From positions 174 to 64,173 of the forward strand of contig DSCM01000102.1 in the NCBI GenBank assembly GCA_011049115.1: a stretch of DNA of 64,000 nt, given 5' to 3'. Positions within the stretch are counted from its first letter, which is position 1. Each line of letters begins with the position of its first letter. The stretch is from Pseudomonadota bacterium. Its GTDB lineage: Bacteria > Desulfobacterota > Anaeroferrophillalia > Anaeroferrophillales > Tharpellaceae. Below are positions 1 through 64,000 of the stretch, piece by piece. The translations under genes were made by a program, and so were the position numbers. The notes under the pieces were generated by a model. It had not been told where the DNA came from, did not search any database, and saw only the letters and a list, made by a program, of their open reading frames with translations.

Positions 1-86
1 AACAACAAAAAAGGTGGCGAGTCAATATTGATGGCCTGCCAATACAGACAACTCACTGACATATTACCCGTTGGCGCCGCCCGATA

Positions 87-1325
87 TCATCCTTCAGGGA
101 TAAAGCAGCTGTCTTTAATCTTAGCTGCGAGATTGTCAGCCAGCAACTCCAGCTTTTTTTTGATTATGTTGTCAGGTGGACCCTGAGCGACAACCTGAGG
201 TGAAACAACCTGAGCTTTCAAATCTTCAAGATACCGGTTGATCTTTGGAGTTATGTCGACCTTCCAGCTGTTTTGGGTGAAAGTTGCCACCGGATAACCG
301 TTTTTCTTTTTGCCTCTAAAGAGCATCAGGTAATACTCAAGACGCGGGTAGATATTTGTATCATAAGTCGGCCCACCAAAAACAATCCCCCCGGCATTGA
401 GCATTTCTCCTAATACCTGGCCTGGCTCGGCTAACGCGGCGTCAAAGTATTTGACTGTAAAACCATTATGCTCCAAACGATGTTTAACGATGGCTCCCAT
501 TTGATGCGTATTACCCCACATTGAACCGACAACCATTACGACCTTATCCTGCTTGTCATTGCGAGCCCACTCCTGATAACGACTGATAATCGACATCGGA
601 TTGCTGCGATATACCGGCCCGTGCGATGGGCAAAGGATATTTATACCCATACCGCCCTTAACCCACTTATCGATGGCTTTGATCACGTGCCCCAAATAAG
701 AGGCGACAATAGTTCCCAGATAGCGTTTTGCTTCAGGCCAGTAGCTTGCGAGATCAATTTCGTCGTCAAACAGACCTCTGTCGAGAGCTCCAAAACCACC
801 GAAAGCATCACAGGGGAAAAGCACTTTATCCTCTACCAAATAGCTAAACATGGTATCTGGCCAGTGCAGCCAAGGATAACCGAGAAAACGCAAGGTTCGT
901 CCTCCGAGATCAAGACTGTCGCCGTCACCGACCGCTCTCACCCGCTTCCCCTCTCCGTAAAATTGTTCAAGAAAAACTTTACCTTTTCCAGAAGCGATGA
1001 TTTCGGCTTGCGGACAGGCTTTGTAAATGATTGGGATAATACCGGAATGATCCGGTTCAAGATGATTATGGACGATGTAGTCAATTTCGGTCAGAGGCAT
1101 TATCTGCTCAATTTTTTTTATAAATGTTTCCGCGAAACCGTTGCGTGAAAGCTCAATCAAAGCCGTTTTGTTTTTGCCTTGGACCAGGTAAGCATTGTAG
1201 CTTATTCCGTGCGGCAGGGCCCACAGGCCTTCGAAAAGAGGATTGAAATGATCATTGACACCGACCCACCAGACTCCGTCGATGATCTTGACTGCTTTAT
1301 CGGAATTACTTTCAGCCGTAGCCAT
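87..1325 (-). CDS. Flavodiiron protein (FprA / rubredoxin-oxygen oxidoreductase type; metallo-beta-lactamase-like diiron domain plus flavodoxin domain)
   Basis: Translation has the HNHLEPDHSG diiron motif and a C-terminal flavodoxin-like domain. The ORF track starts at 1430, but that hydrophobic N-terminal extension is implausible. I take MATAES at 1325, which is preceded by GGAGGAAAC. Confidence 0.8.
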   Translation of the reverse strand: MATAESNSDKAVKIIDGVWWVGVNDHFNPLFEGLWALPHGISYNAYLVQGKNKTALIELSRNGFAETFIKKIEQIMPLTEIDYIVHNHLEPDHSGIIPIIYKACPQAEIIASGKGKVFLEQFYGEGKRVRAVGDGDSLDLGGRTLRFLGYPWLHWPDTMFSYLVEDKVLFPCDAFGGFGALDRGLFDDEIDLASYWPEAKRYLGTIVASYLGHVIKAIDKWVKGGMGINILCPSHGPVYRSNPMSIISRYQEWARNDKQDKVVMVVGSMWGNTHQMGAIVKHRLEHNGFTVKYFDAALAEPGQVLGEMLNAGGIVFGGPTYDTNIYPRLEYYLMLFRGKKKNGYPVATFTQNSWKVDITPKINRYLEDLKAQVVSPQVVAQGPPDNIIKKKLELLADNLAAKIKDSCFIPEG

Positions 1326-1491
1326 TGTTTCCTCCAAGTCCGGCCGGCCCGGACGACAAAAAAGTTGAATGAACAATGATAAGGGGATAAAAATTATCTG
1401 AATAATAAAGTAAATAAAATCGGTTGTCAACCGCGGTACTTGAAAAAATATTTACACCGGAATCTTCGCGGAGCTCATGTCCGACCAAAAA

Positions 1492-2361
1492 TTACGCTGA
1501 AACCCCTACCTCTTTTCCGGCTTCAAGGTCAAGAAACAAAGCTCCCTTACGGACTCTGGTTTGATATTTTACCATGCCCTTATCATCTACTTCACGGGCT
1601 ATCCTTTCATAAACCATTTGCCTTTCATCAGAGCTCAGAGAACGTTGAAATTCGAGATGCCAGATTATATGTTCAACCGTGTTTTCAAGGCTGTCATAAC
1701 GTTTCCAAACCGGGTGCAGATAAGAAATCTCGGGAGAATGACCAAGGGCATAGAGATAGTTGAAAATAACGGTCACATCCATAGCATCCCACCGGTAGGT
1801 TTCATCGTAAACCATTTTGTAGCAGGTTTGAAAAAGAGGATTGTCTCTGATCCCGGCCCAATAAACAAGGACGACAAAGCGGCGGCTCATGGCCAGAAGA
1901 CGATCAATATTTTCTAATTCATTTAAAATCGGACTCATTGAGACAAAAACCGTATCATACTGACAAGCGGGATTAAACCCATAAAAATCATGACATATAA
2001 CCGTTAAGTTCTCCGTCTTTTCCGCTTCTTTTCTAGCTATGACCCGTGCGATCATTCTTTCTGAAACATCCACGGCAGTGACTTGACGGCAAATTGCGGC
2101 AAAGTCAAAGCAATGAGTTCCCGGACCGCAGGCTATATCAATCAGTTCTGTTTGCGGGCTTAACATTCGATGGGCCAACATTTTTTCTTTGATCCACAGC
2201 TGCTCGGCCAGGAAAGCCGCATCATTCTCAAAACTATGGTAATGCCCCGCAATTTGATCCCATTTTCCCCCGGTGGCTACCTTGCTGCGCTTCAGGGAAC
2301 GTTTACGGGAAAGAACGTAGTCACGCCAGAATTGCGGGGTCAGCAAAAGTTCCTCACTCAC
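1492..2361 (-). CDS. Class I SAM-dependent methyltransferase
   Basis: IDIACGPGTH glycine-rich SAM-binding motif. Same direction as the flavodiiron gene and upstream of it. Confidence 0.75.
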   Translation of the reverse strand: MSEELLLTPQFWRDYVLSRKRSLKRSKVATGGKWDQIAGHYHSFENDAAFLAEQLWIKEKMLAHRMLSPQTELIDIACGPGTHCFDFAAICRQVTAVDVSERMIARVIARKEAEKTENLTVICHDFYGFNPACQYDTVFVSMSPILNELENIDRLLAMSRRFVVLVYWAGIRDNPLFQTCYKMVYDETYRWDAMDVTVIFNYLYALGHSPEISYLHPVWKRYDSLENTVEHIIWHLEFQRSLSSDERQMVYERIAREVDDKGMVKYQTRVRKGALFLDLEAGKEVGVSA

Positions 2362-2589
2362 AAGCTTATTTCCTCCTGATGATATAATTTACGATCCATG
2401 CAGGTAAAAAGAGCATTCGCTCTCCCCTCTCCTTACTTCGGAAAATCAAATCCGCCAGAGATATCAGATTGACAATTTCCTTGAATGGTACGGTCAACTA
2501 TGATAGTTACACCTGCCAATTACAGAACACGGATATGCGCGCCGCAGGTTTGTGCCGGAGATATAAGCTTTTACAGGAGCATTGACAAG

Positions 2590-3624
2590 ATGAAAAATGA
2601 TTATCGATTTTTACGAGCCTGCCGACGTCAGGATGTTGACTGCACCCCGGTCTGGATGATGCGTCAGGCTGGGCGTTACCTGCCGGAATATCGTGCTTTA
2701 CGTGAAAAACACTCTTTTTGGGAAATGTGCAAAACCCCGGAGCTTGCGGTCGAAGTTACCCTGCAACCGCTGCGCCGCATGGAGCTGGACGCTGCCATCC
2801 TGTTTTCCGATATTCTGGTTCCTCTTGAACCCATGGGCTCAGCCATTGAATTTCACGAAGGTCGAGGACCGGTGGTGGAACGACCGATTCGTTCGGCTGC
2901 AGACCTGAAAACCCTAAAAGTCGTTGCGGCGGAAGAAACAGTTCCATTCGTGATGGAGGCTATCCGAATCCTGCGGCGTGAACTTGACGGCAAGGTGCCT
3001 CTGATCGGCTTTTCCGGGGCCCCCTTTACCTTAGCCAGCTATCTGGTTGAGGGCGGTGGCTCAAAACAGTATCAGCACATCAAAACCATGATGTATGTAA
3101 ACCCTCAAGTTTACCATCGACTGATGGAAATGATTACGCAAACCGTGATTTCCTATCTTAAGGCCCAGATTCTAGCTGGGGCTCAGGCCGTGCAGCTTTT
3201 CGACAGTTGGGTCGGTTGTCTTGGATCTTTTGACTATCAAGAATACGTCTTCCCCTACAACCAAAAAATTTTTCAGGCGCTTGCGGAATTTGATATCCCC
3301 AAAATCCACTTTGCCAACCAAGCCTCGACCCTTCTTAAACAGGTGGTTGCCGCCGGCGGAGATGTCATTGGTCTGGACTGGCGCCAAGACATTTCTTCGG
3401 CCTGGGAAATCATTGGTCCGGAATGCGGGGTTCAGGGAAATCTCGAACCGCTTGTCCTGTTTGCTCCGATTCCTGAAATTCGCAGACGAGTAAGAATGGT
3501 TCTCGATCAGGCCGCCAATCGCAACGGTCACATTTTCAATCTTGGCCACGGCATCCTGCCAACTACTCCGATTGACCACGCCAAGGCCATGATTGATGCT
3601 GTACATGAGTTTTCCGTTCGCTAA
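2590..3624 (+). CDS. hemE: Uroporphyrinogen decarboxylase
   Basis: Signature TPVWMMRQAGRYLPEYR near the N-terminus and full-length URO-D fold. Start taken at MKNDYRF (2590, RBS AGGAGC), not at the ORF-track 2485. Confidence 0.9.
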   Translation: MKNDYRFLRACRRQDVDCTPVWMMRQAGRYLPEYRALREKHSFWEMCKTPELAVEVTLQPLRRMELDAAILFSDILVPLEPMGSAIEFHEGRGPVVERPIRSAADLKTLKVVAAEETVPFVMEAIRILRRELDGKVPLIGFSGAPFTLASYLVEGGGSKQYQHIKTMMYVNPQVYHRLMEMITQTVISYLKAQILAGAQAVQLFDSWVGCLGSFDYQEYVFPYNQKIFQALAEFDIPKIHFANQASTLLKQVVAAGGDVIGLDWRQDISSAWEIIGPECGVQGNLEPLVLFAPIPEIRRRVRMVLDQAANRNGHIFNLGHGILPTTPIDHAKAMIDAVHEFSVR

Positions 3625-3656
3625 ACTAGATTAAACTCAACTACGACGGTAGGGGC

Positions 3657-5057
3657 ATGAAGTATATCAGTACCCGGGGCGGAATCGCTCCGATCTCCTT
3701 TAATCAGGCGGTAATGATGGGGCTCGCCAGTGATGGCGGGCTACTTTTGCCGAAGGATATTCCAGTCTTTTCTCCGGCTCAAATGGACGCACTCACGACC
3801 CTGTCCTACAACGAGCTGGCTTATACCATCTTTGCTCGTTTCATTGATGATGATATTCCCGCCGCCGACCTGCGTGCCTTGATCGCCAAAAGTTATTCGA
3901 GCTTTGCTGCAACCGAAATTGTCCCTTTAAAAAAAGTGGGGGAATTTTATATTCAGGAGCTTTTTCACGGCCCCACCTTGGCTTTCAAGGATATCGCTCT
4001 ACAGTTTCTCGGCAATCTTTTCGAATATCTGCTTCGTCGTGAAAAAAATCACCTCAATATCCTCGGAGCAACCTCAGGAGATACCGGCAGCGCCGCGATT
4101 CATGGCCTACGGGGTAAGGAAAACATTAATATTTTCATTCTGTACCCATACGGCAAGGTCAGTCCCGTACAGGAAAAGCAGATGACTTCGGTCCTTGACG
4201 ACAATGTTTTCAATCTGGCGATAGAGGGAAATTTTGATGATGGACAAAGGATAGTCAAGGAGCTTTTCGCCGATCTTGAGTTCAAACAACGCTACCATCT
4301 CGGGGCCGTAAATTCAATCAACTGGGCTCGGATCATGGCTCAGATTGTTTATTATTTCAGCGCATGGACGCAGCTTTCAGCCAAAGATCGGAATGATTTC
4401 ACGGTGGTTGTGCCGACCGGCAACTTCGGCAATATTTTTGCGGGCTGGGTTGCAAAGCAAATGGGATTGCCAATTAAGAAATTGATCCTGGCAACCAACG
4501 CCAATGACATTCTTTATCGTTTCATCACCAGCGGAAGCTATCAGGTCGACCAGGTAGTGAGCACGCTGAGCCCGTCAATGGATATTCAGCGGGCCAGTAA
4601 TTTTGAACGCTATCTCTATTTTTTGGTGAATCGAGATCCAGAAGTCCTGAAAAAAATGATGTCTGACTTTACCGGTTTCGGAAAACTTAAGATAAGTGCT
4701 GAGCAGTTTGAGTTTCTGCGTCGGGATTTTGCCGCATCCCGGGTTGATGACGCCATGACTCTGGCGACAATCAAACAGGTCTGGCAGGAAAAGGGTTATA
4801 TTCTTGACCCGCATACAGCGACAGGTGTCTGTGCCGCCCGTCAGTATCTTGAGAGCGGACAGACAAGCTCGGGGATAGTCTGTCTGGCGACCGCCCATCC
4901 CGCTAAATTCCCGGATGCGGTCAAAAACGCGATCGGAAAAATGCCTCCATCGCCTGCAAGCATTGCCTCACTGGACGAACTTCCCTGTCGTTATAACCGT
5001 GTTGCCGCCGAGACCGACGTTGTAAAAAACTACGTCATGGAAAAACTCGGCAGTTGA
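3657..5057 (+). CDS. thrC: Threonine synthase
   Basis: MKYISTRGG N-terminus and the PLP lysine motif FKDIALQF. Length 466 aa, typical of long-form ThrC. Confidence 0.9.
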   Translation: MKYISTRGGIAPISFNQAVMMGLASDGGLLLPKDIPVFSPAQMDALTTLSYNELAYTIFARFIDDDIPAADLRALIAKSYSSFAATEIVPLKKVGEFYIQELFHGPTLAFKDIALQFLGNLFEYLLRREKNHLNILGATSGDTGSAAIHGLRGKENINIFILYPYGKVSPVQEKQMTSVLDDNVFNLAIEGNFDDGQRIVKELFADLEFKQRYHLGAVNSINWARIMAQIVYYFSAWTQLSAKDRNDFTVVVPTGNFGNIFAGWVAKQMGLPIKKLILATNANDILYRFITSGSYQVDQVVSTLSPSMDIQRASNFERYLYFLVNRDPEVLKKMMSDFTGFGKLKISAEQFEFLRRDFAASRVDDAMTLATIKQVWQEKGYILDPHTATGVCAARQYLESGQTSSGIVCLATAHPAKFPDAVKNAIGKMPPSPASIASLDELPCRYNRVAAETDVVKNYVMEKLGS

Positions 5058-5112
5058 TTCCGAGAGACTTTCCGGTGGGGATTCATATTCTTTTGCACGA
5101 TTCCGCACCGCT

Positions 5113-6807
5113 TTACATTTTGCCGGAGCGCAAGATCGCGATCGCCAGCCAGGTTCCCAGCCCCCCTGCCAATACATAACCTATTATGCCCAGAAGCGGA
5201 TAACCAAAAAGTTTAGATCCGTTGTCGGCCGACATGATGAGGGATGAAGCGATAATTATCGCCGAAACCACCATTGTAAACGAGATGCGGTTAGCAATTC
5301 GATCCAGGTTCTTGCTGAACAAAGCAAGTCCCAGATGTTCAAACTCGAAGCGCAGTCTACCGCGGCTTAACTTTTTCAGAATATCCCGAGTCACTCCCGG
5401 CATGATTTCAAACAAGGCCATGGTTTCATGCAGCTGTCGACCCACAATCTTTTCCAGATGTTCATGGGAAAATCTTTTTTCTCCGATTTTTTCAACCAGT
5501 GGGGCTGCATGAGTAAGAAAATCAAACCTTGGATCAAGTGCACGCGCAGTTTCTTCCAAAGTCAGGAGAACCCGCAAAAGCAGCATAAAATCAGGAAGAA
5601 AACGGATCTTATGGAAAGTTATGACGCGAAGAAAATCCTGGAGCAAGTTTTTCAAGTGCAGGTTGGCCAACGAAACTCCGGTGTAACGATCCAGCAAATC
5701 ATAAAGATCGCCCTTCAGTTCGCGCAGGTTGATTTTATCTTCATCAATTACCCCGATTTTGAACATGGCTCGCAGCAGCGCCGAAACATCCTTTCGCAGA
5801 ATTCCAAGCAGCAACTCAAGCAAGGCTTCGCTCAACTCTTCATCAAGGTGGCCCACCAGACCGAAGTCAATCGGGGCAATGATATTGCCAGGCAGAACAA
5901 AAAGATTTCCGGGATGAGGATCGCCATGAAACAGCCCGAATTCAAAAATCTGCCTGAGCATGAAATCAACCCCACTTGAGGCCAGTAGTCTTGGGTCATA
6001 CGCACCATTGGTGGTCGTCTTTATTTGATCGATTTTAATTCCGTCTATCCATTCCAGAGTCAGAATCCGTTGGCTGCTCTGGGACCAGAAGACGGCAGGA
6101 ATATGAATGTTTCGATTGTCGGCAAAATTTTTGGCAAAGCGATCAAGGTTGCGCCCTTCAATCTGAAAATCCAATTCCAGGCGAATATTTTTAGAAAATT
6201 CCCGTACCATCTGGGCCGGTTGATAAGTTTCCATCTCGCTTACATGCCGGGTCGCAAGCTCGGCCAGATTGAACATGATATCAATATCGGCGGCAATTTG
6301 CTCGTCAATTCCAGGACGCCGCACCTTGACAGCCACTTCCGTGCCGTTGACAAGGCGGGCGCGGTGAACTTGTGAAATTGAAGCTGCGGCCACCGGTTCA
6401 TGAGAGAATTCGGGAAAAATATTTTCAAGCTTGTCACCCAGGGATGATTCTATCTGAGCTTTGACTGCAGAAAAACTGAAACCTGGAACCCTGTCCTGTA
6501 ATTTACGTAATTCACCCAGAATATCTGCGGGAATCAAGTCAGGACGAGTGGAAAGAAGCTGCCCGAGTTTGATAAAGGTTGGACCCAATTCTTCAAAAGC
6601 CAGTCGCAGGCGCTCGCCTTTGGAGTAACGAATCAGATCGCCATGTTTAATCCCGCGAAGGGTGACCAGACTTTTCCCGAAGGCCAGATAGGAATCAAGA
6701 TTAAGTTGCTCTAGCAGTCCGCCGAAACCGTACTTTATGAAAACCGAGATAATCTGCCGATAGCGTTTGATGTTGCGGTAAGCTCGGTCGATATGAAAGA
6801 TATCCAT
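5113..6807 (-). CDS. ubiB: UbiB/ABC1-family atypical kinase (ubiquinone biosynthesis)
   Basis: ABC1 kinase-like domain (VAVKVRRPG, HGDPHPGN) and two C-terminal transmembrane helices. Start chosen at MDIFHIDRAY (6807, RBS AAAGGA), not at the ORF-track 6852. Confidence 0.85.
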   Translation of the reverse strand: MDIFHIDRAYRNIKRYRQIISVFIKYGFGGLLEQLNLDSYLAFGKSLVTLRGIKHGDLIRYSKGERLRLAFEELGPTFIKLGQLLSTRPDLIPADILGELRKLQDRVPGFSFSAVKAQIESSLGDKLENIFPEFSHEPVAAASISQVHRARLVNGTEVAVKVRRPGIDEQIAADIDIMFNLAELATRHVSEMETYQPAQMVREFSKNIRLELDFQIEGRNLDRFAKNFADNRNIHIPAVFWSQSSQRILTLEWIDGIKIDQIKTTTNGAYDPRLLASSGVDFMLRQIFEFGLFHGDPHPGNLFVLPGNIIAPIDFGLVGHLDEELSEALLELLLGILRKDVSALLRAMFKIGVIDEDKINLRELKGDLYDLLDRYTGVSLANLHLKNLLQDFLRVITFHKIRFLPDFMLLLRVLLTLEETARALDPRFDFLTHAAPLVEKIGEKRFSHEHLEKIVGRQLHETMALFEIMPGVTRDILKKLSRGRLRFEFEHLGLALFSKNLDRIANRISFTMVVSAIIIASSLIMSADNGSKLFGYPLLGIIGYVLAGGLGTWLAIAILRSGKM

Positions 6808-7196
6808 AGTATCAAATCCTTTGGCGGCCCCAAATGATGGCTTCGTAACCATTCCACCGGCTTCGTTTCCCCTTCAGCCTTCCCGGCTAAAGCCGGATGA
6901 GCGTCACTGCGGCGCACTTCCATGTTCACCGCATACCTCAGGTTTCGGGCGCCTCGTATTCGGAGCGGTTATAGTGCCATCCTGTTTTTTGCGCTTTTCA
7001 AAAGTCGTTACGAGTTCATCAATAATAATTCTTAAACGCTTCTGGTGGAGGAAACCTCATAAACTCAGGCACCAGACTTCACAAAAGCCTTTCACTGCGG
7101 CTTTACGGGGTTTGTTTTGTCTTGACGACAGGCAAATAAGTAACTATAATCATTAAGGGTTATTCTTTTTAAATCTTATCGAAAACAGGTCTATTC

Positions 7197-8159
7197 ATGG
7201 AGCGCTTTTATTTGACGGTGGCCCGGGTGGCAAAAAAGACCCTGCACCATATGGTTGAACATCGCATCCCGATGCTGCCCGACATATATTCTCGCCATTT
7301 TTACAAATTTTTGTCCGCAAGTGACCATGACTCCCAGCAACTGATCGAGCAACAGCAACAGAACAGTTTCGACGAACTTATCACTCAGCAGGATCAGGGG
7401 TTCGAGTTGATGACTGAACTGGAACGCCTGATCGGCCGACTTGACCAAATCGCCGGCCAGCACATTGAACAACTCGACAACCATCTCCTGAAGATCAAGG
7501 TCACGGATAAATTTTCTGATCTATCCAAGCTGAAGGATGAGATTACGGCGGAGCTCAATCAAGTCATCACCAGTAACACTAAAATTCACGACCACATTGT
7601 AGACGCGCAGGAGACCGTTAAGCGCCTGCAGGATAAAATGCAGGAAGTCGCCGACATGGCAACCGTCGACGAATTGACCGGACTTTATAACCGCAGGGCT
7701 CTTTTCTGCCGCCTTTCCGAAGAGCTCTCGCGGGCAACCCGCTATGGGCATGGATTCAGCTTGCTGGTGATCGATATTGATGATTTCAAGGCAGTCAACG
7801 ATCAATTCGGTCACCAGACAGGGGATGGAATTCTGCGAGGACTGGGTACTTTCCTACGCCAGAATTTAAGAGATTCAGATTTTCCGGCTCGATGGGGAGG
7901 GGAGGAGTTCACCTGTCTGTTGCCGTCCACCGATTTAGAGCAGGCAGTTCAGGTTGGGAACAAAATCAGAAACCTTCTCTCGCAAAGTACCTTGACCAAC
8001 AAAAAGATAGCTATCTCGCTAAAAATTACGGTCAGCATTGGCGTTTCCTCGTTTTCTGCCGGTGACAACATTGACGGTTTGATTAAGCGTGCCGATGATG
8101 CTCTTTATTTAGCAAAAAGAAGAGGTAAGAACCAGATTATTACCGAGCGTGAAATCTAG
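7197..8159 (+). CDS. GGDEF-domain diguanylate cyclase with N-terminal coiled-coil region
   Basis: ELTGLYNRRALF ... RWGGEEF (GGEEF active site). No transmembrane segment seen. Confidence 0.8.
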   Translation: MERFYLTVARVAKKTLHHMVEHRIPMLPDIYSRHFYKFLSASDHDSQQLIEQQQQNSFDELITQQDQGFELMTELERLIGRLDQIAGQHIEQLDNHLLKIKVTDKFSDLSKLKDEITAELNQVITSNTKIHDHIVDAQETVKRLQDKMQEVADMATVDELTGLYNRRALFCRLSEELSRATRYGHGFSLLVIDIDDFKAVNDQFGHQTGDGILRGLGTFLRQNLRDSDFPARWGGEEFTCLLPSTDLEQAVQVGNKIRNLLSQSTLTNKKIAISLKITVSIGVSSFSAGDNIDGLIKRADDALYLAKRRGKNQIITEREI

Positions 8160-9058
8160 CGCCTATCTTCTTTCAGATAGGCGCTCATGCCTCGCATCGT
8201 ATTGCCCAGAAAATAACGCTCCCGGGCATAAATATCCGGGGCCAACTCATGGATTCGGCGATAATTGGAATCACGTTCCAAGAGCCAGTTAAAAAGTTTT
8301 TCTTCATGATTTTTATCAGGCCGTTGACCTACCCCGATTATCTGACCTACACCTTCGACCCATAAATCAAGTTGCCGACGGCCGATCTGCAGATATTCCA
8401 GCGCCGGTTCAACCAACCCATAATGGGCCATCACCAGATAACGAGGTTTAAGCTCAAGCATGTTATCGATTGAAGTTTGAGCCACATCCAATAAAAATCG
8501 AGGCGGGGTCGCCGGCCGCATGTAAATACCACTCTTGGCCGGGCTCCGGACACCGACGACCTCCCCCGCAAAAAGTACATCATCCAAAAGAAAACAAAGA
8601 TGGTGCTGAGCATGTCCCGGGGTCTTAAAAACTTGAATTCCGGTGTTTCCGACTTCCTCCGCAAAAACAATCTTCTCGGCCGGTACAGGGATAATCTCTC
8701 CATAGACCTCAGCCATACGACCCAAAACTTTCAATGATCCCAGCCAGAGCTGTTCCGGGTCCACCAGATGTTTTACCCCTTCAGGATGACAGATTACCAG
8801 AGCTTCGGGATAGTTTTTCAATAATTCACCGGTACCGCCGGCATGATCAATATGAATATGGGTCAGTAAAATATAATCAATCCTTTTGATATCTTTTCTG
8901 CGCAGCTCAGCCAGTAGAAGCGGGATGGTGGATAAGGGGCCCGGATCGACCAGAAACGTAAACTTTCCCCCCCGGTAAAGCCAGGCGCTCAAGAATTGTT
9001 TGAAACCTTCCAACTGAGGCTGGTCGAGGTCAAGGCAATTGAGATTGTTGAGATTCAT
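8156..9058 (-). CDS. MBL-fold metallo-hydrolase
   Basis: HIHIDHAGG zinc-binding motif. Converges on the GGDEF gene and overlaps its end by 4 nt. Confidence 0.75.
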   Translation of the reverse strand: MNLNNLNCLDLDQPQLEGFKQFLSAWLYRGGKFTFLVDPGPLSTIPLLLAELRRKDIKRIDYILLTHIHIDHAGGTGELLKNYPEALVICHPEGVKHLVDPEQLWLGSLKVLGRMAEVYGEIIPVPAEKIVFAEEVGNTGIQVFKTPGHAQHHLCFLLDDVLFAGEVVGVRSPAKSGIYMRPATPPRFLLDVAQTSIDNMLELKPRYLVMAHYGLVEPALEYLQIGRRQLDLWVEGVGQIIGVGQRPDKNHEEKLFNWLLERDSNYRRIHELAPDIYARERYFLGNTMRGMSAYLKEDRR

Positions 9059-9079
9059 TAAAAAACCTTTTAAGACCTT

Positions 9080-10159
9080 TCATCTAACCAGAACCGCACC
9101 ATAAGGGCATAGTTCCTGGCAGCAGTAACAACGAATACAGCGTTTATAGTCAATAACAATTCTACGATCCATCAGCTTCATGGCCTGAGCCGGGCAATGA
9201 ATGACGCAGACTTGACAAAGATGGCAGCGACTGATGGTAATTTTGGGTTTTGAAATAAAAAACTTACCCCAGAAACGCTGGCCGAAAAAGGTCGCCTGTC
9301 CGGTTCCGCGAGCAGGTTTGATGGCTGGCTCCAGGTATGATTCGGCAGCCGGTCCGACAGTTTCAATCCGCTTTTCGAGTATCCCCAGATTCAAAGCCTC
9401 TTGGCTGATTGGGGGCAAGCCAGGGAAACCAACCCATTTTTCCACCTGATAATCAAGTTCCGGGGCACCGTTGGACAGGGCCAGAAGACCACAGTTCCTG
9501 GGGGTTCCATTAGTTGGCCCCTCCCCTTCCATGCCCACAACCCCATCAAGAAAACTCCAGGTTGGAGGCATTTGCCGGTAGATATCAAGCAGCATACGGG
9601 CAAACAGTCGCCGGTCATGACCGGCGCGTAAATGCCATTGCAGTTTGCGCAGGCCCGGAACCAGGCCAAAAAGATTCTTCACCGCCAAGGTCGTACCCAT
9701 CATCACATGGGTTTTTAATTTAGGCAGATTGATAAGCTTATCGAAATCGCAAGCCCTGTCAGCCAAGGTTATTTCCTTAGCCACCAGACTATTTGTCAGC
9801 GCAACCTTCTTAGGCTCTTCAAAAGAAACGGTGGTGATGGCCAGCGCCCGCATCACCGGTTGCAGACCGCTTTTAAGCAAACATTTTTCGAGCGCACCGA
9901 AGCCTGGACTGTCACCGAGAAAAAGCCGGGCTCCGCAATCCTGCAGCACCATCGCGGTTGCCCGCAAAACTTCCGGATGGGTAGTCACAGCCAGTTCTGG
10001 GGCTTTGCCGATCACCAAGTTCGGTTTCAGAAGAACCCGGTCGCCTCGGCTTACAGTTCCTTCCAAACCTAACGTTGTGAGTCCCTGACGCAGAATATCG
10101 GCAATTATCCTGCTGTCATACTTTGCAGTAGTCGCTAAATACACCCTTCTTGTGTTCAT
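9080..10159 (-). CDS. DUF362-domain protein with C-terminal 2x[4Fe-4S] ferredoxin domain
   Basis: Two CxxCxxCxxxCP motifs at the C-terminus (CHLCQVCVIHCP, CIRCYCCQELCP). The N-terminal DUF362-like region is recognised only from general resemblance. Confidence 0.65.
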   Translation of the reverse strand: MNTRRVYLATTAKYDSRIIADILRQGLTTLGLEGTVSRGDRVLLKPNLVIGKAPELAVTTHPEVLRATAMVLQDCGARLFLGDSPGFGALEKCLLKSGLQPVMRALAITTVSFEEPKKVALTNSLVAKEITLADRACDFDKLINLPKLKTHVMMGTTLAVKNLFGLVPGLRKLQWHLRAGHDRRLFARMLLDIYRQMPPTWSFLDGVVGMEGEGPTNGTPRNCGLLALSNGAPELDYQVEKWVGFPGLPPISQEALNLGILEKRIETVGPAAESYLEPAIKPARGTGQATFFGQRFWGKFFISKPKITISRCHLCQVCVIHCPAQAMKLMDRRIVIDYKRCIRCYCCQELCPYGAVLVR

Positions 10160-10662
10160 TCACGACCAATTCTGGTTGCCAGTTCGGCTACCCGATAACC
10201 CAGTTTTTCGGCGTCATCGGCCGCTCCGGCATCAGGCTCTCCCAGACAGGCAACCCCGTAATGCCCGGAGGCATGCAGGGGATCGCCGACAACAATCATA
10301 CCGTAAATCATCATGCAGTGGATTATCGACATGATAGTGGTTTCCTTACCCCCGGTGTGATGGCCACTGGTGGCAAATGCGGCTCCGACCTTATTCTCCA
10401 TTTTTTTGCGAAGGCCGACAAAATCGTCAAATACTTTTTTCAATTCCGCCGCCATCCCGCCAAAATATACGGGTGAACCGGCGATAATACCGGCAGCGAC
10501 CAGAAAATCATCTTTAACCACTTCATCCGTACTTTTCAGGATCGCAATAGCACCTTGTGCTTCTATTCCGGCAACTATTTTTTCCGCAAGCTTTCGGGTA
10601 TTACCACCTCGCGAATGATATAAAACTAAAATTTTCAACAATTTACACCCCTCAACTAGCAC
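10156..10662 (-). CDS. Flavodoxin-family / NAD(P)H-dependent FMN reductase-like protein
   Basis: LVLYHSRGGNTRKLAE flavodoxin-like phosphate-binding loop. Overlaps the DUF362 start by 4 nt, so the two are co-transcribed. Confidence 0.6.
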   Translation of the reverse strand: MLVEGCKLLKILVLYHSRGGNTRKLAEKIVAGIEAQGAIAILKSTDEVVKDDFLVAAGIIAGSPVYFGGMAAELKKVFDDFVGLRKKMENKVGAAFATSGHHTGGKETTIMSIIHCMMIYGMIVVGDPLHASGHYGVACLGEPDAGAADDAEKLGYRVAELATRIGRE

Positions 10663-10710
10663 TCAAAATTTGTCAGTATCTTCTGGTACCAAATCAGACC
10701 AGAAACAGCC

Positions 10711-10908
10711 TTATTTCAACCCTGCTTTAATCAGGTTCCCTTTGCGACTCAGACCGATTTTGTCTTCCCGGGCCAACCAACCCAGTGCGAGGTTAAGATC
10801 GACTGGCGCCAGAGCAAGATTTTTTTTCAGCTGACCGCTGGTCATTTCTCCATTAATTTCGAGTTCCTTCCAGATTCTGCCGGCGTCCACACCAATTTGA
10901 CTATTCAT
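10711..10908 (-). CDS. Small winged-helix (wHTH) domain protein
   Basis: About 65 aa beginning MNSQIGVDAGRIWKEL, with RBS GGAGGAAAAG. The longer ORF-track N-terminus runs into galE and is rejected. Confidence 0.45.
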   Translation of the reverse strand: MNSQIGVDAGRIWKELEINGEMTSGQLKKNLALAPVDLNLALGWLAREDKIGLSRKGNLIKAGLK

Positions 10909-11923
10909 CTTTTCCTCCATATCCATCAGGATTATTTGTCTGCCAATGCCAAGCATCGGTACACATTGAAAGTAAATCACGCTCTGCTTTCCAGCCCAAG
11001 ACATCGCCGGCCCAAGTAGGATCGGCATAACAAACCGCGATATCTCCAGCTCGACGGGGTTCGATCGAATAAGGAATTTCAATCCCGCTGGCTTTTGTAA
11101 AGGTCTCTATCACCTCAAGAACACTGTAACCACGGCCCGTGCCCAGATTGCAGCAAATCAGGCCTGGATTCAGCTGCATTTTTTCAAGAGCACATAAGTG
11201 CCCGCGCGCCAAATCAACGACATGAATATAGTCCCGGACGCCCGTACCATCATGGGTATCATAGTCATTACCGAAAACCGCCAGGCGTTGCCGCCGACCA
11301 ACCGCTACCTGAGAAATATAAGGCAGCAGGTTATTAGGGATGCCTTGTGGATCTTCGCCAATCAAACCGCTGGCGTGCGCTCCGATCGGGTTAAAATAAC
11401 GCAATAAAACGATATTCCAGTCCTTATCTGAAATCTGTAGATCGCGCAGCATGTCTTCAAGCATCAACTTGCTGCGCCCGTAGGGATTGGTAGGTCGCAA
11501 AGCCGCGGTCTCGTCAATCGGTACTGTCACGGGGTCACCGTAAACCGTGGCGGAGGAGCTGAATACCAGATTTTTGACACCATGTTCAGACATGGCCTGC
11601 AAGAGGCTGATGGTACCGCAGAGATTATTATCGTAATAAGTCAGCGGCATTTTGACTGATTCGCCGACGGCCTTGAGACCGGCGAAATGAATTACCGCAT
11701 TGAAATTACCTTCGGCCAGCAGACGGTTAAGCCCGGGCCGGTCACGCAGATCAAGTTTATGGAACCCCACCCGCTTGTTGGTTATCTTTTCTATCCGCGC
11801 CAGAACCTCAGGTGAGCTGTTGCTTAAATTATCAACAATAACGACTTCATAATCTGATGCGAGAAGTTCAACGACAGTATGACTGCCGATATAGCCGCTT
11901 CCACCACTGACTAAGACCCGCAT
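10901..11923 (-). CDS. galE: UDP-glucose 4-epimerase
   Basis: MRVLVSGGSGYIGSHT Rossmann N-terminus, the YxxxK catalytic motif, and 340 aa length. Confidence 0.9.
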   Translation of the reverse strand: MRVLVSGGSGYIGSHTVVELLASDYEVVIVDNLSNSSPEVLARIEKITNKRVGFHKLDLRDRPGLNRLLAEGNFNAVIHFAGLKAVGESVKMPLTYYDNNLCGTISLLQAMSEHGVKNLVFSSSATVYGDPVTVPIDETAALRPTNPYGRSKLMLEDMLRDLQISDKDWNIVLLRYFNPIGAHASGLIGEDPQGIPNNLLPYISQVAVGRRQRLAVFGNDYDTHDGTGVRDYIHVVDLARGHLCALEKMQLNPGLICCNLGTGRGYSVLEVIETFTKASGIEIPYSIEPRRAGDIAVCYADPTWAGDVLGWKAERDLLSMCTDAWHWQTNNPDGYGGKDE

Positions 11924-12102
11924 TTTACCCCTTCATATTGAATCAATAATAAAAAATTATGCAAAAAGAACCTTCATGATTTAAAAAGAATGTTGACAGA
12001 ATCATCTTCAATAACTATTCTTTTTTCATATAAAGTTATCATTACTTATAGGATTACTCTATAATTTAAAATTCAAACATCGAAAATCAAGGAGAGCACC
12101 TA

Positions 12103-12429
12103 ATGCTGGAAGTCAGTAGTGCCGCAGTCGAACAGATTGCCGGCTATTTCACCAATCGTGAACCGGAACCCATCAGAATATTTTTGAACGAAGGCGGCTG
12201 AGGTGGCCCGTCTCTTTCCATGGTCATGGATCAGGAACGCCCCAACGACGAAACCTACAATATCGAGAACTTCACATTCCTTGTCGATCGTGATTTCATG
12301 GAAAAGGTCAAACCGATCAAAGTTGATTTTAAAAACGTCGGTTTCACCATCTCTGCGAATCTTGACCTCAGTAAAATGGGGGGTGGAAGCTGTTCCGGCT
12401 GCGGATCCAGCAGCTCTTGCTGTTCGTAA
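12103..12429 (+). CDS. HesB/IscA-like Fe-S assembly-type selenoprotein (in-frame UGA = Sec at 12199-12201)
   Basis: ATG at 12103 with SD AAGGAGAG 7 nt upstream. The in-frame TGA at codon 33 is flanked by FLNEGG|U|GGPSLSMV, which aligns with E. coli IscA LGVRTSGC35SGMAYV. The reading frame continues unbroken into ORF 12220..12429, which ends in a Cys-rich tail (GSCSGCGSSSSCCS). A hairpin with a GGUC apical loop lies about 17-30 nt after the UGA. Confidence 0.65.
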
Positions 12430-12522
12430 ACTTTTCTCTGCCCAAACTCGAATCTTTCCCCGGGCCGCCTGGTCTGGATGGTTCGAACAAAAATATGACC
12501 CGAGAGCAGTTGAGCATATTAG

Positions 12523-12567
12523 TTTACAGGTTAAAAGGGAAGTATTTCCTCCCTTTTAACCTGTAAA
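12523..12567. terminator. Perfect 18-bp inverted repeat hairpin between convergent genes (putative bidirectional terminator or stem-loop)
   Basis: tttacaggttaaaaggga-agtatttcc-tcccttttaacctgtaaa. There is no clear U-tract on either side, so intrinsic-terminator function is uncertain. Confidence 0.4.
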
Positions 12568-12577
12568 CAGTCCTGGT

Positions 12578-13066
12578 TCATGCGCAACAACATTTTTTAT
12601 ATTTTTTACCGCTCCCGCAGGGACAAGGATCATTACGACCGACTTTATTATGTTCTCTGACCACCTGTCTGGGAACCACCCCTTGTCCGTCATAAAAATA
12701 CCAGTCACCCTCATGGCGTTTGAACGATGAAAGCTCATGATGAGTTTTGGCTTTATCCTTTTGCCGAAAATGGGCAACAAATTCAATTCTGCCTTCCTCA
12801 TCGGCTTGCTGTCCGGCTTCAACATTAATGATTTCGAGATGATCCCATGTTGACTTTTCAGCCCAGTTGCGGGCCGTGGTCGCTTCGTACTTAGGTAGTT
12901 GATCGGGATGGGTTGTATTCTTGACGAAATCCATTTCCATTTTGGCGTGGGCGCTGTAACGGGCCCGTAAAAGAGCCTCCGCAGTATCCGCTTTGGATTC
13001 ACCTTCGATAAGGGGTTCACAGCATTGACTATAATCTTTTCCCGAACCACAAGGACAATCACTCAT
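12578..13066 (-). CDS. YchJ-family (UPF0225) protein with SEC-C metal-binding motifs at both termini
   Basis: N-terminal [13 protein letters not shown] and C-terminal [13 protein letters not shown]. Confidence 0.8.
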
Positions 13067-13387
13067 AGATTCTCAATCCTCTAAAAATATTTACCACAAT
13101 AAAAGTACGCAAACTTTTACCAATCTCAGGCTGCAGGCGAATTGCAAAGCTACATCCTTATGATTTCAACCTATGATAACATCTGAATAGTAAACGAAAA
13201 CTAGAAGAAGTCAAGTTTTTATAGAAAAACCAGCAGATTTTTATGGCGACAAACTGAATCCTATCGCGAAGATGAAATTACTCTCCCTTCGTAAACCATG
13301 GCAATTGTCGGGACAGTCTACGCTGCGGGGATTTAAATCAGGCGGTAGTCTCAGATTGCTAAGCTTGGCAGCGGTTTATTTTCATTT

Positions 13388-14173
13388 TCAGACCAGCGTC
13401 GCAGCCCACTCCAAAACTTTATCTGAATAAGCTTTTTTATCGATCAATAAACTTTTCCCGTTGCGATAGATTAAAACACGAGGGGACGATTTGCGCCCAT
13501 GCAACGGCCCAGCATAGTAATACTCAAGAGCATGACGCCAGGATGAGAGCTCGGTTCGAGACCCCACTCCAGGCTTGCCATCCTGTTCAGCTTCTTCAAA
13601 CATCTCTCCCAAATACCAGCTCCCTGCCATGATCGAGGCGTGGGGATCAAGGGGATTATTCACCAAAACAATGCCGCGCTCACTTAACCTACGATGAGCC
13701 TCTGCAAACGTTGCTTTGATGGTCTGCATCAAGCCGGCCGCACTGCTTGAATCGGCCCGGGCATTGGGATCCCCCCCTGACTCCATAATTATTACTGCCT
13801 TGATAACCGCTTGCGGCACATTGAAGATTCTGGCCGCCTGATCAATCGATTCCTGCCAGGGGGCAAGTTTTTTTTGAATTATAGTGGTGACGTTTTTATT
13901 ATAATCAGAGTGTTTTGCTCCAGCCTTGGGGTTGGTGATCGCCGGAACGGGAGACTCCAAGGGAATGAATACTTTGCGCAAGCGATCCCAGGGATCGCTT
14001 GCATCATTTTCCTGGGGCTTGGAAAATCTCCTCCGTTTGTCCTTTTCCCCTGCATAATTATGCTGCAGGCGTATCCAGGGATCCTGGTCTTCCTGGGCAG
14101 CCGCATCGGTCCAGACCAAGAGAAGAAGAATCAGAAAAAAAACACCTAAATTTTGTGGTGATTTCATGATCAA
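13388..14173 (-). CDS. Secreted lytic transglycosylase (SLT domain)
   Basis: Signal peptide followed by an SLT catalytic region (MESGGDPNARADSSSAAGLMQ). Its start overlaps the upstream ExbD-like stop (ATGA). Confidence 0.75.
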   Translation of the reverse strand: MIMKSPQNLGVFFLILLLLVWTDAAAQEDQDPWIRLQHNYAGEKDKRRRFSKPQENDASDPWDRLRKVFIPLESPVPAITNPKAGAKHSDYNKNVTTIIQKKLAPWQESIDQAARIFNVPQAVIKAVIIMESGGDPNARADSSSAAGLMQTIKATFAEAHRRLSERGIVLVNNPLDPHASIMAGSWYLGEMFEEAEQDGKPGVGSRTELSSWRHALEYYYAGPLHGRKSSPRVLIYRNGKSLLIDKKAYSDKVLEWAATLV

Positions 14174-14643
14174 CGCAACTTTTCGGCAAACGCAATGTTA
14201 ATTCCCTGTTCACCCAAATATCTGAAGGCGGCGAAATATTCCGCAAGAGAAACGTGGTTGATGTTGTCGGCAGCCAGATAGATAACCTCTTCCGCACCTC
14301 CCCCGGTCTGCGTTAGTCGGGAGATTCGACCATCCTTGCGCAAGGCTTCCAGATCCCTCCAGGGATGATAGCTGCGCCCGGCAAAAACGAGGCTGATTTC
14401 AGAGCCTTTTTTTTCCAGATGGCCGATTTTGTGGTTTTCAACGGCAGCGAAACGGGAATTACCGGCTTGATGACTCTGCGGAGCTTTAAGCTCCGCTTCT
14501 CGGGAACGGCGTTCTTCGGTTGTCATTAGCAACATAAAGGTAAAAACCATGACTAAGATAAAAAGATAGGCGAAAAGATCTTTACCTGGATCAAGCGCGT
14601 TCTGGTTTAGCCGGCTCATGCCGCCTCTGCGATAATGCCCCAT
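14170..14643 (-). CDS. ExbD/TolR-like biopolymer-transport protein (single transmembrane helix plus periplasmic domain)
   Basis: Short cytoplasmic N-terminus, one transmembrane helix (LFAYLFILVMVFTFMLLM) and a roughly 110-aa periplasmic domain. RBS AAAGGA. Lies immediately downstream of a MotA/ExbB-like gene. Confidence 0.6.
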   Translation of the reverse strand: MGHYRRGGMSRLNQNALDPGKDLFAYLFILVMVFTFMLLMTTEERRSREAELKAPQSHQAGNSRFAAVENHKIGHLEKKGSEISLVFAGRSYHPWRDLEALRKDGRISRLTQTGGGAEEVIYLAADNINHVSLAEYFAAFRYLGEQGINIAFAEKLR

Positions 14644-14645
14644 TT

Positions 14646-15230
14646 TTAAATCCTTTCACTGCATATTTCACCGATACGCAGTCCAATCAGGGTTTCAAGC
14701 CGTTTCATTCTCGTCATCAGATATCTTGAATAGATCAAAGTCACTGTCAGCCCGCCAATCACACCAGCGCCCAGGGAGGTGTACAGCGCCGTCGCCAAGC
14801 CATGGTTCCAGGCTGCGGCGAAAACCACGGCTGCGCTCTCACCCCCGGCAAGACCGGCGAACATTTCATTAAAGGCTCCGATTGACCCAAAAATGGTGCC
14901 GGCAAAACCAATCAGAATCAAGGTGTTGACATAGCCGTTGAGGGCCGTAAAATGAATGCCGATACGACTTTCCACTTCCGACCAGATGGCATCAACAATA
15001 GCTTCCCGGGCCGAACCTTCAGTGGCTTGCAGACGCCGGAATAACGGCACCAGAAAAACCAGAGCAGCATGTTTGCCGACCTTTTCCTGATAACTTTCAT
15101 CGGCAACGACCACCCCCCGTAAATAATCGTAGATCAAGGTCAGACGATGTACCATCAGATAGAGATAAAACAAAAAAATCAAACCGAAGAAGACGCCGAA
15201 ATTATGTAAAAACCAGCTGGCAAACTGCAT
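14646..15230 (-). CDS. MotA/TolQ/ExbB-family proton channel
   Basis: Three transmembrane segments and the family motif GFAGTIFGSIGAFNEM. 194 aa. Confidence 0.75.
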   Translation of the reverse strand: MQFASWFLHNFGVFFGLIFLFYLYLMVHRLTLIYDYLRGVVVADESYQEKVGKHAALVFLVPLFRRLQATEGSAREAIVDAIWSEVESRIGIHFTALNGYVNTLILIGFAGTIFGSIGAFNEMFAGLAGGESAAVVFAAAWNHGLATALYTSLGAGVIGGLTVTLIYSRYLMTRMKRLETLIGLRIGEICSERI

Positions 15231-15247
15231 GATTATCCCCGTCAGGT

Positions 15248-16636
15248 TCAGATTAAGCCCGCCGCATGCAAGGCCGCAAGATCAGGAGCGTTACAGAACG
15301 AGCATGGATCAAGCTCAATGCTTCGACCATCGTGCGTAGCAAGAGAAAGAGGAACGAAGACCCCGAAAGCCCCCCCCCCTGGACCTTCCAGTACGAACGT
15401 TCGTCCCAGAACATCAACTTCTTCCGGTTTGACCCCAGCCTTCAGCAGACCTTTTTCCAGGCTCCAGGTAAAAGCCTGGTTAACCCTGGTATAAATCGCT
15501 CGCTTGACGAAATCGTAGAGATAATAACGAACAGCGGAAATCTGCTCCGGATAAAGCCCGGCCCGTTTCAGTTCCGGCCCCCACTTTTGCCAGGGGTTAT
15601 CAACCTCGATCACCGTACTGGAAAAACTTTCCAGTGAGGCCGCGGGGATCAAACTGCCGTCATCCAGGTCAAGACAACGACCATCCTTGAGCAGGGCCAC
15701 GGCTTTCATTTGCAGAAAGCTATATGATTCCCGCAGATTTTCGATACGTAAAGGAATTATTTGCTGCGGCGAGCGCTCCTTTTCTCCTTCCTTGCGCCAG
15801 GCCTGATGGAGTTGGGTATATTTATTTCGATCAAGCTTCAATTTGGGAAGAACTGTCGTTTTTGTCATCTTTGTCTTTTTTGTCAGAGACGACAAAGGCT
15901 GTTTCTCCATGTTCATGGAATTCGTATCTTTTTCGGCTGTTTTCGGTGAAACCTGGTCCTGAGAGGAGCGGATTTTTTGAAGTTCATCTTCCTGTAAAGT
16001 TGGAAAGTTTTTTTTCACCAAACTTTCAGCATAACTTCGCAGCTGCTGCCGGTCTGATTCCGATAAAAGCTGAACTGCGGTCTTACCTGAGTCAGCTGCA
16101 ACATGGTTACGGCTATGCAGGTCGGTGACGATTTCAGCCTTATTCTCTAGGATTTCCGGTTCCGGATCGAGGACATCATCTTGCGAAAGAACAGCCGAAG
16201 ATTCCGTTTCAACCTGGTTCTCCGTCTCACCCACCAACTCTTCACCGGCGACAAACAGCGAAGTATCCTCGCCCTTGCTTTCAGGTTTTACCTCTGGAGC
16301 TGCCAACGCGGCTGTCGCAACCAGATCTTTCGACTCTGTTTTTTCGATTTTTCCCGTTGGTGGCAAGGGATCGGATTGAGCCTCTGTGGGAAGATCCGCT
16401 TCCGGTTCGAATGCCTGAGTTTCCACCGGCGACCCCTTCTTTTTCAGCGCAACGGGTGCCCGCTCAGCGGCCATTTTTTCGGGAGTAAACAGATGTCGAA
16501 CAATGACTACGGCCTCATCGACGGGCCGGTGCAACTGAAAAAGAAGACCGCAAACCCCGATAAAAACCAGAAAAAATACCAGGCTGACGCGGCCGGTTTT
16601 AAGTCTGCCATTGTTGTATACAAAAAATGAGTGCAT
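15248..16636 (-). CDS. Hypothetical membrane-anchored protein (N-terminal transmembrane helix, long acidic/Pro-rich linker, about 200-aa C-terminal globular domain)
   Basis: RBS AAGGA. The topology is TonB-like, but no TonB C-terminal signature is recognisable. Confidence 0.55.
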   Translation of the reverse strand: MHSFFVYNNGRLKTGRVSLVFFLVFIGVCGLLFQLHRPVDEAVVIVRHLFTPEKMAAERAPVALKKKGSPVETQAFEPEADLPTEAQSDPLPPTGKIEKTESKDLVATAALAAPEVKPESKGEDTSLFVAGEELVGETENQVETESSAVLSQDDVLDPEPEILENKAEIVTDLHSRNHVAADSGKTAVQLLSESDRQQLRSYAESLVKKNFPTLQEDELQKIRSSQDQVSPKTAEKDTNSMNMEKQPLSSLTKKTKMTKTTVLPKLKLDRNKYTQLHQAWRKEGEKERSPQQIIPLRIENLRESYSFLQMKAVALLKDGRCLDLDDGSLIPAASLESFSSTVIEVDNPWQKWGPELKRAGLYPEQISAVRYYLYDFVKRAIYTRVNQAFTWSLEKGLLKAGVKPEEVDVLGRTFVLEGPGGGAFGVFVPLSLATHDGRSIELDPCSFCNAPDLAALHAAGLI

Positions 16637-16730
16637 CAGCTGAATCCTTACTTACCCATAGAGATCAAGATCAGAAACGGTTAACTCACCGGCGGAAAAC
16701 TAACGCGTTCACCGCCGGCAACAACTGCTT

Positions 16731-17444
16731 TTACAGGGCATCAACCAGCCTGGCATTGATGATCGGCGACTCCGGGGTCTCTGACCGCTCGCGCCAAAGA
16801 TCGCACTGCCCGGTAATCCTAAGATTGATTTCCGGCCAAGTCCGACCGAGATCGACGGCTTTGGCCTGGTAAGCTGAGAATTGCTCCCCGTTAAGCCATT
16901 TTTTGACGATCCTGCGGTTTTCCTCAAGGTCACTGAAACCACTCAGATCGTTGTTTGTCATGGCTTCACAGATATCAAGCGCTTGCGTCAGAAGATCCAG
17001 ATAGATATCGATCTCCTCCTCAACGTTGATTTTCGTTCTCAGATATTTTTCCTGAGTAAACTTTCTGCGCGTATTGATGGTGCGAAGCGCGGCCAGATCC
17101 TGGGAATCTTCGGGCAGTCCCTTGAACACCTCGTTATCCCTGGCAAAATCCAAATCCTGTTTATAATCACTGTAACGGGCTAGTTTAGTGCCATAGAGCA
17201 CAGCTTTTTTGAGATTGATGACATAGGTGGCAAAATCTATTTTCCTTTGATTGTTATAAATATTTTCCTGGCTGAATTTCTGTTTCAGCCTGCCCCCCAT
17301 TTCTCCGGTTTCCTTCTCAAGCTCGGGTAACGCCGCTTCCGCGTAGTATTCATAAAGTGAGGCGGCGTGAGCGTCGTTGGCAGCCGCCAGACTCACTCCA
17401 GCCGAAAAAACGAGAATAATCATCAATAGTAATTTTTTTTTCAT
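16731..17444 (-). CDS. Hypothetical secreted/periplasmic protein (signal peptide)
   Basis: MKKKLLLMIILVFSAGVSLAAANDAHA signal peptide. RBS AAGGAG. Confidence 0.55.
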   Translation of the reverse strand: MKKKLLLMIILVFSAGVSLAAANDAHAASLYEYYAEAALPELEKETGEMGGRLKQKFSQENIYNNQRKIDFATYVINLKKAVLYGTKLARYSDYKQDLDFARDNEVFKGLPEDSQDLAALRTINTRRKFTQEKYLRTKINVEEEIDIYLDLLTQALDICEAMTNNDLSGFSDLEENRRIVKKWLNGEQFSAYQAKAVDLGRTWPEINLRITGQCDLWRERSETPESPIINARLVDAL

Positions 17445-17481
17445 GGCAAACTCCTTGTCGGTCTATCCTCAGAGGTTATTG

Positions 17482-18549
17482 TTACTGCCAACTCAAACGG
17501 GCCTGTCGCAAAAAGTCGAGTTCTTCTTCAACACTCAAAACCTCACCGCTGATGCCAGTACTGCTGACCACTCGGATTTCTCCCAGGCCAGCCAAGACAT
17601 CGTTGACCATTTCATCAAGCACCCCACCCAGTTTGTTGGTGGCGCTATTGACTAAAGAAAGGGTATTCCGCAATTCTTCAACATTAGGAAATCCCAGATT
17701 AGCCATCAGTCCCGGAGTCCCCGTCCCCCCGACTTCGGCAACCGGGGTTATCTTGGCGAAGACATTATAAAGATTAGCCAGCAGATCGCGGAAGCGATTT
17801 GAGATATCACTGCCATCAGCCCTGATTTTTTCACGAACGAGACCTGAATACTGCTGGTTCATAGTCGCAACCTTGACCCTGGCTTCGTAAAGACGCCGCC
17901 GCTGTTCCACCTGAAGCAAACGTTTCTTGATTCGATTGTACTTCTGCAACAGACGTTTTTGGTCTTTTTCGTTTTCGGCTTCCTGATATTCTTCAAGGGC
18001 CTTTTGGGCTTCGTCGGAGGCCTCGGCAAAACGTCCTTTTTCATCTTCCAGGTAGTATTCCAGGGCAAGTTCGTAGTTTGTGTTGATGGATCGGGTTGCC
18101 TGACTGTCAACCAATGAAGCCGCCACGGACTGATCAAATTGATCCAGCGCCAGCAGGAGAGGCTCCAGGTTCTGGTCGCAGGCATCTTTCAACCTGCCGA
18201 CTTCAGATAAAATACGACCGTTGAGATGGGCCCGGCGGGCCGCACCTTCCGGCTCATGGGGATTGAGCAAGTCGGAGGCTTCCAGTTGGTTGCGAGTGTC
18301 AAGAAGCTCCTGCAGAGCAACCGTACTTTCGGAAAACTCCTGAAAAAGAAGCTGCGAAGAATTTTTCACCTCATTGCCGCTACGCTCAACCCGCAATCTT
18401 GATTTCTGAGCGATCTGAACAGCGCGATCCGGGGTTTGCCCGGCGGTCAGGGAGCCTTGTCCCACGACGGGAAGGCTCAGCAGAAGCAGAGCTCCGGCCA
18501 AGCCCCGGAAAAAACTCCTCCCCTGCGCGTTAAGAAACATGTTTCGCAT
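17482..18549 (-). CDS. Hypothetical secreted coiled-coil protein
   Basis: Start taken at MRNMFLN (18549, RBS AAGGAG), followed by a signal peptide. The long central segment is charged and heptad-like (EEYQEAENEKDQKRLLQKY...). Confidence 0.55.
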   Translation of the reverse strand: MRNMFLNAQGRSFFRGLAGALLLLSLPVVGQGSLTAGQTPDRAVQIAQKSRLRVERSGNEVKNSSQLLFQEFSESTVALQELLDTRNQLEASDLLNPHEPEGAARRAHLNGRILSEVGRLKDACDQNLEPLLLALDQFDQSVAASLVDSQATRSINTNYELALEYYLEDEKGRFAEASDEAQKALEEYQEAENEKDQKRLLQKYNRIKKRLLQVEQRRRLYEARVKVATMNQQYSGLVREKIRADGSDISNRFRDLLANLYNVFAKITPVAEVGGTGTPGLMANLGFPNVEELRNTLSLVNSATNKLGGVLDEMVNDVLAGLGEIRVVSSTGISGEVLSVEEELDFLRQARLSWQ

Positions 18550-18623
18550 GGCTTTCTCCTTGATTTTTGCTAGCACTAAAAATTTTAAAGCACGTAAAGA
18601 GTTAACAACGGGGAGCCTGATTA

Positions 18624-19154
18624 TCACTGAAACATTTTCCGATAAAGTTCCTGGTCAAGACGGCGACAAAGCTCCATGGTTTTGACCAGGAGCCGGTCAT
18701 CGCGAGTCCTGGATTGATTAACCAGTGTGGCGCAGTAGGCTCGCAGAAACTTACGGTCGATCTCACGATAGGCTTCACGGCTGCGATCCAGGTTCTCGAA
18801 ATAGCGATACACCGCAAGATGAAAAAACTTGTCGTACTGTTTTTGATTAAACACTTTGACCGCCTGCAAAAGATGTTTACGGGGCAAATCACGACCGTCT
18901 TGTAGAGCTTTCTCCATCAAAGGAATCCAGCAATTATAAATACATCCATTGCATTCTTCGAGCAACGCCTCATCAAGCAGGCGGACGATTTCAAAATCAG
19001 TTAACCTGTAATAGTTCTCACCCAGAGCTACTTCACAGCTGGGTGGAGCCAGGGCCGTGGTATTGTGAGAGGCACAGCCTGTCAAACCCATAAGCCACAG
19101 AAAAATTCCTCCCATCATCAAGATCAAGCCGTTGCGATATGTTCTCTTTTCCAT
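18624..19154 (-). CDS. Hypothetical lipoprotein
   Basis: Lipobox LMGLTG|C within the signal peptide. Several Cys pairs (CEVA..., CNGCIYNC). Confidence 0.55.
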   Translation of the reverse strand: MEKRTYRNGLILMMGGIFLWLMGLTGCASHNTTALAPPSCEVALGENYYRLTDFEIVRLLDEALLEECNGCIYNCWIPLMEKALQDGRDLPRKHLLQAVKVFNQKQYDKFFHLAVYRYFENLDRSREAYREIDRKFLRAYCATLVNQSRTRDDRLLVKTMELCRRLDQELYRKMFQ

Positions 19155-19551
19155 AATAATTCCCCCCCCGGTTTAGGATTGCCGAACCCCCATTATTTAT
19201 TTTGCCGCGCTGATGGCGATTACACCTGACTTCCTTATCGAAGAGAAAAAATAGTTTTCAAAAAAAATATGCAGAAGCGATCAACTTGCCGAAGTTTATT
19301 TTTAAGAAGATCCTCAATGGGGCGAGGAATGAAAACGGATAGCCGCTCCTGGTTTGAACTTGCTTGCAATTTACGATGACTGCCTTTATATAGTGCGATT
19401 TTGCATTTACTATCATTGTCGGTTGAACGGATTTCGAATTCTTGACGACGGGATTAAAGGTTCAGCCTGAAGTTTATAGCGCAAAATCAATTATCGGGTT
19501 GAAAAGGTCATTTTTTTTTCGATAATCTTCTCGGAGCAGGATCTGATTGCC

Positions 19552-20304
19552 GTGATGCGAACCAAAATCACCCCCCGACTGAAAGCAAGCGACCAAAGGA
19601 TGATCCAGAGAATTGCCAACCGCGTCTTTATCCGCTACACGCCCGGCGGCAGTAATGGACGGGCTTTGACCCGCGAGGAACTTTTTCACTACGGGGTTAT
19701 CGGTTTACTTGAAGCGCAAAAAAATTACGTTTCCGAAAAAGGGGTGGCCTGGGAGGTTTTCGCGGCCTTCAGAATTGAGGGTGAAATGCTCGATCATATT
19801 CGCAAGGCGCCGATGATCAGGCTGCCGCAAAAGATTCAAGAACAGGTCCGGGAGATCAGGAAGGCCGGAAATGAACTTGAACAACAGGGCTTACCGGCAA
19901 CGCCGATTGAGATTGCCAAGAAACTGGGTTGTGCGACCGACACGGTCACACAACATCTGGCTCTGGTTCCTTCGCTGAGCCCTCTGGCCGAGGAGTGCAA
20001 CCCCGATAACAATGAGAACGGCAACCCGGGGGTGATCCTGGCCGACGACAACGCGGAAACCGACCCCCACGATAAGCTGCTGCGCCAGGAACTTTTGCAA
20101 ATCCTGATGCATTGCCTGGAAAGTCTGCCGGAGACCCGCGACCGCGTTATCGTCAAGGCAAGAAAGCTTGAAGACATCACCCTGCGGGAACTCTCCAAAG
20201 CTTTTGACTGTTCAATCGAATCCATCCGCAAACGTGAAAAGACGGCGCTGCTTCAGTTGCGGGAATGTCTGCAACGACATGGTTGGCTGGCAGCCCCCCG
20301 CTAA
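19552..20304 (+). CDS. Sigma-70 family alternative sigma factor (FliA/WhiG / group-3-like)
   Basis: Region 2 looks like ELFHYGVIGLLEAQKNY...AAFRIEGEML. Region 4 helix-turn-helix is LRELSKAFDCSIESIRKREKTALLQLR. Confidence 0.75.
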   Translation: MMRTKITPRLKASDQRMIQRIANRVFIRYTPGGSNGRALTREELFHYGVIGLLEAQKNYVSEKGVAWEVFAAFRIEGEMLDHIRKAPMIRLPQKIQEQVREIRKAGNELEQQGLPATPIEIAKKLGCATDTVTQHLALVPSLSPLAEECNPDNNENGNPGVILADDNAETDPHDKLLRQELLQILMHCLESLPETRDRVIVKARKLEDITLRELSKAFDCSIESIRKREKTALLQLRECLQRHGWLAAPR

Positions 20305-20379
20305 GCTGCACGTTTTGTTTTTGCACCTCGATTTATAGATTTCAGCAAAGCCACCAAACCGGGTTGAAATATCTATGGA

Positions 20380-20970
20380 GTGGAATTGACTATGGCTAAT
20401 GAAATTGCTAACAAGAGTCTGGAAGATATTTTCATTTTCTGGCGCGACCATCCCAAACAAATTTCCCCCTCTGCCGAGACTCGCCATTTCGACGAAAAAA
20501 CCCTGATCCGACTGGCGGCGGATCGGGGACTAGCCGAGGCCGAGGAAGAAGAGCTCAGGCATCTCGACAACTGTGCCACCTGCCTTGCGGCCTGGTCGGC
20601 CTGGCGAAGGGCTTTCAGCTTCGCAGCCGGAGCCGACATGGAGGAACAGGATTTTCCTCCGAGCTCTGAGATAGATGGCGGTTACGGCTATCTCGAAGCT
20701 GCAGCCAGTTCCTCAATAACGACCCAGGGTTTGGTTCTGGAAAGTCGCTGCGGCGCTTATCGGCTTGAAATTCTGCCAAACCGGGAAAATCCGAAGGAAG
20801 GATTAATCGTGTTGCGCGCCGAAAAGCATAAGGCTGCGGGGAAATTTTCGGTTCGGGATCGCAATGGGCGGGAGATTCTGACCGGTTTTCTTGAAAATGG
20901 TCGGCTGGCCCGTCCCTGCGCTGATTTCAGCGCTTTGGACTTAAGTCTCTGGACGGTGTGTCGGGGGTAA
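20380..20970 (+). CDS. Putative anti-sigma factor (ZAS-type HxxxCxxC zinc motif)
   Basis: LRHLDNCATCLAAW carries H-x3-C-x2-C. It sits immediately downstream of the sigma factor gene. Confidence 0.5.
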   Translation: MELTMANEIANKSLEDIFIFWRDHPKQISPSAETRHFDEKTLIRLAADRGLAEAEEEELRHLDNCATCLAAWSAWRRAFSFAAGADMEEQDFPPSSEIDGGYGYLEAAASSSITTQGLVLESRCGAYRLEILPNRENPKEGLIVLRAEKHKAAGKFSVRDRNGREILTGFLENGRLARPCADFSALDLSLWTVCRG

Positions 20971-22368
20971 GTGCAAGTGGGCCGCTCGAATTCACCAGTC
21001 TGGTTGCCTTTTGCCAGCGGAAACAGCGCCAGGATAGAGCTTTCACTCTATAACCCGGCAACGGAGCGCAGCCGTCCGATTGAAGCCTACATGGTCAGCG
21101 ATTTGGGCAACGATCTCAGCCGGAGTGCCAGCCGTGCGGCAGAAACGGTTTACGCAATTGCCCATGAGGCCGGTTGTGCCCCACCACCGACGGTAGTCGG
21201 TTTCGATCTGCAAGGGCTTGAAAACGGTGCCTCAATCGTTGGCCAGAGCAGCGGTCTGGCCTTGGCCTTGGCCCTGGCCGGCAGACTTTGGCCGGCGCTG
21301 ACGCCGGTTTCCCTGGCGGCTACCGGGGAAATCTCCCGCAGCACCGATGGCGGCCCTTTGCAAAAAATCGACGCGATTGAAGCCAAAGGCCGGGCTGCGC
21401 TGTCCCGGCTTTCCCCGGGAAGTTATTTTCTCTACCCGGCAGAGAACGACCCGGAGCTCAGCGCCGAATTAAAACAGGCCTTGGCCGAGAAGCAAATTCG
21501 GTCTTTGCCGGTTAACAGTGTCGCTGAAGCGTTGGCATTTATTGTCCCGGAAAGCGCCGGTTTAGTCGGCCGCAAGTCAGAAACCAATTTACTACCTAAG
21601 TCTGCGGCCGAAAGCAGCGCACAATATTACAAGCATTTTCTGCCGTTCCTGCTGGCAATCATTCTGATGACCTTTGCGATTTTCAAAAGCTTTAATTTTT
21701 CACAAAAATCTGATGCCGTAAAGTTTGCGGCCCGGCCGACGCTTTCCGATGCAGGTCAAAGCCCATCTTCCTCCCCGGCTTTTTTTAAAAACATCAAACA
21801 GCCATCTGAAAGCCATACAACTTCTTCGCCGACAGCTGTTGCAACGACTTCTGAACCGCTAAGCCAGGCACAAGAAAGCTCTCTCCGGCCAGTCCATGGA
21901 AACGAAGCAAACCTTGACCGGCAAGCTGTGGCCCGGCGCCCGACCATCACCCTTTCAGGCAATTCCGGATTGGCCGATCGCCTGGCGCAATGGACAAAGA
22001 CCCGTTTACAGGCCTCCCTCGATGCCGATCGCGACCTCTCCGGCAAGCTCCTGTCTCTTTCCGGACGTGTCGAATTAATTGAAATCCAGGAAAGCTGGGA
22101 CAGTGACGAAGACCGTCTCAGCTCTTCAATCACGGCCGGTTTTAACGGAGAGGCCAGTCTTGTTGGGGATAAGGAGCGCCGAGTCCTCAAGCTGCCGCCT
22201 CTGACCGTCAGCGGCGGTCGTCCTCTGCGTCAGCAACTTCCGGATATCGCAGCCCTTCTCGTAGCTCGCATTATCAACAACCTGAGCCCCAGGGTTGTTG
22301 CCGGCGGAGCTCCGAAGTCACCTGATCGGCCCCGTTCAAGCGGTGGTGGCGACCAGGGTTTTGAATAA
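20971..22368 (+). CDS. Membrane-anchored protein with N-terminal Lon-like (S16) peptidase domain, one transmembrane helix and a Ser/Pro-rich periplasmic region
   Basis: GQSSGLALALALAG...AATGEIS...PLQKIDAIEAKGRAALS...FLYPAEN runs parallel to the E. coli Lon sequence GPSAGIAMCTALVS...AMTGEITLRG...IGGLKEKLLAAHRGG...LIPFEN, with a candidate Ser-Lys dyad. GTG start abuts the upstream stop. Transmembrane helix FLPFLLAIILMTFAIF. Confidence 0.55.
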   Translation: MQVGRSNSPVWLPFASGNSARIELSLYNPATERSRPIEAYMVSDLGNDLSRSASRAAETVYAIAHEAGCAPPPTVVGFDLQGLENGASIVGQSSGLALALALAGRLWPALTPVSLAATGEISRSTDGGPLQKIDAIEAKGRAALSRLSPGSYFLYPAENDPELSAELKQALAEKQIRSLPVNSVAEALAFIVPESAGLVGRKSETNLLPKSAAESSAQYYKHFLPFLLAIILMTFAIFKSFNFSQKSDAVKFAARPTLSDAGQSPSSSPAFFKNIKQPSESHTTSSPTAVATTSEPLSQAQESSLRPVHGNEANLDRQAVARRPTITLSGNSGLADRLAQWTKTRLQASLDADRDLSGKLLSLSGRVELIEIQESWDSDEDRLSSSITAGFNGEASLVGDKERRVLKLPPLTVSGGRPLRQQLPDIAALLVARIINNLSPRVVAGGAPKSPDRPRSSGGGDQGFE

Positions 22369-22549
22369 GCTTTCTGTTTTATACAGAACTTTTTATTATC
22401 AATCAGCGCTTCATAAAAAGCGACGAGCGCAAGACAAACGCTACCATAAAACATTGAACAAGGACTCTGCGCGGCGCTGGTCGGGCGGTTTGAACCTTTG
22501 AACTTCTCGCAATAAGATCGCTAAAGCCCTCATAAAAAAGGACCTGAAC

Positions 22550-22753
22550 ATGGATAATCTGCATGATTTGAACCGATTTTTTGCCAACCTGCAGTTCGAC
22601 TGGCAAAGTATCCTGATGATAATTGCCGGAGCTCTGGTGCTCTATATCGCTTTTCGCATCGGGGCTTTCATCCTGAAGATCCTCGTCGGTCTCGCGGCCA
22701 TCGCCTTAGTGGTCATCGGCATTATCAAACTACTCCCTTATCTGGGTTTATGA
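22550..22753 (+). CDS. Small two-transmembrane-helix membrane protein
   Basis: RBS AAGGAC followed by two hydrophobic helices. No homology recognised. Confidence 0.35.
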   Translation: MDNLHDLNRFFANLQFDWQSILMIIAGALVLYIAFRIGAFILKILVGLAAIALVVIGIIKLLPYLGL

Positions 22754-22896
22754 ACCGCCAACGGTCAGCCGGCTTGACAAGCAGACGATTTTCACTCTAT
22801 GGTGCCTCGGGAGAAAATCTATTCGCTGGAAAAATCTTATTTAACCGGAGAAACTATTTACAGTTTCCGGTGGTCTGGACTGAAGGGAGATGATTA

Positions 22897-23610
22897 ATGG
22901 TGAAACTTGGGGTTAATATCGATCATGTGGCGACTATCAGGCAGGCCCGGGGAATCGGCGAACCCGATCCGATAGCCGCCGCCGTGCTGGCCGAACTCGG
23001 CGGAGCCGATGGCATCACGGTTCACCTACGTGAAGACCGACGCCATATTCAGGAACGGGACCTGCGGCTCCTACGACAGACCGTCAAAACCAGGCTGAAT
23101 CTGGAATTGGCACTGGCTCCGGAAATTATTGACCTCGCCCTGGAAATAAAACCTGATTCGCTGACCTTTGTGCCGGAAAAACGTGAGGAACTGACCACCG
23201 AAGGCGGTCTTGACGTGGTGACTCATTACAAACGTCTGGAACCGGTCATCAAAAATGTACAGGCCCAGGGTCTGATTGTCAGTTTATTTATTGATCCGGA
23301 TCCCGGCCAGATTGAGGCCGCAGCCGAGATCGGAGCGGATTTTATCGAAATCCACACCGGCCGCTACTGTGAAGCCGTCCATGAAAAAGACATCCGGAAA
23401 GAGTTTTCCCTAATTGACCAGGCATGCATCACCGCTTCTAATTTCGGTCTCAGGGTCAATGCCGGACATGGTCTGAACTATCGCAATGTTCCCCCCATCG
23501 CCCATCTGCCGAGCATCGAGGAACTTAATATAGGACACAGCATTATCGGACACGCGGTTTTTGTCGGCCTTGAACGAGCCGTGCGGGAGATGAAAGCTCT
23601 GCTGCCATGA
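22897..23610 (+). CDS. pdxJ: Pyridoxine 5'-phosphate synthase
   Basis: [20 protein letters not shown]-terminus and full TIM-barrel length. Confidence 0.9.
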
Positions 23611-24002
23611 CCATCATCGGAATCGGCAGCGATATGGTCAAGATCAGTCGAATCGAAGCCTTGCTCGAACGTTATCGGGAGCATTTTTCAGAGCGTGTTT
23701 TCACGGCCCGGGAAATAGACTATGCATCCCCGAAAAAACGGCCGGCGCTCCATCTGGCGGCCCGCTTTGCCGCCAAGGAAGCTTTCCTTAAAGCGTTGGG
23801 GCGCGGTCTCGGCGCCGGCCTGGAATGGCGGGACATCGAGGTCGTCAATAACGCCTTTGGTCGCCCGGAGCTTAAACTTTATAACAAGGCCGACAAACTT
23901 TGCAATGAACTCAATCGGGCGACCGCCTGGTTGAGCCTGACTCATGAGCAGGAATTCGCCTTGGCTTTTGTCGTGCTAGAGAAAACCGGAGGCCAGGCGT
24001 GA
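23607..24002 (+). CDS. acpS: Holo-[acyl-carrier-protein] synthase
   Basis: [21 protein letters not shown] overlap with the pdxJ stop. Confidence 0.85.
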
Positions 24003-25027
24003 GCTTACCAGGCAAGCTACAGACGACGGCGATGGCGGTGATGCCGCATACCGAGCTTGATACAGCCCTTGACCTCGCGCTCTCGCTTGATATCCCCTTC
24101 TGGCCTCAACTGCCCCTCTACGATTATCGTGAAGATATGTATGTCCAGGCGGCCGAGCATTTTCCAGGAATTATTCTCGATCTGGAAAAGGAGAGCTTGC
24201 GTTTTTCAACCGCTAAATTTATCCGTGAACTAGAAGAAACTTTGGCTCATTTTGAAGAACCTGAGTATTTTGATGTCAGCCCTGAATACTCGGTGGTCTA
24301 TCATCGTTTTCTTAAACTTGATCTCAAGAAAAGGGCGGCTATCCGGGGACAACTGGAAGGACCGGTAAGTTTCGGTTTGTTTATTAAAAACGAAGAGGAT
24401 GATCGACCTATCATCTTTGATGATACGGTCAGACCTTTTCTTTATGAATTCATGGCGCGGCGGGTCAATGTTCAACTCGCCCGCCTTAAACGCAGAAACG
24501 CCAATGCCTTCATGTTTGTCGATGAACCCGGACTGCAGTTCCTTTTCAGTGCCATGTCAGGATACAGCGACACTTTAGCCAGGGATGATATTGCGAATTT
24601 TCTTGCCCTGATCGACCGTCCCCGGGGAATCCATCTCTGCGGTAATCCCGACTGGGATTTCCTCCTTGCTTTTGACATGGATATCGTTTCCATCGATCTC
24701 TATTCCAATGCCCGGATTCTGCCTCTTTACCGGCGCTCAATCATCAACTTTATCAAGCGGGGTGGCACGATTGTCTGGGGAATCGTGCCGACTAATATCG
24801 AGCCCTTCAAAAAAGAAACCCCGGATCGGTTGATCGCCTTGCTGGAAACCACCTGGCAGGGCCTGATTGACGACGGTCTCGATCGCGATCTGCTGTTTGA
24901 GAGGAGCCTGCTCTCTCCGGCGACTTGCTGTCTGGTCAATCCGGACCAGGAAAAAACCGTTACTCTGGCATTCAGCCAACTGCGGCAAATTTCATCAACC
25001 TTGCGCGAGACATACAAACTCCTCTAA
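23999..25027 (+). CDS. Conserved hypothetical protein (possible URO-D/MetE-like fold; low confidence)
   Basis: A 342-aa ORF translationally coupled to acpS. No diagnostic motif recognised. Confidence 0.55.
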   Translation: MSLPGKLQTTAMAVMPHTELDTALDLALSLDIPFWPQLPLYDYREDMYVQAAEHFPGIILDLEKESLRFSTAKFIRELEETLAHFEEPEYFDVSPEYSVVYHRFLKLDLKKRAAIRGQLEGPVSFGLFIKNEEDDRPIIFDDTVRPFLYEFMARRVNVQLARLKRRNANAFMFVDEPGLQFLFSAMSGYSDTLARDDIANFLALIDRPRGIHLCGNPDWDFLLAFDMDIVSIDLYSNARILPLYRRSIINFIKRGGTIVWGIVPTNIEPFKKETPDRLIALLETTWQGLIDDGLDRDLLFERSLLSPATCCLVNPDQEKTVTLAFSQLRQISSTLRETYKLL

Positions 25028-25028
25028 A

Positions 25029-26435
25029 ATGCAGCTTGAGCCCGTTTTCGAAATCCTTTTAAAAATCAGTCGCAATCCGTTTTTGCTCAAGCTGGCGAAC
25101 TGTTTTGCGGTCAATAAATGTCGAATTCAAAGAGAGCATCTGATCAACACGGTCACGACTCAGATACTGCAGCAATACGGCAGCGGTGGCATACTGGGCG
25201 AGCTTTCGGTTTTTGAAGCTAAAAATCTGCAGTTGATGCATGACAACATGCTTCTTCATCGGCTCAAAAGCCGCCTTCAGGACAAGGACGGCGAACGTCG
25301 CGTCAGGTACGAAAGCTCGATCCGAAACCTTGAAAAACGAATTGAGTCTCTGAAACAGCTTGAGGGCCCGGAGAGTCTTGGTTTTCTCGTCAAACTGTAT
25401 CTTGAGGATATCGCTCCTGATTTCAACCCGGTTTTTCTGCTCATCTTTAGAACCGTGGCTCAGCGCCTGTTTAATAACTTTATCAAATCAATCAGAGCCG
25501 TTGAATCCCAGCCGGGGACAATCGAACAAATACGCACCCTGATCGGAAGAGAACCGGTTTTCTTTATCGCCAATCATATTTCCAATGCCGATCATCTGCC
25601 GATTCTTTTTGCCCTCAACCGATTCAGACTGATTTCGCCGGTAGTTATCGGCGGCAGCAACCTCTATCATGGACTTTCCGCCCGCCTGCTCCCCAAACTC
25701 AATGTCTGTCAGCTCAAGCGCGATGACATGATCGAAAAAAAAATCAAGTGGCTCGGTAATCCGGTCTATATCGAAACCTTCAAGCAACACAATCAGTATG
25801 CCTGGCTTCACAATGAACCCTATCTGTTCTATCCGGAAGGCGGTCGTTCCCGATCTGGAAAAATACTTAAACCCAAGCTCGGGATCATCAAAAATATCTT
25901 TGATTTTGTCAGAAAAAACCAGCGGGCCGTCCATTTCGTGCCGGTGTCCCTCTCCTACACCTGCGTTCCGGAGGATCTGGAGATTGAAGAAAGTCGCAAG
26001 GGCACCGATATCAGCCATGGCGATCTTATTCAGCAGCTGGCCCGACTCAATCGCGAATATGGCTCTTTCAAAAAAACCGCCACCTATGTCAACCTGGGAT
26101 CCCCGATCACAGTCGCCCCCGATCAGATCCCTGACCTGGAAGATTTCAGCTGCGCCTTGCTGCTGAGGGTCAGAGATGGTATTCGTTCGACCCCGACCTA
26201 TGAGCTTGCCCAGATGATTCTTCATCATTGTGATTCCGGACCGACACAGAACATTTTTTCCAGTAAGATCCTGCTTGACAACCACCCTGCTTTCGGGGCC
26301 CAGCAACTAACCGACGGCCTGGATATTTTGGTTAGGAAAAAATTCATTCTCCCCCTGGCGGAAAAGCCTGTTTACCAGGTAATCAATCCGGACCTGCTGC
26401 ACCAGTACGCCAGTCGCAGGGAATGCGACTTCTGA
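25029..26435 (+). CDS. GPAT/PlsB-like glycerol-3-phosphate (or lysophospholipid) acyltransferase
   Basis: H(x4)D motif FIANHISNADH and YPEGGRSRSGK (motif III). Start at ATG 25029, overlapping the upstream TAA. The ORF-track N-terminal extension is rejected. Confidence 0.7.
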   Translation: MQLEPVFEILLKISRNPFLLKLANCFAVNKCRIQREHLINTVTTQILQQYGSGGILGELSVFEAKNLQLMHDNMLLHRLKSRLQDKDGERRVRYESSIRNLEKRIESLKQLEGPESLGFLVKLYLEDIAPDFNPVFLLIFRTVAQRLFNNFIKSIRAVESQPGTIEQIRTLIGREPVFFIANHISNADHLPILFALNRFRLISPVVIGGSNLYHGLSARLLPKLNVCQLKRDDMIEKKIKWLGNPVYIETFKQHNQYAWLHNEPYLFYPEGGRSRSGKILKPKLGIIKNIFDFVRKNQRAVHFVPVSLSYTCVPEDLEIEESRKGTDISHGDLIQQLARLNREYGSFKKTATYVNLGSPITVAPDQIPDLEDFSCALLLRVRDGIRSTPTYELAQMILHHCDSGPTQNIFSSKILLDNHPAFGAQQLTDGLDILVRKKFILPLAEKPVYQVINPDLLHQYASRRECDF

Positions 26436-26456
26436 GAAAAAAAGGGAGAGATCTTT

Positions 26457-26849
26457 ATGAAAACCGACAACCTGCAAGTTTACGAATATTGTCTGGCGGA
26501 CGGCTGGACGATTCTGGCCGGGAAAAAGGATGTTGATAACGATATTCTCAGTCTTAAGGTCGCGCGCCCGGAAGACTGGTGGTTTCATGTCAGGGGCATG
26601 CCGGGCAGTCATGTCATTCTGCAGGCACCGGCAAACAGCTCGATGGATCCCGGCAAAGAACGATTGCAGCAGGCGGCGGCGGTTGCCGCCTGGCACAGCA
26701 AGGCGCGGATGGGCGGGATTGTCGCGGTCACCTGCTGCAAAGCAAAATTTGTCGGCAAACCCTGCGGAGCCAAACCTGGAACCGTAACCGTGCGCAAAGA
26801 AATCCTGCTCAAAGTACGCCCTGGATTACCGGGCACTGACATAAAATAG
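26457..26849 (+). CDS. DUF814 (NFACT-R-like) domain protein
   Basis: WFHVRGMPGSHVIL motif, characteristic of DUF814. Confidence 0.55.
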   Translation: MKTDNLQVYEYCLADGWTILAGKKDVDNDILSLKVARPEDWWFHVRGMPGSHVILQAPANSSMDPGKERLQQAAAVAAWHSKARMGGIVAVTCCKAKFVGKPCGAKPGTVTVRKEILLKVRPGLPGTDIK

Positions 26850-28445
26850 AAGCACCTGGCCGACGCCGATGAGAGCGCCGACCAGGGCTCCGAATAGATT
26901 TATATAGGTAAAATGCTCACGCATAATTCCCAGAAGAAGGTCTTCGACCTTTTCCACCGGTAAGGTATTAATACGTTCTTCGACTACCTTTTTGACCGCG
27001 AAACGCTCACTTAACTGGGGTAACTCCTCGGCCAGACAGCGGCGCGTCAATTGATAAAAAAAAGTGGTCAAGGGTTCATGCACACTGCCGGGCAGGTAAT
27101 GGGAAAGCCGGCCTAAGGGCTGTTTATGAAGCCAGTCATTGAGACGGCGGGAAATCACTGCCGCCAGTCGGCGTTTCACCCGGCGCGAGCGCAGGAGCTG
27201 ACTGATTCTGTCGACCAGCCGTTCAGTCAGTACGTCCCGGTTCGGGGTCAGCCCCAGTTTTTCCAGAATTCCGGCGCTGGTTTGTTGTTCAAGATAATCC
27301 CATAACGGTTCGGCAGCGGGCTTCAATTTTTGGCTCCAGTAACTTAGGGGAAAGTGGGCGAGCAGTTTTCTGCGAAAAAAAATCCAACCTCGTTCGACCC
27401 GGGTAAAAGAAAGCCGACCGGAGATCATTGCCGGCGACATCGCCAGCAATGCTGCGAGCCGCTCGGCCAGTAAATCGAAAATCTTTGCCTGCCATTCAGG
27501 TTGCTGCAAGGAGGCGGCGAGATCACCGGCAATATCATCAACCAGCTGGTCGATCTTGAGCTTTATTTCATCATCCGACATAGCCAGACTGGTAATCAGG
27601 CGCCGCCAGAATCCCATATTTTCAATATAAACACTGATGCCCTGATATAATTTAGTTTTCAGTCGACTCCTGATTTCCGGATCGTAAAGCAGGCGACTGA
27701 AGCGAACCAACAGGGTCGGAAGTTCCCGATGAAGTTCGTTTAACAAGGCGCTTTGCAGATCAACCGGCAGAATTTCACCTAATGATTTTTCCGCGCTGAG
27801 CAGTTTTCGGCCCAATTCATCCAACTCTTTTTCAAACCGTTTTTTCAAGGTCGGAGAAGTCGCGGCATGCTCGATGATGATGTGAAGTTTTTGCCGCAAG
27901 CTTTCCTTTTGCGACGGAGTCAAAAAACTTTTCAGCTCGCTTTCAAGCAGGCGACCCAGCAATTGTGAAACAGGAATGCGGAGAAAACTTTTCAGCTCAG
28001 GATGTTCTACGACCCAATTCACAAACTGATAAACCGGACGCCAGCCTCGCCCCCACCAGGCTTGCCAGGCGGCCCGCAGATCATCCGGAATCAATTCAAG
28101 CGGAGGACCGCAATCGGCATCAACCACGGCCTTCCAGCGCCCCGCCACCCAGCGATAAAGAGCATCATCAACGGCCGGGCTCTGCAGACGTTCAAGAATT
28201 ACCGCACGCGTCAGAAGATGGTCGCCGACCATCTCTCCAATGCGTCTTGCCAATTCCCGGCGGCGGGCCGGAATGATTCCCGGGGTCAGGGGCAGAGGCA
28301 AACCCAGGATATATTTTTTATTCAAAGGGCGGAACAGCATACGGATGGCGAGGTAGTTGGTAAAATAGCCGATTACGGCACCAAATAACGGCGGCACCAC
28401 AAAAGGCAACCAGGCCGGAGGGGTTAACGATGACAAAAAATCCAT
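26826..28445 (-). CDS. DUF445-family membrane protein
   Basis: N-terminal FGAVIGYFTNYLAIRMLFRP, which is the DUF445 signature. Confidence 0.7.
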   Translation of the reverse strand: MDFLSSLTPPAWLPFVVPPLFGAVIGYFTNYLAIRMLFRPLNKKYILGLPLPLTPGIIPARRRELARRIGEMVGDHLLTRAVILERLQSPAVDDALYRWVAGRWKAVVDADCGPPLELIPDDLRAAWQAWWGRGWRPVYQFVNWVVEHPELKSFLRIPVSQLLGRLLESELKSFLTPSQKESLRQKLHIIIEHAATSPTLKKRFEKELDELGRKLLSAEKSLGEILPVDLQSALLNELHRELPTLLVRFSRLLYDPEIRSRLKTKLYQGISVYIENMGFWRRLITSLAMSDDEIKLKIDQLVDDIAGDLAASLQQPEWQAKIFDLLAERLAALLAMSPAMISGRLSFTRVERGWIFFRRKLLAHFPLSYWSQKLKPAAEPLWDYLEQQTSAGILEKLGLTPNRDVLTERLVDRISQLLRSRRVKRRLAAVISRRLNDWLHKQPLGRLSHYLPGSVHEPLTTFFYQLTRRCLAEELPQLSERFAVKKVVEERINTLPVEKVEDLLLGIMREHFTYINLFGALVGALIGVGQVLLFYVSAR

Positions 28446-28660
28446 AATTTTTCGAAATGTCCTTGTCTCAAAATAAAATTTGGGTTAGGTTGCAATGTAA
28501 TTTTAATAACATGGATAACATCTTCAGGCCCTGGACCCGGGCCGGGCGAGACCGCCGGTCATGATATAAACCGTCATCTTCGGCCAGAGGACTTGCCTAA
28601 CCTGTTTACCATGAATAAGTCAACAACTCAGAAAACTTTCCAAGTGGAGCTCAGCCGATC

Positions 28661-29878
28661 ATGTTGCATGGAAAAGAGATCCTGCTCGGGGTCACCGGGG
28701 GAATTGCCGCCTACAAATCAGTTTTACTGCTGCGTGAGCTGACTAAACAGGGGGCCAACGTCAATGTTATCATGACCAAGAGCGCCACCGAATTTGTCGG
28801 GCCCCTGACCTTTCAAACCTTGTCCGGCAACCCGGTCACAACCGAAATCTTCACCCTCTTTGCCTCTGCGGAAATTGGTCATGTTGCTTTGGCCAGCCGG
28901 GCCGATCTACTCGTCATTGCCCCGGCCACGGCCAATATTATCGGCAAGATCGCCAACGGAATCGCGGATGATTTTTTAACTACCATGGTCATGGCAACCC
29001 GGGTTCCGGTTCTGTTTGCTCCGGCCATGAATACCAATATGTGGGCCAGCAAAGTTGTCCAGAAAAATATTTCCGGTCTCAAAGAAATGGGCTATAATTT
29101 CATGGATCCGGCCGAAGGCGAGCTGGCCTGCGGGGTTGTCGGCCGCGGTAAGCTGGCGGATATCGAAGCCATCATGGATGAAATCAAAGCCCTGTTAAGC
29201 CCGGACGATCTGCGCGGAGAAAAGATTCTGATCAGCGCCGGCCCCACGGAGGAAGCGATTGATCCGGCCCGTTGTCTGACCAATCGTTCTTCCGGCAAAA
29301 TGGGGTATGCCCTGGCGGCGGTCGCCAGGCGACGTGGGGCCCAGGTCACGCTCATAGCCGGTCCCTGCGCCGAAATCGAAACGTGGGGAATCAAGGTGAT
29401 TCCCTGCAGAACCGCCGTAGAAATGGCGGCGGCCATTGATGCGAATCTGGAAGGGGTCACCTCGGTAATCATGGCCGCCGCCGTGGCCGATTTCCGGCCG
29501 GCGACTAAAGCCGTCGAAAAAATCAAGCGCGAGGGCCGCTTTTGCCTTGAGCTTGAGCCCAATCCGGATATTCTGGCCGGTCTCGGACAGCGTCAGAACA
29601 AACCTTTTCTGGTTGGTTTCGCGGCGGAAACCAACATGCTGTTGGACCATGCCAAAGATAAAATCCGGCGCAAAAACCTGGATATGATTGTCGCCAATGA
29701 TGTCACGGCTCCGGGAGCTGGCTTTGGTGTTGACACCAACATCATCAAGATCATCGACCGGGACGGAAAGGTGCTTGATTTTCCTTTGATGAGCAAGGAA
29801 AAGGTGGCCGGAATCATTTTTGACCACCTGCTTGAATTGAAACGCGAGCGCCGCCGGCGCGGAGGGCCCGGGGTTTGA
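28661..29878 (+). CDS. coaBC: Bifunctional phosphopantothenoylcysteine decarboxylase / phosphopantothenate-cysteine ligase
   Basis: N-terminal flavoprotein domain (LLGVTGGIAAYK) plus the C-terminal CoaB domain. 405 aa. Confidence 0.9.
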   Translation: MLHGKEILLGVTGGIAAYKSVLLLRELTKQGANVNVIMTKSATEFVGPLTFQTLSGNPVTTEIFTLFASAEIGHVALASRADLLVIAPATANIIGKIANGIADDFLTTMVMATRVPVLFAPAMNTNMWASKVVQKNISGLKEMGYNFMDPAEGELACGVVGRGKLADIEAIMDEIKALLSPDDLRGEKILISAGPTEEAIDPARCLTNRSSGKMGYALAAVARRRGAQVTLIAGPCAEIETWGIKVIPCRTAVEMAAAIDANLEGVTSVIMAAAVADFRPATKAVEKIKREGRFCLELEPNPDILAGLGQRQNKPFLVGFAAETNMLLDHAKDKIRRKNLDMIVANDVTAPGAGFGVDTNIIKIIDRDGKVLDFPLMSKEKVAGIIFDHLLELKRERRRRGGPGV

Positions 29879-29880
29879 GC

Positions 29881-30645
29881 ATGGACCGTAGTTTCAAGGA
29901 AGATTTAAGCGCGCTCAAAGATCATCTCGAACGCCAGCTTCAACTGAGAAATCAGGGCATCATGAAAGATAAAAAAAACACGTTCACACCAGGCCGGAAA
30001 ACGGAAAAACCAAAGGTAAACGAGCTCGGAAAGGATGCAATTGAAAATCAGATCAGCTTGAACAATAAACCGCTACCGCCTTCGAAGCTGGAGGACATTC
30101 ACCGGGAACTTATCGACTGCCGCCGCTGTCGACTCTGTGAAACCCGCAATCATCTGGTTTTCGGGGCCGGCAATCCTCAGGCTGAACTGATGTTTGTCGG
30201 CGAAGCCCCCGGAGCGGATGAAGATCTGCAGGGGGAACCCTTTGTCGGTCGGGCCGGACAACTGCTGTCCAAGATTATCGCGGCTATCGGCAAAACCCGG
30301 GAAGAGGTTTATATTGCCAACATTATTAAATGTCGCCCTCCGGGCAACCGAAACCCAGAAGCCGATGAAATCGCCATCTGTGCTCCTTTTCTCGATCGCC
30401 AGATAGAGGCCATCCGCCCCCGGATCATCTGTTCCCTGGGTAAGTTTTCGGCCCAGACCATGCTCTCCAGCAGTGAGTCAATCAGCCGGCTGCGCGGACA
30501 GGTTTATAACTACAAAAACCTCTGTCGGCTGGTACCGACCTTTCACCCGGCATATCTGCTGCGCAGTCCTGAACGAAAAAAAGAAACCTGGGAAGACATG
30601 CAGCTGATCATGAAACTGCTGGGCAATAATCTTTCGGAAAGCTGA
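29881..30645 (+). CDS. Uracil-DNA glycosylase, family 4
   Basis: [23 protein letters not shown] and the CxxC(x)nC Fe-S Cys pattern. About 80-aa N-terminal extension. Confidence 0.8.
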
Positions 30646-30656
30646 ACCACTCGACC

Positions 30657-31817
30657 ATGCTGCTGCCGATCGGAGACTCCCCCAACCCTGAAAATTATAC
30701 CCCGTGGGCAACCTGGCTGCTGATTGCGGCCAATTTTGCCGTTTATATCTTCATCTCCTATCCCCTGACGCAACAGCCGGCGAATCTGTACGATCCGGCC
30801 CTGCAGGAATATCTTCGTTTTCTGACGCCAAGGTTACCGCATAACCTGCCTCTGACCGCCATGCTGCAGCGCATCTCGGCCTACGAGGTCTTTGTCTTCG
30901 CCAATGGCTATAAAGCCGGAGCTCCGCAGCTTGAAGATCTCTTCTTTTCTTTGTTTCTGCACGGCAGTTTTCTCCATCTGGCCGGCAATATGCTTTTCTT
31001 ATGGATCTACGGCGACAACGTCGAGCATCGTCTCGGTCACCTGCCCTATTTTCTTCTTTACTTGTTTTGCGGAATTGCGGCGACCCTCTTTTTCTCCATC
31101 TTCACCCAGACCTCGATGACCCCCTTGATTGGAGCCTCGGGCGCGATCTCGGGGGTTTTGGGTTTTTACTTTATTTTCTTTCCCCGGAATCAAATCAAGG
31201 TCTTTCTTGCCTTGTTCCCGTTTTTTTTTAATGTTGTCAGACTTCCGGCGAGACTGGTGCTGGGATTTTACCTGCTGGTTGACAACGTGCTTCCGTTTCT
31301 CATGGCGAGCAGCGGAGGCGTTGCCTATGGAGCCCATATCGGTGGTTTTATCAGCGGTCTGGCCGGCGCCCTCATCTGGAACCGGAAATGGAAAATGCAC
31401 GCCTATCAAGACTTTCGAAAATCCCGAGAAAAAACCTTTCCACTTCCCTTTGAACGGCTGCGCGAAGCCCTGGCTCTACAGGATCGGGATTCCGCCATGA
31501 CGGTCCTGCCCCTGCTTGCCCCCAGCGACCTGAACTCGCTCAACGCCCAGGAAACCAGTTTATTGGCTTCCTGGGTACGCCAGGACGGACATCAGCAAAG
31601 CGCCGACCTGCTGCTCCGTAGTTTTGTCAAAACTCATGCCGGAAGTTCTGATCTGGCTCTGATCTTTCTGGATTTGGGGAAAATCCGTTTTGCGGCAGGC
31701 GAGCTGACCGCAGCCGCCTATTATCTGCATGAAGCACTGGAATCAGCCACGGACCCGAAAACCGCGAACACCGCCCACCAACTCCTGGCAGAAATCGAGC
31801 ACCTTCAGAACAGGTAA
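30657..31817 (+). CDS. Rhomboid-family intramembrane serine protease with C-terminal soluble (TPR-like) extension
   Basis: GASGAISGVLG (catalytic Ser) and AHIGGFISG (catalytic His) with six transmembrane helices. Confidence 0.75.
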   Translation: MLLPIGDSPNPENYTPWATWLLIAANFAVYIFISYPLTQQPANLYDPALQEYLRFLTPRLPHNLPLTAMLQRISAYEVFVFANGYKAGAPQLEDLFFSLFLHGSFLHLAGNMLFLWIYGDNVEHRLGHLPYFLLYLFCGIAATLFFSIFTQTSMTPLIGASGAISGVLGFYFIFFPRNQIKVFLALFPFFFNVVRLPARLVLGFYLLVDNVLPFLMASSGGVAYGAHIGGFISGLAGALIWNRKWKMHAYQDFRKSREKTFPLPFERLREALALQDRDSAMTVLPLLAPSDLNSLNAQETSLLASWVRQDGHQQSADLLLRSFVKTHAGSSDLALIFLDLGKIRFAAGELTAAAYYLHEALESATDPKTANTAHQLLAEIEHLQNR

Positions 31818-32638
31818 AACAGGGCCTGGGCAAAGGCCCAGGCCAGAATCAGCAACGAGATAATCACCACGACGGCGCAAGTTTGCCGAATGAACATCCC
31901 TGCCTGGCGTCGTTCCTGATAACCCAGCAAAGCCGCCAAGCCAATTCCGGCCAACAGCCCGCCGCCATGCCCCCAGTTATTGATCGCCGGCAGAAAAAGA
32001 CCGATCAGAACCAAGCCGACAATCCAGCCGCGAACCTGCAGCACGACCAGCCGTCCAAACTCCCCGCCTCGACTTAGGCCGTAAAAAAGCAGGGCTCCGA
32101 TCAAACCGCAGAGAGAAGCTGAGGCCCCGATAGTCAGCATTACCCCGGCGAGACATGAAAGATAGAAACCGATGACGCCGCTGAGCAGGTAGATCAGCAA
32201 AAACCGATATAAACCGAAAATTTCAGCCGCCATTCTTCCCAACTGGTTGAGGGCAACCATATTAAACAGCAGATGCAGGAGGCTGCCATGCAGGAATGAC
32301 GCCGAAATCAAGCTCCACCAGCGGTGCAGATGAAAAAGCGGCATCGAACCGCTGGCGCCAACCAGCAGCAATGACTGGCTGCCGGGGGCCAGGAAACGCA
32401 GAGGATTATGCAATCCGTCAAACTGGAGGGGGGCCATCATCAGGGTCAGAAAATAGAACGCGACGTTGATAATGATCAACGGACGCACAATCTCGGCGGG
32501 AGTTGCACTCCAGCGTTGAAAGATATCGGGCAGATGCCGACCGGGATGTTTGAGACCACAAAAGGGACAAAAAAGCTCGTCGCGGTTGATGAGTTTACGG
32601 CAACCAGGACAAAGAATTGACTTCCGTTTTTTCTGCAA
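31805..32638 (-). CDS. Rhomboid-family intramembrane serine protease with N-terminal zinc-ribbon
   Basis: CPGCRKL...CPFCG zinc ribbon, VGASGSM and GHGGGLLAG motifs. The 3' end overlaps the convergent rhomboid gene by 13 nt. Confidence 0.75.
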   Translation of the reverse strand: MQKKRKSILCPGCRKLINRDELFCPFCGLKHPGRHLPDIFQRWSATPAEIVRPLIIINVAFYFLTLMMAPLQFDGLHNPLRFLAPGSQSLLLVGASGSMPLFHLHRWWSLISASFLHGSLLHLLFNMVALNQLGRMAAEIFGLYRFLLIYLLSGVIGFYLSCLAGVMLTIGASASLCGLIGALLFYGLSRGGEFGRLVVLQVRGWIVGLVLIGLFLPAINNWGHGGGLLAGIGLAALLGYQERRQAGMFIRQTCAVVVIISLLILAWAFAQALFYLF

Positions 32639-32952
32639 AACTCATAATCCTTAAAATAGTTGGTGATGATATCGCTTGAAAAGTTTACCTTTTTCGATTT
32701 AAAAACCAGAAAAGAATCCGGTAAAATACTTATTTGCGGTCATCGGGAAGACCGCCCGCTGCGGAGCAAAAGAACGCCTTGAGGTTACGGGCTTCTGTCC
32801 GCATCAGTGTCTTACAGGTTATTGTCTTATTTTTTTCAACATTTTTTACGACAACAAAAACAAGAAGATGTTCTGATAAGAGCACTGACCAAAAGAAATA
32901 CCTTTAGGTATGGGCTGTGAAGGCCGTTTTGGGTTGCGGAATCGCTCCCGCA

Positions 32953-34020
32953 TTATTTTTTACCATAATTCTGATGATAAATCTCAACCATACTCAAAAA
33001 AGCAATGGTTATCAACGGTCCGAAAATAATTCCGAGAACACCGAAAGTGGCAAGCCCGCCAAAAATGGCGATAAAAATCAATAAAACATGAATTTTGACT
33101 CGGTCACCCACCATTTTAGGTTTGAACAGATACTCGACAAACAGTGAAAGAGAACCGAAAGAGAGCAGAAAAGCGATGCCCCGGCCGATTTCACCGGTCA
33201 GCAACAGATAAGTTCCGATCGGAATAAAAACCACTGAAATGCCGATAAACGGAATAAAGGCAACAATCGCCATGACCGTGCCCCAGAGAATCGGCGATTT
33301 GATCTCAAAAAAAGCCAGTCCGAAGCCCCCGACAATCCCTTGAATAATCGCTGCCACACCATTGCCAACTACCATGGCCACCGTCATGTCATTAAATTTC
33401 TGTAACAAAATCTCCTCCTGTTTATGGGGCAGAGGAGAGAGAGCCAACAGATAGGCCTTCACCCGGGGGGCTTCGAGCAGAAGAAAATAAACAAAAATGA
33501 TAAGGAAAATAAAATGCATTGAAAAATTCATCACCTGTCCGGCCATACTTCGAGTCCAATTATAAGCCCGCAAGCCGATATCCTTGCTCAACCGAATGAT
33601 ATCATTCTGGATGTCGGCAAGATCATAATTGATACCGAGATGATCCAGCAGATCGGTAAAACGGCCGACCTTGCTGGAATGAGCCGCAATCAGCTGGTTA
33701 AGGGTGTCAACCGTTAGTTCGCGGCGTAGATAGTTATAAAATTCCGCGACTTCGACGGACAGGGAACTGATCAGAAAAACCAGGGGAACGAAAATTCCCA
33801 TAAAAATTGCCAAGCAGATCAGACCTGAAGCCAGCCAGTTGCGGCCACCGCAAGGTCTAATCAGCTTCTGATAAGCCGGATAACACAAACCAACCATGAT
33901 CAGCGCCAGGATCAGTGTCGAGAAAAAAGGTTTGATCATCCACAGAAAAAGACCGACGGTTAATAAAAATGTCATAAAGAAAACAATCATTCTATAAACC
34001 GGAATTTTTTCTTTAATCAT
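32953..34020 (-). CDS. AI-2E family transporter (PerM/YdiK-like)
   Basis: Eight transmembrane segments and family-typical length and layout. Confidence 0.75.
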   Translation of the reverse strand: MIKEKIPVYRMIVFFMTFLLTVGLFLWMIKPFFSTLILALIMVGLCYPAYQKLIRPCGGRNWLASGLICLAIFMGIFVPLVFLISSLSVEVAEFYNYLRRELTVDTLNQLIAAHSSKVGRFTDLLDHLGINYDLADIQNDIIRLSKDIGLRAYNWTRSMAGQVMNFSMHFIFLIIFVYFLLLEAPRVKAYLLALSPLPHKQEEILLQKFNDMTVAMVVGNGVAAIIQGIVGGFGLAFFEIKSPILWGTVMAIVAFIPFIGISVVFIPIGTYLLLTGEIGRGIAFLLSFGSLSLFVEYLFKPKMVGDRVKIHVLLIFIAIFGGLATFGVLGIIFGPLITIAFLSMVEIYHQNYGKK

Positions 34021-34262
34021 TTCCCGATAACTCCTGGTAGTTAAACAACTGCGAAGAGCGCTTAAACCCCAGCCGGCGCCACGACTGAAAAACGCCGCAG
34101 AGATAGCACAATCAAAGGTTAAAAACCAGCTTTTGCTTGCCCGAATGTTCAGGAAAAATTTCTTGACTTAAGAAATGGAATGGTTTAGAGGAGACCATCC
34201 TGCCTTTCAGGTCTGATCTCGAAGAAGTATTTACACAATTTTAAGGATAGTCTAGTCTGATC

Positions 34263-34337
34263 ATGGTGCGCCCGGTTTCTCTGTCTTGCTTTTTTTGGTT
34301 TTATTTTAGCAATGATAAGGAGAGGTTTGCCCGGTAG
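34263..34337 (+). CDS. Aromatic-amino-acid attenuator leader peptide (MVRPVSLSCFFWFYFSNDKERFAR)
   Basis: A 24-codon ORF with the run F-F-W-F-Y-F (4 Phe, 1 Trp, 1 Tyr in six consecutive codons). It sits about 150 nt upstream of aroG-pheA and is followed by two intrinsic terminators. AAGGA lies 15 nt upstream. Confidence 0.5.
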   Translation: MVRPVSLSCFFWFYFSNDKERFAR

Positions 34338-34364
34338 AATTACGATTCACAGAAAATCGATACA

Positions 34365-34398
34365 AGCCGCAGGCAAACCCGCTGCGGCTTTTCTTTTA
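34365..34398 (+). terminator. Attenuator terminator 1 (8-bp GC-rich stem agccgcag/ctgcggct, 9-nt loop, then TTTCTTTT)
   Basis: Perfect stem plus a U-tract in a 5' leader with no upstream plus-strand gene. An alternative pairing of ggtttgcc (34325-34332) with ggcaaacc (34372-34379) could act as the antiterminator. Confidence 0.5.
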
Positions 34399-34433
34399 AG
34401 GGCCGTGGGAAATACTCTCCGGCCCTTTTTATT
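34399..34433 (+). terminator. Attenuator terminator 2 (agggccg/cggccct stem, then TTTTATT)
   Basis: Second hairpin plus U-tract, immediately after the first. Confidence 0.4.
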
Positions 34434-34483
34434 GGTTGATAGAAAATAAGAACTCAGCATTCAACGATTTAGGAGTCACAGCC

Positions 34484-35575
34484 ATGCTTAGTAACCAGAC
34501 CGATGATGTAAATATCCGTAGTTTCGAACCCCTGACCGATCCTAACAGCTTTAAACAGGAGCTACCGATGAGTTCCGCCAGTCGCGAGGTCGTCACCATT
34601 GGCCGTCAGAGAATTGCCGATATCCTGGCGCATCGCGACCCGCGCCTGCTGATGATTGTCGGACCGTGTTCAATTCATGATGAAAAGGCAGCCCTTGATT
34701 ACGCCGGACGCCTGGCCGAATTACAGCGTGAAGTAATTGACAGCATGCTTCTCGTCATGCGTGTCTATTTTGACAAACCGCGCACCACCATCGGCTGGAA
34801 AGGCCTGATTAACGACCCTTATATGAACGGCAGCTGCGACATGAATGAAGGCTTGCGCCGGGCGCGGCGCATCCTGCTCAGCATTACTGAAATGGGGCTG
34901 CCCACGGCAACCGAAATGCTTGACCCCATCAGCCCGCAGTATCTGGCCGGGTTGGTCTGCTGGTCGGCAATCGGCGCCCGGACCACGGAATCGCAGACCC
35001 ATAGAGAGATGGCCAGCGGACTCTCAATGCCGGTGGGCTTTAAAAATTGTACGGACGGTAGTCTGAGCAAGGCGATTCATGCTCTGGTCGCGGCCCGAAC
35101 CCCGCAGAGTTTCATCGGGATTGATCCAAACGGCAGAAGCTGTATTGTTTCTGCCGCCGGCAACCCTTGGACTCATATCGTCATGCGCGGCGGCCTGCGG
35201 CCCAATTATGACTCGGTAAGCATCGAGGAGGCTTGCCAGCAGCTGCGCCAGGCGGGCCTGGAAGAAACCATTATCGTCGATTGTTCGCACGGCAACTCCC
35301 GCAAAAAACCCGAGGTCCAGCAAACCGTTTTGCAAAATGTTCTGGGTCAGCGCCTCGAAGGCAATCAGGCCCTGGTAGGGATGATGCTGGAAAGCAATCT
35401 GTTTGCCGGCTGTCAACCCTGCCGGGAAGATTCAAATGAGCTGGAGTACGGGGTTTCGGTTACCGATGCCTGCATCTCCTGGGAAATGACGGCAGAACTT
35501 TTACGCTGGGCTCATCAGAGAATAACCCAGGCCGCAAAGGCCGCCTATATCAAATTCTCATCAATTGAGGAATAA
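34484..35575 (+). CDS. aroG: 3-deoxy-7-phosphoheptulonate (DAHP) synthase, class I (AroG/F/H type)
   Basis: Full-length class Ialpha DAHP synthase motifs (LLMIVGPCSIHD, KPRTT, GARTTESQ). Start at ATG 34484 (RBS AGGAGT), not at the ORF-track 34436. Confidence 0.85.
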   Translation: MLSNQTDDVNIRSFEPLTDPNSFKQELPMSSASREVVTIGRQRIADILAHRDPRLLMIVGPCSIHDEKAALDYAGRLAELQREVIDSMLLVMRVYFDKPRTTIGWKGLINDPYMNGSCDMNEGLRRARRILLSITEMGLPTATEMLDPISPQYLAGLVCWSAIGARTTESQTHREMASGLSMPVGFKNCTDGSLSKAIHALVAARTPQSFIGIDPNGRSCIVSAAGNPWTHIVMRGGLRPNYDSVSIEEACQQLRQAGLEETIIVDCSHGNSRKKPEVQQTVLQNVLGQRLEGNQALVGMMLESNLFAGCQPCREDSNELEYGVSVTDACISWEMTAELLRWAHQRITQAAKAAYIKFSSIEE

Positions 35576-35577
35576 GC

Positions 35578-36657
35578 ATGGAACTTGATTCATTGCGACA
35601 GGAAATCGATACTTTAGACCAGGAGATTCTCAGACTTATCAATCGCCGCCTGGAACTGGCCCGAAGAATCGGTAAACAGAAACAAAAAGAGGGTCTGACG
35701 ACCCTCAATAATGCCCGTGAAAGCCAGGTACTGCAAAACCTTGACCGGCTCAACCAGGGTCCACTGACTCAAAATGGCCTGCATTTGATTTTCAAGGAGA
35801 TCATGGCCGCCGCACGCGAGCTGCAAAACCCTCACCGGATCGCCTTTCTCGGCCCGGAGGCCTCATATACTCATCTTGCGGCCCTGGGGCACTTTGGCGG
35901 GGGCACAAGCACGATTTCACAAAACAATGTCGCCGAGGTTTTTCAAGCGGTGGAAAAAGGCAGCTGCCATTACGGGATGGTGCCGGTTGAAAATTCCATT
36001 GAGGGGGCGGTTAACCATACGCTGGATCTTTTTTTCAGTTCCGACCTGAAAATCTGCGCCGAACATTACCAGACTATCGCTCACGACCTGCTCGCAAAAA
36101 CAAACCTGCCCCTGGAAAAAATCGGCACGGTTTATTCGCATGCCCAGGCTTTCGCCCAATGCCGGCAGTGGCTTCGCCGCCATCTACCCGGAGCGGTCCT
36201 GATCGAATGCAGCAGCACAGCCGAAGCGGCCCGGCGCGCTGCCGCCGCAGGCGGTAGTAGCGCCGCGATTGCCGGAGCCGCCGCCGCAGGGCTTTACAAT
36301 CTCCAGGTTGTCGCCGCCCAAATTGAGGATCTCTCCGGCAACACCACCCGTTTTCTGGTTCTCGGCCAGAAAGACAGCCCACCTTCGGGACACGATAAGA
36401 CCTCTATTCTTTTTGTGACTCCTCACCTGCCCGGAGCCTTGTACCAAGTCCTGACCCCGATGGCGGAATATGGAGTCAATATGGTAAAACTAGAATCACG
36501 CCCCACCCGCAATGAAAAATGGAGTTATTTTTTTATTGCCGATTTCGAGGGGCACCGCCGGGACGAAAAAATTGCGGCAATGCTTGAGAGCACCAGGGGA
36601 ATTTGTCTCTTTATGAAAATCCTGGGTTCATATCCACGTTTTCCCGGACTTATTTAG
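35578..36657 (+). CDS. pheA: Bifunctional chorismate mutase / prephenate dehydratase
   Basis: N-terminal chorismate mutase helix (LDSLRQEIDTLDQEILRLINRRLELARRIG), prephenate dehydratase domain and C-terminal ACT domain. Confidence 0.9.
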   Translation: MELDSLRQEIDTLDQEILRLINRRLELARRIGKQKQKEGLTTLNNARESQVLQNLDRLNQGPLTQNGLHLIFKEIMAAARELQNPHRIAFLGPEASYTHLAALGHFGGGTSTISQNNVAEVFQAVEKGSCHYGMVPVENSIEGAVNHTLDLFFSSDLKICAEHYQTIAHDLLAKTNLPLEKIGTVYSHAQAFAQCRQWLRRHLPGAVLIECSSTAEAARRAAAAGGSSAAIAGAAAAGLYNLQVVAAQIEDLSGNTTRFLVLGQKDSPPSGHDKTSILFVTPHLPGALYQVLTPMAEYGVNMVKLESRPTRNEKWSYFFIADFEGHRRDEKIAAMLESTRGICLFMKILGSYPRFPGLI

Positions 36658-36670
36658 AGGGCAGCTTATT

Positions 36671-39325
36671 TTATTCAACCTCCAGAAGCTTGCGCAAATG
36701 CTGTAAAGCCTGTTCAAGACGGGCCCCATCCGGGCCTCCGGCCTGAGCCAGCTCAGGCTTTCCCCCTCCCTGCCCCCCCACTTGGGCCGCCAGTTCGCGC
36801 ACCAGGGTGCCGGCCGGATATCTCTTCTGCCAGGTCGCGCCGACATGTACAATCAGAAGGGCTTTGCCGGCATGGGTCGCGCCCAGCGCGGTGATCCCCG
36901 CGCTGTTTTTCTGTTTGTAAATATCCATAATGCGACGCATGTCCTTGGGATCTTCGCACTCAACCCGTCTGATCAGAACCGGAATTTTGTTAATTTCCTC
37001 AAGCCCGCCTTCTCCTTCGCAAACGCCTTCTCCGACATTGGCATTAACCAGCTTTTCTTTCAGACTGCTGATTTCCCGGGCCTGTTCCTTGTTCTGCTCC
37101 TGCAACCTCTCCACCCTGGCGACCAGTTCGTCGGGAATCCCTTTCAGCAAGGCCGCGGCTTTACGTATGATTTTTTCCCGCTGATTGATATAATTCCAGG
37201 CCGCGAGGCCGGCCAGAGCTTCAATCCGGCGCACCCCGGCCGCGATGCCGGTTTCGCTAACAATCTTGAAAAATCCGATATCGCCGGTCGCCTCGACATG
37301 GGTCCCCCCGCACAACTCAATACTGTTTTCACCGACACTGACCATGCGAACGCGCTCACCGTATTTTTCCCCAAAAATAGCCATGGCCCCTTTTTTGACC
37401 GCCTCATCCATGCTGGTATTTTCGGTATGGACCGGCAGATTAGCCATTATTTCACGGTTAACCCGCCTCTCGATTTCTTCAAGTTCTGCATCACTTAAAG
37501 GCGAGAAGTGGCTGAAATCAAATCGTAAACGACTTGGTCCAACCATTGATCCAGCCTGTTTCACATGCTCTCCCAGAACCTTTTGCAGCTGAAACTGAAG
37601 AAGATGAGTCGCGGAATGATGGCGGGCCGTCGCCAGGCGTTCTTCGCGGGCCACGACCAAATAACAAGAATCAAGCAGGCGCAGTTCTCCTTCCAGAATC
37701 AGAGCCCGATGCAGAATCAACCCGTCAAGGGGCTTGATTGTGCTCTTGACTGTAAATGCCGCCCCATCTTTCTCTCCCCGGCCCTCATCGCCGACCTGGC
37801 CGCCGGATTCGCCGTAAAACGGAGTGCGATCGAAAAGCAATTCAACCTCCTGCCCTTTCTCCGCCCGGGAAACCCGTTCTCCGTCATGCAAGATTGCGAT
37901 AACATTACCGGTAGCGGCAAATTTCTCATAGCCGACAAATTCACTGCGCAAACCTTCACTGAGCATATTCTTGTAGATTTCCCCAATCGCTTCCTCGCCC
38001 GAACCTTTCCAGGCCTTACGGGAAAGTTCCTGCTGTCGCTGCATCTGCTCGGAAAAACCCGCGTGATCAACGCCGAAACCGTCCTTGGCAATAATATCGG
38101 AAGTCAGATCGACGGGAAAACCGAAGGTGTCGTAGAGCTTAAAGGTAATTTCTCCGGAAAGTGTTTTCTGGCCTCCGGCCTTCAGTTTAGCCAGTTCCTC
38201 ATCCAAGACCTTCAACCCGCGATCCAGGGTCTCGCCGAAACGCTCCTCCTCGCTTTTGATAACCCGACTGACAAAAGGCAGTAACTGTTTCAGCTCGGGA
38301 TAGGCCGTCGCCATATTTTCTGCGACCGCCTGCGCCAAACGAAAGAGAAAAGGTTCGTTCAGACCAAGCATTTTCCCATGGCGCGCGGCCCGGCGCATAA
38401 TGCGCCGCAGCACATAACCACGGCCTTCATTGGCCGGAAGAATGCCGTCCGCGATCAGGAAGGTCACGGCCCGGCTGTGGTCGGCCAGAACCCGCAAGGA
38501 AACATCGCTTTCCTCGCTTTCGCCGTAGACCTTGCCGCTGAGCGCTTCCGCGGCGGAGATTATGTTTCGTAAAAGATCGGTATCGTAGTTACTCTGAACC
38601 CCCTGGACTACGGCGGCGAGTCGCTCCAGGCCCATTCCGGTGTCGATACTGGGATGGGGCAGAGGTTTCATCTCGCCCGTGTCATCCCGGTTAAACTGCA
38701 TAAAAACCAGGTTCCAGATTTCCAGATAACGATCGCAATCGCAGCTGCCGATACCACAATTCGGGCCACAGCTCATATTTTCGCCCTGATCGTACAGAAT
38801 CTCGGAACATGGCCCGCATGGTCCCGTATCACCCATGGCCCAGAAATTATCCTTTTCGCCCAATCTGACAATACGGCCTTCCGGAACGCCGACCACATCC
38901 CGCCAAAGTCCATAAGCTTCATCATCATCCAGATAAACCGTCGCCCACAACCTATCCTTAGCCAGCCCCATGGTTCCCGTGAGAAAATCCCAGGCATAGG
39001 CAATTGCTTCCTTTTTGAAATAGTCGCCAAAGGAGAAATTCCCCAACATTTCAAAAAAAGTATGATGTCGGGCCGTACGCCCGACATTTTCCAGATCATT
39101 ATGTTTACCTCCGGCTCGCACGCATTTCTGCGAGGTCGTCGCTCTCTTGTAGGGTCTTTCTTCCAATCCGAGAAAGGTATCCTTAAACTGGTTCATGCCG
39201 GCATTGGTAAACAGCAGGGTCGGATCGTTGGTCGGCACCAAACTTGAGCTGGCCACTTCTGTATGTTCATGGCCGCGAAAATATTCCAGAAACCTCCGGC
39301 GAATCTCATTTCCGGTCATCAGCAT
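36671..39325 (-). CDS. alaS: Alanine--tRNA ligase
   Basis: 884 aa with class II motifs and the HxxxH editing motif. Unmistakable. Confidence 0.95.
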   Translation of the reverse strand: MLMTGNEIRRRFLEYFRGHEHTEVASSSLVPTNDPTLLFTNAGMNQFKDTFLGLEERPYKRATTSQKCVRAGGKHNDLENVGRTARHHTFFEMLGNFSFGDYFKKEAIAYAWDFLTGTMGLAKDRLWATVYLDDDEAYGLWRDVVGVPEGRIVRLGEKDNFWAMGDTGPCGPCSEILYDQGENMSCGPNCGIGSCDCDRYLEIWNLVFMQFNRDDTGEMKPLPHPSIDTGMGLERLAAVVQGVQSNYDTDLLRNIISAAEALSGKVYGESEESDVSLRVLADHSRAVTFLIADGILPANEGRGYVLRRIMRRAARHGKMLGLNEPFLFRLAQAVAENMATAYPELKQLLPFVSRVIKSEEERFGETLDRGLKVLDEELAKLKAGGQKTLSGEITFKLYDTFGFPVDLTSDIIAKDGFGVDHAGFSEQMQRQQELSRKAWKGSGEEAIGEIYKNMLSEGLRSEFVGYEKFAATGNVIAILHDGERVSRAEKGQEVELLFDRTPFYGESGGQVGDEGRGEKDGAAFTVKSTIKPLDGLILHRALILEGELRLLDSCYLVVAREERLATARHHSATHLLQFQLQKVLGEHVKQAGSMVGPSRLRFDFSHFSPLSDAELEEIERRVNREIMANLPVHTENTSMDEAVKKGAMAIFGEKYGERVRMVSVGENSIELCGGTHVEATGDIGFFKIVSETGIAAGVRRIEALAGLAAWNYINQREKIIRKAAALLKGIPDELVARVERLQEQNKEQAREISSLKEKLVNANVGEGVCEGEGGLEEINKIPVLIRRVECEDPKDMRRIMDIYKQKNSAGITALGATHAGKALLIVHVGATWQKRYPAGTLVRELAAQVGGQGGGKPELAQAGGPDGARLEQALQHLRKLLEVE

Positions 39326-39537
39326 AAATCTCCTTAGGAATCAATAAACTTTTATCATGAAAAACATTAATAAAAAGTAACTATCAAGACACCCGATATT
39401 CCGGGTACACGACCCCGATTTTTCCGGGAATCAGGACCTGGACGTCCTGATCTTCGCGGTTTAATCCAAGAAGATAATCTCAACGGGCTGAATAGCTACC
39501 AATGAAGACAAAGTCGGCGAACTATTTGATGAAGTCA

Positions 39538-40002
39538 TTAAAAATCATTCTCAGGCTCGCATTCCAGGGCGCGAGCGATTTCAGCGCCGCGAAAACCACG
39601 GCGCAAAAGCCAAGCAAAAAGGCGTTTACGATCACTTTCATACGGTCGACGGCGTTCAACCAGGTGCTTTATCAGGTGGGTTAAAGCGGACTCACCCAGC
39701 TCCGCGAAATAGCCCCGAACCACGTTTTCAGTTAATTCAGGGGGCAGTTTTTTCTGCCGCAGACGCTGGACGACAACGTGATAACCATAACCCCGACGCT
39801 GACAAAGCTCGTCCGTCAGGGCCCGGGCAAAACTTTCGTCGTCAAGGATGCGCGACTCCTGCAATCGCTTGATCGCGGACTCTGTTTCAGCTGCGGAAAA
39901 GCCTCTGACCTGCAACTTTTCAATCAATTCACCGGTGCTATGGGCTCGGCGGGCAAGCAGTTCCTGGGCCTTCCACCAAGCTGAAACCGGGGCCCGACTC
40001 AT
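39538..40002 (-). CDS. recX: RecA regulator RecX
   Basis: 154-aa helical-repeat protein (RRGYGYHVVVQRLRQKKLP...) in the rec locus. Confidence 0.8.
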   Translation of the reverse strand: MSRAPVSAWWKAQELLARRAHSTGELIEKLQVRGFSAAETESAIKRLQESRILDDESFARALTDELCQRRGYGYHVVVQRLRQKKLPPELTENVVRGYFAELGESALTHLIKHLVERRRPYESDRKRLFAWLLRRGFRGAEIARALECEPENDF

Positions 40003-41192
40003 CTCGCGAATCTTTCGATATCGTCCCTGGCAGTGCTTGCGGTATCCTCTGGCTCAGGTTGCGAAGCGGCGTCAAAGGCATCCCAGCTGGTATCCGAACT
40101 GGAACTGACCCCTTTGATCTTAAGCAGAAAATCGTCCGGATTGCTGCTTTGTCTAAGCGCTTCTTCATATGAAATCAAACCTTTACGGTAAAGACCCAGA
40201 ATCGATTGGTCAAAAGATTGCATGCCGTAAATCAAATGTCCCTTGACAATCGCGTCCTTGATTTTAATCGTCTTGGCCGGGTCGGCGATACATTCTCGCA
40301 CCAGCGGCGTGTTAATCATGACCTCAACCGCCGGAACCCGTCCTTTACAATCACAGCGTTCAATCAACCGCTGCGAGATAACTCCGCGCAAAACACTGGC
40401 CAGCTGCAAACGCACCTGCGGCTGCTGATGCGGCGGAAAAACCGAAATGATGCGGTTGATAGTCTCCGTCGCATCCACGGTATGCAGGGTACTCAGAACC
40501 AGATGACCCGTTTCGGCGGCGGTCAGGGCGATCTCAACGGTTTCCAGATCACGCATTTCTCCGACCTGAAGGACATTAGGATCCTGCCGCAGAGCCGCCC
40601 TTAACGCCAGCGCGAAAGATGTGGTGTCGAAACCAACCTCGCGCTGATTGATAAGGCTTAATTTGTCGCGGTGCAGATATTCTATCGGATCCTCGATGGT
40701 AATGATATTTTCACTGCGGTTTTTATTGATATAATCGATCATGGCCGCCAGGGTCGTGCTTTTCCCGCTCCCGGTGGTACCGGTTACCAGGATCAGACCT
40801 CGACGTTGTTCCTCAACCAGTTTCTCGACGATCGGCGGCATGTTGAGGGTAGTCAGATCCAGAATATCAAAGGATATGGTGCGCATGGCGATAACCAGCG
40901 ATCCGCGTTGCTGATAGATATTGACGCGAAACCGCCCCAGGCCGCTCACCCCATAACCAAGATCAACCTCATGAAAATTCCGCAGATATTCTCTCTGGGT
41001 CGGGCCCATCATGATTTCCGCCATAGCTCTTAGATTCTCTGGCCCCAGCCGCTGAAAATCCTTGAAAGGATAAAGTCTGCCGTCGACCCGGACAATCGGC
41101 GGAGCCCCAGCCTTCAGATGGATGTCGGAGGCCTTATATTTAAGGGCTGTCTTAAGAATGCTGTGAAAAAATTCCATGGCTGCCGTCCACAA
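39999..41192 (-). CDS. pilT: Type IV pilus retraction ATPase PilT-family protein (with C-terminal extension)
   Basis: ASDIHL, Walker A GTTGSGKSTT, and the ATPase His/Asp boxes. 397 aa. Confidence 0.8.
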   Translation of the reverse strand: MWTAAMEFFHSILKTALKYKASDIHLKAGAPPIVRVDGRLYPFKDFQRLGPENLRAMAEIMMGPTQREYLRNFHEVDLGYGVSGLGRFRVNIYQQRGSLVIAMRTISFDILDLTTLNMPPIVEKLVEEQRRGLILVTGTTGSGKSTTLAAMIDYINKNRSENIITIEDPIEYLHRDKLSLINQREVGFDTTSFALALRAALRQDPNVLQVGEMRDLETVEIALTAAETGHLVLSTLHTVDATETINRIISVFPPHQQPQVRLQLASVLRGVISQRLIERCDCKGRVPAVEVMINTPLVRECIADPAKTIKIKDAIVKGHLIYGMQSFDQSILGLYRKGLISYEEALRQSSNPDDFLLKIKGVSSSSDTSWDAFDAASQPEPEDTASTARDDIERFAR

Positions 41193-41198
41193 ACAAGA

Positions 41199-42233
41199 CT
41201 ATTCAGAATCTTCAGGAGTCCGGGGAGGTGTTGCAACCGCTGCCGGAATAGCATAAAATTCGCGAACTTTTCGCTCGATTGCCGACATCAGCTCAGGATT
41301 TTCCCGTAGCTGATTACTGACAAAGTCACGCCCCTGGCCAAGCCGTTCACCATCATATGAATACCAGGAGCCGCTTTTTTCAATAATCCCGCAGTCAGCG
41401 GCCAGATTCAGAACATCGCCGGACTTAGAAATTCCTTCACCAAACAAAATATCAAATGTAGCCTCTTTAAAAGGTGGGGCCACCTTATTTTTCACGACCT
41501 TGACCCGAGTCGTATTGCCATAGACGTCATCGCCTTTTTTCAGGCTGCCGGTCTTTCTGATATCAAGGCGGACGCTTGCATAAAATTTAAGGGCGTTACC
41601 TCCTGTCGTCGTTTCAGGATTACCGAACATAACCCCGATTTTCATGCGGATTTGATTGATAAAAATGACTGTGGTCTTTGATTTGCTGATTGCGGCTACC
41701 AATTTGCGCAGAGCCTGCGACATCAACCGGGCCTGCAGACCCATATGCGAGTCGCCCATTTCCCCCTCGATCTCGGCTCTGGGCACCAGGGCGGCGACCG
41801 AATCCACCACGACAACATCAAGAGCTCCACTGCGCACCAGGATCTCGGTGATTTCCAGAGCCTGTTCGCCGGTGTCAGGTTGTGAAACCAGCAGATCATC
41901 GACATTGACTCCCAGCTTGCGGGCATAGATCACATCCAGGGCGTGTTCGGCATCGACGAAGGCGGCGACCCCGCCGGCTTTCTGAGCCTCGGCGACGATG
42001 CTCAGCGCCAGAGTGGTCTTCCCAGATGACTCGGGGCCGTAGACTTCGATAACCCGTCCCCGGGGAATACCTCCGACTCCCAACGCGATATCAAGACTCA
42101 ATGAACCGGTCGGGATAACCTCGATATTCTGAGCCCGGGACTCATCGCCCAGCCGCATGATCGAGCCTTTGCCGAATTCCTTTTCGATCTGACTGACCGC
42201 CATCTCCATCGCCCGATGCCGATTTTTATCCAT
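41199..42233 (-). CDS. recA: Recombinase RecA
   Basis: [10 protein letters not shown] Walker A and the L1/L2 loop regions. Start at MDKNRHR (42233, RBS GGAG). Confidence 0.95.
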
Positions 42234-42263
42234 GAACAACTCCTCCAGCAAATATAGAAAAAA

Positions 42264-42734
42264 TTAGATGATCAATATCTTTACCTGCAGAACCAGCCAG
42301 GCCATAACGCCGGCCGCCAGATCGTCGGCGACAACCCCGAAACCTCCGGGAAGATTGGCTTCGCACCAGTCGGCGGGAAAGGGTTTGACGATGTCAAAAA
42401 AACGAAAGAGTAAAAATGCGGCCACGGCGTTACCTAATCCCAGCGGCACTCCGGTCAGCGCCAGGGCCAGACCGGCGATTTCATCAATGACGATTACCGG
42501 ACTGTCGGTGGTCTTCAGAGGCTTAGCGGCCGCCCCGGCAAGATAGACGGCAACTCCGGAAAAAAGCAGCACCAACAGCAGGTATGCAGCCTGATCCAGC
42601 CGGGAAAAAATCAACCATAACGGCAAGGCGCCCAGAGACCCCCAGGTCCCCGGAGCTCGCGGCAAGGCGCCCAAACCACCGCCGGACACCGCCAAAAGCA
42701 ACCAGTCTTCACGACCAGGAAGTCTACCGGACAT
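42264..42734 (-). CDS. pgpA: Phosphatidylglycerophosphatase A
   Basis: PgpA-family hydrophobic 156-aa protein with LLFRFFDIVKPFPADW. Confidence 0.7.
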   Translation of the reverse strand: MSGRLPGREDWLLLAVSGGGLGALPRAPGTWGSLGALPLWLIFSRLDQAAYLLLVLLFSGVAVYLAGAAAKPLKTTDSPVIVIDEIAGLALALTGVPLGLGNAVAAFLLFRFFDIVKPFPADWCEANLPGGFGVVADDLAAGVMAWLVLQVKILII

Positions 42735-42854
42735 TTATTTTCCCCCGACCTGGTTTTCTCCGCCAGCCGGCGGAGAGGCTACAGACTTCTAGTGAAAGAA
42801 GTTTCCTTTGTCAATTATCGAAAAAACAAACTAAGTCAGACTTGTCTACCTGAC

Positions 42855-43242
42855 CTATTTTGTTCGCTCAAGCCAGCGATCGATCTTTTTAAAAGCCGCA
42901 TCGGTTTCGGAAAGCAGGGTGCGAATAGAAACCGGCTTGATAAAATAATCATCAAAACCGGCTTCACGGCACTCATGCAGGTGAAACATCAAGGCATAAC
43001 CGGTAATCGCGAAGATAATCGAGATAGACTGTAATTTACGAACCCTGCGGCAAAGCTCAATGCCATTCATCCCGGGCATATTGAGATCAAAAAAGAGCAG
43101 ATAAAAATTCTCATTTTCAATGATCTTTAAGGCCTCCTCCCCACTTGCCGCGGATTCTGTTTTGTAATGTGCCGAAGCCAGAGCCCGGCAGAAAAAGTTC
43201 CCGAACCTCTTTTTCATCATCGACTACCAGAATTTTTTTCAT
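42855..43242 (-). pseudogene. CheY-like single-domain response regulator with a frameshift
   Basis: ATG at 43242 (RBS GGAGAAATGG) reads MKKILVVDDEKEVRELF, then drops into the wrong frame at the A5/T5 run 43192-43196. The listed ORF 42855..43220 is the other frame and carries the rest of the receiver domain (ALKII...LLFFDLNMPGMNG...KP). One extra base in the homopolymer. Confidence 0.5.
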
Positions 43243-43473
43243 CTTCCATTTCTCCCCGGGACCATCCTTCTGGAGAACGGCCCAGAACCAAAGCCCTTAA
43301 AACAGATTTACAGTATCCACTGATACCATAAAACCGGTAAACGGCAAAATAAAATAATCCTTGCGCAAACCAGGTCTATCTCAACCAAGTCAAATCCAAC
43401 TTCAGGTTGGCGGCGATAGATTGCATCTGCAGAAACAAACTTTCGGCGCTGGCTTGACGTTTTACGACAAGGC

Positions 43474-46122
43474 TCAGAGCGATGGTTTCTTCAGAGATAA
43501 GCTCCGGGAAAACCGGTAAACCAGAAAAACAAGACTGAACAACAAGCCAAGGGACACAATCCAGGCCAGATCGAAAAAGCTCAGAGGAGTGATCCTGAAA
43601 TAGAACGCTAGCGACGACGTATACATGAGGACACCCTGCAGTAAGAGCGAAAAGATGATGGAATTCCAGACCCACAGGTTGGAAAAAAAGGGAACTTCAT
43701 ATTCTTTGCGAATCAGGAAAACCAGAATCATCTCATAAAGAACCACAAAATTGAAGACCACGGTTCGCGCCTTGCTGAGCTGGTCCTCCGAACTGGCAAC
43801 CCCGCCAAAGTGGTAAAAGAGAAACAACCCCAGCAAGGTGCCGGTCACCCCCATAAAAGCAATCAATCCCAACTTGGCTCCGGTCAGCAAAGGCTCATCC
43901 TTTTTCTTGGGTGGTCGCCGCATAATATTGCGCCCGTAACCGTCGACACTGAAGGCCAGCGCCGGAGCCCCATCGGTAACCATGTTGATCCAGAGCAGCA
44001 TAACTGCGGTCAGAGGTAGGTTCCAGCCCAGCAGCACCGCCAAAAAAATAATCAGAACCTCGCCCAGATTACCGGAAAGCAGGAGCATGATTGATTTCTG
44101 AATATTGTCATAGATGCCCCTGCCCTCTTCGATGGCATTGACGATATGAGTGAAGCTGTCATCCAGCAGAACAAAATCGGCGGCTTCCTTGGCAACATCA
44201 GTACCACTGCCGACGGCGATGCCGATATCGGCCTTTTTCAGGGCCGGAGCATCGTTGACCCCGTCCCCGGTCATGGCCACAATATGGCCAAGTTCCTGTA
44301 AAAGGGTGACAATCCTTTGTTTGTGTTCGGGTACCATCCGGGCAAAGATGTTAGTGTCTCCGGCCAGACGTTCGCGCAGTTCGGCATCGCTCATCCCGGC
44401 GAGCTCGGCTCCGGTCAGAATACCGCCCTCAATACCGACCTCCTTGCCGACAGCCCGGGCGGTCTCGCGGTAATCTCCGGTGATCATAATGACCCTGATG
44501 CCGGCCGCATAGGTTTTGACGATTGCCGCTCTGACATCGGCACGTGGGGGGTCTAGCATGGCTTGCAAACCAATAAAAATCAACCCTTCCTCCCGAGCCG
44601 GCAGACTGGTTTCGGCCTGCAACAAAGGACTAACGGCAAAGCCCAGAACCCGCATGGCTTGTCCGGCGTAAAAATCGTTACGACCGGCGATCAGACGCCG
44701 CAGGTTCTCATCCAGGGGCAGAACTTCACCGTCTAGCAGAACCTGCGCGCAAACCTTCAGAATCGAATCCGGCGCTCCTTTCGCGTAAAGCCTGAAAGCG
44801 CCGTTCTCGATCACCGTCACGCTCATCATTTTACGCTGCCCGTCAAACGGAATTTCATCAACCCGAGCCGCACTGATTCGGCAATGGGCCTGCTCGGCAC
44901 TGATCAGCAGGGCGATTTCCGTGGGGTCACCCCGTTTTTCCCGGCCTGACGCCCCCGCTTTGATTTCAGCGTCATTACAAAGAGCTCCACCCGTAAAAAG
45001 CAGTTTCTCAACCTCTTCCAAGGCGCCGGAAAGCGATTCCCCATCCAAAGCTATTTCCCGATTCAGGGTCCAGGCCCTGACCACGGTCATTTGATTACAA
45101 GTCAGAGTTCCGGTTTTATCACTGCAGATAATATCGCAACTGCCTAAGGTTTCAACCGCAGCCAGCCGCCGGACCAAGGCCTTGCGGCGCAGCAGGCGTT
45201 TAACCCCGATGCTCAGAGCGATGGTCACCACCGCCGGCAGGGCCGTGGGTACCGCCGCCACCGCCAGGCTGATGGCGATAAAGGAAAAGGCGATCAGCGA
45301 CTCACGACTGACATTATGAAACTGCAGATATTCCTTGCCGCAGGAAAGGACCATGACCATCAGACAAATGAAAATGATCACCAGGCCTAAACGATGGCCA
45401 AAGCGATCAAGGCGGCGTTGCAGTGGGGTTACTTCCTCGACCGCACTCTCAACCAGGCCGGCAATCGCGCCGATCTCGGTTTCCATGCCGGTGGCGACCA
45501 CCAGCCCAAGCCCCCGACCGCTGACGACCGCGGTTGAGGCAAAGAGCATGTTTTTACGGTCGCCGAGCTCCAGAACCTGAGTATGAACCTCGGTCGTCTT
45601 AGTTACCGGCAGACTTTCCCCGGTCAGAACGGCTTCATCGACAAGCAGGCGATTCGCCTCCAGGACCCTGGCATCGGCGGGAATCCGATCGCCGCCCACC
45701 AGACTGACCAGATCGCCCGGGACCAGATCGCGTGATTTGAGTTTGCGCCAGTTGCCGTCCCGCAGCACCGTGGCCTCGACTTCGGTCATCTCTTTTAATG
45801 CCGCCAGCGAACGCGCCGCCCCGAATTCCTGAAAAAACCCGATAAACGCATTGACCAGAACTATCGCAACAATAATCAGGGAATCGACATACTCACCGAT
45901 AGCCAGAGCGAAAGCCACGGCAAAGAGAAGAATATAGATAATGAAGCTTTTAAACTGCTCCAGAAAAATCCGCAGCGGATGAGGCGGCGGCATTTCTCTG
46001 AGTCGATTGAAGCCGTATTTTTCGAGCCGGGCGGTGGCCTCGGTTTCTGAGAGGCCTTGCCCGTCACAAACTAATTCAGCAAAAAGCTCAGTCGCGGTCT
46101 TCTGATAAGGGGCTACCTTCAT
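43474..46122 (-). CDS. Cation-transporting P-type ATPase (P2/P3-type, Ca2+/Mg2+-like)
   Basis: DKTGTLT phosphorylation motif, TGDGVNDAPALKKADIGIA hinge, and ten transmembrane segments. 882 aa. Confidence 0.85.
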   Translation of the reverse strand: MKVAPYQKTATELFAELVCDGQGLSETEATARLEKYGFNRLREMPPPHPLRIFLEQFKSFIIYILLFAVAFALAIGEYVDSLIIVAIVLVNAFIGFFQEFGAARSLAALKEMTEVEATVLRDGNWRKLKSRDLVPGDLVSLVGGDRIPADARVLEANRLLVDEAVLTGESLPVTKTTEVHTQVLELGDRKNMLFASTAVVSGRGLGLVVATGMETEIGAIAGLVESAVEEVTPLQRRLDRFGHRLGLVIIFICLMVMVLSCGKEYLQFHNVSRESLIAFSFIAISLAVAAVPTALPAVVTIALSIGVKRLLRRKALVRRLAAVETLGSCDIICSDKTGTLTCNQMTVVRAWTLNREIALDGESLSGALEEVEKLLFTGGALCNDAEIKAGASGREKRGDPTEIALLISAEQAHCRISAARVDEIPFDGQRKMMSVTVIENGAFRLYAKGAPDSILKVCAQVLLDGEVLPLDENLRRLIAGRNDFYAGQAMRVLGFAVSPLLQAETSLPAREEGLIFIGLQAMLDPPRADVRAAIVKTYAAGIRVIMITGDYRETARAVGKEVGIEGGILTGAELAGMSDAELRERLAGDTNIFARMVPEHKQRIVTLLQELGHIVAMTGDGVNDAPALKKADIGIAVGSGTDVAKEAADFVLLDDSFTHIVNAIEEGRGIYDNIQKSIMLLLSGNLGEVLIIFLAVLLGWNLPLTAVMLLWINMVTDGAPALAFSVDGYGRNIMRRPPKKKDEPLLTGAKLGLIAFMGVTGTLLGLFLFYHFGGVASSEDQLSKARTVVFNFVVLYEMILVFLIRKEYEVPFFSNLWVWNSIIFSLLLQGVLMYTSSLAFYFRITPLSFFDLAWIVSLGLLFSLVFLVYRFSRSLSLKKPSL

Positions 46123-46319
46123 GTAAACCCGCCTTTTAAACTGCCTGGTGATACATCCTTGACCCGGGCAACGGTGAAAAAACGAGGCCGCTCTCGCCCG
46201 GCGCGCTCCTTTTCCGCAGCTGTCAATCTTCTTTGTAATTCATTCAGCCAAGCGCTTAGACACTCGTATATAACCATGGAAAGCAGGATATTCTGGTTGG
46301 CTGAATAGGTACTCTTATT

Positions 46320-47423
46320 TTATGTAAAGCGGCGCATGAACTGGCGATCAATGTAATCTTTGAGCCTGAAAGCGCTTTTGCCGGAACAGGTCAATCCCCA
46401 TTTGTACAGCAAGCCACTACCGTCGCCGAGATTGAAGATCTGCAGATAGTCGCCCCCGGGGGAAAAAGGGCGCAGTGGGCGGTTCTCCAGGGCAGCCCGC
46501 AGATTATAAAAAAGTACTGGATTTTGCCGCACGGCGTAGACCCCGACCTTATCAAGCGGCTGTTCCGTAAAAGCGATGCAGTCGCCCCCACCGAAAATTT
46601 CGGGACAAGACCAGGACTGAAGAAAACGGTTTACCGCAAGGCCTCCACCCCCTTGCACCAGCAGGCCGGTTTCCACCGCCGGAACCAGGGGCCGGACCCC
46701 GGTGGCAATCAGAACGGCATCGAAATTAATCCGTAAACCTGAGACAAGTTCAAGCTGATCGCCATAAACCGCGTTGACATGACCTTCTTCGAGCACTTCA
46801 ATAGCGCGTCCTTTCAGCGACGCTGTAACCCGCCGTCTGACGCCGACGGGAAAACGAGCCAGCAGTTTTCTGCCGGCGCAAAGCTTAAAACAGAGACGAT
46901 TACAACCCGCCTTATCCCCCAAACGCCGGAGATTTCCCACGATCTCGACCGCGGCCGGGCCGCCGCCGACCACGGCGACCGTCAGCTTGCGCTTTCGCAG
47001 GCGATCACGAATAAAGGTCCGGGCCGCGAGCAGACTTGCAATCGGCTTGACCATGAAGATATTGGCGGCTTTTTCCCTGATCATGCCATGCGGGACGTAG
47101 CTGCCGGTATTCAACGACAGGATATCGTAGCCCAGCGTTTCTCCGGATTCAAGCTCCAGTTCCCGTTTTTCGGCCGCGATGCGCACGACCCGCTCCTGAA
47201 TAAAACAACCGCCATTTTTCTCAACCTGGGCTTGGGTCGGGGAACGGATCTCCTCGGGCTCATAGAAACCGCCGAGCAGCCCCGGTCCCATACCGGAATA
47301 GTAATGTCAGGGCGAAGGCTGAATCACCGTTACCCGATGTCCGCGCCGGACAAACTCATGCAGACCGGCCAGGGTCTTAAGGTGAGCATACCCGCCGCCG
47401 ACCAGGACCAGATTTTTCGGCAT
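46320..47423 (-). CDS. FAD/NAD(P)-binding pyridine nucleotide-disulfide oxidoreductase (NDH-2/SQR-like) with an in-frame UGA (candidate Sec) at 47307-47309
   Basis: ATG at 47423 gives MPKNLVLVGGGYAHL...HRVTVIQPSP-[TGA]-HYYSGMGPGLLGG, which continues in frame into ORF 46320..47291 (second Rossmann motif VAVVGGGPAAVE). The FAD-binding fold spans the UGA, so the gene is either Sec-containing or broken. A UUCCGG-UAUGGGA-CCGGGG hairpin starts 8 nt after the UGA. Confidence 0.5.
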
Positions 47424-47441
47424 GGTCACTCCTTGGGCTGA

Positions 47442-49043
47442 TCAGGTCAGCGCCGCCGCCAGCAGGGTTTGCGTGTATGGATGAACCGGATGGTTAAACA
47501 CCTGCGCGGCCGCTCCGCTTTCAACGATTTTTCCCTCGTGCAGCACCATGATGCGATGGCACAGAGCCCTGATTACTTTAAGATCATGCGAGATAAAAAG
47601 ATAGGCCAGATTATGTTTTTCCTGCAGGGCCCGCAGCAGATCGACCACCTGGGCCTGAACCGACCGGTCCAGCGAGGACGTCGGTTCATCCAGAACCAGC
47701 AACCGGGGCTCGAGAACCAGGGCTCGGGCGATGGCGATCCGCTGCCGCTGGCCACCGGAAAACTCATGCGGATAACGGCGTAGACAGCTTTCGTCGAGAC
47801 CGACCTCGGCCAGCGTGGCGATCACCTTCCGCAAGCGTTGCCGGGAATCACCCAGACCATGCAGAGCCAGGCCTTCGCCGACGATTCGGTCAATCGTCAG
47901 GCGTGGGCTCAGGCTGGAAAAAGGATCCTGAAAAACAACCTGAAGATCACGTCTCAAGGCGCGCAGCGCCGCACCTTTCAATCCGGTGATATCACGGCCG
48001 GCGAAACAAATCTCACCTTTTGCCGCCAGCAGACGCAACAGGGCGAAGCCCAGGGTCGATTTTCCCGAGCCGCTCTCACCCACCAGGCCGAGACTTTCCC
48101 CGGCGCGAATGGCCAGCGAAACCCCGTCCACGGCTTTGACATGATCCCGAACCCTGCGCCAGAAACCTCGACGCAGGGGAAACCAGACCTTGAGATCACG
48201 GGCTTCGAGAAGGTAGTCGTTTCCCGTTTTCAAAGCCGGGGGCCGGCCGGAGGGTTCGGCGCATAACAGTTTTTGGGTGTAAACATGTTGCGGGCGGGCA
48301 AAAATCTCTCGACAGGTACCGGTTTCGACAATACGGCCACCGGTCATGACCGCGACCCGGTCGGCATAACGCCGGACCACTCCCAGATCGTGAGTAATCA
48401 ACAGCATCGCCATGCCCAGACGTTTATTCAGATCGCGCAACAGGTCGAGTACCTGGGCCTGCACAGTCACGTCCAGAGCCGTCGTCGGCTCGTCGGCAAT
48501 CAACAGGTCCGGCTGATTGGCTAAGGCCATGGCGATCATGACCCGCTGCCGCTGACCGCCGGAAAGCTGATGCGGATAGGCGTCAAGACGGCGAGCGGCG
48601 TCTTCGATACCCACCATTTCCAATAGTTCACGAACCTTTTGCCGCAGTTCCCGGCGGCCCTCGCCCCCCCCGTGCAGTCTCAGGCTTTCCCCGATCTGGC
48701 GGACAATCGGGTGCAGCGGATTAAGCGAGGTCATGGGTTCCTGAAAAATCATGCCGATTCGATTACCGCGCAGATTCCGCATGCGGCTTTCCGGCAGGGT
48801 AAAAATCTCCTGGCCCTTGAAAAAGATGTGCCCCTCACCGGGATGCCAGGCTTCCGGATAAGGCAGCAGGCGCAAAATCGAATGGGCGGTCACCGATTTG
48901 CCGGAACCGCTTTCGCCCACCAGGGCCACGATTTCATGTGGAGCAATCGCCATGGACAGTCGATCCACCGCCAAAAGCGGTTCCGGCCCGCGTCCGAAAG
49001 CCACGGAAAGATTCTTGATTTCAAGTAAAGGCTGAGTCATCAA
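47442..49043 (-). CDS. yejF: ABC transporter ATP-binding protein with duplicated ATPase domains (YejF-like)
   Basis: Two Walker A motifs (GESGSGKS twice), two LSGGQ signatures, 533 aa. Confidence 0.8.
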   Translation of the reverse strand: MMTQPLLEIKNLSVAFGRGPEPLLAVDRLSMAIAPHEIVALVGESGSGKSVTAHSILRLLPYPEAWHPGEGHIFFKGQEIFTLPESRMRNLRGNRIGMIFQEPMTSLNPLHPIVRQIGESLRLHGGGEGRRELRQKVRELLEMVGIEDAARRLDAYPHQLSGGQRQRVMIAMALANQPDLLIADEPTTALDVTVQAQVLDLLRDLNKRLGMAMLLITHDLGVVRRYADRVAVMTGGRIVETGTCREIFARPQHVYTQKLLCAEPSGRPPALKTGNDYLLEARDLKVWFPLRRGFWRRVRDHVKAVDGVSLAIRAGESLGLVGESGSGKSTLGFALLRLLAAKGEICFAGRDITGLKGAALRALRRDLQVVFQDPFSSLSPRLTIDRIVGEGLALHGLGDSRQRLRKVIATLAEVGLDESCLRRYPHEFSGGQRQRIAIARALVLEPRLLVLDEPTSSLDRSVQAQVVDLLRALQEKHNLAYLFISHDLKVIRALCHRIMVLHEGKIVESGAAAQVFNHPVHPYTQTLLAAALT

Positions 49044-49123
49044 ACTTAATTCTCACGTCTGTCTATCCAGGGTTACAAATTAGCTTCCGTGACGGGCGGC
49101 ATACGCCCTGACCCGTTTTCGTT

Positions 49124-52100
49124 TTATCCGTTCAAAGCCTCGCGCACCTTGATCGCCAGATTCCGATTTGAAAAAGGCTTCTGAATAAAAATCACCCCCT
49201 GATCCAGCAAGCTCCGATGGACAATAACATTGGCCGAGTATCCGGACATAAACATGGCTTTCATTGCCGGATACTGACGGCGCAGTTGCTCCGCCAAATC
49301 ACGACCGTTCATGACCGGCATGACCACATCGGTGATCAGCAGGCTGATTTCACCCGCGTGCCGCTCAGCCAGGTTCAGAGCCTGATCCGTGGTCTCGGCG
49401 GCCAGCACTCGATAATTCAGCCGTTCGAGGATCGCCTTGACGAGTTTCAGGATGGAAACTTCATCCTCGACCAGCAGCACGGTTTCGCCTTGACCCACGG
49501 GAACTGTCGTCACCTCCGGCTCCGCGCCCGGTTCGTCTTCACCCTGATGACGAGGCAGATAAATCCTGATGGTTGAGCCTTTCCCCGGTTCGCTGTAAAC
49601 ATTGATGAAACCTTTATTTTGTTTGACGATACCGTAAACCGTGGCCAGACCCAGGCCGGTGCCGTCGCCGGCTTTCTTGGTCGTGAAGAAAGGATCGAAA
49701 ATATTGTCGATGATTTCCGGAGGCATGCCGCAGCCGTCATCGCTGACGGCTAAAAGAACGAAGGCACCGGGAATAATAAATCCGGCGTGAGCGGCGCAGT
49801 AGGCCTCGTCAATGGATACGTTATCGGTCTCAATGGTGACCTTGCCGACATCGGTGATGGCATCCCGGGCGTTGACGCAGAGGTTGGCCAGAATCTGGTC
49901 GACCTGAGACGGGTCCATATAAACAGGCCACAAGCCCACTCCCGGACGCCAGAAAAGATCAAGGTTTTCACCCAAAAGCCGACGCAGCATTTTGAGCAGA
50001 CTTTCCACGGTCATATTTAAATCAAGCACTTTGGGGTTGATCTTCTGTTTGCGGGCGAAAGCCAGCAATTGCCGGGTCATCGCCGCGGAGCGGTTCGCGG
50101 CGTCAAGCACTTCCTCCAGATCGGCATACAGAGGCGTGGACGGGTCCAGCCCTTCCAGCGCCATCTCCGTATAACCGATAATCACGCTGAGCATATTATT
50201 GAAATTATGGGCCACGCCTCCGGCCAGACGGCCCACCGATTCCATTTTCTAAGCCTGGTGAAGCTGAGCTTCAAGGTTCTTGCGAACGGTAATATTTCTG
50301 ACAATGCCGACGCCATGAAGACGGTTGTCCAATTCAACCAACACGGCGTTGATATCGGCTGAAAAGAAACTGCCGTCCTTGCGCTTGAGCTGAACATCCT
50401 GCATGACCACGATCTTATCGCGGGGCGACGGTGCCAATCGTGCCCGAAAGTCCGCCAGCCGATCCACCGGGCAGAAGTCGGAAACCGAGAGTTCGTGAAG
50501 TTCCGTAACGGAGTAGCCCAGCATGCGACAGAGCGCTTCATTGCCCGCGACCAGACGGCCTGACTTGACCTTTGCCAACAGAATGCCGTCGCCGGCCGAA
50601 TCGAAGATGGTGCGCAGGGTTTGTTCCGATCTTAGACGCTCGGCCTCCACCTCGATTCCGTGCAGCGCAAAAGCGATGTCACCGGCGATTTCGGTCGGCA
50701 GCGAGGTTTCCTGAGCGTCACCCACAAATTCCGGCGGCGCCAGAACCCCCAGACAGCCGTACTGCCGGCCCTTATGCCTGAGCGCGAGGGTCATGCCGGC
50801 GCATTTTTCATATTGGCCTCCCAGGGGACAGCTTTCGCAGGAGGTCGCCGGATCATTGGTCAGTGCCCCCTCGCAGCAGACAGGATTTTCCCCCTCCGCG
50901 GCCCGGCCCAAAAAACGAGCGAAGGCATCGGGGTCAAATCCGCTCTGCGCCCCCTCAACCTTTTTCGGCAAGTGATCGTTCAGCACAATCCAGGCGCCCC
51001 TGAGCCCGCGTTCACGAACCAGATTCCGGCATACGGCCTGAATCAGGCGGTCACGATCCTTTTCCCGCACGATCAGCTGATTGACGCTGCGGACACCCTG
51101 CAGAACTTCGTTCAGAAACTGGATTCTTCCGGTTTGTTCCGCGACCATTTCCTCCAGTCCCTGTCGGTACCGGGCCAATTCGTCCTCGACCTTTTTGCGT
51201 CGGGAGATGTTGCGGATAATACCGACCGTGCCCAGAAAAGTGGGTAAACCGCCATTAACGGCGCCATACAGGCCGGAACTGTTAACCTCGCCGATGAACC
51301 CGGTTTGACCGCCACGGTGCAACTCCGCGGGCACGGGTTGATCGATTCCGCACGCAAGCAGGTGCAACTCCATGGCCAGGGTCTTGCGGGAACCCGTTCG
51401 ACGTTCATCAAAGAGCTTGGGCGCTTCCTCGTCACCGGTTTTCCGGCCCGCTAATCCGGGAAGGACAGCTTAGCGACTGACTTTCTCAACCTCGGCGGGC
51501 AGGGCAATCGTGGCAAACGGCAGCCCGATCAATTCTTCAGAGCTGTAGCCTAAAAGTTTCACGGCGTCGTTCAGAAACGTAAAACGGCCCTCGGTGTCGA
51601 TACGGTAGACGATGTCGGGGATCGTCGTCACCAGGGTCCGATATCTTTCTTCAGAGGCGGACAGTTCCATGATTCTCCGGGCCAGTTCCTTCTGGGTACG
51701 CTGCAGTTCCAGAAACACACGTACCTTAGCCAACAAGACGGCCGGTTTGTACGGTTTCACGATATATTCAACCGCGCCCAGTTCATAGCCTTTGAACAGG
51801 TCTTCTTCCTCGCCGTAAGCTGCGGTCATGAAGATAACGGGCAGATTTTTCGTTTTGGGGTCACCCCGCAAAAACTCGGCCAGCTCGTAGCCGTTCATGC
51901 CGGGTATCCGCACATCGAGAATCGCCAGGGAAAAATCGTGCGAGAGCGTCATGGTCAGGGCCTGATTCCCGCTGCCGGCCTCGATGACTTCGACATCCAC
52001 GGCGCTCAGGACCTGACGCAGGGCGACCAGGTTTTCCCGGTGGTCGTCCACAATCAGAACCTTCTGCCGTAACGGACGAAAAGGAGTTGAGGCAAGCCCA

Positions 52101-52180
52101 CAAGACTTCGCGGTCAAAATGTGCGCGCCTACCTCCGGAGCGGGAAAAACGTCTTGATTGCGGTTGTCTTTCTGAGCCAT
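49124..52180 (-). pseudogene. Hybrid sensor histidine kinase paralog A (REC-PAS-GAF-HisKA-HATPase_c-REC) interrupted by two in-frame stop codons
   Basis: ORFs 51470..52180, 50249..51373 and 49124..50245 are all in one frame. They are separated only by TAA (51470-51472, in the middle of a PAS domain) and TAG (50249-50251). The intact paralog has CAG/Gln at the second position (QAQKMEAVGRLAGG versus QA*KMESVGRLAGG). RBS GGAGAGG before ATG 52180. Confidence 0.55.
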
Positions 52181-52378
52181 ATCAAGTCCTCTCCGCCAAA
52201 ACCATCTCAGCTTTACAACTCATTCAGCCACCCTTACCGGCACTGTTTTTTGCCCTAATACGGGAAGCGAGCCCCGCAACCTTTCATCCGTTTCGTATAA
52301 TTCGTGAATGACCTTTTGCTACGCCTCCGGCATGCGATTTACCACCCGGTGCAGAAACAGCGAGACTTCATCCAGCAG

Positions 52379-55300
52379 TCACTCCTGGGAACGCACATCC
52401 TTGATCAAAACAGATTGCGCGTGTTCGCGCAATCTGTTTTCCTCGTCGCGGCTGAGATCCCGGGCGGTATGCACGATCACCGGCGGTAATTCAACCCCCT
52501 CGCGTTCAAGCTCGGTGAGCAACTCGTTGCCGTCCATGTCCGGCAGCCGCAGATCGAGAACGGGACAGTCATAGTTTTCCGCACGCAGCGCGGTCATGGC
52601 CTCGGCCCCGGTCGCGGCCTCGTCAACCGTGGTGTCAGCGCTGGCGACCAGCGCCACCGTCGCATGACGGATCTCCGGATCATCCTCGACCACCAGCACC
52701 CGCTTGGAATGTTCGGCGGCAACCTGTTCGAGCCGGCGGAAAGTCAGTTCGAGTTCTTCCGCGTTCAAAGGTTTGACGGCGTGGCTGATCGCGCCGCGGC
52801 TGCGCGATTCGGTCGTGGGTTCTTCAACGGATACCACATGAACGGGAATATGACGGGTGCGAACATCTTCCTTGAGCATCCCCAGGACCGTCCAGCCGTC
52901 CATACCGGAAAGCCCGATGTCGGGAATCACCGCCTCCGGCAGATGTTTGACCGCGAGTTCCAGACCGATTTCCCCGGTCGCCGCGGCCAGGCATTTCAGG
53001 CCTTTCTCGTGGCATTTATCCCGCAGGAGCCCGGCAAAACGTAAATCGTCCTCAATAATCAGAATAACCCGGTCAGTGGCGCTGAGAAGATCACGATCGT
53101 CGTTTATCGGGGGTGGAATCCGGGGCTCTGCAGTCTGGACATCGGCATGTTTTTTCGCCGACCGCGCTCCGTTTTCAGGGGCTGTCTGAGCTTCAACCGG
53201 AAGTTCAAGGCGAAACGTCGATCCCCGGCCCGGTTCGCTATCCAGCTGGATTTCACCGCCCAGCAGGGTTGCGATTTCGCGGGAAATCGACAGCCCCAGT
53301 CCCGTGCCGCCGTATTTTCGCGCCGTGCTGCCGTCGGTCTGCTAAAAGGCCTCGAAAATCACCTTATGCTGTTCCCGGGCGATGCCGATTCCGGTGTCGG
53401 TGATGCTGATGGCGAGCTGTCGCGGAGCGCGGATCCGACCCTGAGCGAAGGTGACCGTGACGCCGCCGGTCTCCGTGAATTTGACGGCGTTGGAGACAAG
53501 GTTGCGAATCACCTGTTCGACGCGCTTGGGGTCGCTGGTAATTTCGTCGGGCGCGTCCTCACGGATCACCACCTTCAGGCTGATCCCCTTTTCCTCGGCC
53601 AGATGCCCGAAAGATGTGCGGACGCGTTCGGCAAGCTCGCTGACCGACACCGGTCCGAAACGCAAATCTATGCGCCCGGCCTCGATTCGAGACAGATCCA
53701 GAATTTCGTTGATCAGGTTCAGAAGATCGTTACCGGCGGCGTGAATAATCTTCGCCGACTCCACCTGATCGGCGGCCAGATTGCCATCCTGGTTTCGGGC
53801 GAGACCTTGAGCGAGCAGCAGCAGGCTGTTCAGCGGCGTTCGCAGTTCATGCGACATGTTCGCCAGGAATTCGGACTTGTACTTGCTGGCCAGCGCCACT
53901 TCCTCGGCTTTTTCCTTCACGACCTTTCCGGCACGTTCGATTTCCCGGGTCCGGCGTTCAAGCAGATCATTTTTTTCCTTGAGCTCCTCATTGGTGAGCT
54001 CCAATTCCTCTTGTTGCCGCCTGAGATTTTCCTCGGATTCCTGCAAGCGCAAAGTCTGTTCTTCCAACTCCTCGTTGGCAACCCTCAACTCCTCCTGCTG
54101 AACCTGAAGTTCTTCGGTTAAGCGCTTCGACTCCTCGAGCAGTTCCTTCATGCGTTCCCGCGATTGGGCGGTCTGGACGGCGATCCCGATCGAATCGGTC
54201 ACCAGGTCAAAAAAGTCCCGGTGCAGAGCCGAGAACGGCTTAAGCGAGGCAATTTCAATAACCCCCATGAGCTCCTGCTCAAACAGGAAGGGCACAGCGA
54301 GAATATTCCGGGGGCCCAGTTGGCCGAGGGCCGATCCGATCATGACATAGTCTGCCGGCACATCGTGCAGCGACAGCGGCTTTTTCCCGGCCGCCGCCTG
54401 CCCCACCAACCCTTCACACCAACCGCAAAGACCTCCGACACCGCCTCGTGTTTACGGTAGGCATAGCGACCGGTCAGACGAAGCCGGCCGTTAACAAACA
54501 GAAAAAGCGCTCCCCAACTGGGCGTCAACGACTTCGACGACACAGGCGATAATTTCATCGGCGAGCGTCACGAGGTCCTTTTCACCCCGCAGGTGTTCGT
54601 TCAGCCGGTTCCGCCCCTCGCGCAGCCGCTCCTGTCTTTGCAGTTTAGCCGCCATGTCGTTGAAAGCCGCGCCGAGCCCGCCGATTTCATCACGAGTCAA
54701 AATTTATGTGCGCACGCCCAGATCGCCCGCGGCGACCCGCTCCGCCGCGGCGGTGATTTGCTGTAACGGAAAGGCGATCACCCGGTTCATTACCCAGGCT
54801 ATGAAAAGGGCAAATAAAATCGCCGCCAGCGCGATGATCACAAACGTGATGACCGCGTGGTTCAGCAGACGCGCGGATTCGCCCACCCTGGTGGCGATAT
54901 ATTTTCGCAGCCCCTCGTCAACCGCGATCAAAGTTGCACGCATTCGTTCAAAACGCGCTTTTTGCGCTCCCGTGCCGATCATACGCGCTTCGTCGGCTTT
55001 ACCGGCGCCAATCAGTTTAAGCTGTTGCGCGAGATCCAAACAATAGGCCTCCAGATCATGCTCCAGTTCGGCAACCAGTTTGAGTTCTCCGGCGAGCGCA
55101 TGCTTGTGCAAAAAGGTCTTGACCTGATCAACGGCAAGGTCAATCTCCTGCAATCTGTCCTCAATTTCGCGCTTTAAAGTACTCGTGGCGGCGACATTCT
55201 CGGCTACCAGCAGTCCCAGCAAGGAACCCCGAATGCGATTCAGATCGGAGCGGGTTTCCAGTAAGGCCATCAAGGCCGCATAACTCTGGTCAACCATCTA

Positions 55301-55555
55301 GCGCTCAAGCCTTTGCATCAGGGCGAGTTTATCATAGGCGGTCAGGGACAAGCCGACCAGCAGGGCGCCCATGACCCCAAAGCTCAATAACAGCTTTGAC
55401 TTTACCCCTGAGATGTCTAAACCAGTCCATGACAACGCTCCTTTATAATCGGGGCCATTTTGAATCTTAAAAAACAGCTCCCGCGCCGCGATTTCCGGCC
55501 TGACCACGGGGGAAGACGAGCTCAAGAAAACCCGGTCAACCGTTGCCGGAAACAC
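52379..55555 (-). pseudogene. Hybrid sensor histidine kinase paralog B (TM-4HB sensor-TM-HAMP-GAF-HisKA-HATPase_c-REC-REC) with three in-frame stops and two compensating frameshifts
   Basis: In-frame TAG at 55298-55300, TAA at 54704-54706 (inside the HAMP domain) and TAG at 53342-53344 (FEAF*QTDG, where the HATPase consensus has Q). The frame shifts near 54490 and near 54415 inside the GAF domain, and a TAA at 54491-54493 falls inside that shifted stretch. The receiver-domain sequence continues upstream of ORF 52379..52930 without an ATG. Confidence 0.5.
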
Positions 55556-55570
55556 ACGCGTTAAACCCCA

Positions 55571-56700
55571 TCATTTGTCGGCCAGCACCATCCTGATTTT
55601 GGCGGCCAGATCCCTGGTTGAAAAAGGCTTCTGAATGAATTGGCAACCTTTGTCGAGCACCCCCCGGTGCACGATCACGTTCGCGGTATATCCCGACATG
55701 TACAAACACTTAAGCTTTGGGTACAGGGCCTGCAAGCGTCCGGACAGTTCCCGGCCGTTCATTTCAGGCATCACCACGTCGGTAAGCAACAGGTCGATCT
55801 CGCCGTCATGCTCGGCGGCCATCCGCAAAGCGTCGGAAGGGGTCGGCGCGGTCAAAACCCTGTAGTTGAGTTGGGTGAGAATGGTTTTAACCAGCTCAAG
55901 AATGGGAAATTCATCTTCCACCACCAGCACGGTTTCAGCGGCGCCCGGATGAATCTTTTCGGGAACCGGCACAGGCTTCTCCGGAAGCTCTGCCCCCATA
56001 TACCGCGGCAGATAAATCCTGAAGCTGGTGCCTTCGCCCGGTTCACTGTAAACATTGATAAAACCCTGGTTCTGTTTGACGATTCCGTACACCGTGGACA
56101 ACCCCATGCCGGTGCCCCGGCCGGCCCCTTTGGTGGAAAAAAAAGGCTCGAAGATCTGCGCCACGATCTCGCGGTCCATGCCGCAACCGTCATCACTGAC
56201 GGCCAACAACACAAAATCGCCGGGCGCGGCCTCCGCGTGCAACGCGCAATAAGCCTCGTCGAAGCTTACCTTGGCCGTCTCAATACTGACCTTGCCCACA
56301 TCGCTGATGGCATCCCGGGCGTTGACACAGAGGTTGGCAAGAATCTGATCGAGTTGCGACGGGTCCAGCAGCACCGGCCACAAATCATTTCCCGGATGCC
56401 AGACCAGGTCAAGATCCTCTCCGATGAGTCGCCGCAAAATCTTAAGCATGTTCTGCACCCCGGCGTTCAGGTCGAGAACCTGGGGCGCAATGTTTTCTTT
56501 GCGGGCGAAGGCCAGCAACTGCCGAACGATATCCCGGGATCGTGCGGCCGCGGCCAGAATTTCCTGCAGATCCTTATGCAACGGCGTTTCAGCTGCCACT
56601 TTATTCAACGCCAGTTCCGAGTAACCGATGATGACACTGAGAATATTGTTGAAATCGTGGGCCACGCCTCCGGCCAGACGGCCGACGGCTTCCATCTTCT
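55571..56700. repeat. Paralogous duplication: the HisKA-HATPase-REC-encoding segment is shared at about 85% nucleotide identity with 49124-50245
   Basis: By-eye alignment, e.g. ctgtaaacattgataaaaccctggttctgtttgacgattccgtacaccgtgg against ctgtaaacattgatgaaacctttattttgtttgacgataccgtaaaccgtgg. Confidence 0.5.
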
Positions 56701-59071
56701 GAGCCTGGTTGAGCTGAGTCCGCAGTTTATCATGTTCCTGATCGACGGCAAGACCGTGTAAGGCGAAAGCGAGGTCGCCGCAGAGTTCTGCGAACAGAGC
56801 CCGTTCCTCGACGTCGTCTGCCACCCCAACCGGCAGAGCGGCCACGAGGACGCCATACTCTTCGCCGGCATGGCGCAAAGCCCCGGCCAGGGCCGCCGTG
56901 TCGCCGTAGGTATGAGCCAGAGGACAAACATGGCAATCAGCTTTCGTACCATGCCCGAGCACAACCTCAGGTCCGGCCAGGGCCCGGCGGCAGCATTCCG
57001 GCCAGACGCCGTTTTCAAGCTCACTCCGCAACTTGGCAAAATTGTCGCCGACCCCCGCTGCGGCCACAACCCGCAGTTCCCCCAAGCCCTCGCGCAAGGC
57101 GACCCAGGCGGAATGATAACCGCGGGTTTCGACAAGGATTTCGCCGGCCCGGCGCAACAGAATTTCCCGGTTCTTCTCATGGATGATCAATTGGTTGACC
57201 TTGCGCAAGCCTCTTAACACGGCAGTTACATGCCGCAACCGCTCCTCCATTATTTTGCGCTCGCTGATATCCTCGCCGGCGCTCAGAACCCCGGTAATGG
57301 CGCCCGTCTCGTCCCGCAAGAGAGCATTATGCCAGGCAAGGGTGCGACGTTCGCCGTTACAGGCGATCACCTCATTTTCATGGTATTCAAAGGGCTCGAC
57401 CTTGCCCGCCACGATCTGCGAGAACAAAACGGACACCTCATCCTTGTTCTCGGCGGGCAGGCAGTTGTCAAACCAGTTGCGGCCTTTGAGTTCTGCCGCT
57501 CGCCGGCCCAGCAATTCGCAACCCTTACGGTTGATGAGACTGATATCGCCCTTCTCGTCCAGGGCGACAATCACAGTCTCAACCGTGTCCAGATAACTCT
57601 GGCTGCGGGCCAGCTCGGCCCGCAGCGTGCGCTCCGCCTCGCGCTCCCGGGTCTGGTCACGGAAGACCAGAACCACGCCGCTGATCACGCCCTTTTCATT
57701 CCGAATAGGTGCGCCGCTGTCGGCGATGGGCCGCTCCACCCCATCGCGGGCAACGAGCAGGGTGTGGTTGGCCAGGCCGACGATCGTTCCCTGACGCAGA
57801 ACCTTGGCCACCGGATCTTCGACCGGATTTCGGGTTTCCTCGTTGATAATGCGAAAAATCTCGGTCAGCGGGCGGCCGCAGGCCTCGGCCTGAGACCAGC
57901 CGGTAAGGTTTTCGGCTACCGGATTGAGCAGCTCCACCAGCCCCCGACCATCGGTGGCGATGACCGCGTCGCCGATGGCTTTTAAGGTCACGCGGTGGCG
58001 TTGTTCACCGGCCCGCAGCGCCGCCTCGGAAAAATACAAGGCCCGGTAGTAAGCCTTTTTGTTGCGTTGTCCCATAACCAATCCGAGCGCGCCGATGCAG
58101 GCGGCCAGCAACATAAACAAGGCCAGAATCAGGGCCGAGCGGAAACGCCATTCGGCAAAGACTTCCGCTTCATCGATTTTGGCGATCATGATCCAGGGAG
58201 AATCCGGAATGGGAAGAATGACCGCGACCACCTTGACGCCGCGATAATCTCTGCCCCGCACAAAGCCTTGCCGGCCCAATCCGGCCATGACGGCTGGAGT
58301 CTCGGTCCGGCTCAAAGGCAGCCGTAATTTAAGAGCGGTGTCGGAACGATGCCGCAGGTCGTTGAGAAATAAAACCTCGTCGCCGTCGCGTTGCACCAGC
58401 AGGGTTTCCGCGCTGTCGCTGGGCGTCGGCCAGAAACGGACCAGGGGATAGAGAAAGCTTGAGGCGTCATTGACCATGATCAACGCGGCCAGCGGCAAAA
58501 CGCTTAATCCGTTTTTATGATAAAGCGGCATGATCAGCGCAAGATGCGGAAACGTGTCGCTCGATTCCAGGTGGAGACTGGTAAATACGGGAGCATGTGC
58601 ACTCCAGGCCTGCGCCAGGGCGGACTCGAAGTCGCACCGGCAATCAGGAGCCGCGACCAGGCTGAGCAGCACTTGTCCTCCCGGGTCCGCCAGCATGATG
58701 TCTGCGTAGCCGTGGCGTTTCGCCAGGTTACGCAGACGCAGAAGCAGATCGCGGCGTTGTTCCTGACCTTGCCCGGCCATGAAAGAGGTCACGCTTTGCA
58801 GCAGAAAGAAATAATTTTGCAGGGCGGCGGCCGCTTGCAGCTGATTCTTGCGCCAGGCGGCGATCTGCTCCGCCTTAAGTCGCGCGATCGCGCCGAGATC
58901 ATTCTCGACCTTTTTTTCAACAGCTTGTTCCTGGGCCTGGTAGAACCAGAAACCGCCGAGCAGCAGGACGCCGAACGCCGACACCAGAAGAATCTTGAGT
59001 AAACGGAAGATAACCTTGAAATCAGGTTTCATGGCGTAAACCTCGCGCCCCCCGTCGCGGATCAAAGGCAT
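55571..59071 (-). CDS. Hybrid sensor histidine kinase paralog C, intact (periplasmic sensor-TM-PAS-PAS-GAF-HisKA-HATPase_c-REC, 1166 aa)
   Basis: Continuous ORF with HisKA H-box (AGGVAHDFNN), HATPase (GTGMGLSTVY) and receiver domain (DLLLTDVVMPEMNG). Segment 55571-56700 is roughly 85% identical in DNA to 49124-50245 of paralog A. Confidence 0.85.
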   Translation of the reverse strand: MPLIRDGGREVYAMKPDFKVIFRLLKILLVSAFGVLLLGGFWFYQAQEQAVEKKVENDLGAIARLKAEQIAAWRKNQLQAAAALQNYFFLLQSVTSFMAGQGQEQRRDLLLRLRNLAKRHGYADIMLADPGGQVLLSLVAAPDCRCDFESALAQAWSAHAPVFTSLHLESSDTFPHLALIMPLYHKNGLSVLPLAALIMVNDASSFLYPLVRFWPTPSDSAETLLVQRDGDEVLFLNDLRHRSDTALKLRLPLSRTETPAVMAGLGRQGFVRGRDYRGVKVVAVILPIPDSPWIMIAKIDEAEVFAEWRFRSALILALFMLLAACIGALGLVMGQRNKKAYYRALYFSEAALRAGEQRHRVTLKAIGDAVIATDGRGLVELLNPVAENLTGWSQAEACGRPLTEIFRIINEETRNPVEDPVAKVLRQGTIVGLANHTLLVARDGVERPIADSGAPIRNEKGVISGVVLVFRDQTREREAERTLRAELARSQSYLDTVETVIVALDEKGDISLINRKGCELLGRRAAELKGRNWFDNCLPAENKDEVSVLFSQIVAGKVEPFEYHENEVIACNGERRTLAWHNALLRDETGAITGVLSAGEDISERKIMEERLRHVTAVLRGLRKVNQLIIHEKNREILLRRAGEILVETRGYHSAWVALREGLGELRVVAAAGVGDNFAKLRSELENGVWPECCRRALAGPEVVLGHGTKADCHVCPLAHTYGDTAALAGALRHAGEEYGVLVAALPVGVADDVEERALFAELCGDLAFALHGLAVDQEHDKLRTQLNQAQKMEAVGRLAGGVAHDFNNILSVIIGYSELALNKVAAETPLHKDLQEILAAAARSRDIVRQLLAFARKENIAPQVLDLNAGVQNMLKILRRLIGEDLDLVWHPGNDLWPVLLDPSQLDQILANLCVNARDAISDVGKVSIETAKVSFDEAYCALHAEAAPGDFVLLAVSDDGCGMDREIVAQIFEPFFSTKGAGRGTGMGLSTVYGIVKQNQGFINVYSEPGEGTSFRIYLPRYMGAELPEKPVPVPEKIHPGAAETVLVVEDEFPILELVKTILTQLNYRVLTAPTPSDALRMAAEHDGEIDLLLTDVVMPEMNGRELSGRLQALYPKLKCLYMSGYTANVIVHRGVLDKGCQFIQKPFSTRDLAAKIRMVLADK

Positions 59072-60089
59072 CCCGCACCCCTTCCCCGATAAAAACCAAC
59101 AAACTCAGCATGACCGCCAGAATAAAAAAAGCCGACAGCCCCAGCCAGGGGGCATGCAGGTTGGCCTTGCCCTGGGCCAGCAGTTCTCCCAGCGAAGGCG
59201 AACCCGGGGGCATGCCGAAACCCAGAAAATCAAGCGAGGTTAAAGTTGTGATCGAAGCGTTGAGAATGAACGGCGCGAAGGTTACGGTCGCGACCACGGC
59301 ATTGGGCAGAATATGACGGAACATGATGGTCAAATCTCCGGCTCCCAGGGCGCGCGCGGCCCGGACATAATCGAGATTGCGGCCACGCAGGAATTCGGCC
59401 CGGACCATGCCAACCAGGCTCATCCAGGAAAAAAGCAGCATGATCCCGAGCAGCCACCAGAAATTCGGCTGAACAAAACTGGAAAGGATAATCAGCAGAT
59501 AAAGCACCGGCAAACCCGACCAGATTTCGATCAAGCGTTGGCCGAACAAATCGATGTAGCCGCCATAATAGCCTTGCAGCGCTCCGGCCGTAATCCCGAT
59601 CACGGAGCCGACCAGAGTCAGGCAAAGACCGAAGAAGACCGAAATGCGGAAACCATACAACAGGCGAGCAAAAACATCGCGTCCCTGGTCATCGGTTCCG
59701 AGCCAGTTGGCCGCCGACGGCGGCGACGGGGCCGGTTGCATGAGATTATAATTGATCGTGTCATAATGATAGCGCACCGGCGGCCAGATAACCAGGCCGC
59801 CGCCCGCGCGAATCAACTCCGCTAGATAAGGATCACGATAATCAGCCGCGGTCGCGAACTCCCCGCCGAAATCGGTCTCGGCGTAGTCCCGCATGACCGG
59901 CGCATACAGACGGCCGCCGTACAGAATCAGCAAGGGACGGTCATTGGCGATCACTTCCGCGCCCAGGCTGAGCCCGAAAAGCAGGAGAAAAATCCAGAGT
60001 GACCAGTAGCCCCGCCGGTTGGCCCGGAAACGTTGCCAGCGGCGGCGCTGAAGCGGATGGGAAAAAAAATCAGGCGAAAACAGGCTCAT
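59022..60089 (-). CDS. yejE: Peptide ABC transporter permease (YejE/DppC-like)
   Basis: Six transmembrane helices and a binding-protein-dependent permease EAA-like loop. ATGA overlap with yejB. Confidence 0.8.
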
Positions 60090-61186
60090 GCATCTCGTTC
60101 CGCAAAATCGATTCGAGGATCAACCACCATATAACAGAGGTCGCTGATCAGATTGGTAAGCAGACCCAGCAGCGTGAAAAGATAAAGGGTCGCGAACATC
60201 ACCGGATAGTCCCGACCGATCGTGGCCTCGAAACCCAGCAGCCCGAGCCCGTCGAGGGAAAAGATCACCTCGATCAACAGGGAGCCGGCAAAAAACATGC
60301 TGATGAAAGCGGCCGGGAAACCCGCGATGATAATCAGCATCGCGTTCCGGAAAACATGACCGTAAAGCACTTCCTTGAAACTCAAACCCTTGGCGCGAGC
60401 CGTGATGACGTATTGCTTGCCGATTTCATCCAGAAACGAATTTTTGGTAAGCATGGTCAGGGTCGCGAAACCGCCGATCACCATGGCGGTCACGGGCAGG
60501 GCGAGATGGTGAAAATAGTCGATAACCTTGCCCCCCGGACTGAGATTGGCAAAATTGTCGGAGACCAGTCCCCGCAGCGGAAACCAGCTAAGATAGCTGC
60601 CGCCGGCGAACAGCACGACCAGCAGGACCGCGAACAGAAAAACCGGAATCGCATTGCCGATGATGATTATGGTACTCGACCAGATATCGAAACGGCTGCC
60701 GTGTCGCACCGCCTTGGCGATGCCCAGGGGAATCGAAACCAGGTAAATAATCAACGTGCTCCAGACCCCGAGAGAAATCGAAACCGGCATCTTTTCAATG
60801 AGCAGTTCAACCACTCGTTTATTGCGATAAAAACTTTCTCCGAAATCAAAACAAAGATAATCCCGAAGCAACTTCAGATAACGTTTATGGAGGGGCTGGT
60901 CAAAACCGTAGAGTTTCTCGATTTCTGCGACTAGTTCGGGATCGAGCCCCTGAGCTCCGCGATAGCTCCCCCGATCGGCCGAATTCTGCCCGGCGCGGCT
61001 TTTCAGCTCGGCGTTTTCACTCCCGGCAACCCGGACCGTGGCACTCTCGCCACTTTTCTCCAGGCGGGCGACCAGCTGCTCCACCGGACCGCCGGGAGCG
61101 GCCTGAATAATAAAGAAATTAATCGTCAGGATGCCGATCAGGGTCGGGATAATCAGCAGCAGCCGGCGAATGGTATAGGCAAACAT
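60086..61186 (-). CDS. yejB: Peptide ABC transporter permease (YejB/DppB-like)
   Basis: Permease fold and the operon context. Confidence 0.8.
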
Positions 61187-61187
61187 T

Positions 61188-63047
61188 TCAGGGTTGCAAA
61201 CTCCACCAGGTCATCAGCCCGAGACCGTAGCGGGGCACGGTCTCGGGCTGGGCGAATTTATTCCAGTAGGCGATGCGAAAGGTGCTGATATGCCAGTGCG
61301 GCAGCACGTAAAACCCCCACTGCAACACTCGGTCCAGGGCCCGCACCCGGTTAACCAGACTGCGTCGATCTTCAGCCTGAATCAGCGCTTCAACCAGAGC
61401 GTCGACCACCGGATCCTTGATCCCGGCCAGGTTGCGACTGCCGAAAACCTCGGCAGCCTCCGAATGCCAGTAGTTGCGTTGTTCGTTGCCGGGAGAAAGG
61501 GACTGACCAAAACTCCAGACGACCATATCAAAATCAAATTCGCGCACGCGATTAAGATACTGAGCCGTATCAATGACCCGGACCACGGTTTCAATACCGA
61601 GGCGCTCAAGATTTTTTTTAAAAGGCAGGACAATCCGCTCAAAGGCGGGAGAGGTCAACATGATCTCAAAGACAAAAGGTTTGCCCTTTTGATCGACCAG
61701 TTTACGATCGACAACCCGCCAGCCGGCAAGTTCCAGCAGGGCCGCAGCCTGCCTGAGATTGGCCCGCAGGGACGCCGGAGGCGTGGTGGTCGGCAGCCGA
61801 TAGCTGTCGCTAAAAACCTCGGCCGGCAGTTGCGGCCGAAAAGGCTCAAGCAGGGCCATTTCGGCCGCTGACGGCGGACCGACCGCGGCCAATTCGGAAT
61901 TGCTGAAATAACTCTGCGTGCGCTGATATTGATTGTAAAAGAGATTCTTGTTACTCCACTCAAAATCAAAGGCGTAAATCAGAGCTTCACGAACCCGGCG
62001 ATCGGCAAACAACGACCGCCGGGTATTGAAAACAAAACCCTGCATGCCCTGGGGAATCTCATGGGCGATCTCTTTTTTTATAATCCTGCCGCTATCAAAT
62101 TGCGGCCCCTGATAAAGAGTGGCCCAGTTTTTGGAAACATTTTCGTGGCGAAAATCGTATTCTCCGGCCTTGAAAGCCTCCAGGGCGACGGTGGCGTCGC
62201 GGTAATAGTCAAAAACCAGAAGATCGAAATTATAGCGTCCCGAAGTAACCGGCAGATCCGCCCCCCAATAATCCTTGACCCTTTCATAGGTGACCGACTT
62301 GCCGGGAACAAAGTCTTTCAGACGATAAGGACCGCTGCCGAGCGGCACCGTCAGATCGGCCACGTCAAATTCCTTGTCCCGCCAGAAATGTCGGGGCAGA
62401 ATCTCTAGCTGGCCGACGATCAGGGGCAATTCTGAGTTTTTGCCATCCTTGAAAGTGAATTTGACCCGGTGTTGGTCCAGGGCTGCGACGCCGGTTACGT
62501 CGGCGTAATAGCGCTTGTACATGGGTTGACCTTTTTGCAGCAGCAATTCAAAGGTAAAAACCACGTCTTCGGCCGTCACCGGTGAACCGTCATGAAAGCG
62601 GGCTTGCGGACGCAGGTCAAAAATCACGAAACTGCGGTCCGCAGCCAGCTCAACCTTTTCCGCCAGCAGACCGTACTGACTGAAAGGTTCATCCTCGGCC
62701 GCGGCCATCAGGGTATCGTAAATCATACCGATACCGGCCGCCGCCACCCCTTTCAGAATATGGTCATTGAAGCTGTCAAAGGTGCCGATCACCGCCTGGC
62801 ACAGCCGGCCGCCTTTAGGCGCCTTCGGGTTGACGTAGGTAAAATGGGTGAATTCAGGGCCATATTTGAGTTCGCCATGCAGAGCCAGACCATGACTGGT
62901 ACTGGTGGCCGCGGCCGCGCTCAGACGCGGCCCGGACGGAAAAAGCCAGGACAACAGCCCGATAAAAAAACCTCCCCAAACCAACACTTTTCGCTTGACC
63001 GGCACCGGCAACTCCATTCCAAATAAAACAAAAAGATAAGCCGTCAA
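61188..63047 (-). CDS. yejA: Extracellular solute-binding protein family 5 (YejA-like periplasmic peptide-binding protein)
   Basis: 619 aa with a signal peptide and SBP_bac_5 architecture. Heads the yejA-B-E gene string. Confidence 0.8.
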
Positions 63048-63356
63048 AAAACTACCTCGGAAATAGCCCTAGCACAGTCGGCAGGGACTGTCCAGCGGGC
63101 TTTAAAACAATTCTTGACTTTAAAACATATTTTTGCAACTATTCAGCGCAGTTGCTATCAGCCTGTTTAAAGACTTGAAAACCATGAAAATCGCAGGGAA
63201 ATCGGGATGGCGAATTTCCCTCTGGTTTTCCGGGTCAACTGGACGGTTACGTATTTTTTTTAAGATAACAAGCTCATTGAAATTGAATTCGGCGTTATAC
63301 AGAGCACTGAAAAACTAAGCATAACAATTTATAGATAAATCATCAATTATTTTTCA

Positions 63357-63629
63357 ATGAAAAAATGGCGGGTCTACATGCTGCGTTGCAGCGACGGTTC
63401 CCTTTATACCGGCATCACTAATGATCTGGTTTCACGCTTGCGGGCGCATCACGAAAAAAAGGGGGCCCGCTATACGCGTTCGCGCCTGCCGGCGGAGCTG
63501 GTCTATTGGGAGGAAGCCGGAGACCGCAGTTTTGCCAGCCGCCGGGAAGTTGCGCTCAAGAAGTTGTCTCGTAAAAGAAAACTTGAACTTATCGCCGCGC
63601 GTCAGTTTCCACCCAAGCAGTCGGGCTGA
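63357..63629 (+). CDS. GIY-YIG nuclease-superfamily small protein (YhbQ/UPF0213-like)
   Basis: VYMLRCSDGSLYTGITNDLVSRLRAH GIY-YIG core. 90 aa. Confidence 0.75.
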   Translation: MKKWRVYMLRCSDGSLYTGITNDLVSRLRAHHEKKGARYTRSRLPAELVYWEEAGDRSFASRREVALKKLSRKRKLELIAARQFPPKQSG

Positions 63630-63680
63630 GGTCCAGCGAAAACACCGTTCGAACTCTTTGGTCTGGTGCGAGAGACACTC

Positions 63681-64000
63681 CATGAAAACCTCAAAACCTA
63701 GGCTCTTATGCCGTTTTCTCCTGATTTATTCCATTCTGTCTGGTGTTTCGGCGTTTATGGCGGAAAACTCGGCCGCCACCTTCCTCTCCGCGGCCGAGCA
63801 GCAATGGCTTAAGGAAAAGAAAGAAATCGTTTTCATCAGTCAAACGCTTTATCCCCCCTTCGAGTTTATCGCCGCCGACAACAATCGAAAAGGCATGTGT
63901 ATCGAGCTGGTCTCCTGGATCGCCACGGAACTTGGTTTTAAGGCCGTCTTTCAGGACGCTTCTTTTGCCGAGGCCCAGGCCGCGGTCCTCGACGGGCGGG
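63681..64000 (+). CDS. Partial: signal peptide plus N-terminal solute-binding-protein family 3 domain (probably the sensor domain of a signal-transduction protein). Runs off the window
   Basis: ATG at 63681, signal peptide LLCRFLLIYSILSGVSAFMA and SBP_bac_3-like start (IVFISQTLYPPFEF). Confidence 0.5.

Follow-up and report, generated by a model that had tools for sequence, protein, structure and literature searches.

Does the TGA at 12199-12201 end a gene, or is it read as selenocysteine (Sec) within a longer one? The question is raised by a locus in a 64,000-nucleotide stretch of DNA (the window; positions 223-64222 of a 102,085-bp ENA metagenome contig), where the mechanical list of open reading frames (ORFs) holds only a 69-codon ORF, 12220..12429. 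The frame opened by ATG 12103 passes through TGA 12199-12201 and ends at TAA 12427-12429; it has 108 sense codons, counting the UGA, and the translation MLEVSSAAVEQIAGYFTNREPEPIRIFLNEGG*GGPSLSMVMDQ...SCCS*. From the comparisons described here, we are confident that this is a Sec-encoding gene of the HesB/IscA family and a member of NCBIfam NF038090. The features of the locus are listed below.

11993..12065, + strand: two sigma-70-like promoter matches from a consensus scan, 5' of the gene
12089..12096, + strand: Shine-Dalgarno (SD) sequence AAGGAGAG, 6 nt 5' of ATG 12103
12103..12429, + strand: predicted complete CDS (108 codons and the TAA stop) of a HesB/IscA-family selenoprotein whose residue 33 is Sec
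12199..12201, + strand: putative Sec codon UGA for residue 33, where A-type carriers have their first cluster-ligand Cys
12202..12243, + strand: SECIS-like element, MFE structure (-13.0 kcal/mol) for the 55 nt from the UGA
12220..12429, + strand: 69-aa fragment from standard gene callers, GenBank HDS16739.1
12391..12426, + strand: Cys-rich C-terminal tail C97-S-G-C100-G-S-S-S-S-C106-C107-S, holding the remaining putative ligands

A coding frame on both sides of the UGA

The first-pass annotation had claimed a strong SD with a start at ATG 12103, a frame running through the TGA into 12220..12429, and a gene that standard callers would truncate to 69 residues. The SD does lie where it was described, translation confirms the frame, and the ORF list and GenBank agree on the truncated product, the public record of which (P0002, identical to HDS16739.1) is named 'hypothetical protein ENN66_09085'. 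Among the orthologous sequences, AGGAG or GGAGG stands 5-9 nt before ATG-1 in 38/38, while no SD was found in the sequence before the internal ATG 12220, and codon 40, to which that ATG corresponds, reads TTG in orthologs L033 and L037. The codons 5' of the UGA vary in the manner of those 3' of it: between Sec forms, codons 1-32 show 0.205/0.147/0.520 pairwise differences per site at codon positions 1/2/3, and codons 34-84 show 0.221/0.176/0.514, and in the window's own clade (clade A) 1173 synonymous differences stand against 234 non-synonymous codon differences 5' of the UGA. The pattern of substitution indicates that purifying selection is equal on codons 1-32 and 34-84, and the comparative evidence places the start of translation at ATG 12103.

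Since TGA is the commonest stop in the window, closing 19/44 of the long ORFs, and since family models also end there (in YejF, for example, the match to the model runs right up to the TGA), UGA is not reassigned in this genome. Upstream of the gene, the two promoter matches are TTGACA-17-TATTCT (11993-12021) and TTATCA-18-TATAAT (12036-12065), both from the consensus scan, and the region holds 4 promoter-like sites against 1.3 expected from shuffles; these may act as promoters but are pattern matches only.

Selenocysteine and cysteine forms among relatives

When one genome per species was scanned, 37 true relatives emerged, with identities of 50-87% and all from MAGs labelled Desulfobacterales, Deltaproteobacteria, Thermodesulfobacteriota or Ca. 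Tharpella. Read in frame from the conserved ATG, codon 33 is TGA in 33/37 loci and TGC or TGT in the other four (L021, L022, L026 and L027). The first-pass annotation had pointed out that its reading would fail if orthologs carried a stop or a frameshift here instead of Cys or Sec; among the 37 loci we found neither a frameshift nor any other residue at this codon. With TGA in 33/37 loci and Cys in the rest, conservation of the recoded frame is, judged from these alignments, far beyond chance.

The protein database tells a similar story in fragments. Dozens of close homologs have been called as proteins of 67-70 aa, nine further natural full-length homologs carry G-G-C-G-G, and three entries (P0001, P0018 and P0038) have W at the Sec site. 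Because the terminal TGA of P0018 has also been rendered as W, its internal W is an artefact of a gene caller using code 4.

Membership of the IscA_HesB_Se family

HesB-like proteins have been catalogued as a prokaryotic selenoprotein family, with the motif UxGP, since the mid-2000s. They are common in Deltaproteobacteria such as Syntrophobacter, Syntrophus, Desulfovibrio and Geobacter, and in the HesB-like protein of the archaeon Methanococcus maripaludis Sec has been confirmed by 75Se labelling. NCBI curates a model, NF038090, that carries selenium in its name. For profile and structure-database searches the protein of the window was entered with U as C. It matches NF038090 (IscA_HesB_Se) with 100.4 bits (E 5.7e-29) against a curated cutoff of 85, residues 1-99 aligning with profile positions 1-101 of 101. 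It has the same length, the G-G-(U/C)-G-G-P motif and the Cys-rich tail found in the natural Cys-form homologs of that family, and no structural difference from them, although GenBank lists the copy in the window as a hypothetical protein cut down to 69 aa.

The classical HesB-like selenoprotein model TIGR01911 (HesB_rel_seleno) gives a different result: 34.5 bits, below the cutoff of 66.35, over residues 8-75 only. The two share the superfamily and the Sec ligand position, and U-G-G-P in the window's protein fits the classical motif. In contrast, the match to TIGR01911, a model of 92 positions, ends at residue 75, beyond which the window's protein continues into a C-x-x-C...C-C tail whose counterpart in the alignment is the C-terminal motif of IscA. 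The earlier assignment to a known HesB-like selenoprotein family is thus borne out by NF038090 but not by the classical model, and from these scores we place the protein in NF038090 as a sister model of TIGR01911, to which it is related without being a member. The family is already catalogued; the copy in the window is an additional member of it, and the earlier reading of the gene was correct.

Scores against broader and more specific models of A-type carriers all stay below their cutoffs: Pfam PF01521 (Fe-S_biosyn) falls just short at 25.4 against 26.3, TIGR00049 reaches 37 bits against 58.8, and the equivalog models give 22.5 against 150.6 for IscA, 21.8 against 117 for ErpA and 18.8 against 136.2 for SufA. 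The best match to a solved structure is the IscA of Aquifex aeolicus (PDB 1NWB, E 5.5e-4), in which G-G-C(U)-G-G of the query falls on G-G-C-S-G and S-C-S-G-C-G-S-S-S-S-C falls on S-C-G-C-G-S-S-F-S-C with an insertion or gap of one residue. By this alignment, U33 is placed on the first cluster-ligand Cys. In an alignment with the nine natural Cys-form homologs, C33, C97, C100 and C106 are invariant, so that the proposal that Sec occupies a cluster-ligand Cys matches both the ligand of 1NWB and the invariant C33 of the Cys homologs. Homology to IscA, SufA and ErpA extends over the full length, with the three ligand positions putatively kept and the last two lying in the C-terminal Cys motif, which is one residue longer here; the window's protein differs from these carriers in having Sec at ligand 1, C-S-G-C for C-G-C, and two additional terminal cysteines.

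A SECIS-like hairpin downstream of the UGA

The GGUC-loop hairpin that had been proposed 3' of the UGA is present at 12217-12230 and lies within the limits of the bacterial SECIS (bSECIS) model. That model allows a loop of 3-9 nt, an upper stem of 4-16 bp, a G in the first two loop positions, a distance of 16-37 nt from the UGA and an MFE of -7.5 kcal/mol or lower (PMC13188914). In the window, the apical stem is UCCAU 12217-12221 paired with AUGGA 12226-12230, the loop is GGUC 12222-12225, and the lower helices are 12202-03/12242-43, 12205-07/12239-41 and 12211-13/12234-36. The element thus agrees with every published bSECIS constraint (GGUC, 5 bp, 20 nt from UGA to loop, -13.0 kcal/mol). The apical loop of E. 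coli fdhF is likewise GGUC, at a nearly equal distance. Set against the bacterial SECIS consensus (the bSECISearch model, of the E. coli fdhF type), the window has a 4-nt loop starting G-G-U and a 5-bp upper stem, but the element is without a match to any Rfam family.

By itself this fit carries little weight: of 1500 random TGAs in the window, 56% pass the loose bSECIS criteria as well. In a strict version, in which at least five Watson-Crick pairs and G[G/U] at the start of the loop are demanded, 3.2% of random TGAs pass, and so does the site at 12199. The fold energy is not better than that of shuffled sequences (z +0.55 and +0.96), and Rfam returned no SECIS or other credible family, either for the whole window at the gathering threshold or for 12050-12500 at E<=10.

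The comparison of relatives is more informative. Among the 16 sequences of the window's clade (15 distinct), the apical stem never varies and is 100% paired, and pairing in the lower helix reaches 97%, with G-C/G-U changes. Synonymous variation in this clade is zero at TCC39, GTC41, CAG44 and GAA45, while flanking codons vary, and mean synonymous entropy drops from 0.79 in the other codons to 0.48 over codons 34-47 (one-sided p=0.018). As the GGUC hairpin is invariant here, it offers no compensatory changes. A sister Sec clade of 18 sequences has a different hairpin, GGCUC-UGGAU-GAGCC, whose loop, UGGAU, stands at a distance of 25 nt from the UGA; this hairpin is paired in 17/17 distinct sequences, and its lower helix covaries between U-A and C-G at 2 pairs and in 7 cells (U-A 9 and C-G 6 at one pair), a covariation score reached by 0/500 shuffles. 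Comparison of the two clades makes plain that conservation of the SECIS-like element across the family does not extend to its sequence. Most of the Cys forms (5 distinct) also encode the A-L-D-E peptide, yet they retain only 0-3 of the five apical pairs because GCG or GCC is used in place of GCU. These data support the view that the hairpin is under selection as RNA, being kept in Sec forms and dispensable in Cys forms.

Which hairpin would serve as the exact signal is a narrower matter. A competing fold, UUCC(A)UGGUC-AUG-GAUCAGGAA, pairs 12216-19 and 12221-25 with 12229-37 around the loop AUG 12226-28; it has 9 bp, is 97% paired in the window's clade, where it is as well conserved as the GGUC hairpin, and is mutually exclusive with the latter. 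As bare hairpins, the competing fold is locally the more stable, at -7.1 kcal/mol against -3.1 kcal/mol for the GGUC form. On the other hand, the AUG loop breaks the G rule of bSECIS, and two relatives, L014 and L015, lengthen the GGUC stem by G·U or G-C and U-A pairs. We favour the GGUC hairpin at 12217-12230 over the AUG-loop fold from these sequence comparisons, as the preferred rather than the proven signal.

Sec machinery and other in-frame TGAs

No tRNA-Sec was detected by ARAGORN in the window or in the 38 loci, stretches in which it reported no tRNA genes at all. Likewise, selA, selB and selD are absent from the 40 annotated proteins of the window (NCBIfam/Pfam), and no Sec machinery was found in the 7 kb beyond the right end of the window on the 102-kb ENA contig.

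A scan of the window for in-frame TGAs gave 105 candidates. The most suggestive of the others is 47422-46320 (- strand), a FAD/pyridine-nucleotide-disulfide oxidoreductase that matches TIGR03169 'Nterm_to_SelD' and has its Rossmann motif 5' of an in-frame TGA at 47309-47307. We rejected it as a second selenoprotein: its homologs have Tyr (72), His (35), Phe (9) or Cys (1) at the site, with 119 homologs considered, and in another assembly from the same population the codon is TGG. Comparison of these sequences identifies TGA 47309-47307 as a G->A nonsense variant or an assembly error and not as Sec. This private TGA serves as an internal control beside the TGA at codon 33, which is kept in 33 genomes. 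Three further candidates were also discarded: 10159->8156 consists of two adjacent genes; the extension upstream of pdxJ (22750) is not coding-like, and its downstream part starts like a complete protein; and 24867-26849 is composed of an acyltransferase gene and an unrelated NFACT-R gene.

Alternatives to Sec at codon 33

If TGA 12199 were a true stop, whether in a pseudogene or through a nonsense mutation or sequencing error, the locus would yield only a 32-residue product, a 69-residue product or both. That gene callers and GenBank annotate the 69-aa ORF alone agrees with such a stop, and the TGA at 47309-47307 shows that nonsense variants or errors do occur in the window. However, given that TGA stands at the same codon in 33 independent genomes at 50-87% identity, with Cys in its place otherwise, that variation dominated by codon position 3 is alike on both sides, that SD and ATG are found at codon 1 in all sequences, that ATG 12220 is without an SD and is TTG in two orthologs, and that the N-terminal 32 residues are integral to the match to the IscA-family domain, we regard a true stop as extremely improbable; the conservation seen in these sequences effectively refutes it.

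Hardly more credible is the proposal that the UGA is read as a standard amino acid with no Sec involved, be it Trp under code 4, Gly under code 25 or the product of near-cognate read-through. The three database entries with W at the site would fit this proposal, but at least P0018 is the product of a code-4 gene caller. Moreover, 19/44 long ORFs of the window stop at TGA, where family models end too; Cys is the only alternative residue in natural homologs, which is a hallmark of Sec sites; and the downstream hairpin is kept in TGA forms and absent from Cys forms. We therefore retain Sec as the residue encoded at codon 33.

A putative Fe-S carrier

The function of HesB-like selenoproteins has been described in the literature as 'not clear'. 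By homology, a role of the product as a Fe-S carrier seems to us somewhat the better supported reading. The chief alternative accepts a selenoprotein that is not a Fe-S carrier, acting instead in a redox or chalcogen relay (a selenenylsulfide or persulfide shuttle) or as a metal chaperone. We consider this the less probable reading, though one with several points in its favour: most prokaryotic selenoproteins resemble thiol oxidoreductases, the canonical IscA/SufA/ErpA equivalog scores lie far below cutoff, the C-terminal motif is C-S-G-C...C-C instead of C-G-C, a mutant of M. maripaludis disrupted in a hesB-like gene has no defect in nitrogen fixation, and neighbouring genes are conserved only within the window's clade. 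Against it stand the position of Sec, exactly on the first cluster ligand, the invariance of the remaining ligand cysteines, and the fact that two unrelated Cys-form loci adjoin genes for Fe-S enzymes.

The genomic surroundings of the Sec gene itself contribute little. It stands alone, flanked by a divergent galE (10901-11923, - strand) and a convergent gene for an unknown protein of 168 aa, an arrangement common only to the 15 closest relatives; this context is plain synteny within a close clade and therefore indicates no functional linkage. Of the two Cys-form loci, one follows genes for HdrD-like and FlpD/MvhD Fe-S enzymes, and the other follows genes for an HGD-D dehydratase and a BcrAD activator; such neighbours lend slight support to a carrier role. 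For the Cys homolog P0031, AlphaFold gave a model with a mean pLDDT of 54.7 and a tail below 50. At this low confidence the model supports only a predicted α-β4-α order of elements, which would fit A-type carriers.

For a Fe-S carrier encoded with Sec, we propose the following model. The gene would be a stand-alone transcription unit. When the ribosome arrives at UGA 12199, a SelB-type factor loaded with Sec-tRNA(Sec) would sit on the downstream mRNA hairpin, most likely the 5-bp stem at 12217-12230 with its GGUC loop, stacked on the lower helices of 12202-12243, and Sec would be inserted at codon 33 in place of termination. Sec33 would then form the first of the three cluster-ligand positions of A-type Fe-S carriers and, together with C97 and C100 (and C106 and C107), could bind and hand over a Fe-S cluster or iron. 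The selenolate, being more nucleophilic and of lower pKa, might speed ligand exchange.

A possible turnover of the hairpin within the coding sequence

The two hairpins of the Sec clades suggest, tentatively, that the SECIS-like element has turned over within the CDS, the window's clade having replaced GGCUC-UGGAU-GAGCC by UCCAU-GGUC-AUGGA, so that RNA would have dictated residues 39-46. In such a turnover the GGCUC-UGGAU-GAGCC hairpin, which is encoded by M-A-L-D-E-P, a peptide common to Cys forms, looks ancestral; the new hairpin would lie 5 nt nearer to the UGA, and the peptide would now be M-V-M-D-Q-E. The closest named relatives are the two Ca. Tharpella MAGs, which fall in the window's clade. 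Ca. Tharpella belongs to a candidate phylum whose description paper makes no mention of selenium. If the turnover did take place, this would be the first sign that Tharpellota-like bacteria decode Sec.

The gene marks an uncultured hydrothermal or sediment lineage, related to Ca. Tharpella and to Desulfobacterales-like MAGs, as very probably Sec-decoding. HDS16739.1 and dozens of its orthologs, which now stand either as fragments of 67-70 residues or as mistranslations containing Trp, should have their annotation changed to selenoproteins of 103-110 residues. The practical consequences are modest and lie mainly in this repair of annotation, and no new question is opened by them. Sec and Cys forms with nearly the same local peptide and differing synonymous sites nevertheless provide a clean natural contrast, which illustrates how a SECIS hairpin may constrain the choice of codons within a CDS.

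Database entries and hairpin of the HesB-like selenoprotein

Three database homologs of the HesB-like gene (window 12103-12429) that are listed in ENA as 'full-length' proteins, P0001, P0018 and P0038, carry Trp at the Sec position. Since the terminal TGA of P0018 is likewise translated as Trp, at least this entry is a TGA form that a gene caller rendered with genetic code 4, and P0001 and P0038 presumably have the same origin. The HesB-like family is systematically mis-annotated, through Trp-for-Sec entries as well as through 69-aa truncations. At one Sec-form locus, L036 from a Desulfococcus MAG, ARAGORN called a 419-nt 'tmRNA' (3126-3544) that overlaps the HesB-like coding sequence; this call is probably a false positive.

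The sister Sec clade (L016-L020, L023-L025 and L028-L037) has a SECIS-like hairpin in the columns 13-44 past the UGA; its UGGAU loop is spaced 25 nt from that codon, and it differs from the hairpin of the window's own clade. In the lower helix of the sister-clade hairpin, the choice between the Leu codons CUG and UUA covaries with an exchange of Arg (AGA) for Lys (AAA), an apparent case of protein sequence co-evolving with RNA structure.

Surroundings of the HesB-like gene and its Cys-form homologs

Fe-S enzyme genes lie immediately upstream of Cys-form homologs of the HesB-like protein (L044 2506-5318; L045/L046 636-5318). At one locus these encode an HdrD-like Fer4+CCG protein and FlpD/MvhD, and at another a pair of HGD-D dehydratase subunits along with a BcrAD/BadFG activator. 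In the window, the HesB-like gene is followed by an inverted repeat:

12522-12568, perfect 19-bp inverted repeat, arms GTTTACAGGTTAAAAGGGA and TCCCTTTTAACCTGTAAAC, 9-nt loop

The repeat is situated between the HesB-like gene and a convergent 168-aa minus-strand ORF, the 3' end of which it overlaps. No T-run follows it on either strand, and it may be a bidirectional terminator or a protein-binding site.

Other in-frame TGA codons in the window

Two further minus-strand regions contain an in-frame TGA:

46320-47422, minus, FAD-dependent pyridine-nucleotide-disulfide oxidoreductase gene, sub-cutoff match to TIGR03169 'Nterm_to_SelD' (245 bits against a cutoff of 310)
8156-10159, minus, two genes in frame with each other

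In the oxidoreductase gene, the TGA (47309-47307) falls downstream of the Rossmann motif. Given that homologs have Tyr, His or Phe at this position, and that L047, a second assembly of the same population, has TGG at the same codon, the TGA is a G->A nonsense variant or an assembly error and does not encode selenocysteine. At 8156-10159, a 359-aa gene with an Npun_F2552-family domain and a 4Fe-4S ferredoxin domain stops at TGA 9082-9080, and a metallo-beta-lactamase-fold gene starts in frame with that stop 7 codons on (ATG 9058). As the C-terminus of the first protein (...CPYGAVLVR*) resembles the end of a complete ferredoxin domain, we rejected a recoding site and read the region as two genes.

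Signalling genes

Two-component signalling genes are densely packed in one further region:

49124-59071, genes for a multi-PAS hybrid kinase of 1166 aa, for CckA-like hybrid kinases and for several stand-alone receivers

This block adjoins genes of a YejABEF-type peptide ABC transporter, which it splits into an ATPase gene (47442-49043) and permease genes (59022-61186).

What the first reader, a model, noticed from the sequence alone, without database searches (positions are those of the whole stretch)
13388..19154. Uncharacterised envelope gene cluster built around an ExbB/MotA-ExbD-type proton motor and a lytic transglycosylase
Seven co-directional minus-strand genes with tight spacing or ATGA overlaps. 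In transcription order they are: lipoprotein (176 aa, several Cys pairs), secreted coiled-coil protein (355 aa), secreted protein (237 aa), TM-anchored protein with an acidic/Pro-rich linker and unknown C-terminal domain (462 aa), MotA/TolQ/ExbB-like channel (194 aa, GFAGTIFGSIGAFNEM), ExbD/TolR-like protein (157 aa), and an SLT-domain lytic transglycosylase. The 462-aa protein has TonB-like topology but no TonB C-terminal signature, there is no TonB-dependent receptor and no Pal/TolB, and none of the four unknowns has a recognisable family. A PMF-driven stator pair coupled to a peptidoglycan-cutting enzyme and periplasm-spanning coiled-coil proteins is the pattern seen in trans-envelope machines (Tol-Pal, Agl-Glt gliding, flagellar and secretion-system assembly), but this gene combination does not match any of them. 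It is also transcribed divergently from a dedicated sigma / anti-sigma / Lon-like module (next finding).
Basis: partly seen in the sequence, partly recalled or inferred. Interest (0 to 1): 0.75.

Follow-up and report, generated by a model that had tools for sequence, protein, structure and literature searches.

The report
Orphan proton-motor envelope operon with own sigma
A seven-gene operon found only in a few groups of sediment anaerobes pairs a very divergent ExbB/ExbD-type proton motor with a cell-wall-cutting enzyme and four proteins of no known family, under its own dedicated sigma factor, so it looks like an undescribed relative of the Ton and Tol envelope machines.

Summary
Seven tightly spaced minus-strand genes lie at 13388-19154. 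The same seven genes, in the same order, occur in every one of 31 related loci where the contig is long enough (Thermodesulfobacteriota and Ca. Tharpellota).

What each gene is:
- g5 is a divergent MotA/TolQ/ExbB channel. Its Pfam score is just under the cut-off, but 16 of 18 relatives match.
- g6 has no sequence match. It has an invariant Asp at the start of its single TM helix, and ExbD is the top (weak) structural hit for its model.
- g7 is an active-looking SLT.
- g1-g4 match nothing in Pfam, NCBIfam, PADLOC or PDB profiles.
- The confidently modelled C-terminal domain of g4 has no structural relative. It is not TonB, TolA, TolB, Pal or CpoB.

New findings:
- A sigma-28-like promoter, TTGAAAA-N13-TCGATAA, occurs twice in the window: once facing g1 and once facing the divergent sigma gene. 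It recurs upstream of cluster genes in other genomes.
- The membrane-anchored Lon-type protease next to the anti-sigma ends in GF[DE]-COOH. Unrelated co-regulated lipoproteins elsewhere carry the same tag (26 ORFs against 0.14 expected).

Best reading: a new Ton/Tol-like, proton-driven trans-envelope system with a self-regulating sigma circuit. Its substrate and biological role are inferred, not shown.

The parts
18624..19154 (-). g1: lipoprotein, 176 aa. Lipobox LTGC, invariant Cys40 and Cys75, conserved C-terminus ...LY.K[MLF]F-x. No known family.
   Evidence: ORF. Lipobox and Cys conservation. No Pfam, NCBIfam, PADLOC or PDB match.
17482..18549 (-). g2: secreted protein, 355 aa. The most conserved of the unknowns (43-81% identity between loci). 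No known family.
   Evidence: ATG 18549, RBS AAGGAG. Conservation. No PDB or Pfam match for the family profile.
16731..17444 (-). g3: secreted protein, 237 aa. No known family.
15248..16636 (-). g4: bitopic inner-membrane protein, 462 aa. TM helix at 17-35, an acidic/Pro-rich disordered linker of about 230 aa, and a conserved alpha/beta C-terminal domain (residues about 264-462) with no solved structural relative. Its topology resembles TonB/TolA.
14646..15230 (-). g5: divergent MotA/TolQ/ExbB-type channel subunit, 194 aa, 50-78% identical across the family.
   Evidence: PF01618 at 21.1 bits (cut-off 22.9). 16 of 18 relatives match. E. coli ExbB phmmer hits. The invariant GFAGTIFGSIGAF and TALYTSLG motifs align with ExbB TM2/TM3.
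14170..14643 (-). g6: ExbD/TolR-like partner, 157 aa. One TM helix preceded by the invariant DPGKDLFAYLF (Asp22), plus a small alpha/beta periplasmic domain.
13388..14167 (-). g7: secreted SLT-family lytic transglycosylase, 259 aa from ATG 14167 (261 aa from TTG 14173).
   Evidence: PF01464 at 57.3 bits. The catalytic E-S and GLMQ motifs are invariant in 26 of 26 homologues. Start codon read.
19236..19261 (-). Promoter-like motif TTGAAAA-N13-TCGATA(A), 82 nt upstream of g1 and facing the operon.
   Evidence: 0.15 matches expected by chance in the window. The same motif lies upstream of g1 in 10 other distinct loci.
19499..19524 (+). Second copy of the same motif, 28 nt upstream of the sigma gene. 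This implies autoregulation.
   Evidence: The same motif lies upstream of the sigma gene in 6 other loci.
19552..20304 (+). r1: group-3, FliA/WhiG-like sigma factor, 250 aa.
   Evidence: Sigma70 r2, r3 and r4. TIGR02479 at 94.9 bits, below the cut-off of 189.6.
20380..20970 (+). r2: soluble putative anti-sigma, 196 aa, with a conserved H-x3-C-x2-C motif.
   Evidence: The motif is present in all 11 homologues read. No TM helix. No family match.
20971..22368 (+). r3: membrane-anchored Lon-type (S16) Ser-Lys protease domain without an AAA+ module, 465 aa. TM helix at 223-241 and a periplasmic part ending in GFE-COOH.
   Evidence: Family profile against PDB Lon proteases, E 5.6e-9, and invariant S93 and K139. 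Lon_C in 6 of 10 relatives. TM helix. C-terminal GF[DE] in 11 of 12 homologues.

Best explanation
This is a lineage-restricted, previously undescribed relative of the Ton and Tol systems.

Inferred mechanism:
1. g5 and g6 form an ExbB/ExbD-type proton-driven motor in the inner membrane.
2. The motor energises g4, a TonB/TolA-like protein. Its long flexible linker crosses the periplasm and carries a family-specific C-terminal domain.
3. The SLT enzyme g7 opens or remodels the peptidoglycan so the assembly can span the wall.
4. The lipoprotein g1 and the secreted proteins g2 and g3 are the periplasmic or outer-membrane partners.

Shown by sequence:
- The operon is driven by its own sigma-28-like sigma factor through a conserved TTGAAAA-N13-TCGATAA promoter.
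- The same promoter precedes the sigma gene, so the circuit is autoregulated.

Inferred regulation:
- The sigma is held by the H-x3-C-x2-C protein r2.
- It is released by the membrane-tethered Lon-type protease r3.
- The periplasmic tail of r3 ends in GF[DE]-COOH, the same tag carried by unrelated co-regulated lipoproteins in other genomes.
- The tag is therefore proposed to be the handle the machine recognises. That would link the machine's activity or occupancy to its own expression.

The cargo and the cellular role (envelope maintenance, lipoprotein handling or signalling) are not known.
For: Conserved unit:
- g1-g7 occur in the same order in 31 loci from several orders and two NCBI phyla.
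- Intergenic gaps are 2-94 nt, with no convincing internal promoter or terminator on the coding strand.

Motor:
- g5 matches MotA_ExbB in 16 of 18 family members, and E. coli ExbB finds the family.
- The invariant Thr of the 'GT' motif aligns with ExbB TM2.
- B subunits are known to escape sequence searches and are commonly assigned by adjacency to the A subunit (PMC12505986).

Transducer:
- g4 has one N-terminal TM helix, a disordered linker of variable length and a confident C-terminal domain.
- A distant family member carries TonB-like KP/EP repeats.

SLT:
- The catalytic motifs are invariant.

Regulon:
- The motif has 2 exact copies in the window, both in the 397-bp divergent region (0.15 expected).
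- Across the non-redundant loci there are 29 relaxed matches against 2.0 in shuffles. Most lie directly upstream of g1, the sigma gene, or the accessory genes C12, C14 and C17.

Protease:
- The Lon S16 fold and the Ser-Lys dyad are supported.

Tag:
- 26 of 407 ORFs end in GF[DE], against 0.14 expected.
- All 26 belong to r3, C10, C12 or a second SLT.
- r3, C10 and C12 are not homologous to one another.
Against: - No experiment or expression data exists for any member.
- The window's g5 is below Pfam's gathering score, and the family profile finds no solved ExbB, TolQ or MotA by sequence.
- Nothing shows that g4 contacts the motor, or that any component binds GF[DE].
- In the window itself only r3 carries the tag. 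The tagged lipoproteins C10 and C12 are absent from these 64 kb.
- g1-g3 were not modelled, so their roles are guesses.
- No outer-membrane barrel is encoded in the core cluster.
- The sigma module was not detected next to the cluster in several loci whose contigs reach upstream (for example L014, L025, L027, L034).
Confidence: 0.55

Rival explanations
1. It is a highly divergent paralogue of Tol-Pal. g5/g6 would be TolQ/TolR and g4 would be TolA. g1 would be a Pal-like outer-membrane lipoprotein and g2/g3 would be CpoB- or TolB-like periplasmic partners. The system would tether the outer membrane and help septal wall cleavage together with the SLT.
For: - The component count and topologies are the same: a 3-TM channel, a 1-TM partner, a long bitopic protein, a lipoprotein and periplasmic proteins.
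- An OmpA/Pal-family gene lies near the cluster in 4 distant loci.
- Tol-Pal is known to be functionally linked to wall-cleaving enzymes (general knowledge; review PMC7391070 listed, not read).
Against: - Profiles of g1-g4 show no similarity to E. coli TolA, TolB, Pal or CpoB (all hhalign probabilities below 5%; phmmer finds nothing).
- g1 has no OmpA-type wall-binding domain.
- The gene order is reversed relative to tolQRA-tolB-pal.
- A dedicated inducible sigma circuit does not suit a housekeeping division system.
- Distribution is patchy: 28 hits among 185,579 species genomes, with strict patterns.
Confidence: 0.15
2. It is a TonB-type energiser for uptake across the outer membrane. g4 would be an unorthodox TonB that serves a receptor encoded elsewhere.
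For: - g5 is found by E. coli ExbB but not by TolQ.
- ExbD is the top structural match for g6.
- g4 has TonB-like topology, and a distant member carries KP/EP repeats.
Against: - g4 has no TonB_C domain by Pfam or by structure.
- There is no S-x3-H motif in its TM helix (read from the sequence).
- No TonB-dependent receptor appears in any of the 31 neighbourhoods.
- Four extra conserved periplasmic or lipoprotein genes and an SLT have no place in a Ton system.
Confidence: 0.1
3. It is a surface-motility or polymer-export machine of the Agl-Glt/Nfs type. A TolQR-like motor would move periplasmic and outer-membrane proteins along the envelope.
For: - It combines a TolQ/ExbB-like motor, a TonB-like protein, lipoproteins and secreted proteins, as in the Myxococcus Agl-Glt system (established knowledge; AglRS are placed among the 'generic ion transporters' in PMC12505986).
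- Control by a sigma-28-like factor recalls motility regulons.
Against: - No outer-membrane barrel, TPR-rich Glt-like component or cytoplasmic platform is encoded.
- g1-g4 have no detectable family.
Confidence: 0.07
4. It is an anti-phage or envelope-breach sensing system in the manner of Zorya. A MotAB-like motor would sense envelope perturbation and trigger a response, here through a sigma factor and proteases.
For: - Phyletic distribution is patchy.
- Flanking genes vary between orders.
- Secreted caspase-family proteases and a Lon-type protease belong to the extended regulon.
- One MAG appears to hold two copies (L017 and L020).
Against: - No PADLOC model matches any of g1-g7, r2 or r3. 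The sigma matches MzaA only through its generic sigma-70 regions.
- No nuclease or other cytoplasmic effector is present.
- g5 lacks the long ZorA tail, and g6 lacks a wall-binding domain.
- Within the window's clade the locus is syntenic between pdxJ-acpS and ychJ-galE, which is not island-like.
Confidence: 0.06

Closest known systems
Ton system (ExbB-ExbD-TonB)
   Same: - A MotA/TolQ/ExbB-family channel gene is followed directly by a small single-TM partner with a conserved Asp in the helix.
- A bitopic protein with a long Pro-rich or acidic linker and a globular C-terminal domain is present.
- ExbB and ExbD are the nearest detectable relatives of g5 and g6.
   Different: - There is no TonB_C domain, no S-x3-H motif and no TonB-dependent receptor.
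- Four extra conserved envelope proteins and an SLT are present.
- Control is by a dedicated sigma-28-like factor, not by Fur or an ECF sigma.
- Both motor subunits are too divergent to find solved Ton proteins by sequence.
Tol-Pal system (TolQ-TolR-TolA-TolB-Pal-CpoB)
   Same: - It has about seven genes: a motor pair, a long periplasm-spanning protein, an outer-membrane lipoprotein and periplasmic proteins.
- It is functionally associated with wall-cleaving enzymes.
   Different: - g1-g4 have no detectable relation to TolA, TolB, Pal or CpoB.
- g1 has no OmpA-type domain.
- The gene order differs.
- It is inducible and patchily distributed rather than a core housekeeping system.
Agl-Glt / Nfs gliding and spore-coat machinery of Myxococcus
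   Same: A TolQR/ExbBD-like motor is coupled to TonB-like proteins, lipoproteins and periplasmic proteins for a task other than uptake.
   Different: - It is much smaller.
- It has no outer-membrane barrels, TPR proteins or cytoplasmic components.
- No sequence comparison could be made here.
Sigma-28 (FliA) / FlgM checkpoint of flagellar assembly
   Same: - The sigma is of the FliA/WhiG type.
- Its promoter, TTGAAAA-N13-TCGATAA, resembles the sigma-28 consensus TAAA-N15-GCCGATAA (consensus recalled from established knowledge).
- Regulon expression is plausibly tied to the state of an envelope machine.
- The best NCBIfam match for g7 is a flagellar assembly lytic transglycosylase, far below its cut-off.
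   Different: - There are no flagellar genes.
- The channel is of the 3-TM ExbB/TolQ type and its partner lacks a wall-binding domain.
- The anti-sigma is an H-x3-C-x2-C protein, not FlgM.
- Release would be by a tethered Lon-type protease rather than by export.
Zorya anti-phage defence (ZorAB plus effectors)
   Same: A non-flagellar MotAB/ExbBD-like motor is embedded in a patchily distributed multi-gene cassette of unknown input.
   Different: There is no match to PADLOC models, no ZorA tail, no ZorC/D-type effectors, and the other components are periplasmic.

Membership tests
MotA/TolQ/ExbB proton channel family (PF01618) | Match to the family profile at or above the curated score | tested here: inconclusive
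   The window protein scores 21.1 bits against a cut-off of 22.9 (E 2.8e-4). 16 of 18 close relatives match at E<0.01, best 1.4e-5. E. coli ExbB finds 12 family members at E 4e-4 to 1e-2. The family profile finds no solved ExbB, TolQ or MotA.
MotA/TolQ/ExbB proton channel family (PF01618) | Conserved polar residues of the ion path in the last two TM helices (Thr of the G-T motif in TM2; Thr/Ser in TM3) | tested here: met
   The invariant GFAGTIFG aligns with ExbB GLFGTVWG, and the invariant TALYTSLG aligns with ExbB AEAL.ATAIG. The hhalign probability itself is low (2.6%) because the template alignment is shallow.
MotA/TolQ/ExbB proton channel family (PF01618) | Assembly as a pentamer around a dimer of the partner subunit | not testable with these tools
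   No multimer prediction was available.
ExbD/TolR family (PF02472) | Match to the family profile or to ExbD/TolR sequences | tested here: not met
   There is no Pfam or NCBIfam hit. The PDB profile search, phmmer and hhalign all find nothing significant.
ExbD/TolR family (PF02472) | Single N-terminal TM helix carrying a conserved Asp, encoded directly downstream of the channel gene | tested here: met
   DPGKDLFAYLF is invariant in 34 sequences (Asp22), with a TM helix at 23-41. g6 lies downstream of g5 in all loci that include both.
ExbD/TolR family (PF02472) | Periplasmic domain with the ExbD/TolR alpha/beta fold | tested here: inconclusive
TonB | C-terminal TonB_C domain | tested here: not met
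TonB | N-terminal TM anchor plus an extended Pro-rich periplasmic spacer | tested here: met
   TM helix at 17-35. The modelled part of the linker is predicted disordered. Total length varies across the family. KP/EP repeats occur in the distant member P0295. The S-x3-H motif of the TonB/TolA anchors is absent (read from the sequence).
Tol-Pal system | Presence of TolA, TolB, Pal and CpoB homologues | tested here: not met
   phmmer with the E. coli TolA, Pal and CpoB proteins finds nothing in the core cluster. Pal finds only accessory OmpA-family genes in 4 distant loci. hhalign of the g1-g4 profiles against TolA, TolB, Pal and CpoB gives probabilities below 5% throughout.
SLT lytic transglycosylase (PF01464, family 1) | Profile match above the cut-off and the catalytic Glu-Ser and GLMQ motifs | tested here: met
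   57.3 bits against a cut-off of 21.3. E-S and G-L-M-Q are invariant in 26 of 26 homologues.
FliA/WhiG (sigma-28) sigma factors | Match to TIGR02479 at the curated score | tested here: not met
   94.9 bits against a cut-off of 189.6. It is the best-scoring family. Regions 2 and 4 score above their Pfam cut-offs and region 3 is at its cut-off. r1 is therefore a relative of sigma-28, not a member.
FliA/WhiG (sigma-28) sigma factors | Promoter with a CGATAA-type -10 element and an A-rich -35 element | tested here: met
   The consensus TTGAAAA-N13-TCGATAA comes from 24 sites upstream of cluster genes. Recognition by r1 is inferred, not shown.
Lon protease (S16) | Proteolytic domain with the Ser-Lys dyad | tested here: met
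   The family profile matches PDB Lon proteolytic domains at E 5.6e-9. S93 and K139 are invariant and align with the dyad. Lon_C matches 6 of 10 relatives.
Lon protease (S16) | AAA+ ATPase module fused to the protease | tested here: not met
   The protease domain is N-terminal and is followed by a TM helix and a periplasmic region. No AAA+ match was found. r3 is therefore Lon-like, not a Lon.
Zorya and other catalogued defence systems | Match to PADLOC component models | tested here: not met
   No hit for g1-g7, r2 or r3.

The most novel reading that the evidence does not exclude
This would be a new class of proton-driven envelope machine that recognises a C-terminal GF[DE]-COOH tag on periplasmic proteins and lipoproteins.

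- The TonB-like g4, or the lipoprotein g1, would grip the tag, much as TonB grips a TonB box.
- The same grip on the tail of the membrane-tethered Lon-type protease r3 would report the machine's load.
- r3 would then destroy the anti-sigma and release a sigma-28-like factor.
- This would be a mechanical or occupancy checkpoint, analogous in logic to FlgM export.
Probability: 0.2. Interest if true: 0.85.

Novelty: new variant of a known kind. Interest (0 to 1): 0.66.

Why it matters
- Only a handful of jobs are known for ExbB/MotA-type 5:2 motors: flagella, Ton, Tol, gliding, type 9 secretion and Zorya. A seventh partner set, made entirely of unannotated proteins, would widen what these motors are known to power.
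- The partner set includes a fold-less-in-PDB 'TonB-like' output domain.
- The cluster comes with testable handles: a simple promoter motif, a three-residue C-terminal tag and an invariant Asp.
- Desulfosarcina ovata, named in public records for locus L001, carries the whole cluster, so experiments may be possible outside metagenomes.
- All members are currently labelled 'hypothetical protein' in public records.

Tried and rejected
- **Family searches.** Pfam, NCBIfam and PADLOC scans of all ten proteins gave nothing for g1-g4, g6 or r2.
- **PDB sequence profiles.** Searches with the g5, g6, g2, g3 and g1 families gave nothing significant. Only the Lon-like domain of r3 matched.
- **Comparison with E. 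coli Ton/Tol proteins.** hhalign against ExbB/TolQ and ExbD/TolR aligned the expected regions, but with negligible probability because the templates were shallow. hhalign of g1-g4 and g6 against TolA, TolB, Pal, CpoB and TonB was negative.
- **Internal paralogy.** None among g1-g4. None between the periplasmic part of r3 and the tagged lipoproteins.
- **Wider relatives of g4.** A search of 1.84 billion representatives with the g4 profile found only the same architecture. Distant members have no Pfam domain.
- **Metagenome scans.** One failed for lack of a conserved stretch. One found nothing. One gave a single locus with the same seven genes.
- **RNA families.** Rfam gave no match in the window.
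- **Literature.** Searches found no description of this cluster.
- **Rejected: flagellar stator remnant.** g5 fits the ExbB/TolQ-type region, no flagellar genes are present, and g6 lacks a wall-binding domain.
- **Rejected: chance adjacency.** The gene order is invariant in 31 loci.

Full report
**1. The observation**

The mechanical ORF list shows seven co-directional minus-strand ORFs filling 13388-19154. Reading the junctions fixes two start codons.
- g2 starts at ATG 18549, behind an AAGGAG ribosome-binding site.
- g7 most likely starts at ATG 14167, two bases after the g6 stop.

Gaps between successive genes are 74, 37, 94, 17, 2 and 2 nt. A consensus scan finds no convincing internal promoter or terminator on the coding strand. 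Base composition is unremarkable. No Rfam family matches anywhere in the window.

**2. Conservation**

The g5 protein has 194 relatives in the 5.8-billion-protein collection, and the 120 listed are 55-100% identical to it. Every named source organism is a delta-proteobacterial or Desulfobacterota lineage. Every source name for the window's own proteins is 'hypothetical protein'.

Two look-ups already showed the same ten-gene arrangement:
- Desulfosarcina ovata, in a 7.6 Mb record;
- a 213-kb metagenome contig.

A scan of one genome per species (185,579 species) with two strict peptide patterns returned 28 loci. tblastn of the window's proteins against all loci shows g1 to g7 in the same order and orientation wherever the contig is long enough. 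A gene-cluster map confirms this. A metagenome locus carrying a very distant g4 (36% identical to its own subgroup) still has all seven genes in order.

The hosts are:
- Desulfobacterales (Desulfosarcina, Desulfococcus, Desulfobacula);
- Desulfatiglandales;
- Desulfuromonadales (including Geopsychrobacter);
- Ca. Tharpella aukensis, the nearest clade to the window.

NCBI places Ca. Tharpella aukensis in its own candidate phylum. The describing paper reports these organisms as mesophiles of hydrothermal sediments (PMC9213671). The window shares flanking synteny (pdxJ-acpS on one side, ychJ-galE on the other) with that clade.

**3. The motor pair**

*g5.*
- It matches Pfam MotA_ExbB at 21.1 bits, just under the 22.9 cut-off.
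- 16 of 18 relatives match at E<0.01.
- E. coli ExbB, taken from the annotated K-12 record, finds twelve family members by phmmer. TolQ finds none.
- The family is very strongly conserved. GFAGTIFGSIGAF and TALYTSLG are invariant and align with the ExbB TM2 and TM3 segments.
- A family profile nevertheless finds no solved ExbB, TolQ or MotA chain. This is an outlying branch of the superfamily.

*g6.*
- It has no sequence match to anything.
- It is the right size and lies directly downstream of g5.
- It has one TM helix (23-41), preceded by the invariant DPGKDLFAYLF. Asp22 there is the counterpart of the essential Asp of ExbD, TolR and MotB.
- An AlphaFold2 model built on 34 sequences gives a long TM helix and a small alpha/beta periplasmic domain, with pLDDT of about 71-88.
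- I treat this as weak structural support that becomes reasonable in context.
- A recent survey of MotAB homologues notes that ExbD and TolR typically fall below detection thresholds, and it assigns B subunits by adjacency (PMC12505986).

**4. The TonB-like protein g4**

- It has one TM helix (17-35), with positive charges before it.
- The modelled part of the acidic, Pro-rich linker is predicted disordered.
- The 200-residue alpha/beta C-terminal domain is predicted with pLDDT above 90.
- A profile search of 1.84 billion representative proteins finds only 116 family members. All have the same TM-linker-domain layout, at lengths of roughly 300-600 aa.
- Distant members have no Pfam domain.
- One distant member carries KP/EP repeats of the TonB kind.

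So g4 works like a TonB or TolA by topology but belongs to neither family.

**5. The other components**

- g7 is a family-1 SLT (57.3 bits). Its catalytic Glu-Ser and GLMQ motifs are invariant in 26 of 26 homologues.
- g1 is a lipoprotein with an invariant lipobox Cys and two further invariant Cys residues.
- g2 and g3 have signal peptides.
- Family profiles of g1, g2 and g3 find nothing in the PDB, Pfam or NCBIfam.
- They are not related to one another.
- They are not related to E. coli TolA, TolB, Pal, CpoB or TonB.

**6. A dedicated sigma circuit**

The divergent genes are:
- r1, a sigma factor whose best family match is FliA/WhiG, well below the family cut-off;
- r2, a soluble 196-aa protein with H-x3-C-x2-C in all eleven homologues read;
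- r3.

The N-terminal 200 residues of r3 are a Lon S16 proteolytic domain.
- The family profile matches solved Lon protease domains at E 5.6e-9.
- Ser93 and Lys139 are invariant.
- Lon_C matches 6 of 10 relatives.
- The domain is followed by a TM helix and a periplasmic region, with no AAA+ module.

k-mer counting in the regions upstream of g1 led to a motif, TTGAAAA-N13-TCGATA(A).
- In the window it occurs exactly twice, even with one mismatch allowed.
- Both copies lie in the 397-bp divergent region. One faces g1 (19236-19261, minus strand). The other faces the sigma gene (19499-19524, plus strand).
- 0.15 matches are expected by chance.
- Across the non-redundant loci a relaxed form occurs 29 times, against 2.0 in shuffles.
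- The sites lie 8-105 nt upstream of g1, of the sigma gene, and, in other genomes, of the accessory genes C12, C14 and C17.
- The motif resembles the sigma-28 consensus, which fits the type of sigma.

The existence and placement of the motif are shown. That r1 reads it, and that r2 and r3 control r1, are inferred.

**7. Accessory genes and a C-terminal tag**

In the more distant loci the operon is followed or preceded by several accessory genes:
- lipoproteins C10 and C12, with no known family;
- a DUF4384 lipoprotein (C14);
- secreted caspase-family peptidases (C17 and C27);
- OmpA-family proteins (C22).

None of these is present in the window.

One feature stands out. Of the 407 ORFs called in all non-redundant loci, 26 end in Gly-Phe-Asp or Gly-Phe-Glu, against 0.14 expected from composition.
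- All 26 belong to r3 (11 of 12 homologues, including the window's ...GDQGFE), C10 (11 of 12), C12, or a second small SLT in one locus.
- r3, C10 and C12 are not homologous to each other.
- Short r3 forms that lack the folded periplasmic domain still keep the TM helix, the linker and the tag.

A shared extreme C-terminal tripeptide on unrelated, co-regulated, periplasm-exposed proteins is most simply read as a recognition signal.

**8. Proposed mechanism**

Shown:
- a conserved seven-gene unit;
- superfamily membership of g5;
- an active-site-intact SLT;
- a Lon-type Ser-Lys domain;
- a shared promoter motif in front of the operon and of its sigma gene;
- a shared C-terminal tag.

Inferred:
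- g5/g6 form a proton-driven motor that energises g4.
- g4 reaches across a wall opening made by g7 to act with or on g1-g3.
- The machine recognises GF[DE]-COOH.
- Engagement of r3's tagged tail couples the machine's state to proteolysis of r2 and release of r1.

I put 0.55 on the general statement: a Ton/Tol-like proton-driven trans-envelope system with its own autoregulated sigma circuit. I put about 0.2 on the specific tag-recognition checkpoint.

**9. Rivals**

- *Divergent Tol-Pal paralogue (0.15).* It fits the component count, but no component other than the motor is detectably Tol-like.
- *Ton-type uptake (0.10).* It lacks a TonB domain and any receptor.
- *Agl-Glt-like motility or export (0.07).* This could not be tested by sequence, and the hallmark barrels and TPR proteins are absent.
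- *Zorya-like defence (0.06).* Only the patchy distribution and the protease-rich neighbourhood suggest it, and no PADLOC model matches.

**10. Novelty and interest**

The motor is of a known kind. The partner set, the output domain, the regulatory circuit and the tag are not described in any library or paper I could search. I rate it a new variant of a known kind.

Interest is moderately high, for three reasons:
- the list of tasks known for these motors is short;
- the cluster offers simple, testable handles;
- a named organism in public records, Desulfosarcina ovata, carries it.

What limits the score:
- there is no functional clue to the biological role;
- the ExbD evidence is weak;
- distribution is restricted to little-studied anaerobes.

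Noticed in passing
window 22357-22368 (C-terminus of r3); L001-L030, families LONL, C10, C12: The extreme C-terminal tripeptide GF[DE] is shared by the Lon-like membrane protein and by unrelated lipoproteins of the extended regulon. It occurs in 26 of 407 ORFs against 0.14 expected, and nowhere else in the loci. It may be a recognition or sorting tag.
   Followed up: partly
window 13067-13387: The closest relatives (L002, L003, L007-L010) carry an extra lipoprotein gene (C11, about 240 aa, weak SH3_4 match) between the SLT gene and ychJ. The window has only a 320-bp gap there and no tblastn trace of C11.
   Followed up: partly
L015, L020, L023, L024, L025, L027: Secreted caspase-family peptidases (Peptidase_C14), one of which appears fused to a sulfatase-modifying-type domain by eye, lie next to the cluster in distant lineages together with DUF4384 lipoproteins and OmpA-family proteins. 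Some carry the same promoter motif.
   Followed up: partly
L001 position 1021 (minus strand): In Desulfosarcina ovata a further copy of the promoter motif lies 229 nt upstream of a 124-aa ORF downstream of the Lon-like gene. This suggests more regulon members of unknown function.
   Followed up: no
L017 and L020 (same MAG, SRP200020_co7_102): Two different copies of the cluster (g5 59% and 57% identical to the window) sit on two contigs of one metagenome-assembled genome. This is either a real duplication or a mixed bin.
   Followed up: no
L002/L005 2278-2743: A ParE-toxin / antitoxin-like pair is inserted between pdxJ and the Lon-like gene in one close relative. It is absent from the window.
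   Followed up: no
window 12578-13066 (minus strand): Just downstream of the operon lies a YchJ-like protein with SEC-C motifs at both ends. It is syntenic in the close clade only, so it is probably unrelated to the system.
   Followed up: no
whole window: The window matches a MAG deposited as 'Proteobacteria bacterium' (proteins HDS16743.1 and HDS16744.1). Its nearest relatives for this locus include Ca. Tharpella aukensis (Ca. Tharpellota), not Desulfuromonadales.
   Followed up: partly
window 20212-20529 (minus strand): A 105-codon stop-to-stop segment (a 91-aa ORF, 20212-20487, in the list) antisense to the end of the sigma gene, the following gap and the start of r2 also ends in GFD. It is most likely a chance shadow ORF.
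   Followed up: no

Follow-up and report, generated by a model that had tools for sequence, protein, structure and literature searches.

In many uncultured bacteria, three genes recur side by side that encode an alternative sigma factor, an inhibitor-like protein with a zinc motif, and a Lon-type protease that is anchored in the membrane and devoid of an AAA+ module. We consider it rather probable that this trio constitutes a conserved signalling module, the mechanism of which we infer. It would probably represent an undescribed path from an envelope signal to transcription, running via the cutting of the candidate inhibitor. The trio studied here lies in a 64,000-nucleotide stretch of DNA from a Pseudomonadota bacterium, which was analysed as a whole and is referred to as the window (Table 1). 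A previous sequence-only reading had singled out these genes and proposed that the protease destroys the anti-sigma factor. Its observation is confirmed and its interpretation is supported, the 196-aa protein being the candidate that would bind the sigma factor and be cleaved. Of the outcomes that it had named as refuting, none turned up.

Table 1. Features of the sigma/anti-sigma candidate/Lon-like locus and their positions in the window.
Feature	Position	Strand	Remarks
Divergent envelope gene cluster, candidate regulon	13388..19154	-	Shares promoter element; syntenic in close loci
TTGAAA-N15-CGATAA, promoter-like	19235..19261	-	Faces divergent envelope cluster (first gene start 19154)
TTGCAA-N17-TATATA, conserved sigma-70-like element	19364..19392	+	Possible basal promoter of sigma operon
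TTGAAA-N15-CGATAA, promoter-like	19499..19525	+	30 nt ahead of the sigma gene; candidate promoter for autoregulation
Sigma factor of the sigma-70 family, group-3-like, 250 aa	19552..20304	+	Pfam Sigma70_r2, r3, r4
Anti-sigma candidate, 196 aa, soluble	20380..20970	+	N-terminal helical domain, disordered linker, C-terminal 7-strand beta domain
L105-E-A-A-A-S110, Ala-rich motif in anti-sigma candidate	20692..20709	+	Predicted disordered linker; proposed cleavage/degron site
AAA+-less Lon (S16) proteolytic domain (aa 1-195)	20971..21555	+	Predicted cytoplasmic; profile and Foldseek matches
Candidate catalytic Ser93	21247-21249	+	Aligns to E. coli Lon S679
Candidate catalytic Lys139	21385-21387	+	Aligns to E. 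coli Lon K722
Single transmembrane helix, aa 223-241, FLPFLLAIILMTFAIFKSF	21637..21693	+	KD19 2.17
Predicted periplasmic alpha/beta domain, aa 325-438, and tail with G-F-E terminus	21943..22365	+	AF2 block-mean pLDDT 82-94
67-aa small protein, two TM	22550..22753	+	Downstream of Lon-like gene; conserved

An ORF scan of the window recovered the three genes at 19552-20304, 20380-20970 and 20971-22368, all on the plus strand and encoding 250, 196 and 465 aa. The spacer between the first two measures 75 nt, and the TAA of the second (20968-20970) directly abuts the GTG start of the third at 20971, precisely as had been described. Slightly later starts are more likely for two of the proteins: the sigma factor probably begins at ATG 19555, which is conserved among orthologues, and the anti-sigma candidate at ATG 20392 (public call, 192 aa). 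Stop and start codons also abut or overlap in L013/L014.

The predicted synteny of the three genes was borne out. The order sigma factor, HxxxCxxC protein, Lon-like protein is kept in 9/9 close loci. The entire neighbourhood is syntenic in this close clade, pdxJ and acpS included, and synteny there thus says little on its own. Among distant relatives, with Lon-domain matches ranging down to E~1e-17, a homologue of the anti-sigma candidate lies directly upstream of the Lon-like gene in 10 of the 11 informative cases, and the sigma factor is present wherever the upstream DNA reaches far enough. Sigma homologues hold the equivalent position in close and distant loci alike. Upstream of the Lon-like gene of P0088 (L011), both the sigma factor and the anti-sigma candidate are missing. 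In the window's clade, the 67-aa protein with two transmembrane segments (19-residue hydropathy, KD19, of 2.92) is a possible fourth gene of the module; it is 65-75% identical and equivalently positioned in L001, L002, L003, L005, L006 and L009, and a Pfam search with it gave no match.

Family profiles and structural modelling indicate that a true Lon proteolytic domain, a predicted Ser-Lys peptidase, makes up the first ~195 residues of the 465-aa protein. A profile built from 70 members of the Lon-like family (A7) was compared with the PDB, and its 46 top matches were all Lon P-domains (3.9e-14 to 1e-4). With a narrower profile (A2), the best 11 matches and 12/15 overall were Lon proteases. 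The A2 alignment places G-Q-S93-S-G on G-P-S-A-G, A-T-G-E-I on M-T-G-E-V, and K139 on the catalytic Lys in the V-K-E-K of Lon. Searching the PDB by Foldseek with an AF2 model of the protein yielded Lon P-domains for all of the best 50 matches listed (best E=8.8e-6; TM 0.60-0.68, normalised to isolated Lon P-domains). The model itself is of moderate confidence, with a mean pLDDT of 65 and poorly modelled regions at residues 1-46 and 71-92. The resemblance to Lon is weak from the single sequence and becomes significant only with family profiles and structure: the window's 465-aa sequence alone has no Pfam match at E<=1 and a weak NCBIfam match to LonB (E=0.0077), whereas Pfam Lon_C matches 20/70 of its relatives, the best at 1.9e-6. 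The Lon assignment made in the sequence-only reading stands as to fold and as to Lon_C among relatives, but not for Lon_C in the window's sequence by itself, and the domain reaches to about residue 195 instead of the 150 proposed.

The Ser-Lys dyad postulated earlier is intact at the level of the family, Ser93 and Lys139 being kept in 148/148 diverse relatives. Among 150 representatives that are <=50% identical pairwise, Gly119 and Pro156 are each retained in 148, Thr118 in 142 and Asn159 in 141. Lon P-domains normally depend on an AAA+ unfoldase and on hexamerisation. The 465-aa protein has no AAA match in Pfam or NCBIfam, in agreement with the earlier claim, and its P-domain begins at about residue 5; the Lon domain is N-terminal in all relatives.

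The transmembrane segment is covered by a helix in the AF2 model (residues 216-246) and is found at a roughly equal position in nearly all relatives. Lys and Arg residues flanking it average 3.47 on the N-terminal side and 1.76 on the C-terminal side, the N-terminal side being the richer in 119 proteins versus 16. By the positive-inside rule, the Lon domain is thus predicted to be cytoplasmic and the C-terminal part periplasmic. The single helix followed by low-complexity sequence had been noted before, but the low complexity ends early (aa ~247-322) and gives way to a folded domain. This domain (aa 325-438) is modelled confidently by AF2 with a beta-alpha-beta-beta-beta-alpha order, and has no sequence match in Pfam or the PDB. 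The protein terminates in GFE in 26/26 close relatives and in GF[DE] in 123/170 family members. The periplasmic domain and its G-F-E tail are presumed to serve as a sensor or docking part.

The 196-aa protein carries the H-x3-C-x2-C motif reported previously (H61-x3-C65-x2-C68), together with an upstream H36. In a set of 32 homologues that reaches as low as 20% identity, H36 and C68 are conserved in 32/32 and H61 and C65 in 31/32. The H36-H61 spacing of 25 equals that of H6 and H31, counted in a ChrR sequence that had been verified with PDB 2q1z_B, and the local sequence H-L-S-L-C-x-x-C in distant members is identical to that of ChrR. In the AF2 model, helices extend to residue 84, a segment with pLDDT<50 spans residues 86-114 and strands occupy residues 118-195; the HxxxCxxC motif spans the junction between helices 56-64 and 66-84. 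At its N-terminus the protein carries an extension of 35 residues, among them an invariant Trp21, and its C-terminal beta domain is conserved in homologues. The maximum 19-residue hydropathy (KD19) of 0.86 shows that it contains no transmembrane segment.

How far does this protein resemble known zinc-binding anti-sigma (ZAS) factors? Aligned to the ChrR anti-sigma domain with hhalign, it gives a weak match (P=5.7e-4, probability 29%) over 39 columns, in which all four ligands are aligned; RsrA aligns at P=0.02. The NCBIfam RsrA model is reached at E=0.12, and Pfam zf-HC2 matches 1/32 homologues at E=0.32. A PDB profile search with the family returned nothing relevant, and a Foldseek search with the model gave no match at E<0.019. 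The earlier ZAS-type label is hence backed by the motif, its spacing and the weak ChrR alignment, but not by zf-HC2 or fold searches, and membership stays a motif-level call because neither profile nor fold reaches significance. In the L022/L023 branch both Cys are lost, which implies that zinc is inessential to the module; the L022 branch still has its Lon partner, and its candidate still has the beta domain and the AAA motif.

That AAA motif lies within the low-pLDDT linker as part of L-E-A-A-A-S. A109 is invariant in the 32 homologues, AA[A/S] occurs in every homologue examined, the Cys-less L022 branch included, and AAA[S/T] is universally conserved among them. By analogy with CalpT (see below), we propose that L-E-A-A-A-S may be the cleavage or degron site of the anti-sigma candidate.

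The sigma factor classifies, from its sequence, as a group-3 factor related to FliA, with Pfam matches to regions 2, 3 and 4. Regions 2 and 4 had been recognised before, and region 3 is added here. Its top NCBIfam match is FliA/WhiG (TIGR02479; 94.9 bits, 5.5e-27), which lies below the model cutoff of 189.6; FliA orthologue status was rejected on these grounds, and the FliA-like designation holds only as relatedness.

The shared promoter element that the sequence-only reading predicted for this region was found as two divergent copies, facing the sigma operon and the envelope cluster. TTGAAAN{14,16}CGATAA has only these two matches in the 64-kb window, against 0.07 expected by chance. Both lie inside the 397-bp intergenic region and have a sigma-28-like -10. 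Their core, placed 15 nt past TTGAAA at both promoters, is TCGATAA, to be compared with the GCCGATAA-type -10 expected for the FliA/WhiG (sigma-28) subfamily; it is invariant, while the next base varies (T/C/G/A). The minus-strand element is conserved in all six orthologous loci that contain the intergenic region, with a TAGAAA variant in two. Farther afield, a related wGAAA-N15-CGATAw precedes the sigma gene in L017/L018, L024 and L025. These elements may be used by the module's own sigma factor. The plus-strand copy also fits the sigma-70 consensus at 10/12 positions. At the third, sigma-70-like element, the block CTTGCAATTTGTA...TAT.AT is conserved in most aligned intergenic regions.

The divergent cluster comprises genes for a protein that has a lipoprotein-like L-T-G-C motif at its N-terminus, as read from the sequence, for a coiled-coil protein, a weakly ExbB-like protein and an SLT transglycosylase (1.4e-15), and for two unknowns and a further unknown of 157 aa. 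Its previous designation as an ExbB/ExbD cluster retains one sub-threshold MotA_ExbB match (21.1 bits vs a cutoff of 22.9), but the putative ExbD had no match in profile searches. Distant loci have envelope proteins as neighbours, e.g. OmpA-family and DUF4384 proteins. Among the neighbours scanned, there were neither cas genes nor site-1 or site-2 protease genes.

We propose the following mechanism. In the cytoplasm, a soluble anti-sigma protein would hold the group-3 sigma factor in check; the N-terminal helical domain of this protein would carry the ChrR-like His/His/Cys/Cys zinc site. The Lon-like protein would be a single-pass inner-membrane protein with its ATPase-less protease domain in the cytoplasm and its C-terminal domain and G-F-E tail in the periplasm. 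Upon sensing of an envelope signal by this periplasmic part, the Lon-like domain would cut the anti-sigma linker at or beside L-E-A-A-A-S. The sigma-bound fragment would be left with an Ala-Ala-type C-terminus and could be degraded by general proteases such as ClpXP. The released sigma factor would then transcribe from TTGAAA-N15-CGATAA, driving its own operon in a positive feedback loop as well as the divergent envelope cluster. What the signal is, that the 196-aa protein binds the sigma factor, that it is cut and where, the ensuing degron step, and the use of these promoters by this sigma factor are all parts that we infer.

Other readings of the same genes need to be weighed. The Lon-like protein could be a regulon member or an envelope quality-control protease that is merely co-transcribed with the sigma factor and whose substrates lie elsewhere, for instance membrane proteins, secreted proteins or the protease itself. 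The anti-sigma protein would then be freed by a different signal, or by zinc- or thiol-based chemistry of the RsrA kind. We hold this to be unlikely. It would account for the conserved His/His/Cys/Cys motif, for the place of the Lon-like gene in the putatively autoregulated operon, where its induction would accompany that of the regulon, and for the envelope proteins encoded next to distant members. Yet even in very distant lineages, where other neighbours change, the Lon-like gene stays next to the anti-sigma gene and the two remain coupled through their start and stop codons, the protease domain is predicted on the cytoplasmic side, and the Cys-less L022 branch keeps motif, beta domain and Lon partner. 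Many ZAS zinc sites are moreover structural rather than redox sensors, ChrR being an example.

We give little credence to the idea that the Lon-like domain is a non-cleaving receptor or tether that engages the beta domain of the anti-sigma protein and acts by partner switching, or by sequestering sigma and anti-sigma at the membrane. The conserved beta domain would suit such a role, and catalytically dead Lon-like domains occur in other proteins, RadA among them. BrxL has likewise been described as being without a Ser-Lys dyad (PMC12839542). The (near-)invariance of Ser93, Lys139, Thr118 and G-x-S-x-G in the 150 representatives, however, is unexpected for a domain that only binds. We give just as little credence to the 196-aa protein being a substrate, adaptor or activator of the protease, with the sigma factor controlled otherwise. 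Comparison with anti-sigma families and structures gave it no significant match, but its gene immediately follows the sigma gene in every locus, its ligand pattern and spacing are ChrR-like with all four ligands spanned by the profile alignment, and AF2 predicts a helical region with HxxxCxxC at a helix junction.

A module consisting of sigma factor, cytoplasmic anti-sigma candidate and membrane-anchored protease is reminiscent of several known systems. Like the ZAS factors ChrR, RsrA and RslA, the anti-sigma candidate is soluble and encoded directly downstream of the sigma gene, and ChrR H6/H31/C35/C38 correspond to its H-x3-C-x2-C plus the ligand 25 residues upstream. Its C-terminal beta domain, however, is unlike the ChrR cupin at the sequence level. 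In the DegS/RseP-RseA and Prc/RseP-FecR systems, an envelope signal leads to anti-sigma destruction, as proposed here, and RseA carries an Ala-Ala-type C-terminal degron after the RseP cut. Whereas anti-sigma factors of the RseA/FecR type are transmembrane proteins, the candidate described here has no transmembrane segment. Unlike in these systems of regulated intramembrane proteolysis, a single membrane protein would both sense the signal and cut, and would do so on the cytoplasmic side.

The Lon-like protein shares with LonA, LonB and LonC the fold, the G-x-S-x-G, (A/M)-T-G-E, K and P-x-x-N motifs and equivalent Ser-Lys positions. It differs in lacking their AAA+ and N-terminal substrate-binding domains and in having an N-terminal P-domain that is followed by a transmembrane helix. 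Archaeal LonB is anchored by helices inserted in its AAA+ module, an arrangement that is absent here. Another trio of protease, sigma inhibitor and sigma factor is formed by Craspase (Cas7-11/Csx29), Csx30 and RpoE. There, target RNA activates a protease of the caspase-like CHAT type, and no homology between the parts of that trio and those of the module described here was detected; DUF4384, present in some Csx30 C-termini, recurs beside distant members of our module.

The nearest precedent, an experimental one that the sequence-only reading did not cite, is CalpL/CalpT/CalpS, a CRISPR-linked system. It likewise joins a Lon-type protease, with a Ser-Lys dyad and no AAA module, to an anti-sigma factor in the cytoplasm and the sigma factor of the latter. 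CalpL cuts CalpT, the N-terminal fragment of which carries a MazF domain, in an unstructured LAA|A motif, exposing an LAA C-degron so that cellular proteases then free the sigma factor (bioRxiv 10.1101/2024.05.08.593097). This LAAA site may have a parallel in the AAA[S/T] in the predicted disordered linker of our anti-sigma candidate. The candidate has a ZAS-like helical domain in place of the MazF domain, and its family profile showed no sequence similarity to the CalpT chains in the PDB. The sigma factors also differ, with region 3 present in the group-3 factor studied here and CalpS being ECF-like. Canonical LonA/LonB are nearer relatives of our Lon domain than is CalpL, for which the comparison of A7 with the PDB gave no match at E<=10. 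The CalpL system is linked to type III CRISPR, whereas no cas gene lies among the neighbours scanned here. The sensor differs as well: CalpL uses a cA4-binding SAVED domain, while the 465-aa protein, which has no SAVED or other Pfam match, possesses instead a transmembrane helix, a predicted periplasmic domain and a GF[DE] tail.

All three ORFs of the trio are present in the window, laid out as the sequence-only reading had described them (see table). The source of the window is an uncultured Thermodesulfobacteriota relative. A 75-nt gap separates the sigma factor ORF from that of the 196-aa protein, whose TAA stop directly abuts the GTG of the Lon-like gene. A G-rich Shine-Dalgarno-like run, read by eye from the sequence, lies just 5' of this GTG. 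Slightly later starts are suggested for all three proteins, namely an ATG at 19555 for the sigma factor (orthologue alignment), an ATG at 20392 for the 196-aa protein (public call, 192 aa) and a GTG at 20977 for the Lon-like protein (public call, 463 aa). Between the Lon-like gene and pdxJ lies a further ORF for a small two-TM protein, unlisted in that reading. Six orthologous loci have it at the equivalent place, with 65-75% identity; a Pfam search gave no match for it, and it may be a fourth module member in the close clade. An Rfam scan of the window returned no RNA family.

Features of the module and its surroundings (window coordinates; aa, residues of the Lon-like protein)
Feature	Position	Strand	Remark
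SLT lytic transglycosylase	13388-14173		end of divergent cluster
Presumed 'ExbD'	14170-14643	-	
'ExbB'	14646-15230	-	
TTGAAA-N15-CGATAA copy	19261-19235	-	faces divergent cluster
TTGCAA-N17-TATATA, sigma-70-like conserved block	19364-19392	+	between the two divergent CGATAA-type elements
TTGAAA-N15-CGATAA copy	19499-19525	+	30 nt before sigma start
Sigma factor ORF	19552-20304	+	250 aa
Anti-sigma candidate ORF	20380-20970	+	196 aa
Lon-like ORF	20971-22368	+	465 aa
Single TM helix	aa 223-241		after protease domain
C-terminal G-F-E	22357-22365 (aa 463-465)		
Two-TM protein ORF	22550-22753	+	67 aa

Searches with the Lon-like window protein alone came up empty in Pfam (no match at E<=1) and against the PDB (phmmer, noise only), with LonB at E=0.0077 in NCBIfam, so family profiles were needed. 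Word-indexed searching turned up 26 close homologues, every one unnamed or 'hypothetical'. When the N-terminal domain was used for an exhaustive HMM search, 425 cluster representatives were matched at E<=1e-3, 226 of them at E<=1e-10, giving a family of at least 425 clusters when clustered at 50% identity. Almost all of the 150 representatives listed carry the domain at their N-terminus or close to it, and every member checked is publicly named 'hypothetical protein'. The family has no Pfam, NCBIfam or PADLOC model.

Comparing a profile of 18 close members with the PDB gave Lon as the best 11 matches and 12 of 15 overall (best E=0.008). This alignment sets G-Q-S93-S-G over G-P-S-A-G and A-T-G-E-I over M-T-G-E-V; K139 falls on the catalytic Lys, the second one in V-K-E-K, which by our count is E. 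coli K722. With a profile built from 70 diverse members, 46 Lon P-domain matches were obtained in the PDB, including the A. fulgidus Lon homologue P-domain (E=3.9e-14), T. thermophilus Lon (E=5.9e-13), the TTC1975 peptidase, presumably of the AAA-like LonC type (E=3e-10), and the E. coli Lon P-domain (E=1.8e-9). The top 50 Foldseek matches listed for the AF2 model (mean pLDDT 65; residues 1-46 and 71-92 poor, 93-195 good) were all Lon P-domains, with TM values of 0.60-0.68 against isolated domains. The dyad Ser and Lys occur in 148 of 148 aligned sequences from the 150 representatives (mutual identity <=50%), and there is hardly any variation at the G-x-S-x-G, A-A-T-G and P-x-x-N residues around them. 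No AAA+ module is present. For the Lon_C domain proposed from the sequence, the Pfam model matched 20 of the 70 members individually (best 1.9e-6) and not the window protein itself; the proposed dyad is present. Family-level evidence is decisive for the Lon assignment; the window protein by itself is nearly uninformative.

Counts of K+R flanking the TM helix average 3.47 on the N side versus 1.76 on the C side, with the N side richer in 119 versus 16 proteins. By the positive-inside rule, the protease domain is predicted to be cytoplasmic, and a periplasmic location for it is rejected. No N-terminal signal peptide was apparent when the sequence was read by eye. The earlier description of a TM helix followed by a low-complexity tail holds for the helix and is incomplete for the tail. 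A Ser/Ala/Pro-rich linker leads into a confidently modelled beta-alpha-beta-beta-beta-alpha domain (AF2; aa 325-438), which, like the terminal G-F-E, had been omitted. This periplasmic domain has no Pfam match and no PDB profile match. The G-F-E end is invariant in 26 of 26 close relatives, and GF[DE]-COOH terminates 123 of 170 family members, where the preceding tails are highly variable. Such a conserved free C-terminal tripeptide, predicted to lie in the periplasm, suggests that a partner docks there.

The 196-aa protein is soluble, with no TM segment. Its AF2 model (pLDDT 74) is helical as far as residue 84 and ends in a seven-strand beta domain (118-195), with a linker modelled at low confidence in between (86-114). 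The H-x3-C-x2-C zinc motif noted from the sequence is indeed present as H61-x3-C65-x2-C68 and is kept, together with an upstream H36, across 32 homologues with identity down to 20%, as well as in further distant copies drawn from the loci. By our own count, H36 and H61 have the same spacing, 25, as the zinc ligands H6 and H31 of ChrR (sequence verified against PDB 2q1z), and distant members read H-L-S-L-C-x-x-C, the exact ChrR wording. An hhalign alignment of the family with the ChrR anti-sigma domain (39 columns, P=5.7e-4, probability 29%) superimposed all four ligands. Pfam zf-HC2 was not significant against the family, the family profile retrieved nothing relevant from the PDB, and Foldseek of the model gave generic beta-sandwich matches only (E>=0.019).

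The sigma factor matches Sigma70 regions 2, 3 and 4 in Pfam. Its top NCBIfam model is FliA/WhiG (5.5e-27), and because the score of 94.9 bits falls far under the cutoff of 189.6, we regard it as a group-3, sigma-28-related factor and not a FliA orthologue. A known defence system is not supported: PADLOC gave only a weak resemblance of the sigma factor to MzaA, and no defence-system model matched the Lon-like protein or the anti-sigma candidate. BREX BrxL is unrelated and is described as lacking the dyad.

The proposed genetic coupling of the three genes was borne out among both close and distant relatives. The order sigma, anti-sigma candidate, Lon-like is found in 9 of 9 loci recovered from reference genomes, all MAGs labelled Thermodesulfobacteriota, Deltaproteobacteria or Candidatus Tharpella; this result is weak alone because the entire neighbourhood, pdxJ and acpS included, is syntenic. 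A stronger test used twelve distant Lon-like representatives (domain E-values 8e-60 to 1e-18), eleven with usable upstream sequence. A homologue of the 196-aa protein lies immediately upstream in ten of these eleven, P0088 being the sole exception, and a sigma factor of 228-262 aa (403 aa in locus L022) with regions 2 and 3 or 4 is present wherever the contig extends far enough upstream. Other neighbours, such as OmpA-family, DUF4384 and caspase-like proteins and FGE-sulfatase domains, vary by lineage, and the trio is therefore the conserved core.

At loci of distant relatives (L010, L011, L015-L018, L024-L027), the trio adjoins genes for OmpA-family, large DUF4384 and caspase-like Peptidase_C14/CHAT proteins and FGE-sulfatase domains. 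The large DUF4384 genes near distant trios are often divergently transcribed, as is the envelope cluster here; in the Craspase system, some Csx30 proteins likewise have DUF4384 at the C-terminus. The naming of the window's divergent cluster as ExbB/ExbD is weak: 'ExbB' has a sub-cutoff MotA_ExbB match (21.1 bits versus 22.9), and the presumed 'ExbD' has no family match.

When the 397-bp intergenic region was aligned with its counterparts from six orthologous loci, three conserved blocks stood out, two of which are inverted copies of TTGAAA-N15-CGATAA. A shared element had been anticipated around 19155-19551, and these two divergent copies supply it. They are the only matches in 64 kb (0.07 expected by chance), and both recur in orthologues. 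The core TCGATAA is invariant, while the copies differ at what would be the sixth base of a sigma-70 hexamer; this core resembles the sigma-28 -10 element, GCCGATAA. Similar wGAAA-N15-CGATAw elements lie upstream of the sigma gene in distant loci. These results support a putative role of the sigma factor in regulating its own operon and the divergent cluster. The plus-strand copy fits a sigma-70 promoter as well, at 10/12, so the assignment of the element to this sigma factor is inferred. The sigma operon may have a basal promoter in the third block.

Elsewhere in the window, a T-run followed by TCGATAAT (TTTGTTTTTTCGATAAT) lies at ~42790-42822 (-), upstream of pgpA (42264-42734) and recA (41199-42251). 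It resembles the -10 part of the module element, with no TTGAAA 15 nt upstream, and the resemblance is probably chance. A TTGAAA-N13-CGATAA-like string inside the coding region of coiled-coil gene orthologues (g17482 family; L002 ~7401, L004 ~1702 and L005 ~7456, all on the minus strand) could be an internal promoter or merely conserved coding sequence.

From sequence and models, we infer the following function. The single-pass Lon-like protein would sense the periplasm through its C-terminal domain and G-F-[D/E] end; envelope partners to which this end may dock are OmpA-family, DUF4384 or ExbB-like proteins. In response, its cytoplasmic, ATP-independent protease would cut at the AAA motif of the soluble, zinc-type anti-sigma factor, freeing the sigma-28-like factor. 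That motif, x-A-A-A-[S/T], is the most persistent feature of the 196-aa protein across all homologues; its window form, L105-E-A-A-A-S110, lies inside the predicted disordered linker. Cleavage of the anti-sigma candidate by the Lon-like protease is the reading we favour. The broader proposal, that the trio represents a widespread kind of trans-envelope signalling not described before, in which one membrane protein senses the periplasm, cuts the anti-sigma factor and frees the sigma factor, is put forward tentatively. Redox control of the anti-sigma factor, with the protease acting on other substrates, appears unlikely. The wide conservation of the zinc ligands speaks for it; against it, one branch (L022 4310-4894, L023 3-572), reading D-H-L-S-R-S-P-K-D, has lost both Cys residues and retains the AAA[T] motif, beta domain and Lon-like partner. 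Motif and position are supportive and profile and fold searches negative, hence our label of ZAS-like anti-sigma candidate; that the 196-aa protein is no anti-sigma factor seems quite improbable. An inactive Lon-like domain of the RadA/ComM type is rejected because the dyad is invariant, and we give little credence to a non-cleaving tether. For the favoured cleavage model, the dyad, the AAA motif, the defined promoter element and the G-F-[D/E] C-terminus are testable handles. Overall, the observation made in the sequence-only reading is confirmed and its interpretation supported.

Established routes from the envelope to sigma factors comprise membrane-spanning anti-sigma factors cut by site-1/site-2 proteases, partner switching and direct sensing by the anti-sigma factor. 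Unlike in regulated intramembrane proteolysis, the anti-sigma candidate here is soluble, and sensing and cutting would fall to a single polypeptide, replacing the site-1/site-2 cascade. To our knowledge, cutting of an anti-sigma factor by an AAA-less Lon-type protease is established only for CalpL, a CRISPR-linked system that was described in 2023. The literature yielded only CalpLTS and Craspase as analogues of the trio, Craspase/Csx30/RpoE being a second protease/inhibitor/sigma trio. The module belongs with these protease/anti-sigma/sigma modules, within a large unannotated family, and CalpLTS is its closest precedent. CalpL cuts CalpT in an unstructured Ala-rich motif, LAA|A, exposing an LAA degron, whereupon cellular proteases free CalpS (bioRxiv 10.1101/2024.05.08.593097). 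The proposed logic is the same, and the anti-sigma candidate here also carries an Ala-rich motif in its predicted linker. However, the protease here is transmembrane with a putative periplasmic sensor, whereas CalpL has a SAVED domain; the anti-sigma candidate is ZAS-like and CalpT MazF-containing; the sigma factor is group-3 and CalpS ECF-like; and no CRISPR genes occur among the neighbours scanned. Moreover, the Lon domain is nearer to canonical Lon, CalpL not being matched by the 70-member profile. If our reading is correct, the CalpL logic would extend to ordinary envelope signalling, with a bare Lon proteolytic domain at the membrane acting in signalling as a regulated protease of defined sequence specificity.

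Follow-up and report, generated by a model that had tools for sequence, protein, structure and literature searches.

A putative leader-peptide attenuator with two terminators in series upstream of aroG-pheA, and its homologues in Desulfobacterales-type genomes

The window analysed here, a stretch of 64,000 nucleotides, contains two consecutive genes on its plus strand that are preceded by a short open reading frame (ORF) and a chain of potential hairpins (Table 1). The first gene encodes a class I-alpha DAHP synthase. It had been called aroG in an earlier reading made without database searches (hereafter the sequence-only reading), and its identity as a DAHP synthase is confirmed, but because the protein scores below the AroG- and AroH-specific cut-offs we use “aroG” only as a nominal name. 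The second gene, which the same reading had placed downstream as pheA, indeed encodes a protein with CM_2, prephenate dehydratase and ACT domains; CM_2, PDT and ACT are also recorded on the source contig.

Table 1. Features of the leader region and the two genes downstream of it (window coordinates).
Feature	Position	Strand	Details
Putative sigma-70-type promoter	34163..34191	+	-35 TTGACT 34163-34168; 17-nt spacer; weak -10 TAGAGG 34186-34191
Shine-Dalgarno-like AAGGA of leader ORF	34243..34247	+	15 nt before ATG; long spacing
Leader peptide ORF, 24 codons	34263..34337	+	ATG 34263, TAG 34335-34337; product MVRPVSLSCFFWFYFSNDKERFAR; homologous ORFs in 33 loci
Regulatory codons TTT TTT TGG TTT TAT TTT (F F W F Y F)	34290..34307	+	proposed ribosome stall site
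Segment 2 (antiterminator 5' strand), GGTTTGCCCGGT	34324..34335	+	ends at stop codon
Small spacer hairpin CGATT...AATCG in antiterminator loop	34343..34359	+	folding
Terminator T1 (segments 3 + 4)	34364..34397	+	left arm 34364-34372; loop 34373-34381; right arm 34382-34390; U-tract TTTTCTTTT 34389-34397
Candidate 4:5 relay hairpin	34382..34408	+	T1 right arm + U-tract 34382-34392 pairs with AA + T2 left arm 34398-34408
Terminator T2 (segments 5 + 6)	34399..34433	+	stem GGGCCG..CGGCCC 34400-34425; U-tract TTTTTATT 34426-34433; dG -16.0
Shine-Dalgarno AGGAG of DAHP synthase gene	34471..34475	+	sequence
Class I-alpha DAHP synthase gene (“aroG”), first regulated gene	34484..35575	+	NF009395 507 bits; TIGR00034 456 bits
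pheA, chorismate mutase / prephenate dehydratase (P-protein), second operon gene	35578..36657	+	NF008865 260 bits; chorismate mutase domain matches

Direct reading of the sequence bears out the 24-codon ORF with its FFWFYF run that had been pointed out upstream of aroG-pheA; a fifth Phe codon lies at 34326-34328, beyond the six-codon run. Runs of at least six aromatic codons occur only twice in the whole window, all six frames considered, versus 0.03 expected from Markov-1 simulated sequence. The second of these (16564-16581, minus strand) was rejected as an out-of-frame artefact inside a CDS (15248-16636), and the leader is the sole mini-ORF in the window that has at least five aromatic residues in seven and is then followed by a terminator. 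Homologues at 33 loci keep its start codon, and most of them also have a Shine-Dalgarno sequence: AAGGA or GGAG stands 6-10 nt before the start codon in relatives outside the window clade and 11-15 nt before it within the clade, where the spacing in the window is long. The putative promoter upstream of the leader would start transcription at ~34198. The pattern TTGAC[AT], 17 nt and TAnnnn is found 42-116 nt 5' of the leader start codon in 26 of the 33 homologous loci; a consensus promoter scan, whose limit on the -10 hexamer is too strict, did not flag 34163-34191.

The arrangement recurs upstream of orthologous aroG genes, where relatives preserve both an aromatic mini-ORF and a terminator. 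From Desulfobacterales-type genomes, among them those of Desulfococcus multivorans (DSM 2059; leader at CP015381, ~2,206,050-2,206,300) and Desulfosarcina ovata, we collected 33 homologous leaders that precede orthologous DAHP synthase genes; nine of them were added from protein look-ups. In all 33, a start codon opens a frame that contains a run of 6-9 aromatic codons, the stop codon abuts a conserved segment (segment 2), and a terminator follows. A mini-ORF with at least five aromatic residues in seven precedes aroG at 19 of the 23 loci with an AroG identity of 59% or more and at five more loci with AroG identities of 55-58%; among ~135 more distant aroG loci there was just one weak chance match to an aromatic mini-ORF. 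Since the upstream flanking genes differ between loci, the leader evidently travels with aroG.

What is conserved in the leader peptides is the aromatic class of the residues and not a peptide sequence. In the run regions of the 33 leaders, 243 aromatic codons are in frame, versus 70 and 80 in the other two frames, and T occupies the first position in 245 of 266 codons. Every homologue has its 6-9 aromatic codons in phase, and their composition follows the operon: Phe-rich leaders stand before aroG-pheA, a Tyr-only leader before aroG-tyrA, a leader with a WW pair before aroG-trpE, and mixed F/Y leaders before aroG-aroB(-pheA). The sequence-only reading had proposed that the leader senses all three aromatic amino acids. 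This goes further than the sequences do: leaders of the window clade are dominated by Phe (5-8 F, 1-2 Y, 1-2 W), and in the aroR leader of C. glutamicum, by the review account cited below, Phe limitation acted and Tyr did not.

Two hairpin-plus-U-tract terminators had been recognised after the leader ORF, and both hold up, T1 at 34364-34397 and T2 at 34399-34433. The core stem of T1, GCCGCAG (34366-34372) paired with CTGCGGC (34382-34388), has a dG of -12.5 kcal/mol, and additional A-U pairs lengthen the stem to 34364-34390 and bring it to -15.6 kcal/mol. T1 is an intrinsic terminator found in 33 of 33 leaders; its stem is 94% paired across the 24 sequences used for the pairing statistics, with 16 compensatory cells, and was matched by 0 of 500 shuffles, a count that is not a probability because the leader sequences are related. 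T2 is found in 15 of the 33 leaders, and its outer stem, although 94.7% paired, is invariant and so uninformative. Leaders that have T2 have a weaker T1 (-15.5 vs -18.5, p=0.016). A consensus terminator scan reported neither T1 nor T2, solely because both loops exceed its 8-nt limit.

Two other roles for this stretch were considered and rejected. T2 lacks a minus-strand U-tract, the upstream neighbour (32953-34020, minus strand) is divergent and the downstream genes run in the same direction, which speaks against a minus-strand terminator. An overlapping 45-codon ORF (34312-34449) spans both terminators and might melt them when translated, but it has no Shine-Dalgarno sequence and its ATG is missing in L001, which has AAAG there.

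Between the leader ORF and T1, the sequence-only reading had proposed an antiterminator in which ggtttgcc pairs with ggcaaacc. The pairing is present and conserved, and ggcaaacc was correctly placed at 34372-34379, but ggtttgcc sits at 34324-34331 rather than 34325-34332, and the helix is longer than described: 12 bp, in which 34324-34335 (segment 2) pairs with 34366-34369 plus 34372-34379. The partner strand, segment 3 (34366-34379), comprises the left arm and loop of T1 and is shared by the antiterminator and the terminator. Folding of the window leader produced the mutually exclusive structures that had been anticipated. With segment 2 free, the 2:3 antiterminator is the MFE structure of 34321-34392 (-21.4 kcal/mol); once segment 2 is masked, T1 forms instead, at the full -15.6 kcal/mol.

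The antiterminator helix is 83.7% paired across the 24 sequences, versus 33-45% when slid, and it contains six compensatory cells. Its covariation can be read directly from the pairs TTTGCC/GGCAAA in the window, TCTGCC/GGCAGA in the consensus and TGCGCC/GGCGCA in one relative (L085). The end of segment 2 lies between -4 and +10 nt from the stop codon at 33 of 33 loci, and across the family 3-21 nt (18 nt in the window) separate the last stall codon from segment 2 downstream of it. With this geometry, a ribosome at the stop codon would mask the 5' strand of the antiterminator and one at the regulatory codons would leave it free. In relatives from the window clade, a different hairpin stands at the same place as the spacer hairpin of the window (for example GAGTT/AACTC in L001 and L169), as judged by eye.

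A classical segment 1, which would form a 1:2 anti-antiterminator or pause hairpin, was not convincingly found in the 5' part of the window ORF or in its 5' UTR. The 1:2 duplex has a z-score of +0.4 in the window, and the fold of 34263-34360 is no better than those of shuffles. Most relatives have a strong segment 1 (GCAGGCAGA) that can pair with segment 2, the duplex averaging -25 with a mean z of -3.1. The MFE structure of the naked window leader already holds the antiterminator. By eye only, candidates for segment 1 are seen 5' of the ATG in L001, L164 and L162.

The core of the sequence-only reading, a ribosome-mediated attenuator in which aroG-pheA is preceded by a leader peptide rich in aromatic residues and by a terminator that an antiterminator overlaps, is supported by the conserved arrangement, the compensatory changes in both helices, the phase of the codons together with the fixed stop, and the match between codon content and operon. 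On these comparative grounds, a ribosome-mediated leader-peptide transcription attenuator very probably controls aroG-pheA.

The antiterminator would neutralise T1, as had been supposed, but it leaves T2 untouched, and dealing with T2 needs a further helix that the sequence-only reading missed. Such a helix can be drawn between the right arm and U-tract of T1 (segment 4) and the AA and left arm of T2 (segment 5); it excludes T1 and sequesters the left arm of T2. Given that 2:3 has formed, 4:5 is present in the MFE structure of the growing transcript when its end lies at 34410-34414. Among the 15 leaders that have T2, the 4:5 helix is 96% paired, five of its pairs show compensatory change, and 0 of 500 shuffles matched it (again a count among related sequences and not a probability). 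Its mean energy over the family is -19.6, versus -18.3 for T2, and it is at least as stable as T2 at 9 of 15 loci. When segment 3 is unavailable, the MFE structure differs from T2 at 10 of 15 loci, with a barrier of 4-18 kcal/mol for the passage from 4:5 to T2. All four helices of the chain (2:3, 3:4, 4:5 and 5:6) are conserved, with covariation linking segment 4 to segments 3 and 5 alike. The chain thereby has the five or more successive segments, each able to pair with either neighbour, that mark a his-type multi-segment relay attenuator.

The relay link is weakest of the family in the window itself. There, 4:5 has an energy of -14.0 and T2 one of -16.0, and the MFE structure of the full window transcript keeps T2 even with 2:3 formed (-40.1, versus -32.6 for the combination of 2:3 and 4:5 in a transcript still lacking segment 6). 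Because 4:5 is weaker than T2 here and T2 is in the MFE structure of the complete transcript, a relay in the window rests on a kinetic argument, in which 4:5 would win over T2 behind an estimated barrier of ~10 kcal/mol. The same values favour a simpler arrangement in which attenuation is confined to T1, T2 acts in both states as a fail-safe or dampener outside regulation, and the 4:5 complementarity is a by-product of the copying of T1 into T2, with a near-palindromic GC core shared by the two. A near-palindromic CCGCGG core is indeed common to both stems and inflates the 4:5 pairing, a weaker T1 in leaders with T2 also suits a simple back-up, and the invariance of the outer T2 stem makes it silent on the matter. 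However, a constitutive terminator would bring no regulatory gain, yet T2 has been kept in 15 of 33 divergent leaders, and the extent of 4:5 pairing, its five covarying pairs and its stability relative to T2 in the majority of those 15 loci speak against a by-product. The complementarity is also specific to cognate partners (cognate vs non-cognate, p=0.0008 and 0.004), whereas segments 3 and 6, which should be equally complementary had T1 been duplicated, show no such specificity (p=0.79). This 3:6 control led us to reject T2 as a plain copy of T1 and argues that the 4:5 complementarity does not come wholly from the shared palindromic core. We consider attenuation at T1 only to be rather unlikely, and judge it somewhat probable that the 4:5 relay would disarm both terminators on one stall.

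A more far-reaching reading is a “domino” attenuator, to which we assign a probability of roughly 0.55: one leader peptide would govern two serial terminators, the right arm and U-tract of T1 would serve as the antiterminator of T2, and swaps among F, Y and W codons would retune the scaffold to pheA, tyrA or trpE after aroG. We infer that the leader ORF is translated, that ribosomes stall in it and that transcription terminates at T1 and T2, as follows. Transcription would proceed from the start near 34198 and a ribosome would translate the 24-codon leader. With charged Phe-, Trp- and Tyr-tRNAs available, it would reach the stop codon at 34335 and cover segment 2, segments 3 and 4 would fold as T1, and RNA polymerase would be released at 34389-34397. 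Any polymerase that escapes T1 would meet T2, which could form freely after such an escape because segment 4 would be locked in T1. When aromatic aminoacyl-tRNA (mainly Phe, by codon content) is scarce, the ribosome would stall at the FFWFYF codons (34290-34307) and segment 2 would remain free to pair with 34366-34379, the T1 left arm and loop, which would keep T1 from forming. The right arm and U-tract of T1 (34382-34392), left unpaired, would next pair with 34398-34408, which comprises the A-rich spacer and the T2 left arm, and this 4:5 pairing would delay or prevent T2, such that polymerase reads into aroG-pheA. If the domino reading is true, termination efficiency would be multiplied under repression without cost to induced expression.

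Two strong successive terminators also resemble the end of a gene, and the region could be a small gene in its own right, for an sRNA or a short hydrophobic protein, that ends in tandem terminators, with a separate promoter serving aroG-pheA. There are precedents for sRNAs derived from attenuators and for leader peptides with a function, namely rnTrpL and peTrpL of Sinorhizobium (PMC6614838, PMC7298713). However, the aroG start codon follows T2 after only ~50 nt, in which a consensus scan found no promoter-like site; the element always lies directly 5' of aroG on the same strand, whatever genes stand further upstream; an aromatic class is conserved rather than a peptide; and the antiterminator overlapping T1 is conserved as well. 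We regard a separate small gene as very improbable, and a trans role of the released leader RNA would be additional to attenuation.

T-boxes are known in some delta-proteobacteria. Riboswitches are as well (PMC545781), but a translation-independent RNA switch (a T-box, metabolite riboswitch or protein-binding leader) with a coincidental ORF is likewise very improbable, given that no Rfam family reaches threshold at the locus or in the whole window, that T-box and riboswitch covariance models gave no match in 33800-34800 even at E-values up to 10, that the start codon, frame, stop position and phase of the aromatic codons are conserved, and that F, Y and W exchange as an amino acid class whose codon content follows the downstream pathway branch.

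We regard the aro leader family, which is absent from Rfam, as a well-supported variant, judged from sequence comparison, of a known mechanism, and nothing known is overturned by it. Leader-peptide attenuation is textbook material for gamma-proteobacteria and barely documented in Desulfobacterota. If the reading is true, the region 5' of the DAHP synthase gene in many sulfate-reducer genomes, including those of the cultured Desulfococcus multivorans and Desulfosarcina ovata, could be annotated for a regulatory RNA and a small ORF. The family would also be a natural series of leaders on one scaffold, weighted towards Phe, Tyr or Trp to suit the downstream branch enzyme, and would help to study how sensitivity depends on codon number and mix. 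For RNA engineering, it would provide a design principle in which two terminators are chained by a shared strand and one ribosome stall opens both.

At the gathering score, Rfam returned no family for the whole window, and permissive E-values over 33800-34800 returned only a sub-threshold match to RF01859 (Phe_leader; 17.6 bits, E=5, against a gathering score of 55), to which the window leader has no homology of sequence or structure. The pheL-pheA attenuator of E. coli and other gamma-proteobacteria is regulated by charged tRNA-Phe (PMC3082878). Like it, the window leader has a short ORF with a Phe run whose stop codon adjoins the antiterminator strand, and a gene for chorismate mutase/prephenate dehydratase lies beyond an intrinsic terminator; unlike it, the window leader mixes F, W and Y, precedes a DAHP synthase gene rather than pheA directly, and has two terminators. 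In the literature covered, we found one passing sentence on the aro leader family: Gurvich et al. 2011 (PMC3082878) state that Desulfobacterium autotrophicum “potentially” uses pheL, regulating pheA. That mention comes without structure, family survey or terminator analysis, and the D. autotrophicum “pheL” is probably a member of the same Desulfobacterales family. Aro leaders are not mentioned in the delta-proteobacterial regulon paper of Rodionov 2004 or in Naville & Gautheret 2010.

A leader with the peptide Phe-Tyr-Phe precedes the DAHP synthase gene aroF in C. glutamicum (aroR; Neshat et al. 2014), and according to a review (PMC11802643) attenuation was demonstrated experimentally there, with Phe limitation inducing the operon and Tyr availability having no effect. 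As far as that description goes, aroR is like the window leader in being a mixed-aromatic leader peptide on a DAHP synthase operon, and it is the sole experimentally tested case that we found; unlike the window family, with its 6-9 regulatory codons, it has three and belongs to an unrelated phylum. We know of no tandem terminators in the aroR leader.

The his attenuator of Salmonella and E. coli is said to have been described by Johnston et al. in 1980 as six segments, A to F, in which A:B, C:D and E:F pairings alternate with B:C and D:E. The window family is similar in its six-segment chain and in the relay of a 5' ribosome stall through an intermediate helix to a distal terminator. In the his attenuator, however, the last helix (E:F) is the sole terminator, whereas 3:4 and 5:6 are both hairpin-plus-U-tract terminators in the window family, and in the 4:5 relay of the window, unlike his, the U-tract of T1 itself would be paired with an A-tract. 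Two serial terminators in one 5' leader are also found in the rimP-leader of some Gammaproteobacteria (PMC2965389), where the first terminator comes with a putative antiterminator of its own and neither a leader peptide nor a sensor has been described, and in the tandem THI riboswitches of Desulfovibrio (PMC545781), where each terminator has its own sensor. Unlike either of these, the aro leader described here would place both terminators under the control of a single leader peptide by means of a base-pairing relay.

The candidate leader lies in a 463-nt intergenic region between an AI-2E-family transporter gene and a DAHP synthase gene, the latter scoring below both the AroG-specific and the AroH-specific cut-offs. 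Sequence, folding and profile matches confirmed what the sequence-only reading had described here, an ORF with an FFWFYF run and two hairpin-plus-U-tract terminators ahead of aroG-pheA, and its coordinates were correct except that ggtttgcc is at 34324-34331, a one-base slip. The terminators (T1, 34364-34397; T2, 34399-34433) are not those of the transporter gene, since that gene points away from them. Two neighbouring rhomboid-family genes (30657-31817, plus strand, and 31805-32638, minus strand) are convergent and overlap by 13 nt.

Features of the aroG-pheA leader region, in window positions
Feature	Position	Strand	Basis
AI-2E-family transporter gene	32953-34020	minus, divergent	
Putative promoter, -35 TTGAC[AT] / TAnnnn	34163-34168 / 34186-34191	plus	
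Leader ORF, 24 codons, product MVRPVSLSCFFWFYFSNDKERFAR	34263-34337	plus	sequence
Six aromatic codons in a row, TTT TTT TGG TTT TAT TTT	34290-34307	plus	sequence
T1 hairpin, core stem lengthened by A-U pairs, then TTTTCTTTT	34366-34372 / 34382-34388	plus	folding
T2 hairpin stem, then TTTTTATT	34400-34425	plus	folding
Class I-alpha DAHP synthase gene	34484-35575	plus	NF009395, 507 bits
Chorismate mutase/prephenate dehydratase gene	35578-36657	plus	profile matches

The proposal that this element is a ribosome-mediated attenuator is supported by 33 homologues, covariation and a match between leader codons and operon, and we regard it as probable (about 0.85). Two runs of at least six aromatic codons occur in the six frames of the window, versus 0.03 expected, and a composition effect is ruled out for the run in the leader. 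The only other run (WYFFWF, 16564-16581, minus strand) was rejected as a leader because it is an artefact, an alternative frame of the CDS at 15248-16636 overlying that protein's N-terminal transmembrane segment.

The window sequence also has a match in a metagenome contig (ENA ERZ27245514). DAHP synthase scans of genome and metagenome collections gave 160 loci, in which we looked upstream of the gene for mini-ORFs with at least five aromatic residues in seven. At 59% DAHP synthase identity or more, 19 of 23 loci had such a mini-ORF; for one of the remaining four, the sequence 5' of the gene is missing. Five further loci, from Desulfobacula, Desulfobacter and Desulfotignum, had one at 55-58% identity, and the ~135 remaining loci (Gamma- and Betaproteobacteria, Verrucomicrobia and others) gave just one weak chance match. 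Protein searches and contig look-ups added nine leaders, seven from the window clade (73-92% identity), plus those of the cultured Desulfococcus multivorans and Desulfosarcina ovata. The expected conservation of aromatic mini-ORFs upstream of orthologous aroG is thus borne out by a total of 33 leaders, 26 of which are preceded by a -35 TTGAC[AT] with TAnnnn 17 nt downstream. The leader is tied to aroG and not to its neighbourhood, since the genes farther upstream vary (AI-2E transporter, methyltransferase, porin, thiolase). One window-clade locus (L163:1-4068, 79% AroG identity) retains an F-rich leader complete with both terminators, and has a phosphate acetyltransferase-like gene after aroG in place of pheA; its upstream neighbours also differ. 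At 59-63% AroG identity the leader is absent from L084:1-292 and L004:2660-2989, which have a common upstream region unlike that of leader-bearing loci, and from L096:2150-2480, where another coding region lies directly 5' of aroG; some lineages have thus lost the predicted attenuator or have something else in its place.

Signs of translation are seen across the 33 leaders. Their run regions contain 243 aromatic codons in frame versus 70 and 80 in the two alternative frames. T occupies the first codon position in 245 of 266 codons and the second position can be T, A or G, so it is the aromatic class that is conserved and not a nucleotide motif. In every leader the stop codon is placed -4 to +10 nt relative to where segment 2, the 5' strand of the antiterminator (34324-34335 in the window), ends, and the run's final aromatic codon is 3-21 nt 5' of that segment (18 nt in the window), which is the geometry required of the predicted attenuator. 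Leader codon content also tracks what the operon is: window-clade leaders (F5-8, Y1-2, W1-2) precede aroG-pheA, mixed F/Y leaders (F3-6, Y2-6, W0-2) aroG-aroB(-pheA), the L008 leader (Y7, F0, W0) aroG-tyrA (CM_2 plus prephenate dehydrogenase), and the L010 leader, with adjacent WW, aroG-trpE. That the element senses all three aromatic amino acids, as the sequence-only reading proposed, is a possibility; Phe codons dominate the window leader, in which Trp and Tyr have a single conserved codon each. L008 (Tyr-only MAHIADKAYRYYYCYYYTCGLSAAP at 2827-2904, tyrA at 4124-5308) and L010 (..NAWWYYF.. at 2822-2902, trpE at 4035-5615) have the window's scaffold with another codon mix.

Folding agreed with the predicted mutual exclusion of terminator and antiterminator. 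With segment 2 free (34321-34392), the minimum free energy (MFE) structure is the antiterminator (34324-34335 with 34366-34369 and 34372-34379; -21.4 kcal/mol); masking segment 2 to mimic a terminating ribosome (34350-34392) lets T1 fold (-15.6 kcal/mol). Across 24 aligned leaders, T1 shows 94% pairing and 16 compensatory cells, a level matched by 0 of 500 shuffles. The antiterminator, whose columns overlap those of the T1 left arm, shows 83.7% pairing versus 33-45% with its partner slid, and compensation in six cells; for example, the window has TTTGCC/GGCAAA, most leaders have TCTGCC/GGCAGA, and L085 has TGCGCC/GGCGCA. Near the beginning of the ORF, most relatives have a segment 1 (GCAGGCAGA) with a match to segment 2; duplex and folding analysis found no convincing one in the window. 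A purine-rich, Shine-Dalgarno-like TAAGGAGAGG within the window ORF (34316-34325), conserved in the window clade as AAGGAGAGG or AAGGATAGG, is able to pair with the upstream pyrimidine-rich Phe-codon stretch, and may be that clade's 1:2 pairing or an internal ribosome pause site.

The proposed antiterminator (2:3) does overlap and exclude T1 (3:4), but it leaves T2 (5:6) untouched: in the window MFE, T2 folds even with 2:3 in place. A constitutive T2 would have no regulatory purpose, yet T2 is kept in 15 of 33 leaders. In all 15, the T1 right arm and U-tract are complementary to the A-rich spacer and T2 left arm (4:5). This pairing is 96% paired versus 45-59% when slid, with compensatory changes at five pairs and 0 of 500 shuffles as good, and it averages -19.6 versus -18.3 kcal/mol for T2, whose stability it equals or exceeds in nine of 15 loci. 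The fit is closer between cognate than between non-cognate T1 and T2 (p=0.0008 with chimeric hairpins, 0.004 with the arms alone, 0.019 without near-duplicates); the control 3:6 pairing, which would fit equally well if T2 were just a copy of T1, showed neither cognate preference (p=0.79) nor covariation. The elements thus appear to form a chain, 2:3 / 3:4 / 4:5 / 5:6. If segment 3 is not available for pairing, segments 4-6 have an MFE structure other than T2 in 10 of 15 loci, and the barrier to be crossed from 4:5 to T2 is estimated at 4-18 kcal/mol (~10 kcal/mol in the window). T1 is weaker where T2 exists (-15.5 versus -18.5 without T2; p=0.016).

In replete cells 3:4 and 5:6 would form, both terminators folding; in starved cells 2:3 and 4:5 would form and neither would fold. 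Folding of the growing window transcript gave 2:3 first and then 2:3 plus 4:5 (34382-34392 with 34398-34408) at 3' ends of 34410-34414. Since completion of segment 6 makes T2 the thermodynamically preferred fold, and the window 4:5 helix (-14.0) is the weakest among T2 leaders, the relay is a kinetic proposition there; in the relative L162 (92% identity), 4:5 is at -20.9 versus -15.3 for T2. On balance, we lean towards a 4:5 relay as the explanation of how T2 can be bypassed. In Desulfobacula, Desulfobacter and Desulfotignum loci (L009:2933-2989, L010:2934-2989, L011, L013), the region from T1 to aroG has no T2, and the T1 right arm can pair (-12 kcal/mol) with a downstream GGCTGTTGGC-type segment directly 5' of the CCTGCAAAGGAG ribosome-binding region common to L009-L011, a pairing that may pass the signal on to translation initiation and not to a second terminator.

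Rfam has no family matches in the window, and the leader scores 17.6 bits against Phe_leader versus the 55 for membership. We found no aro leaders in a delta-proteobacterial regulon paper (PMC545781) or an attenuator survey (PMC2965389); the latter describes tandem terminators for the rimP leader. One sentence in Gurvich et al. 2011 states that Desulfobacterium autotrophicum 'potentially' uses pheL (PMC3082878). An experimental precedent for a leader of mixed aromatic codons ahead of DAHP synthase is C. glutamicum aroR-aroF, where Phe limitation is effective and Tyr limitation is not (PMC11802643). Mechanistically, the window element would work like the trp, phe and his leaders, and its six-segment chain resembles the his attenuator, in which the middle helix is not known to be a terminator. 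Our data suggest that the element is an uncatalogued variant of this textbook mechanism, with the 4:5 relay refining the earlier reading.
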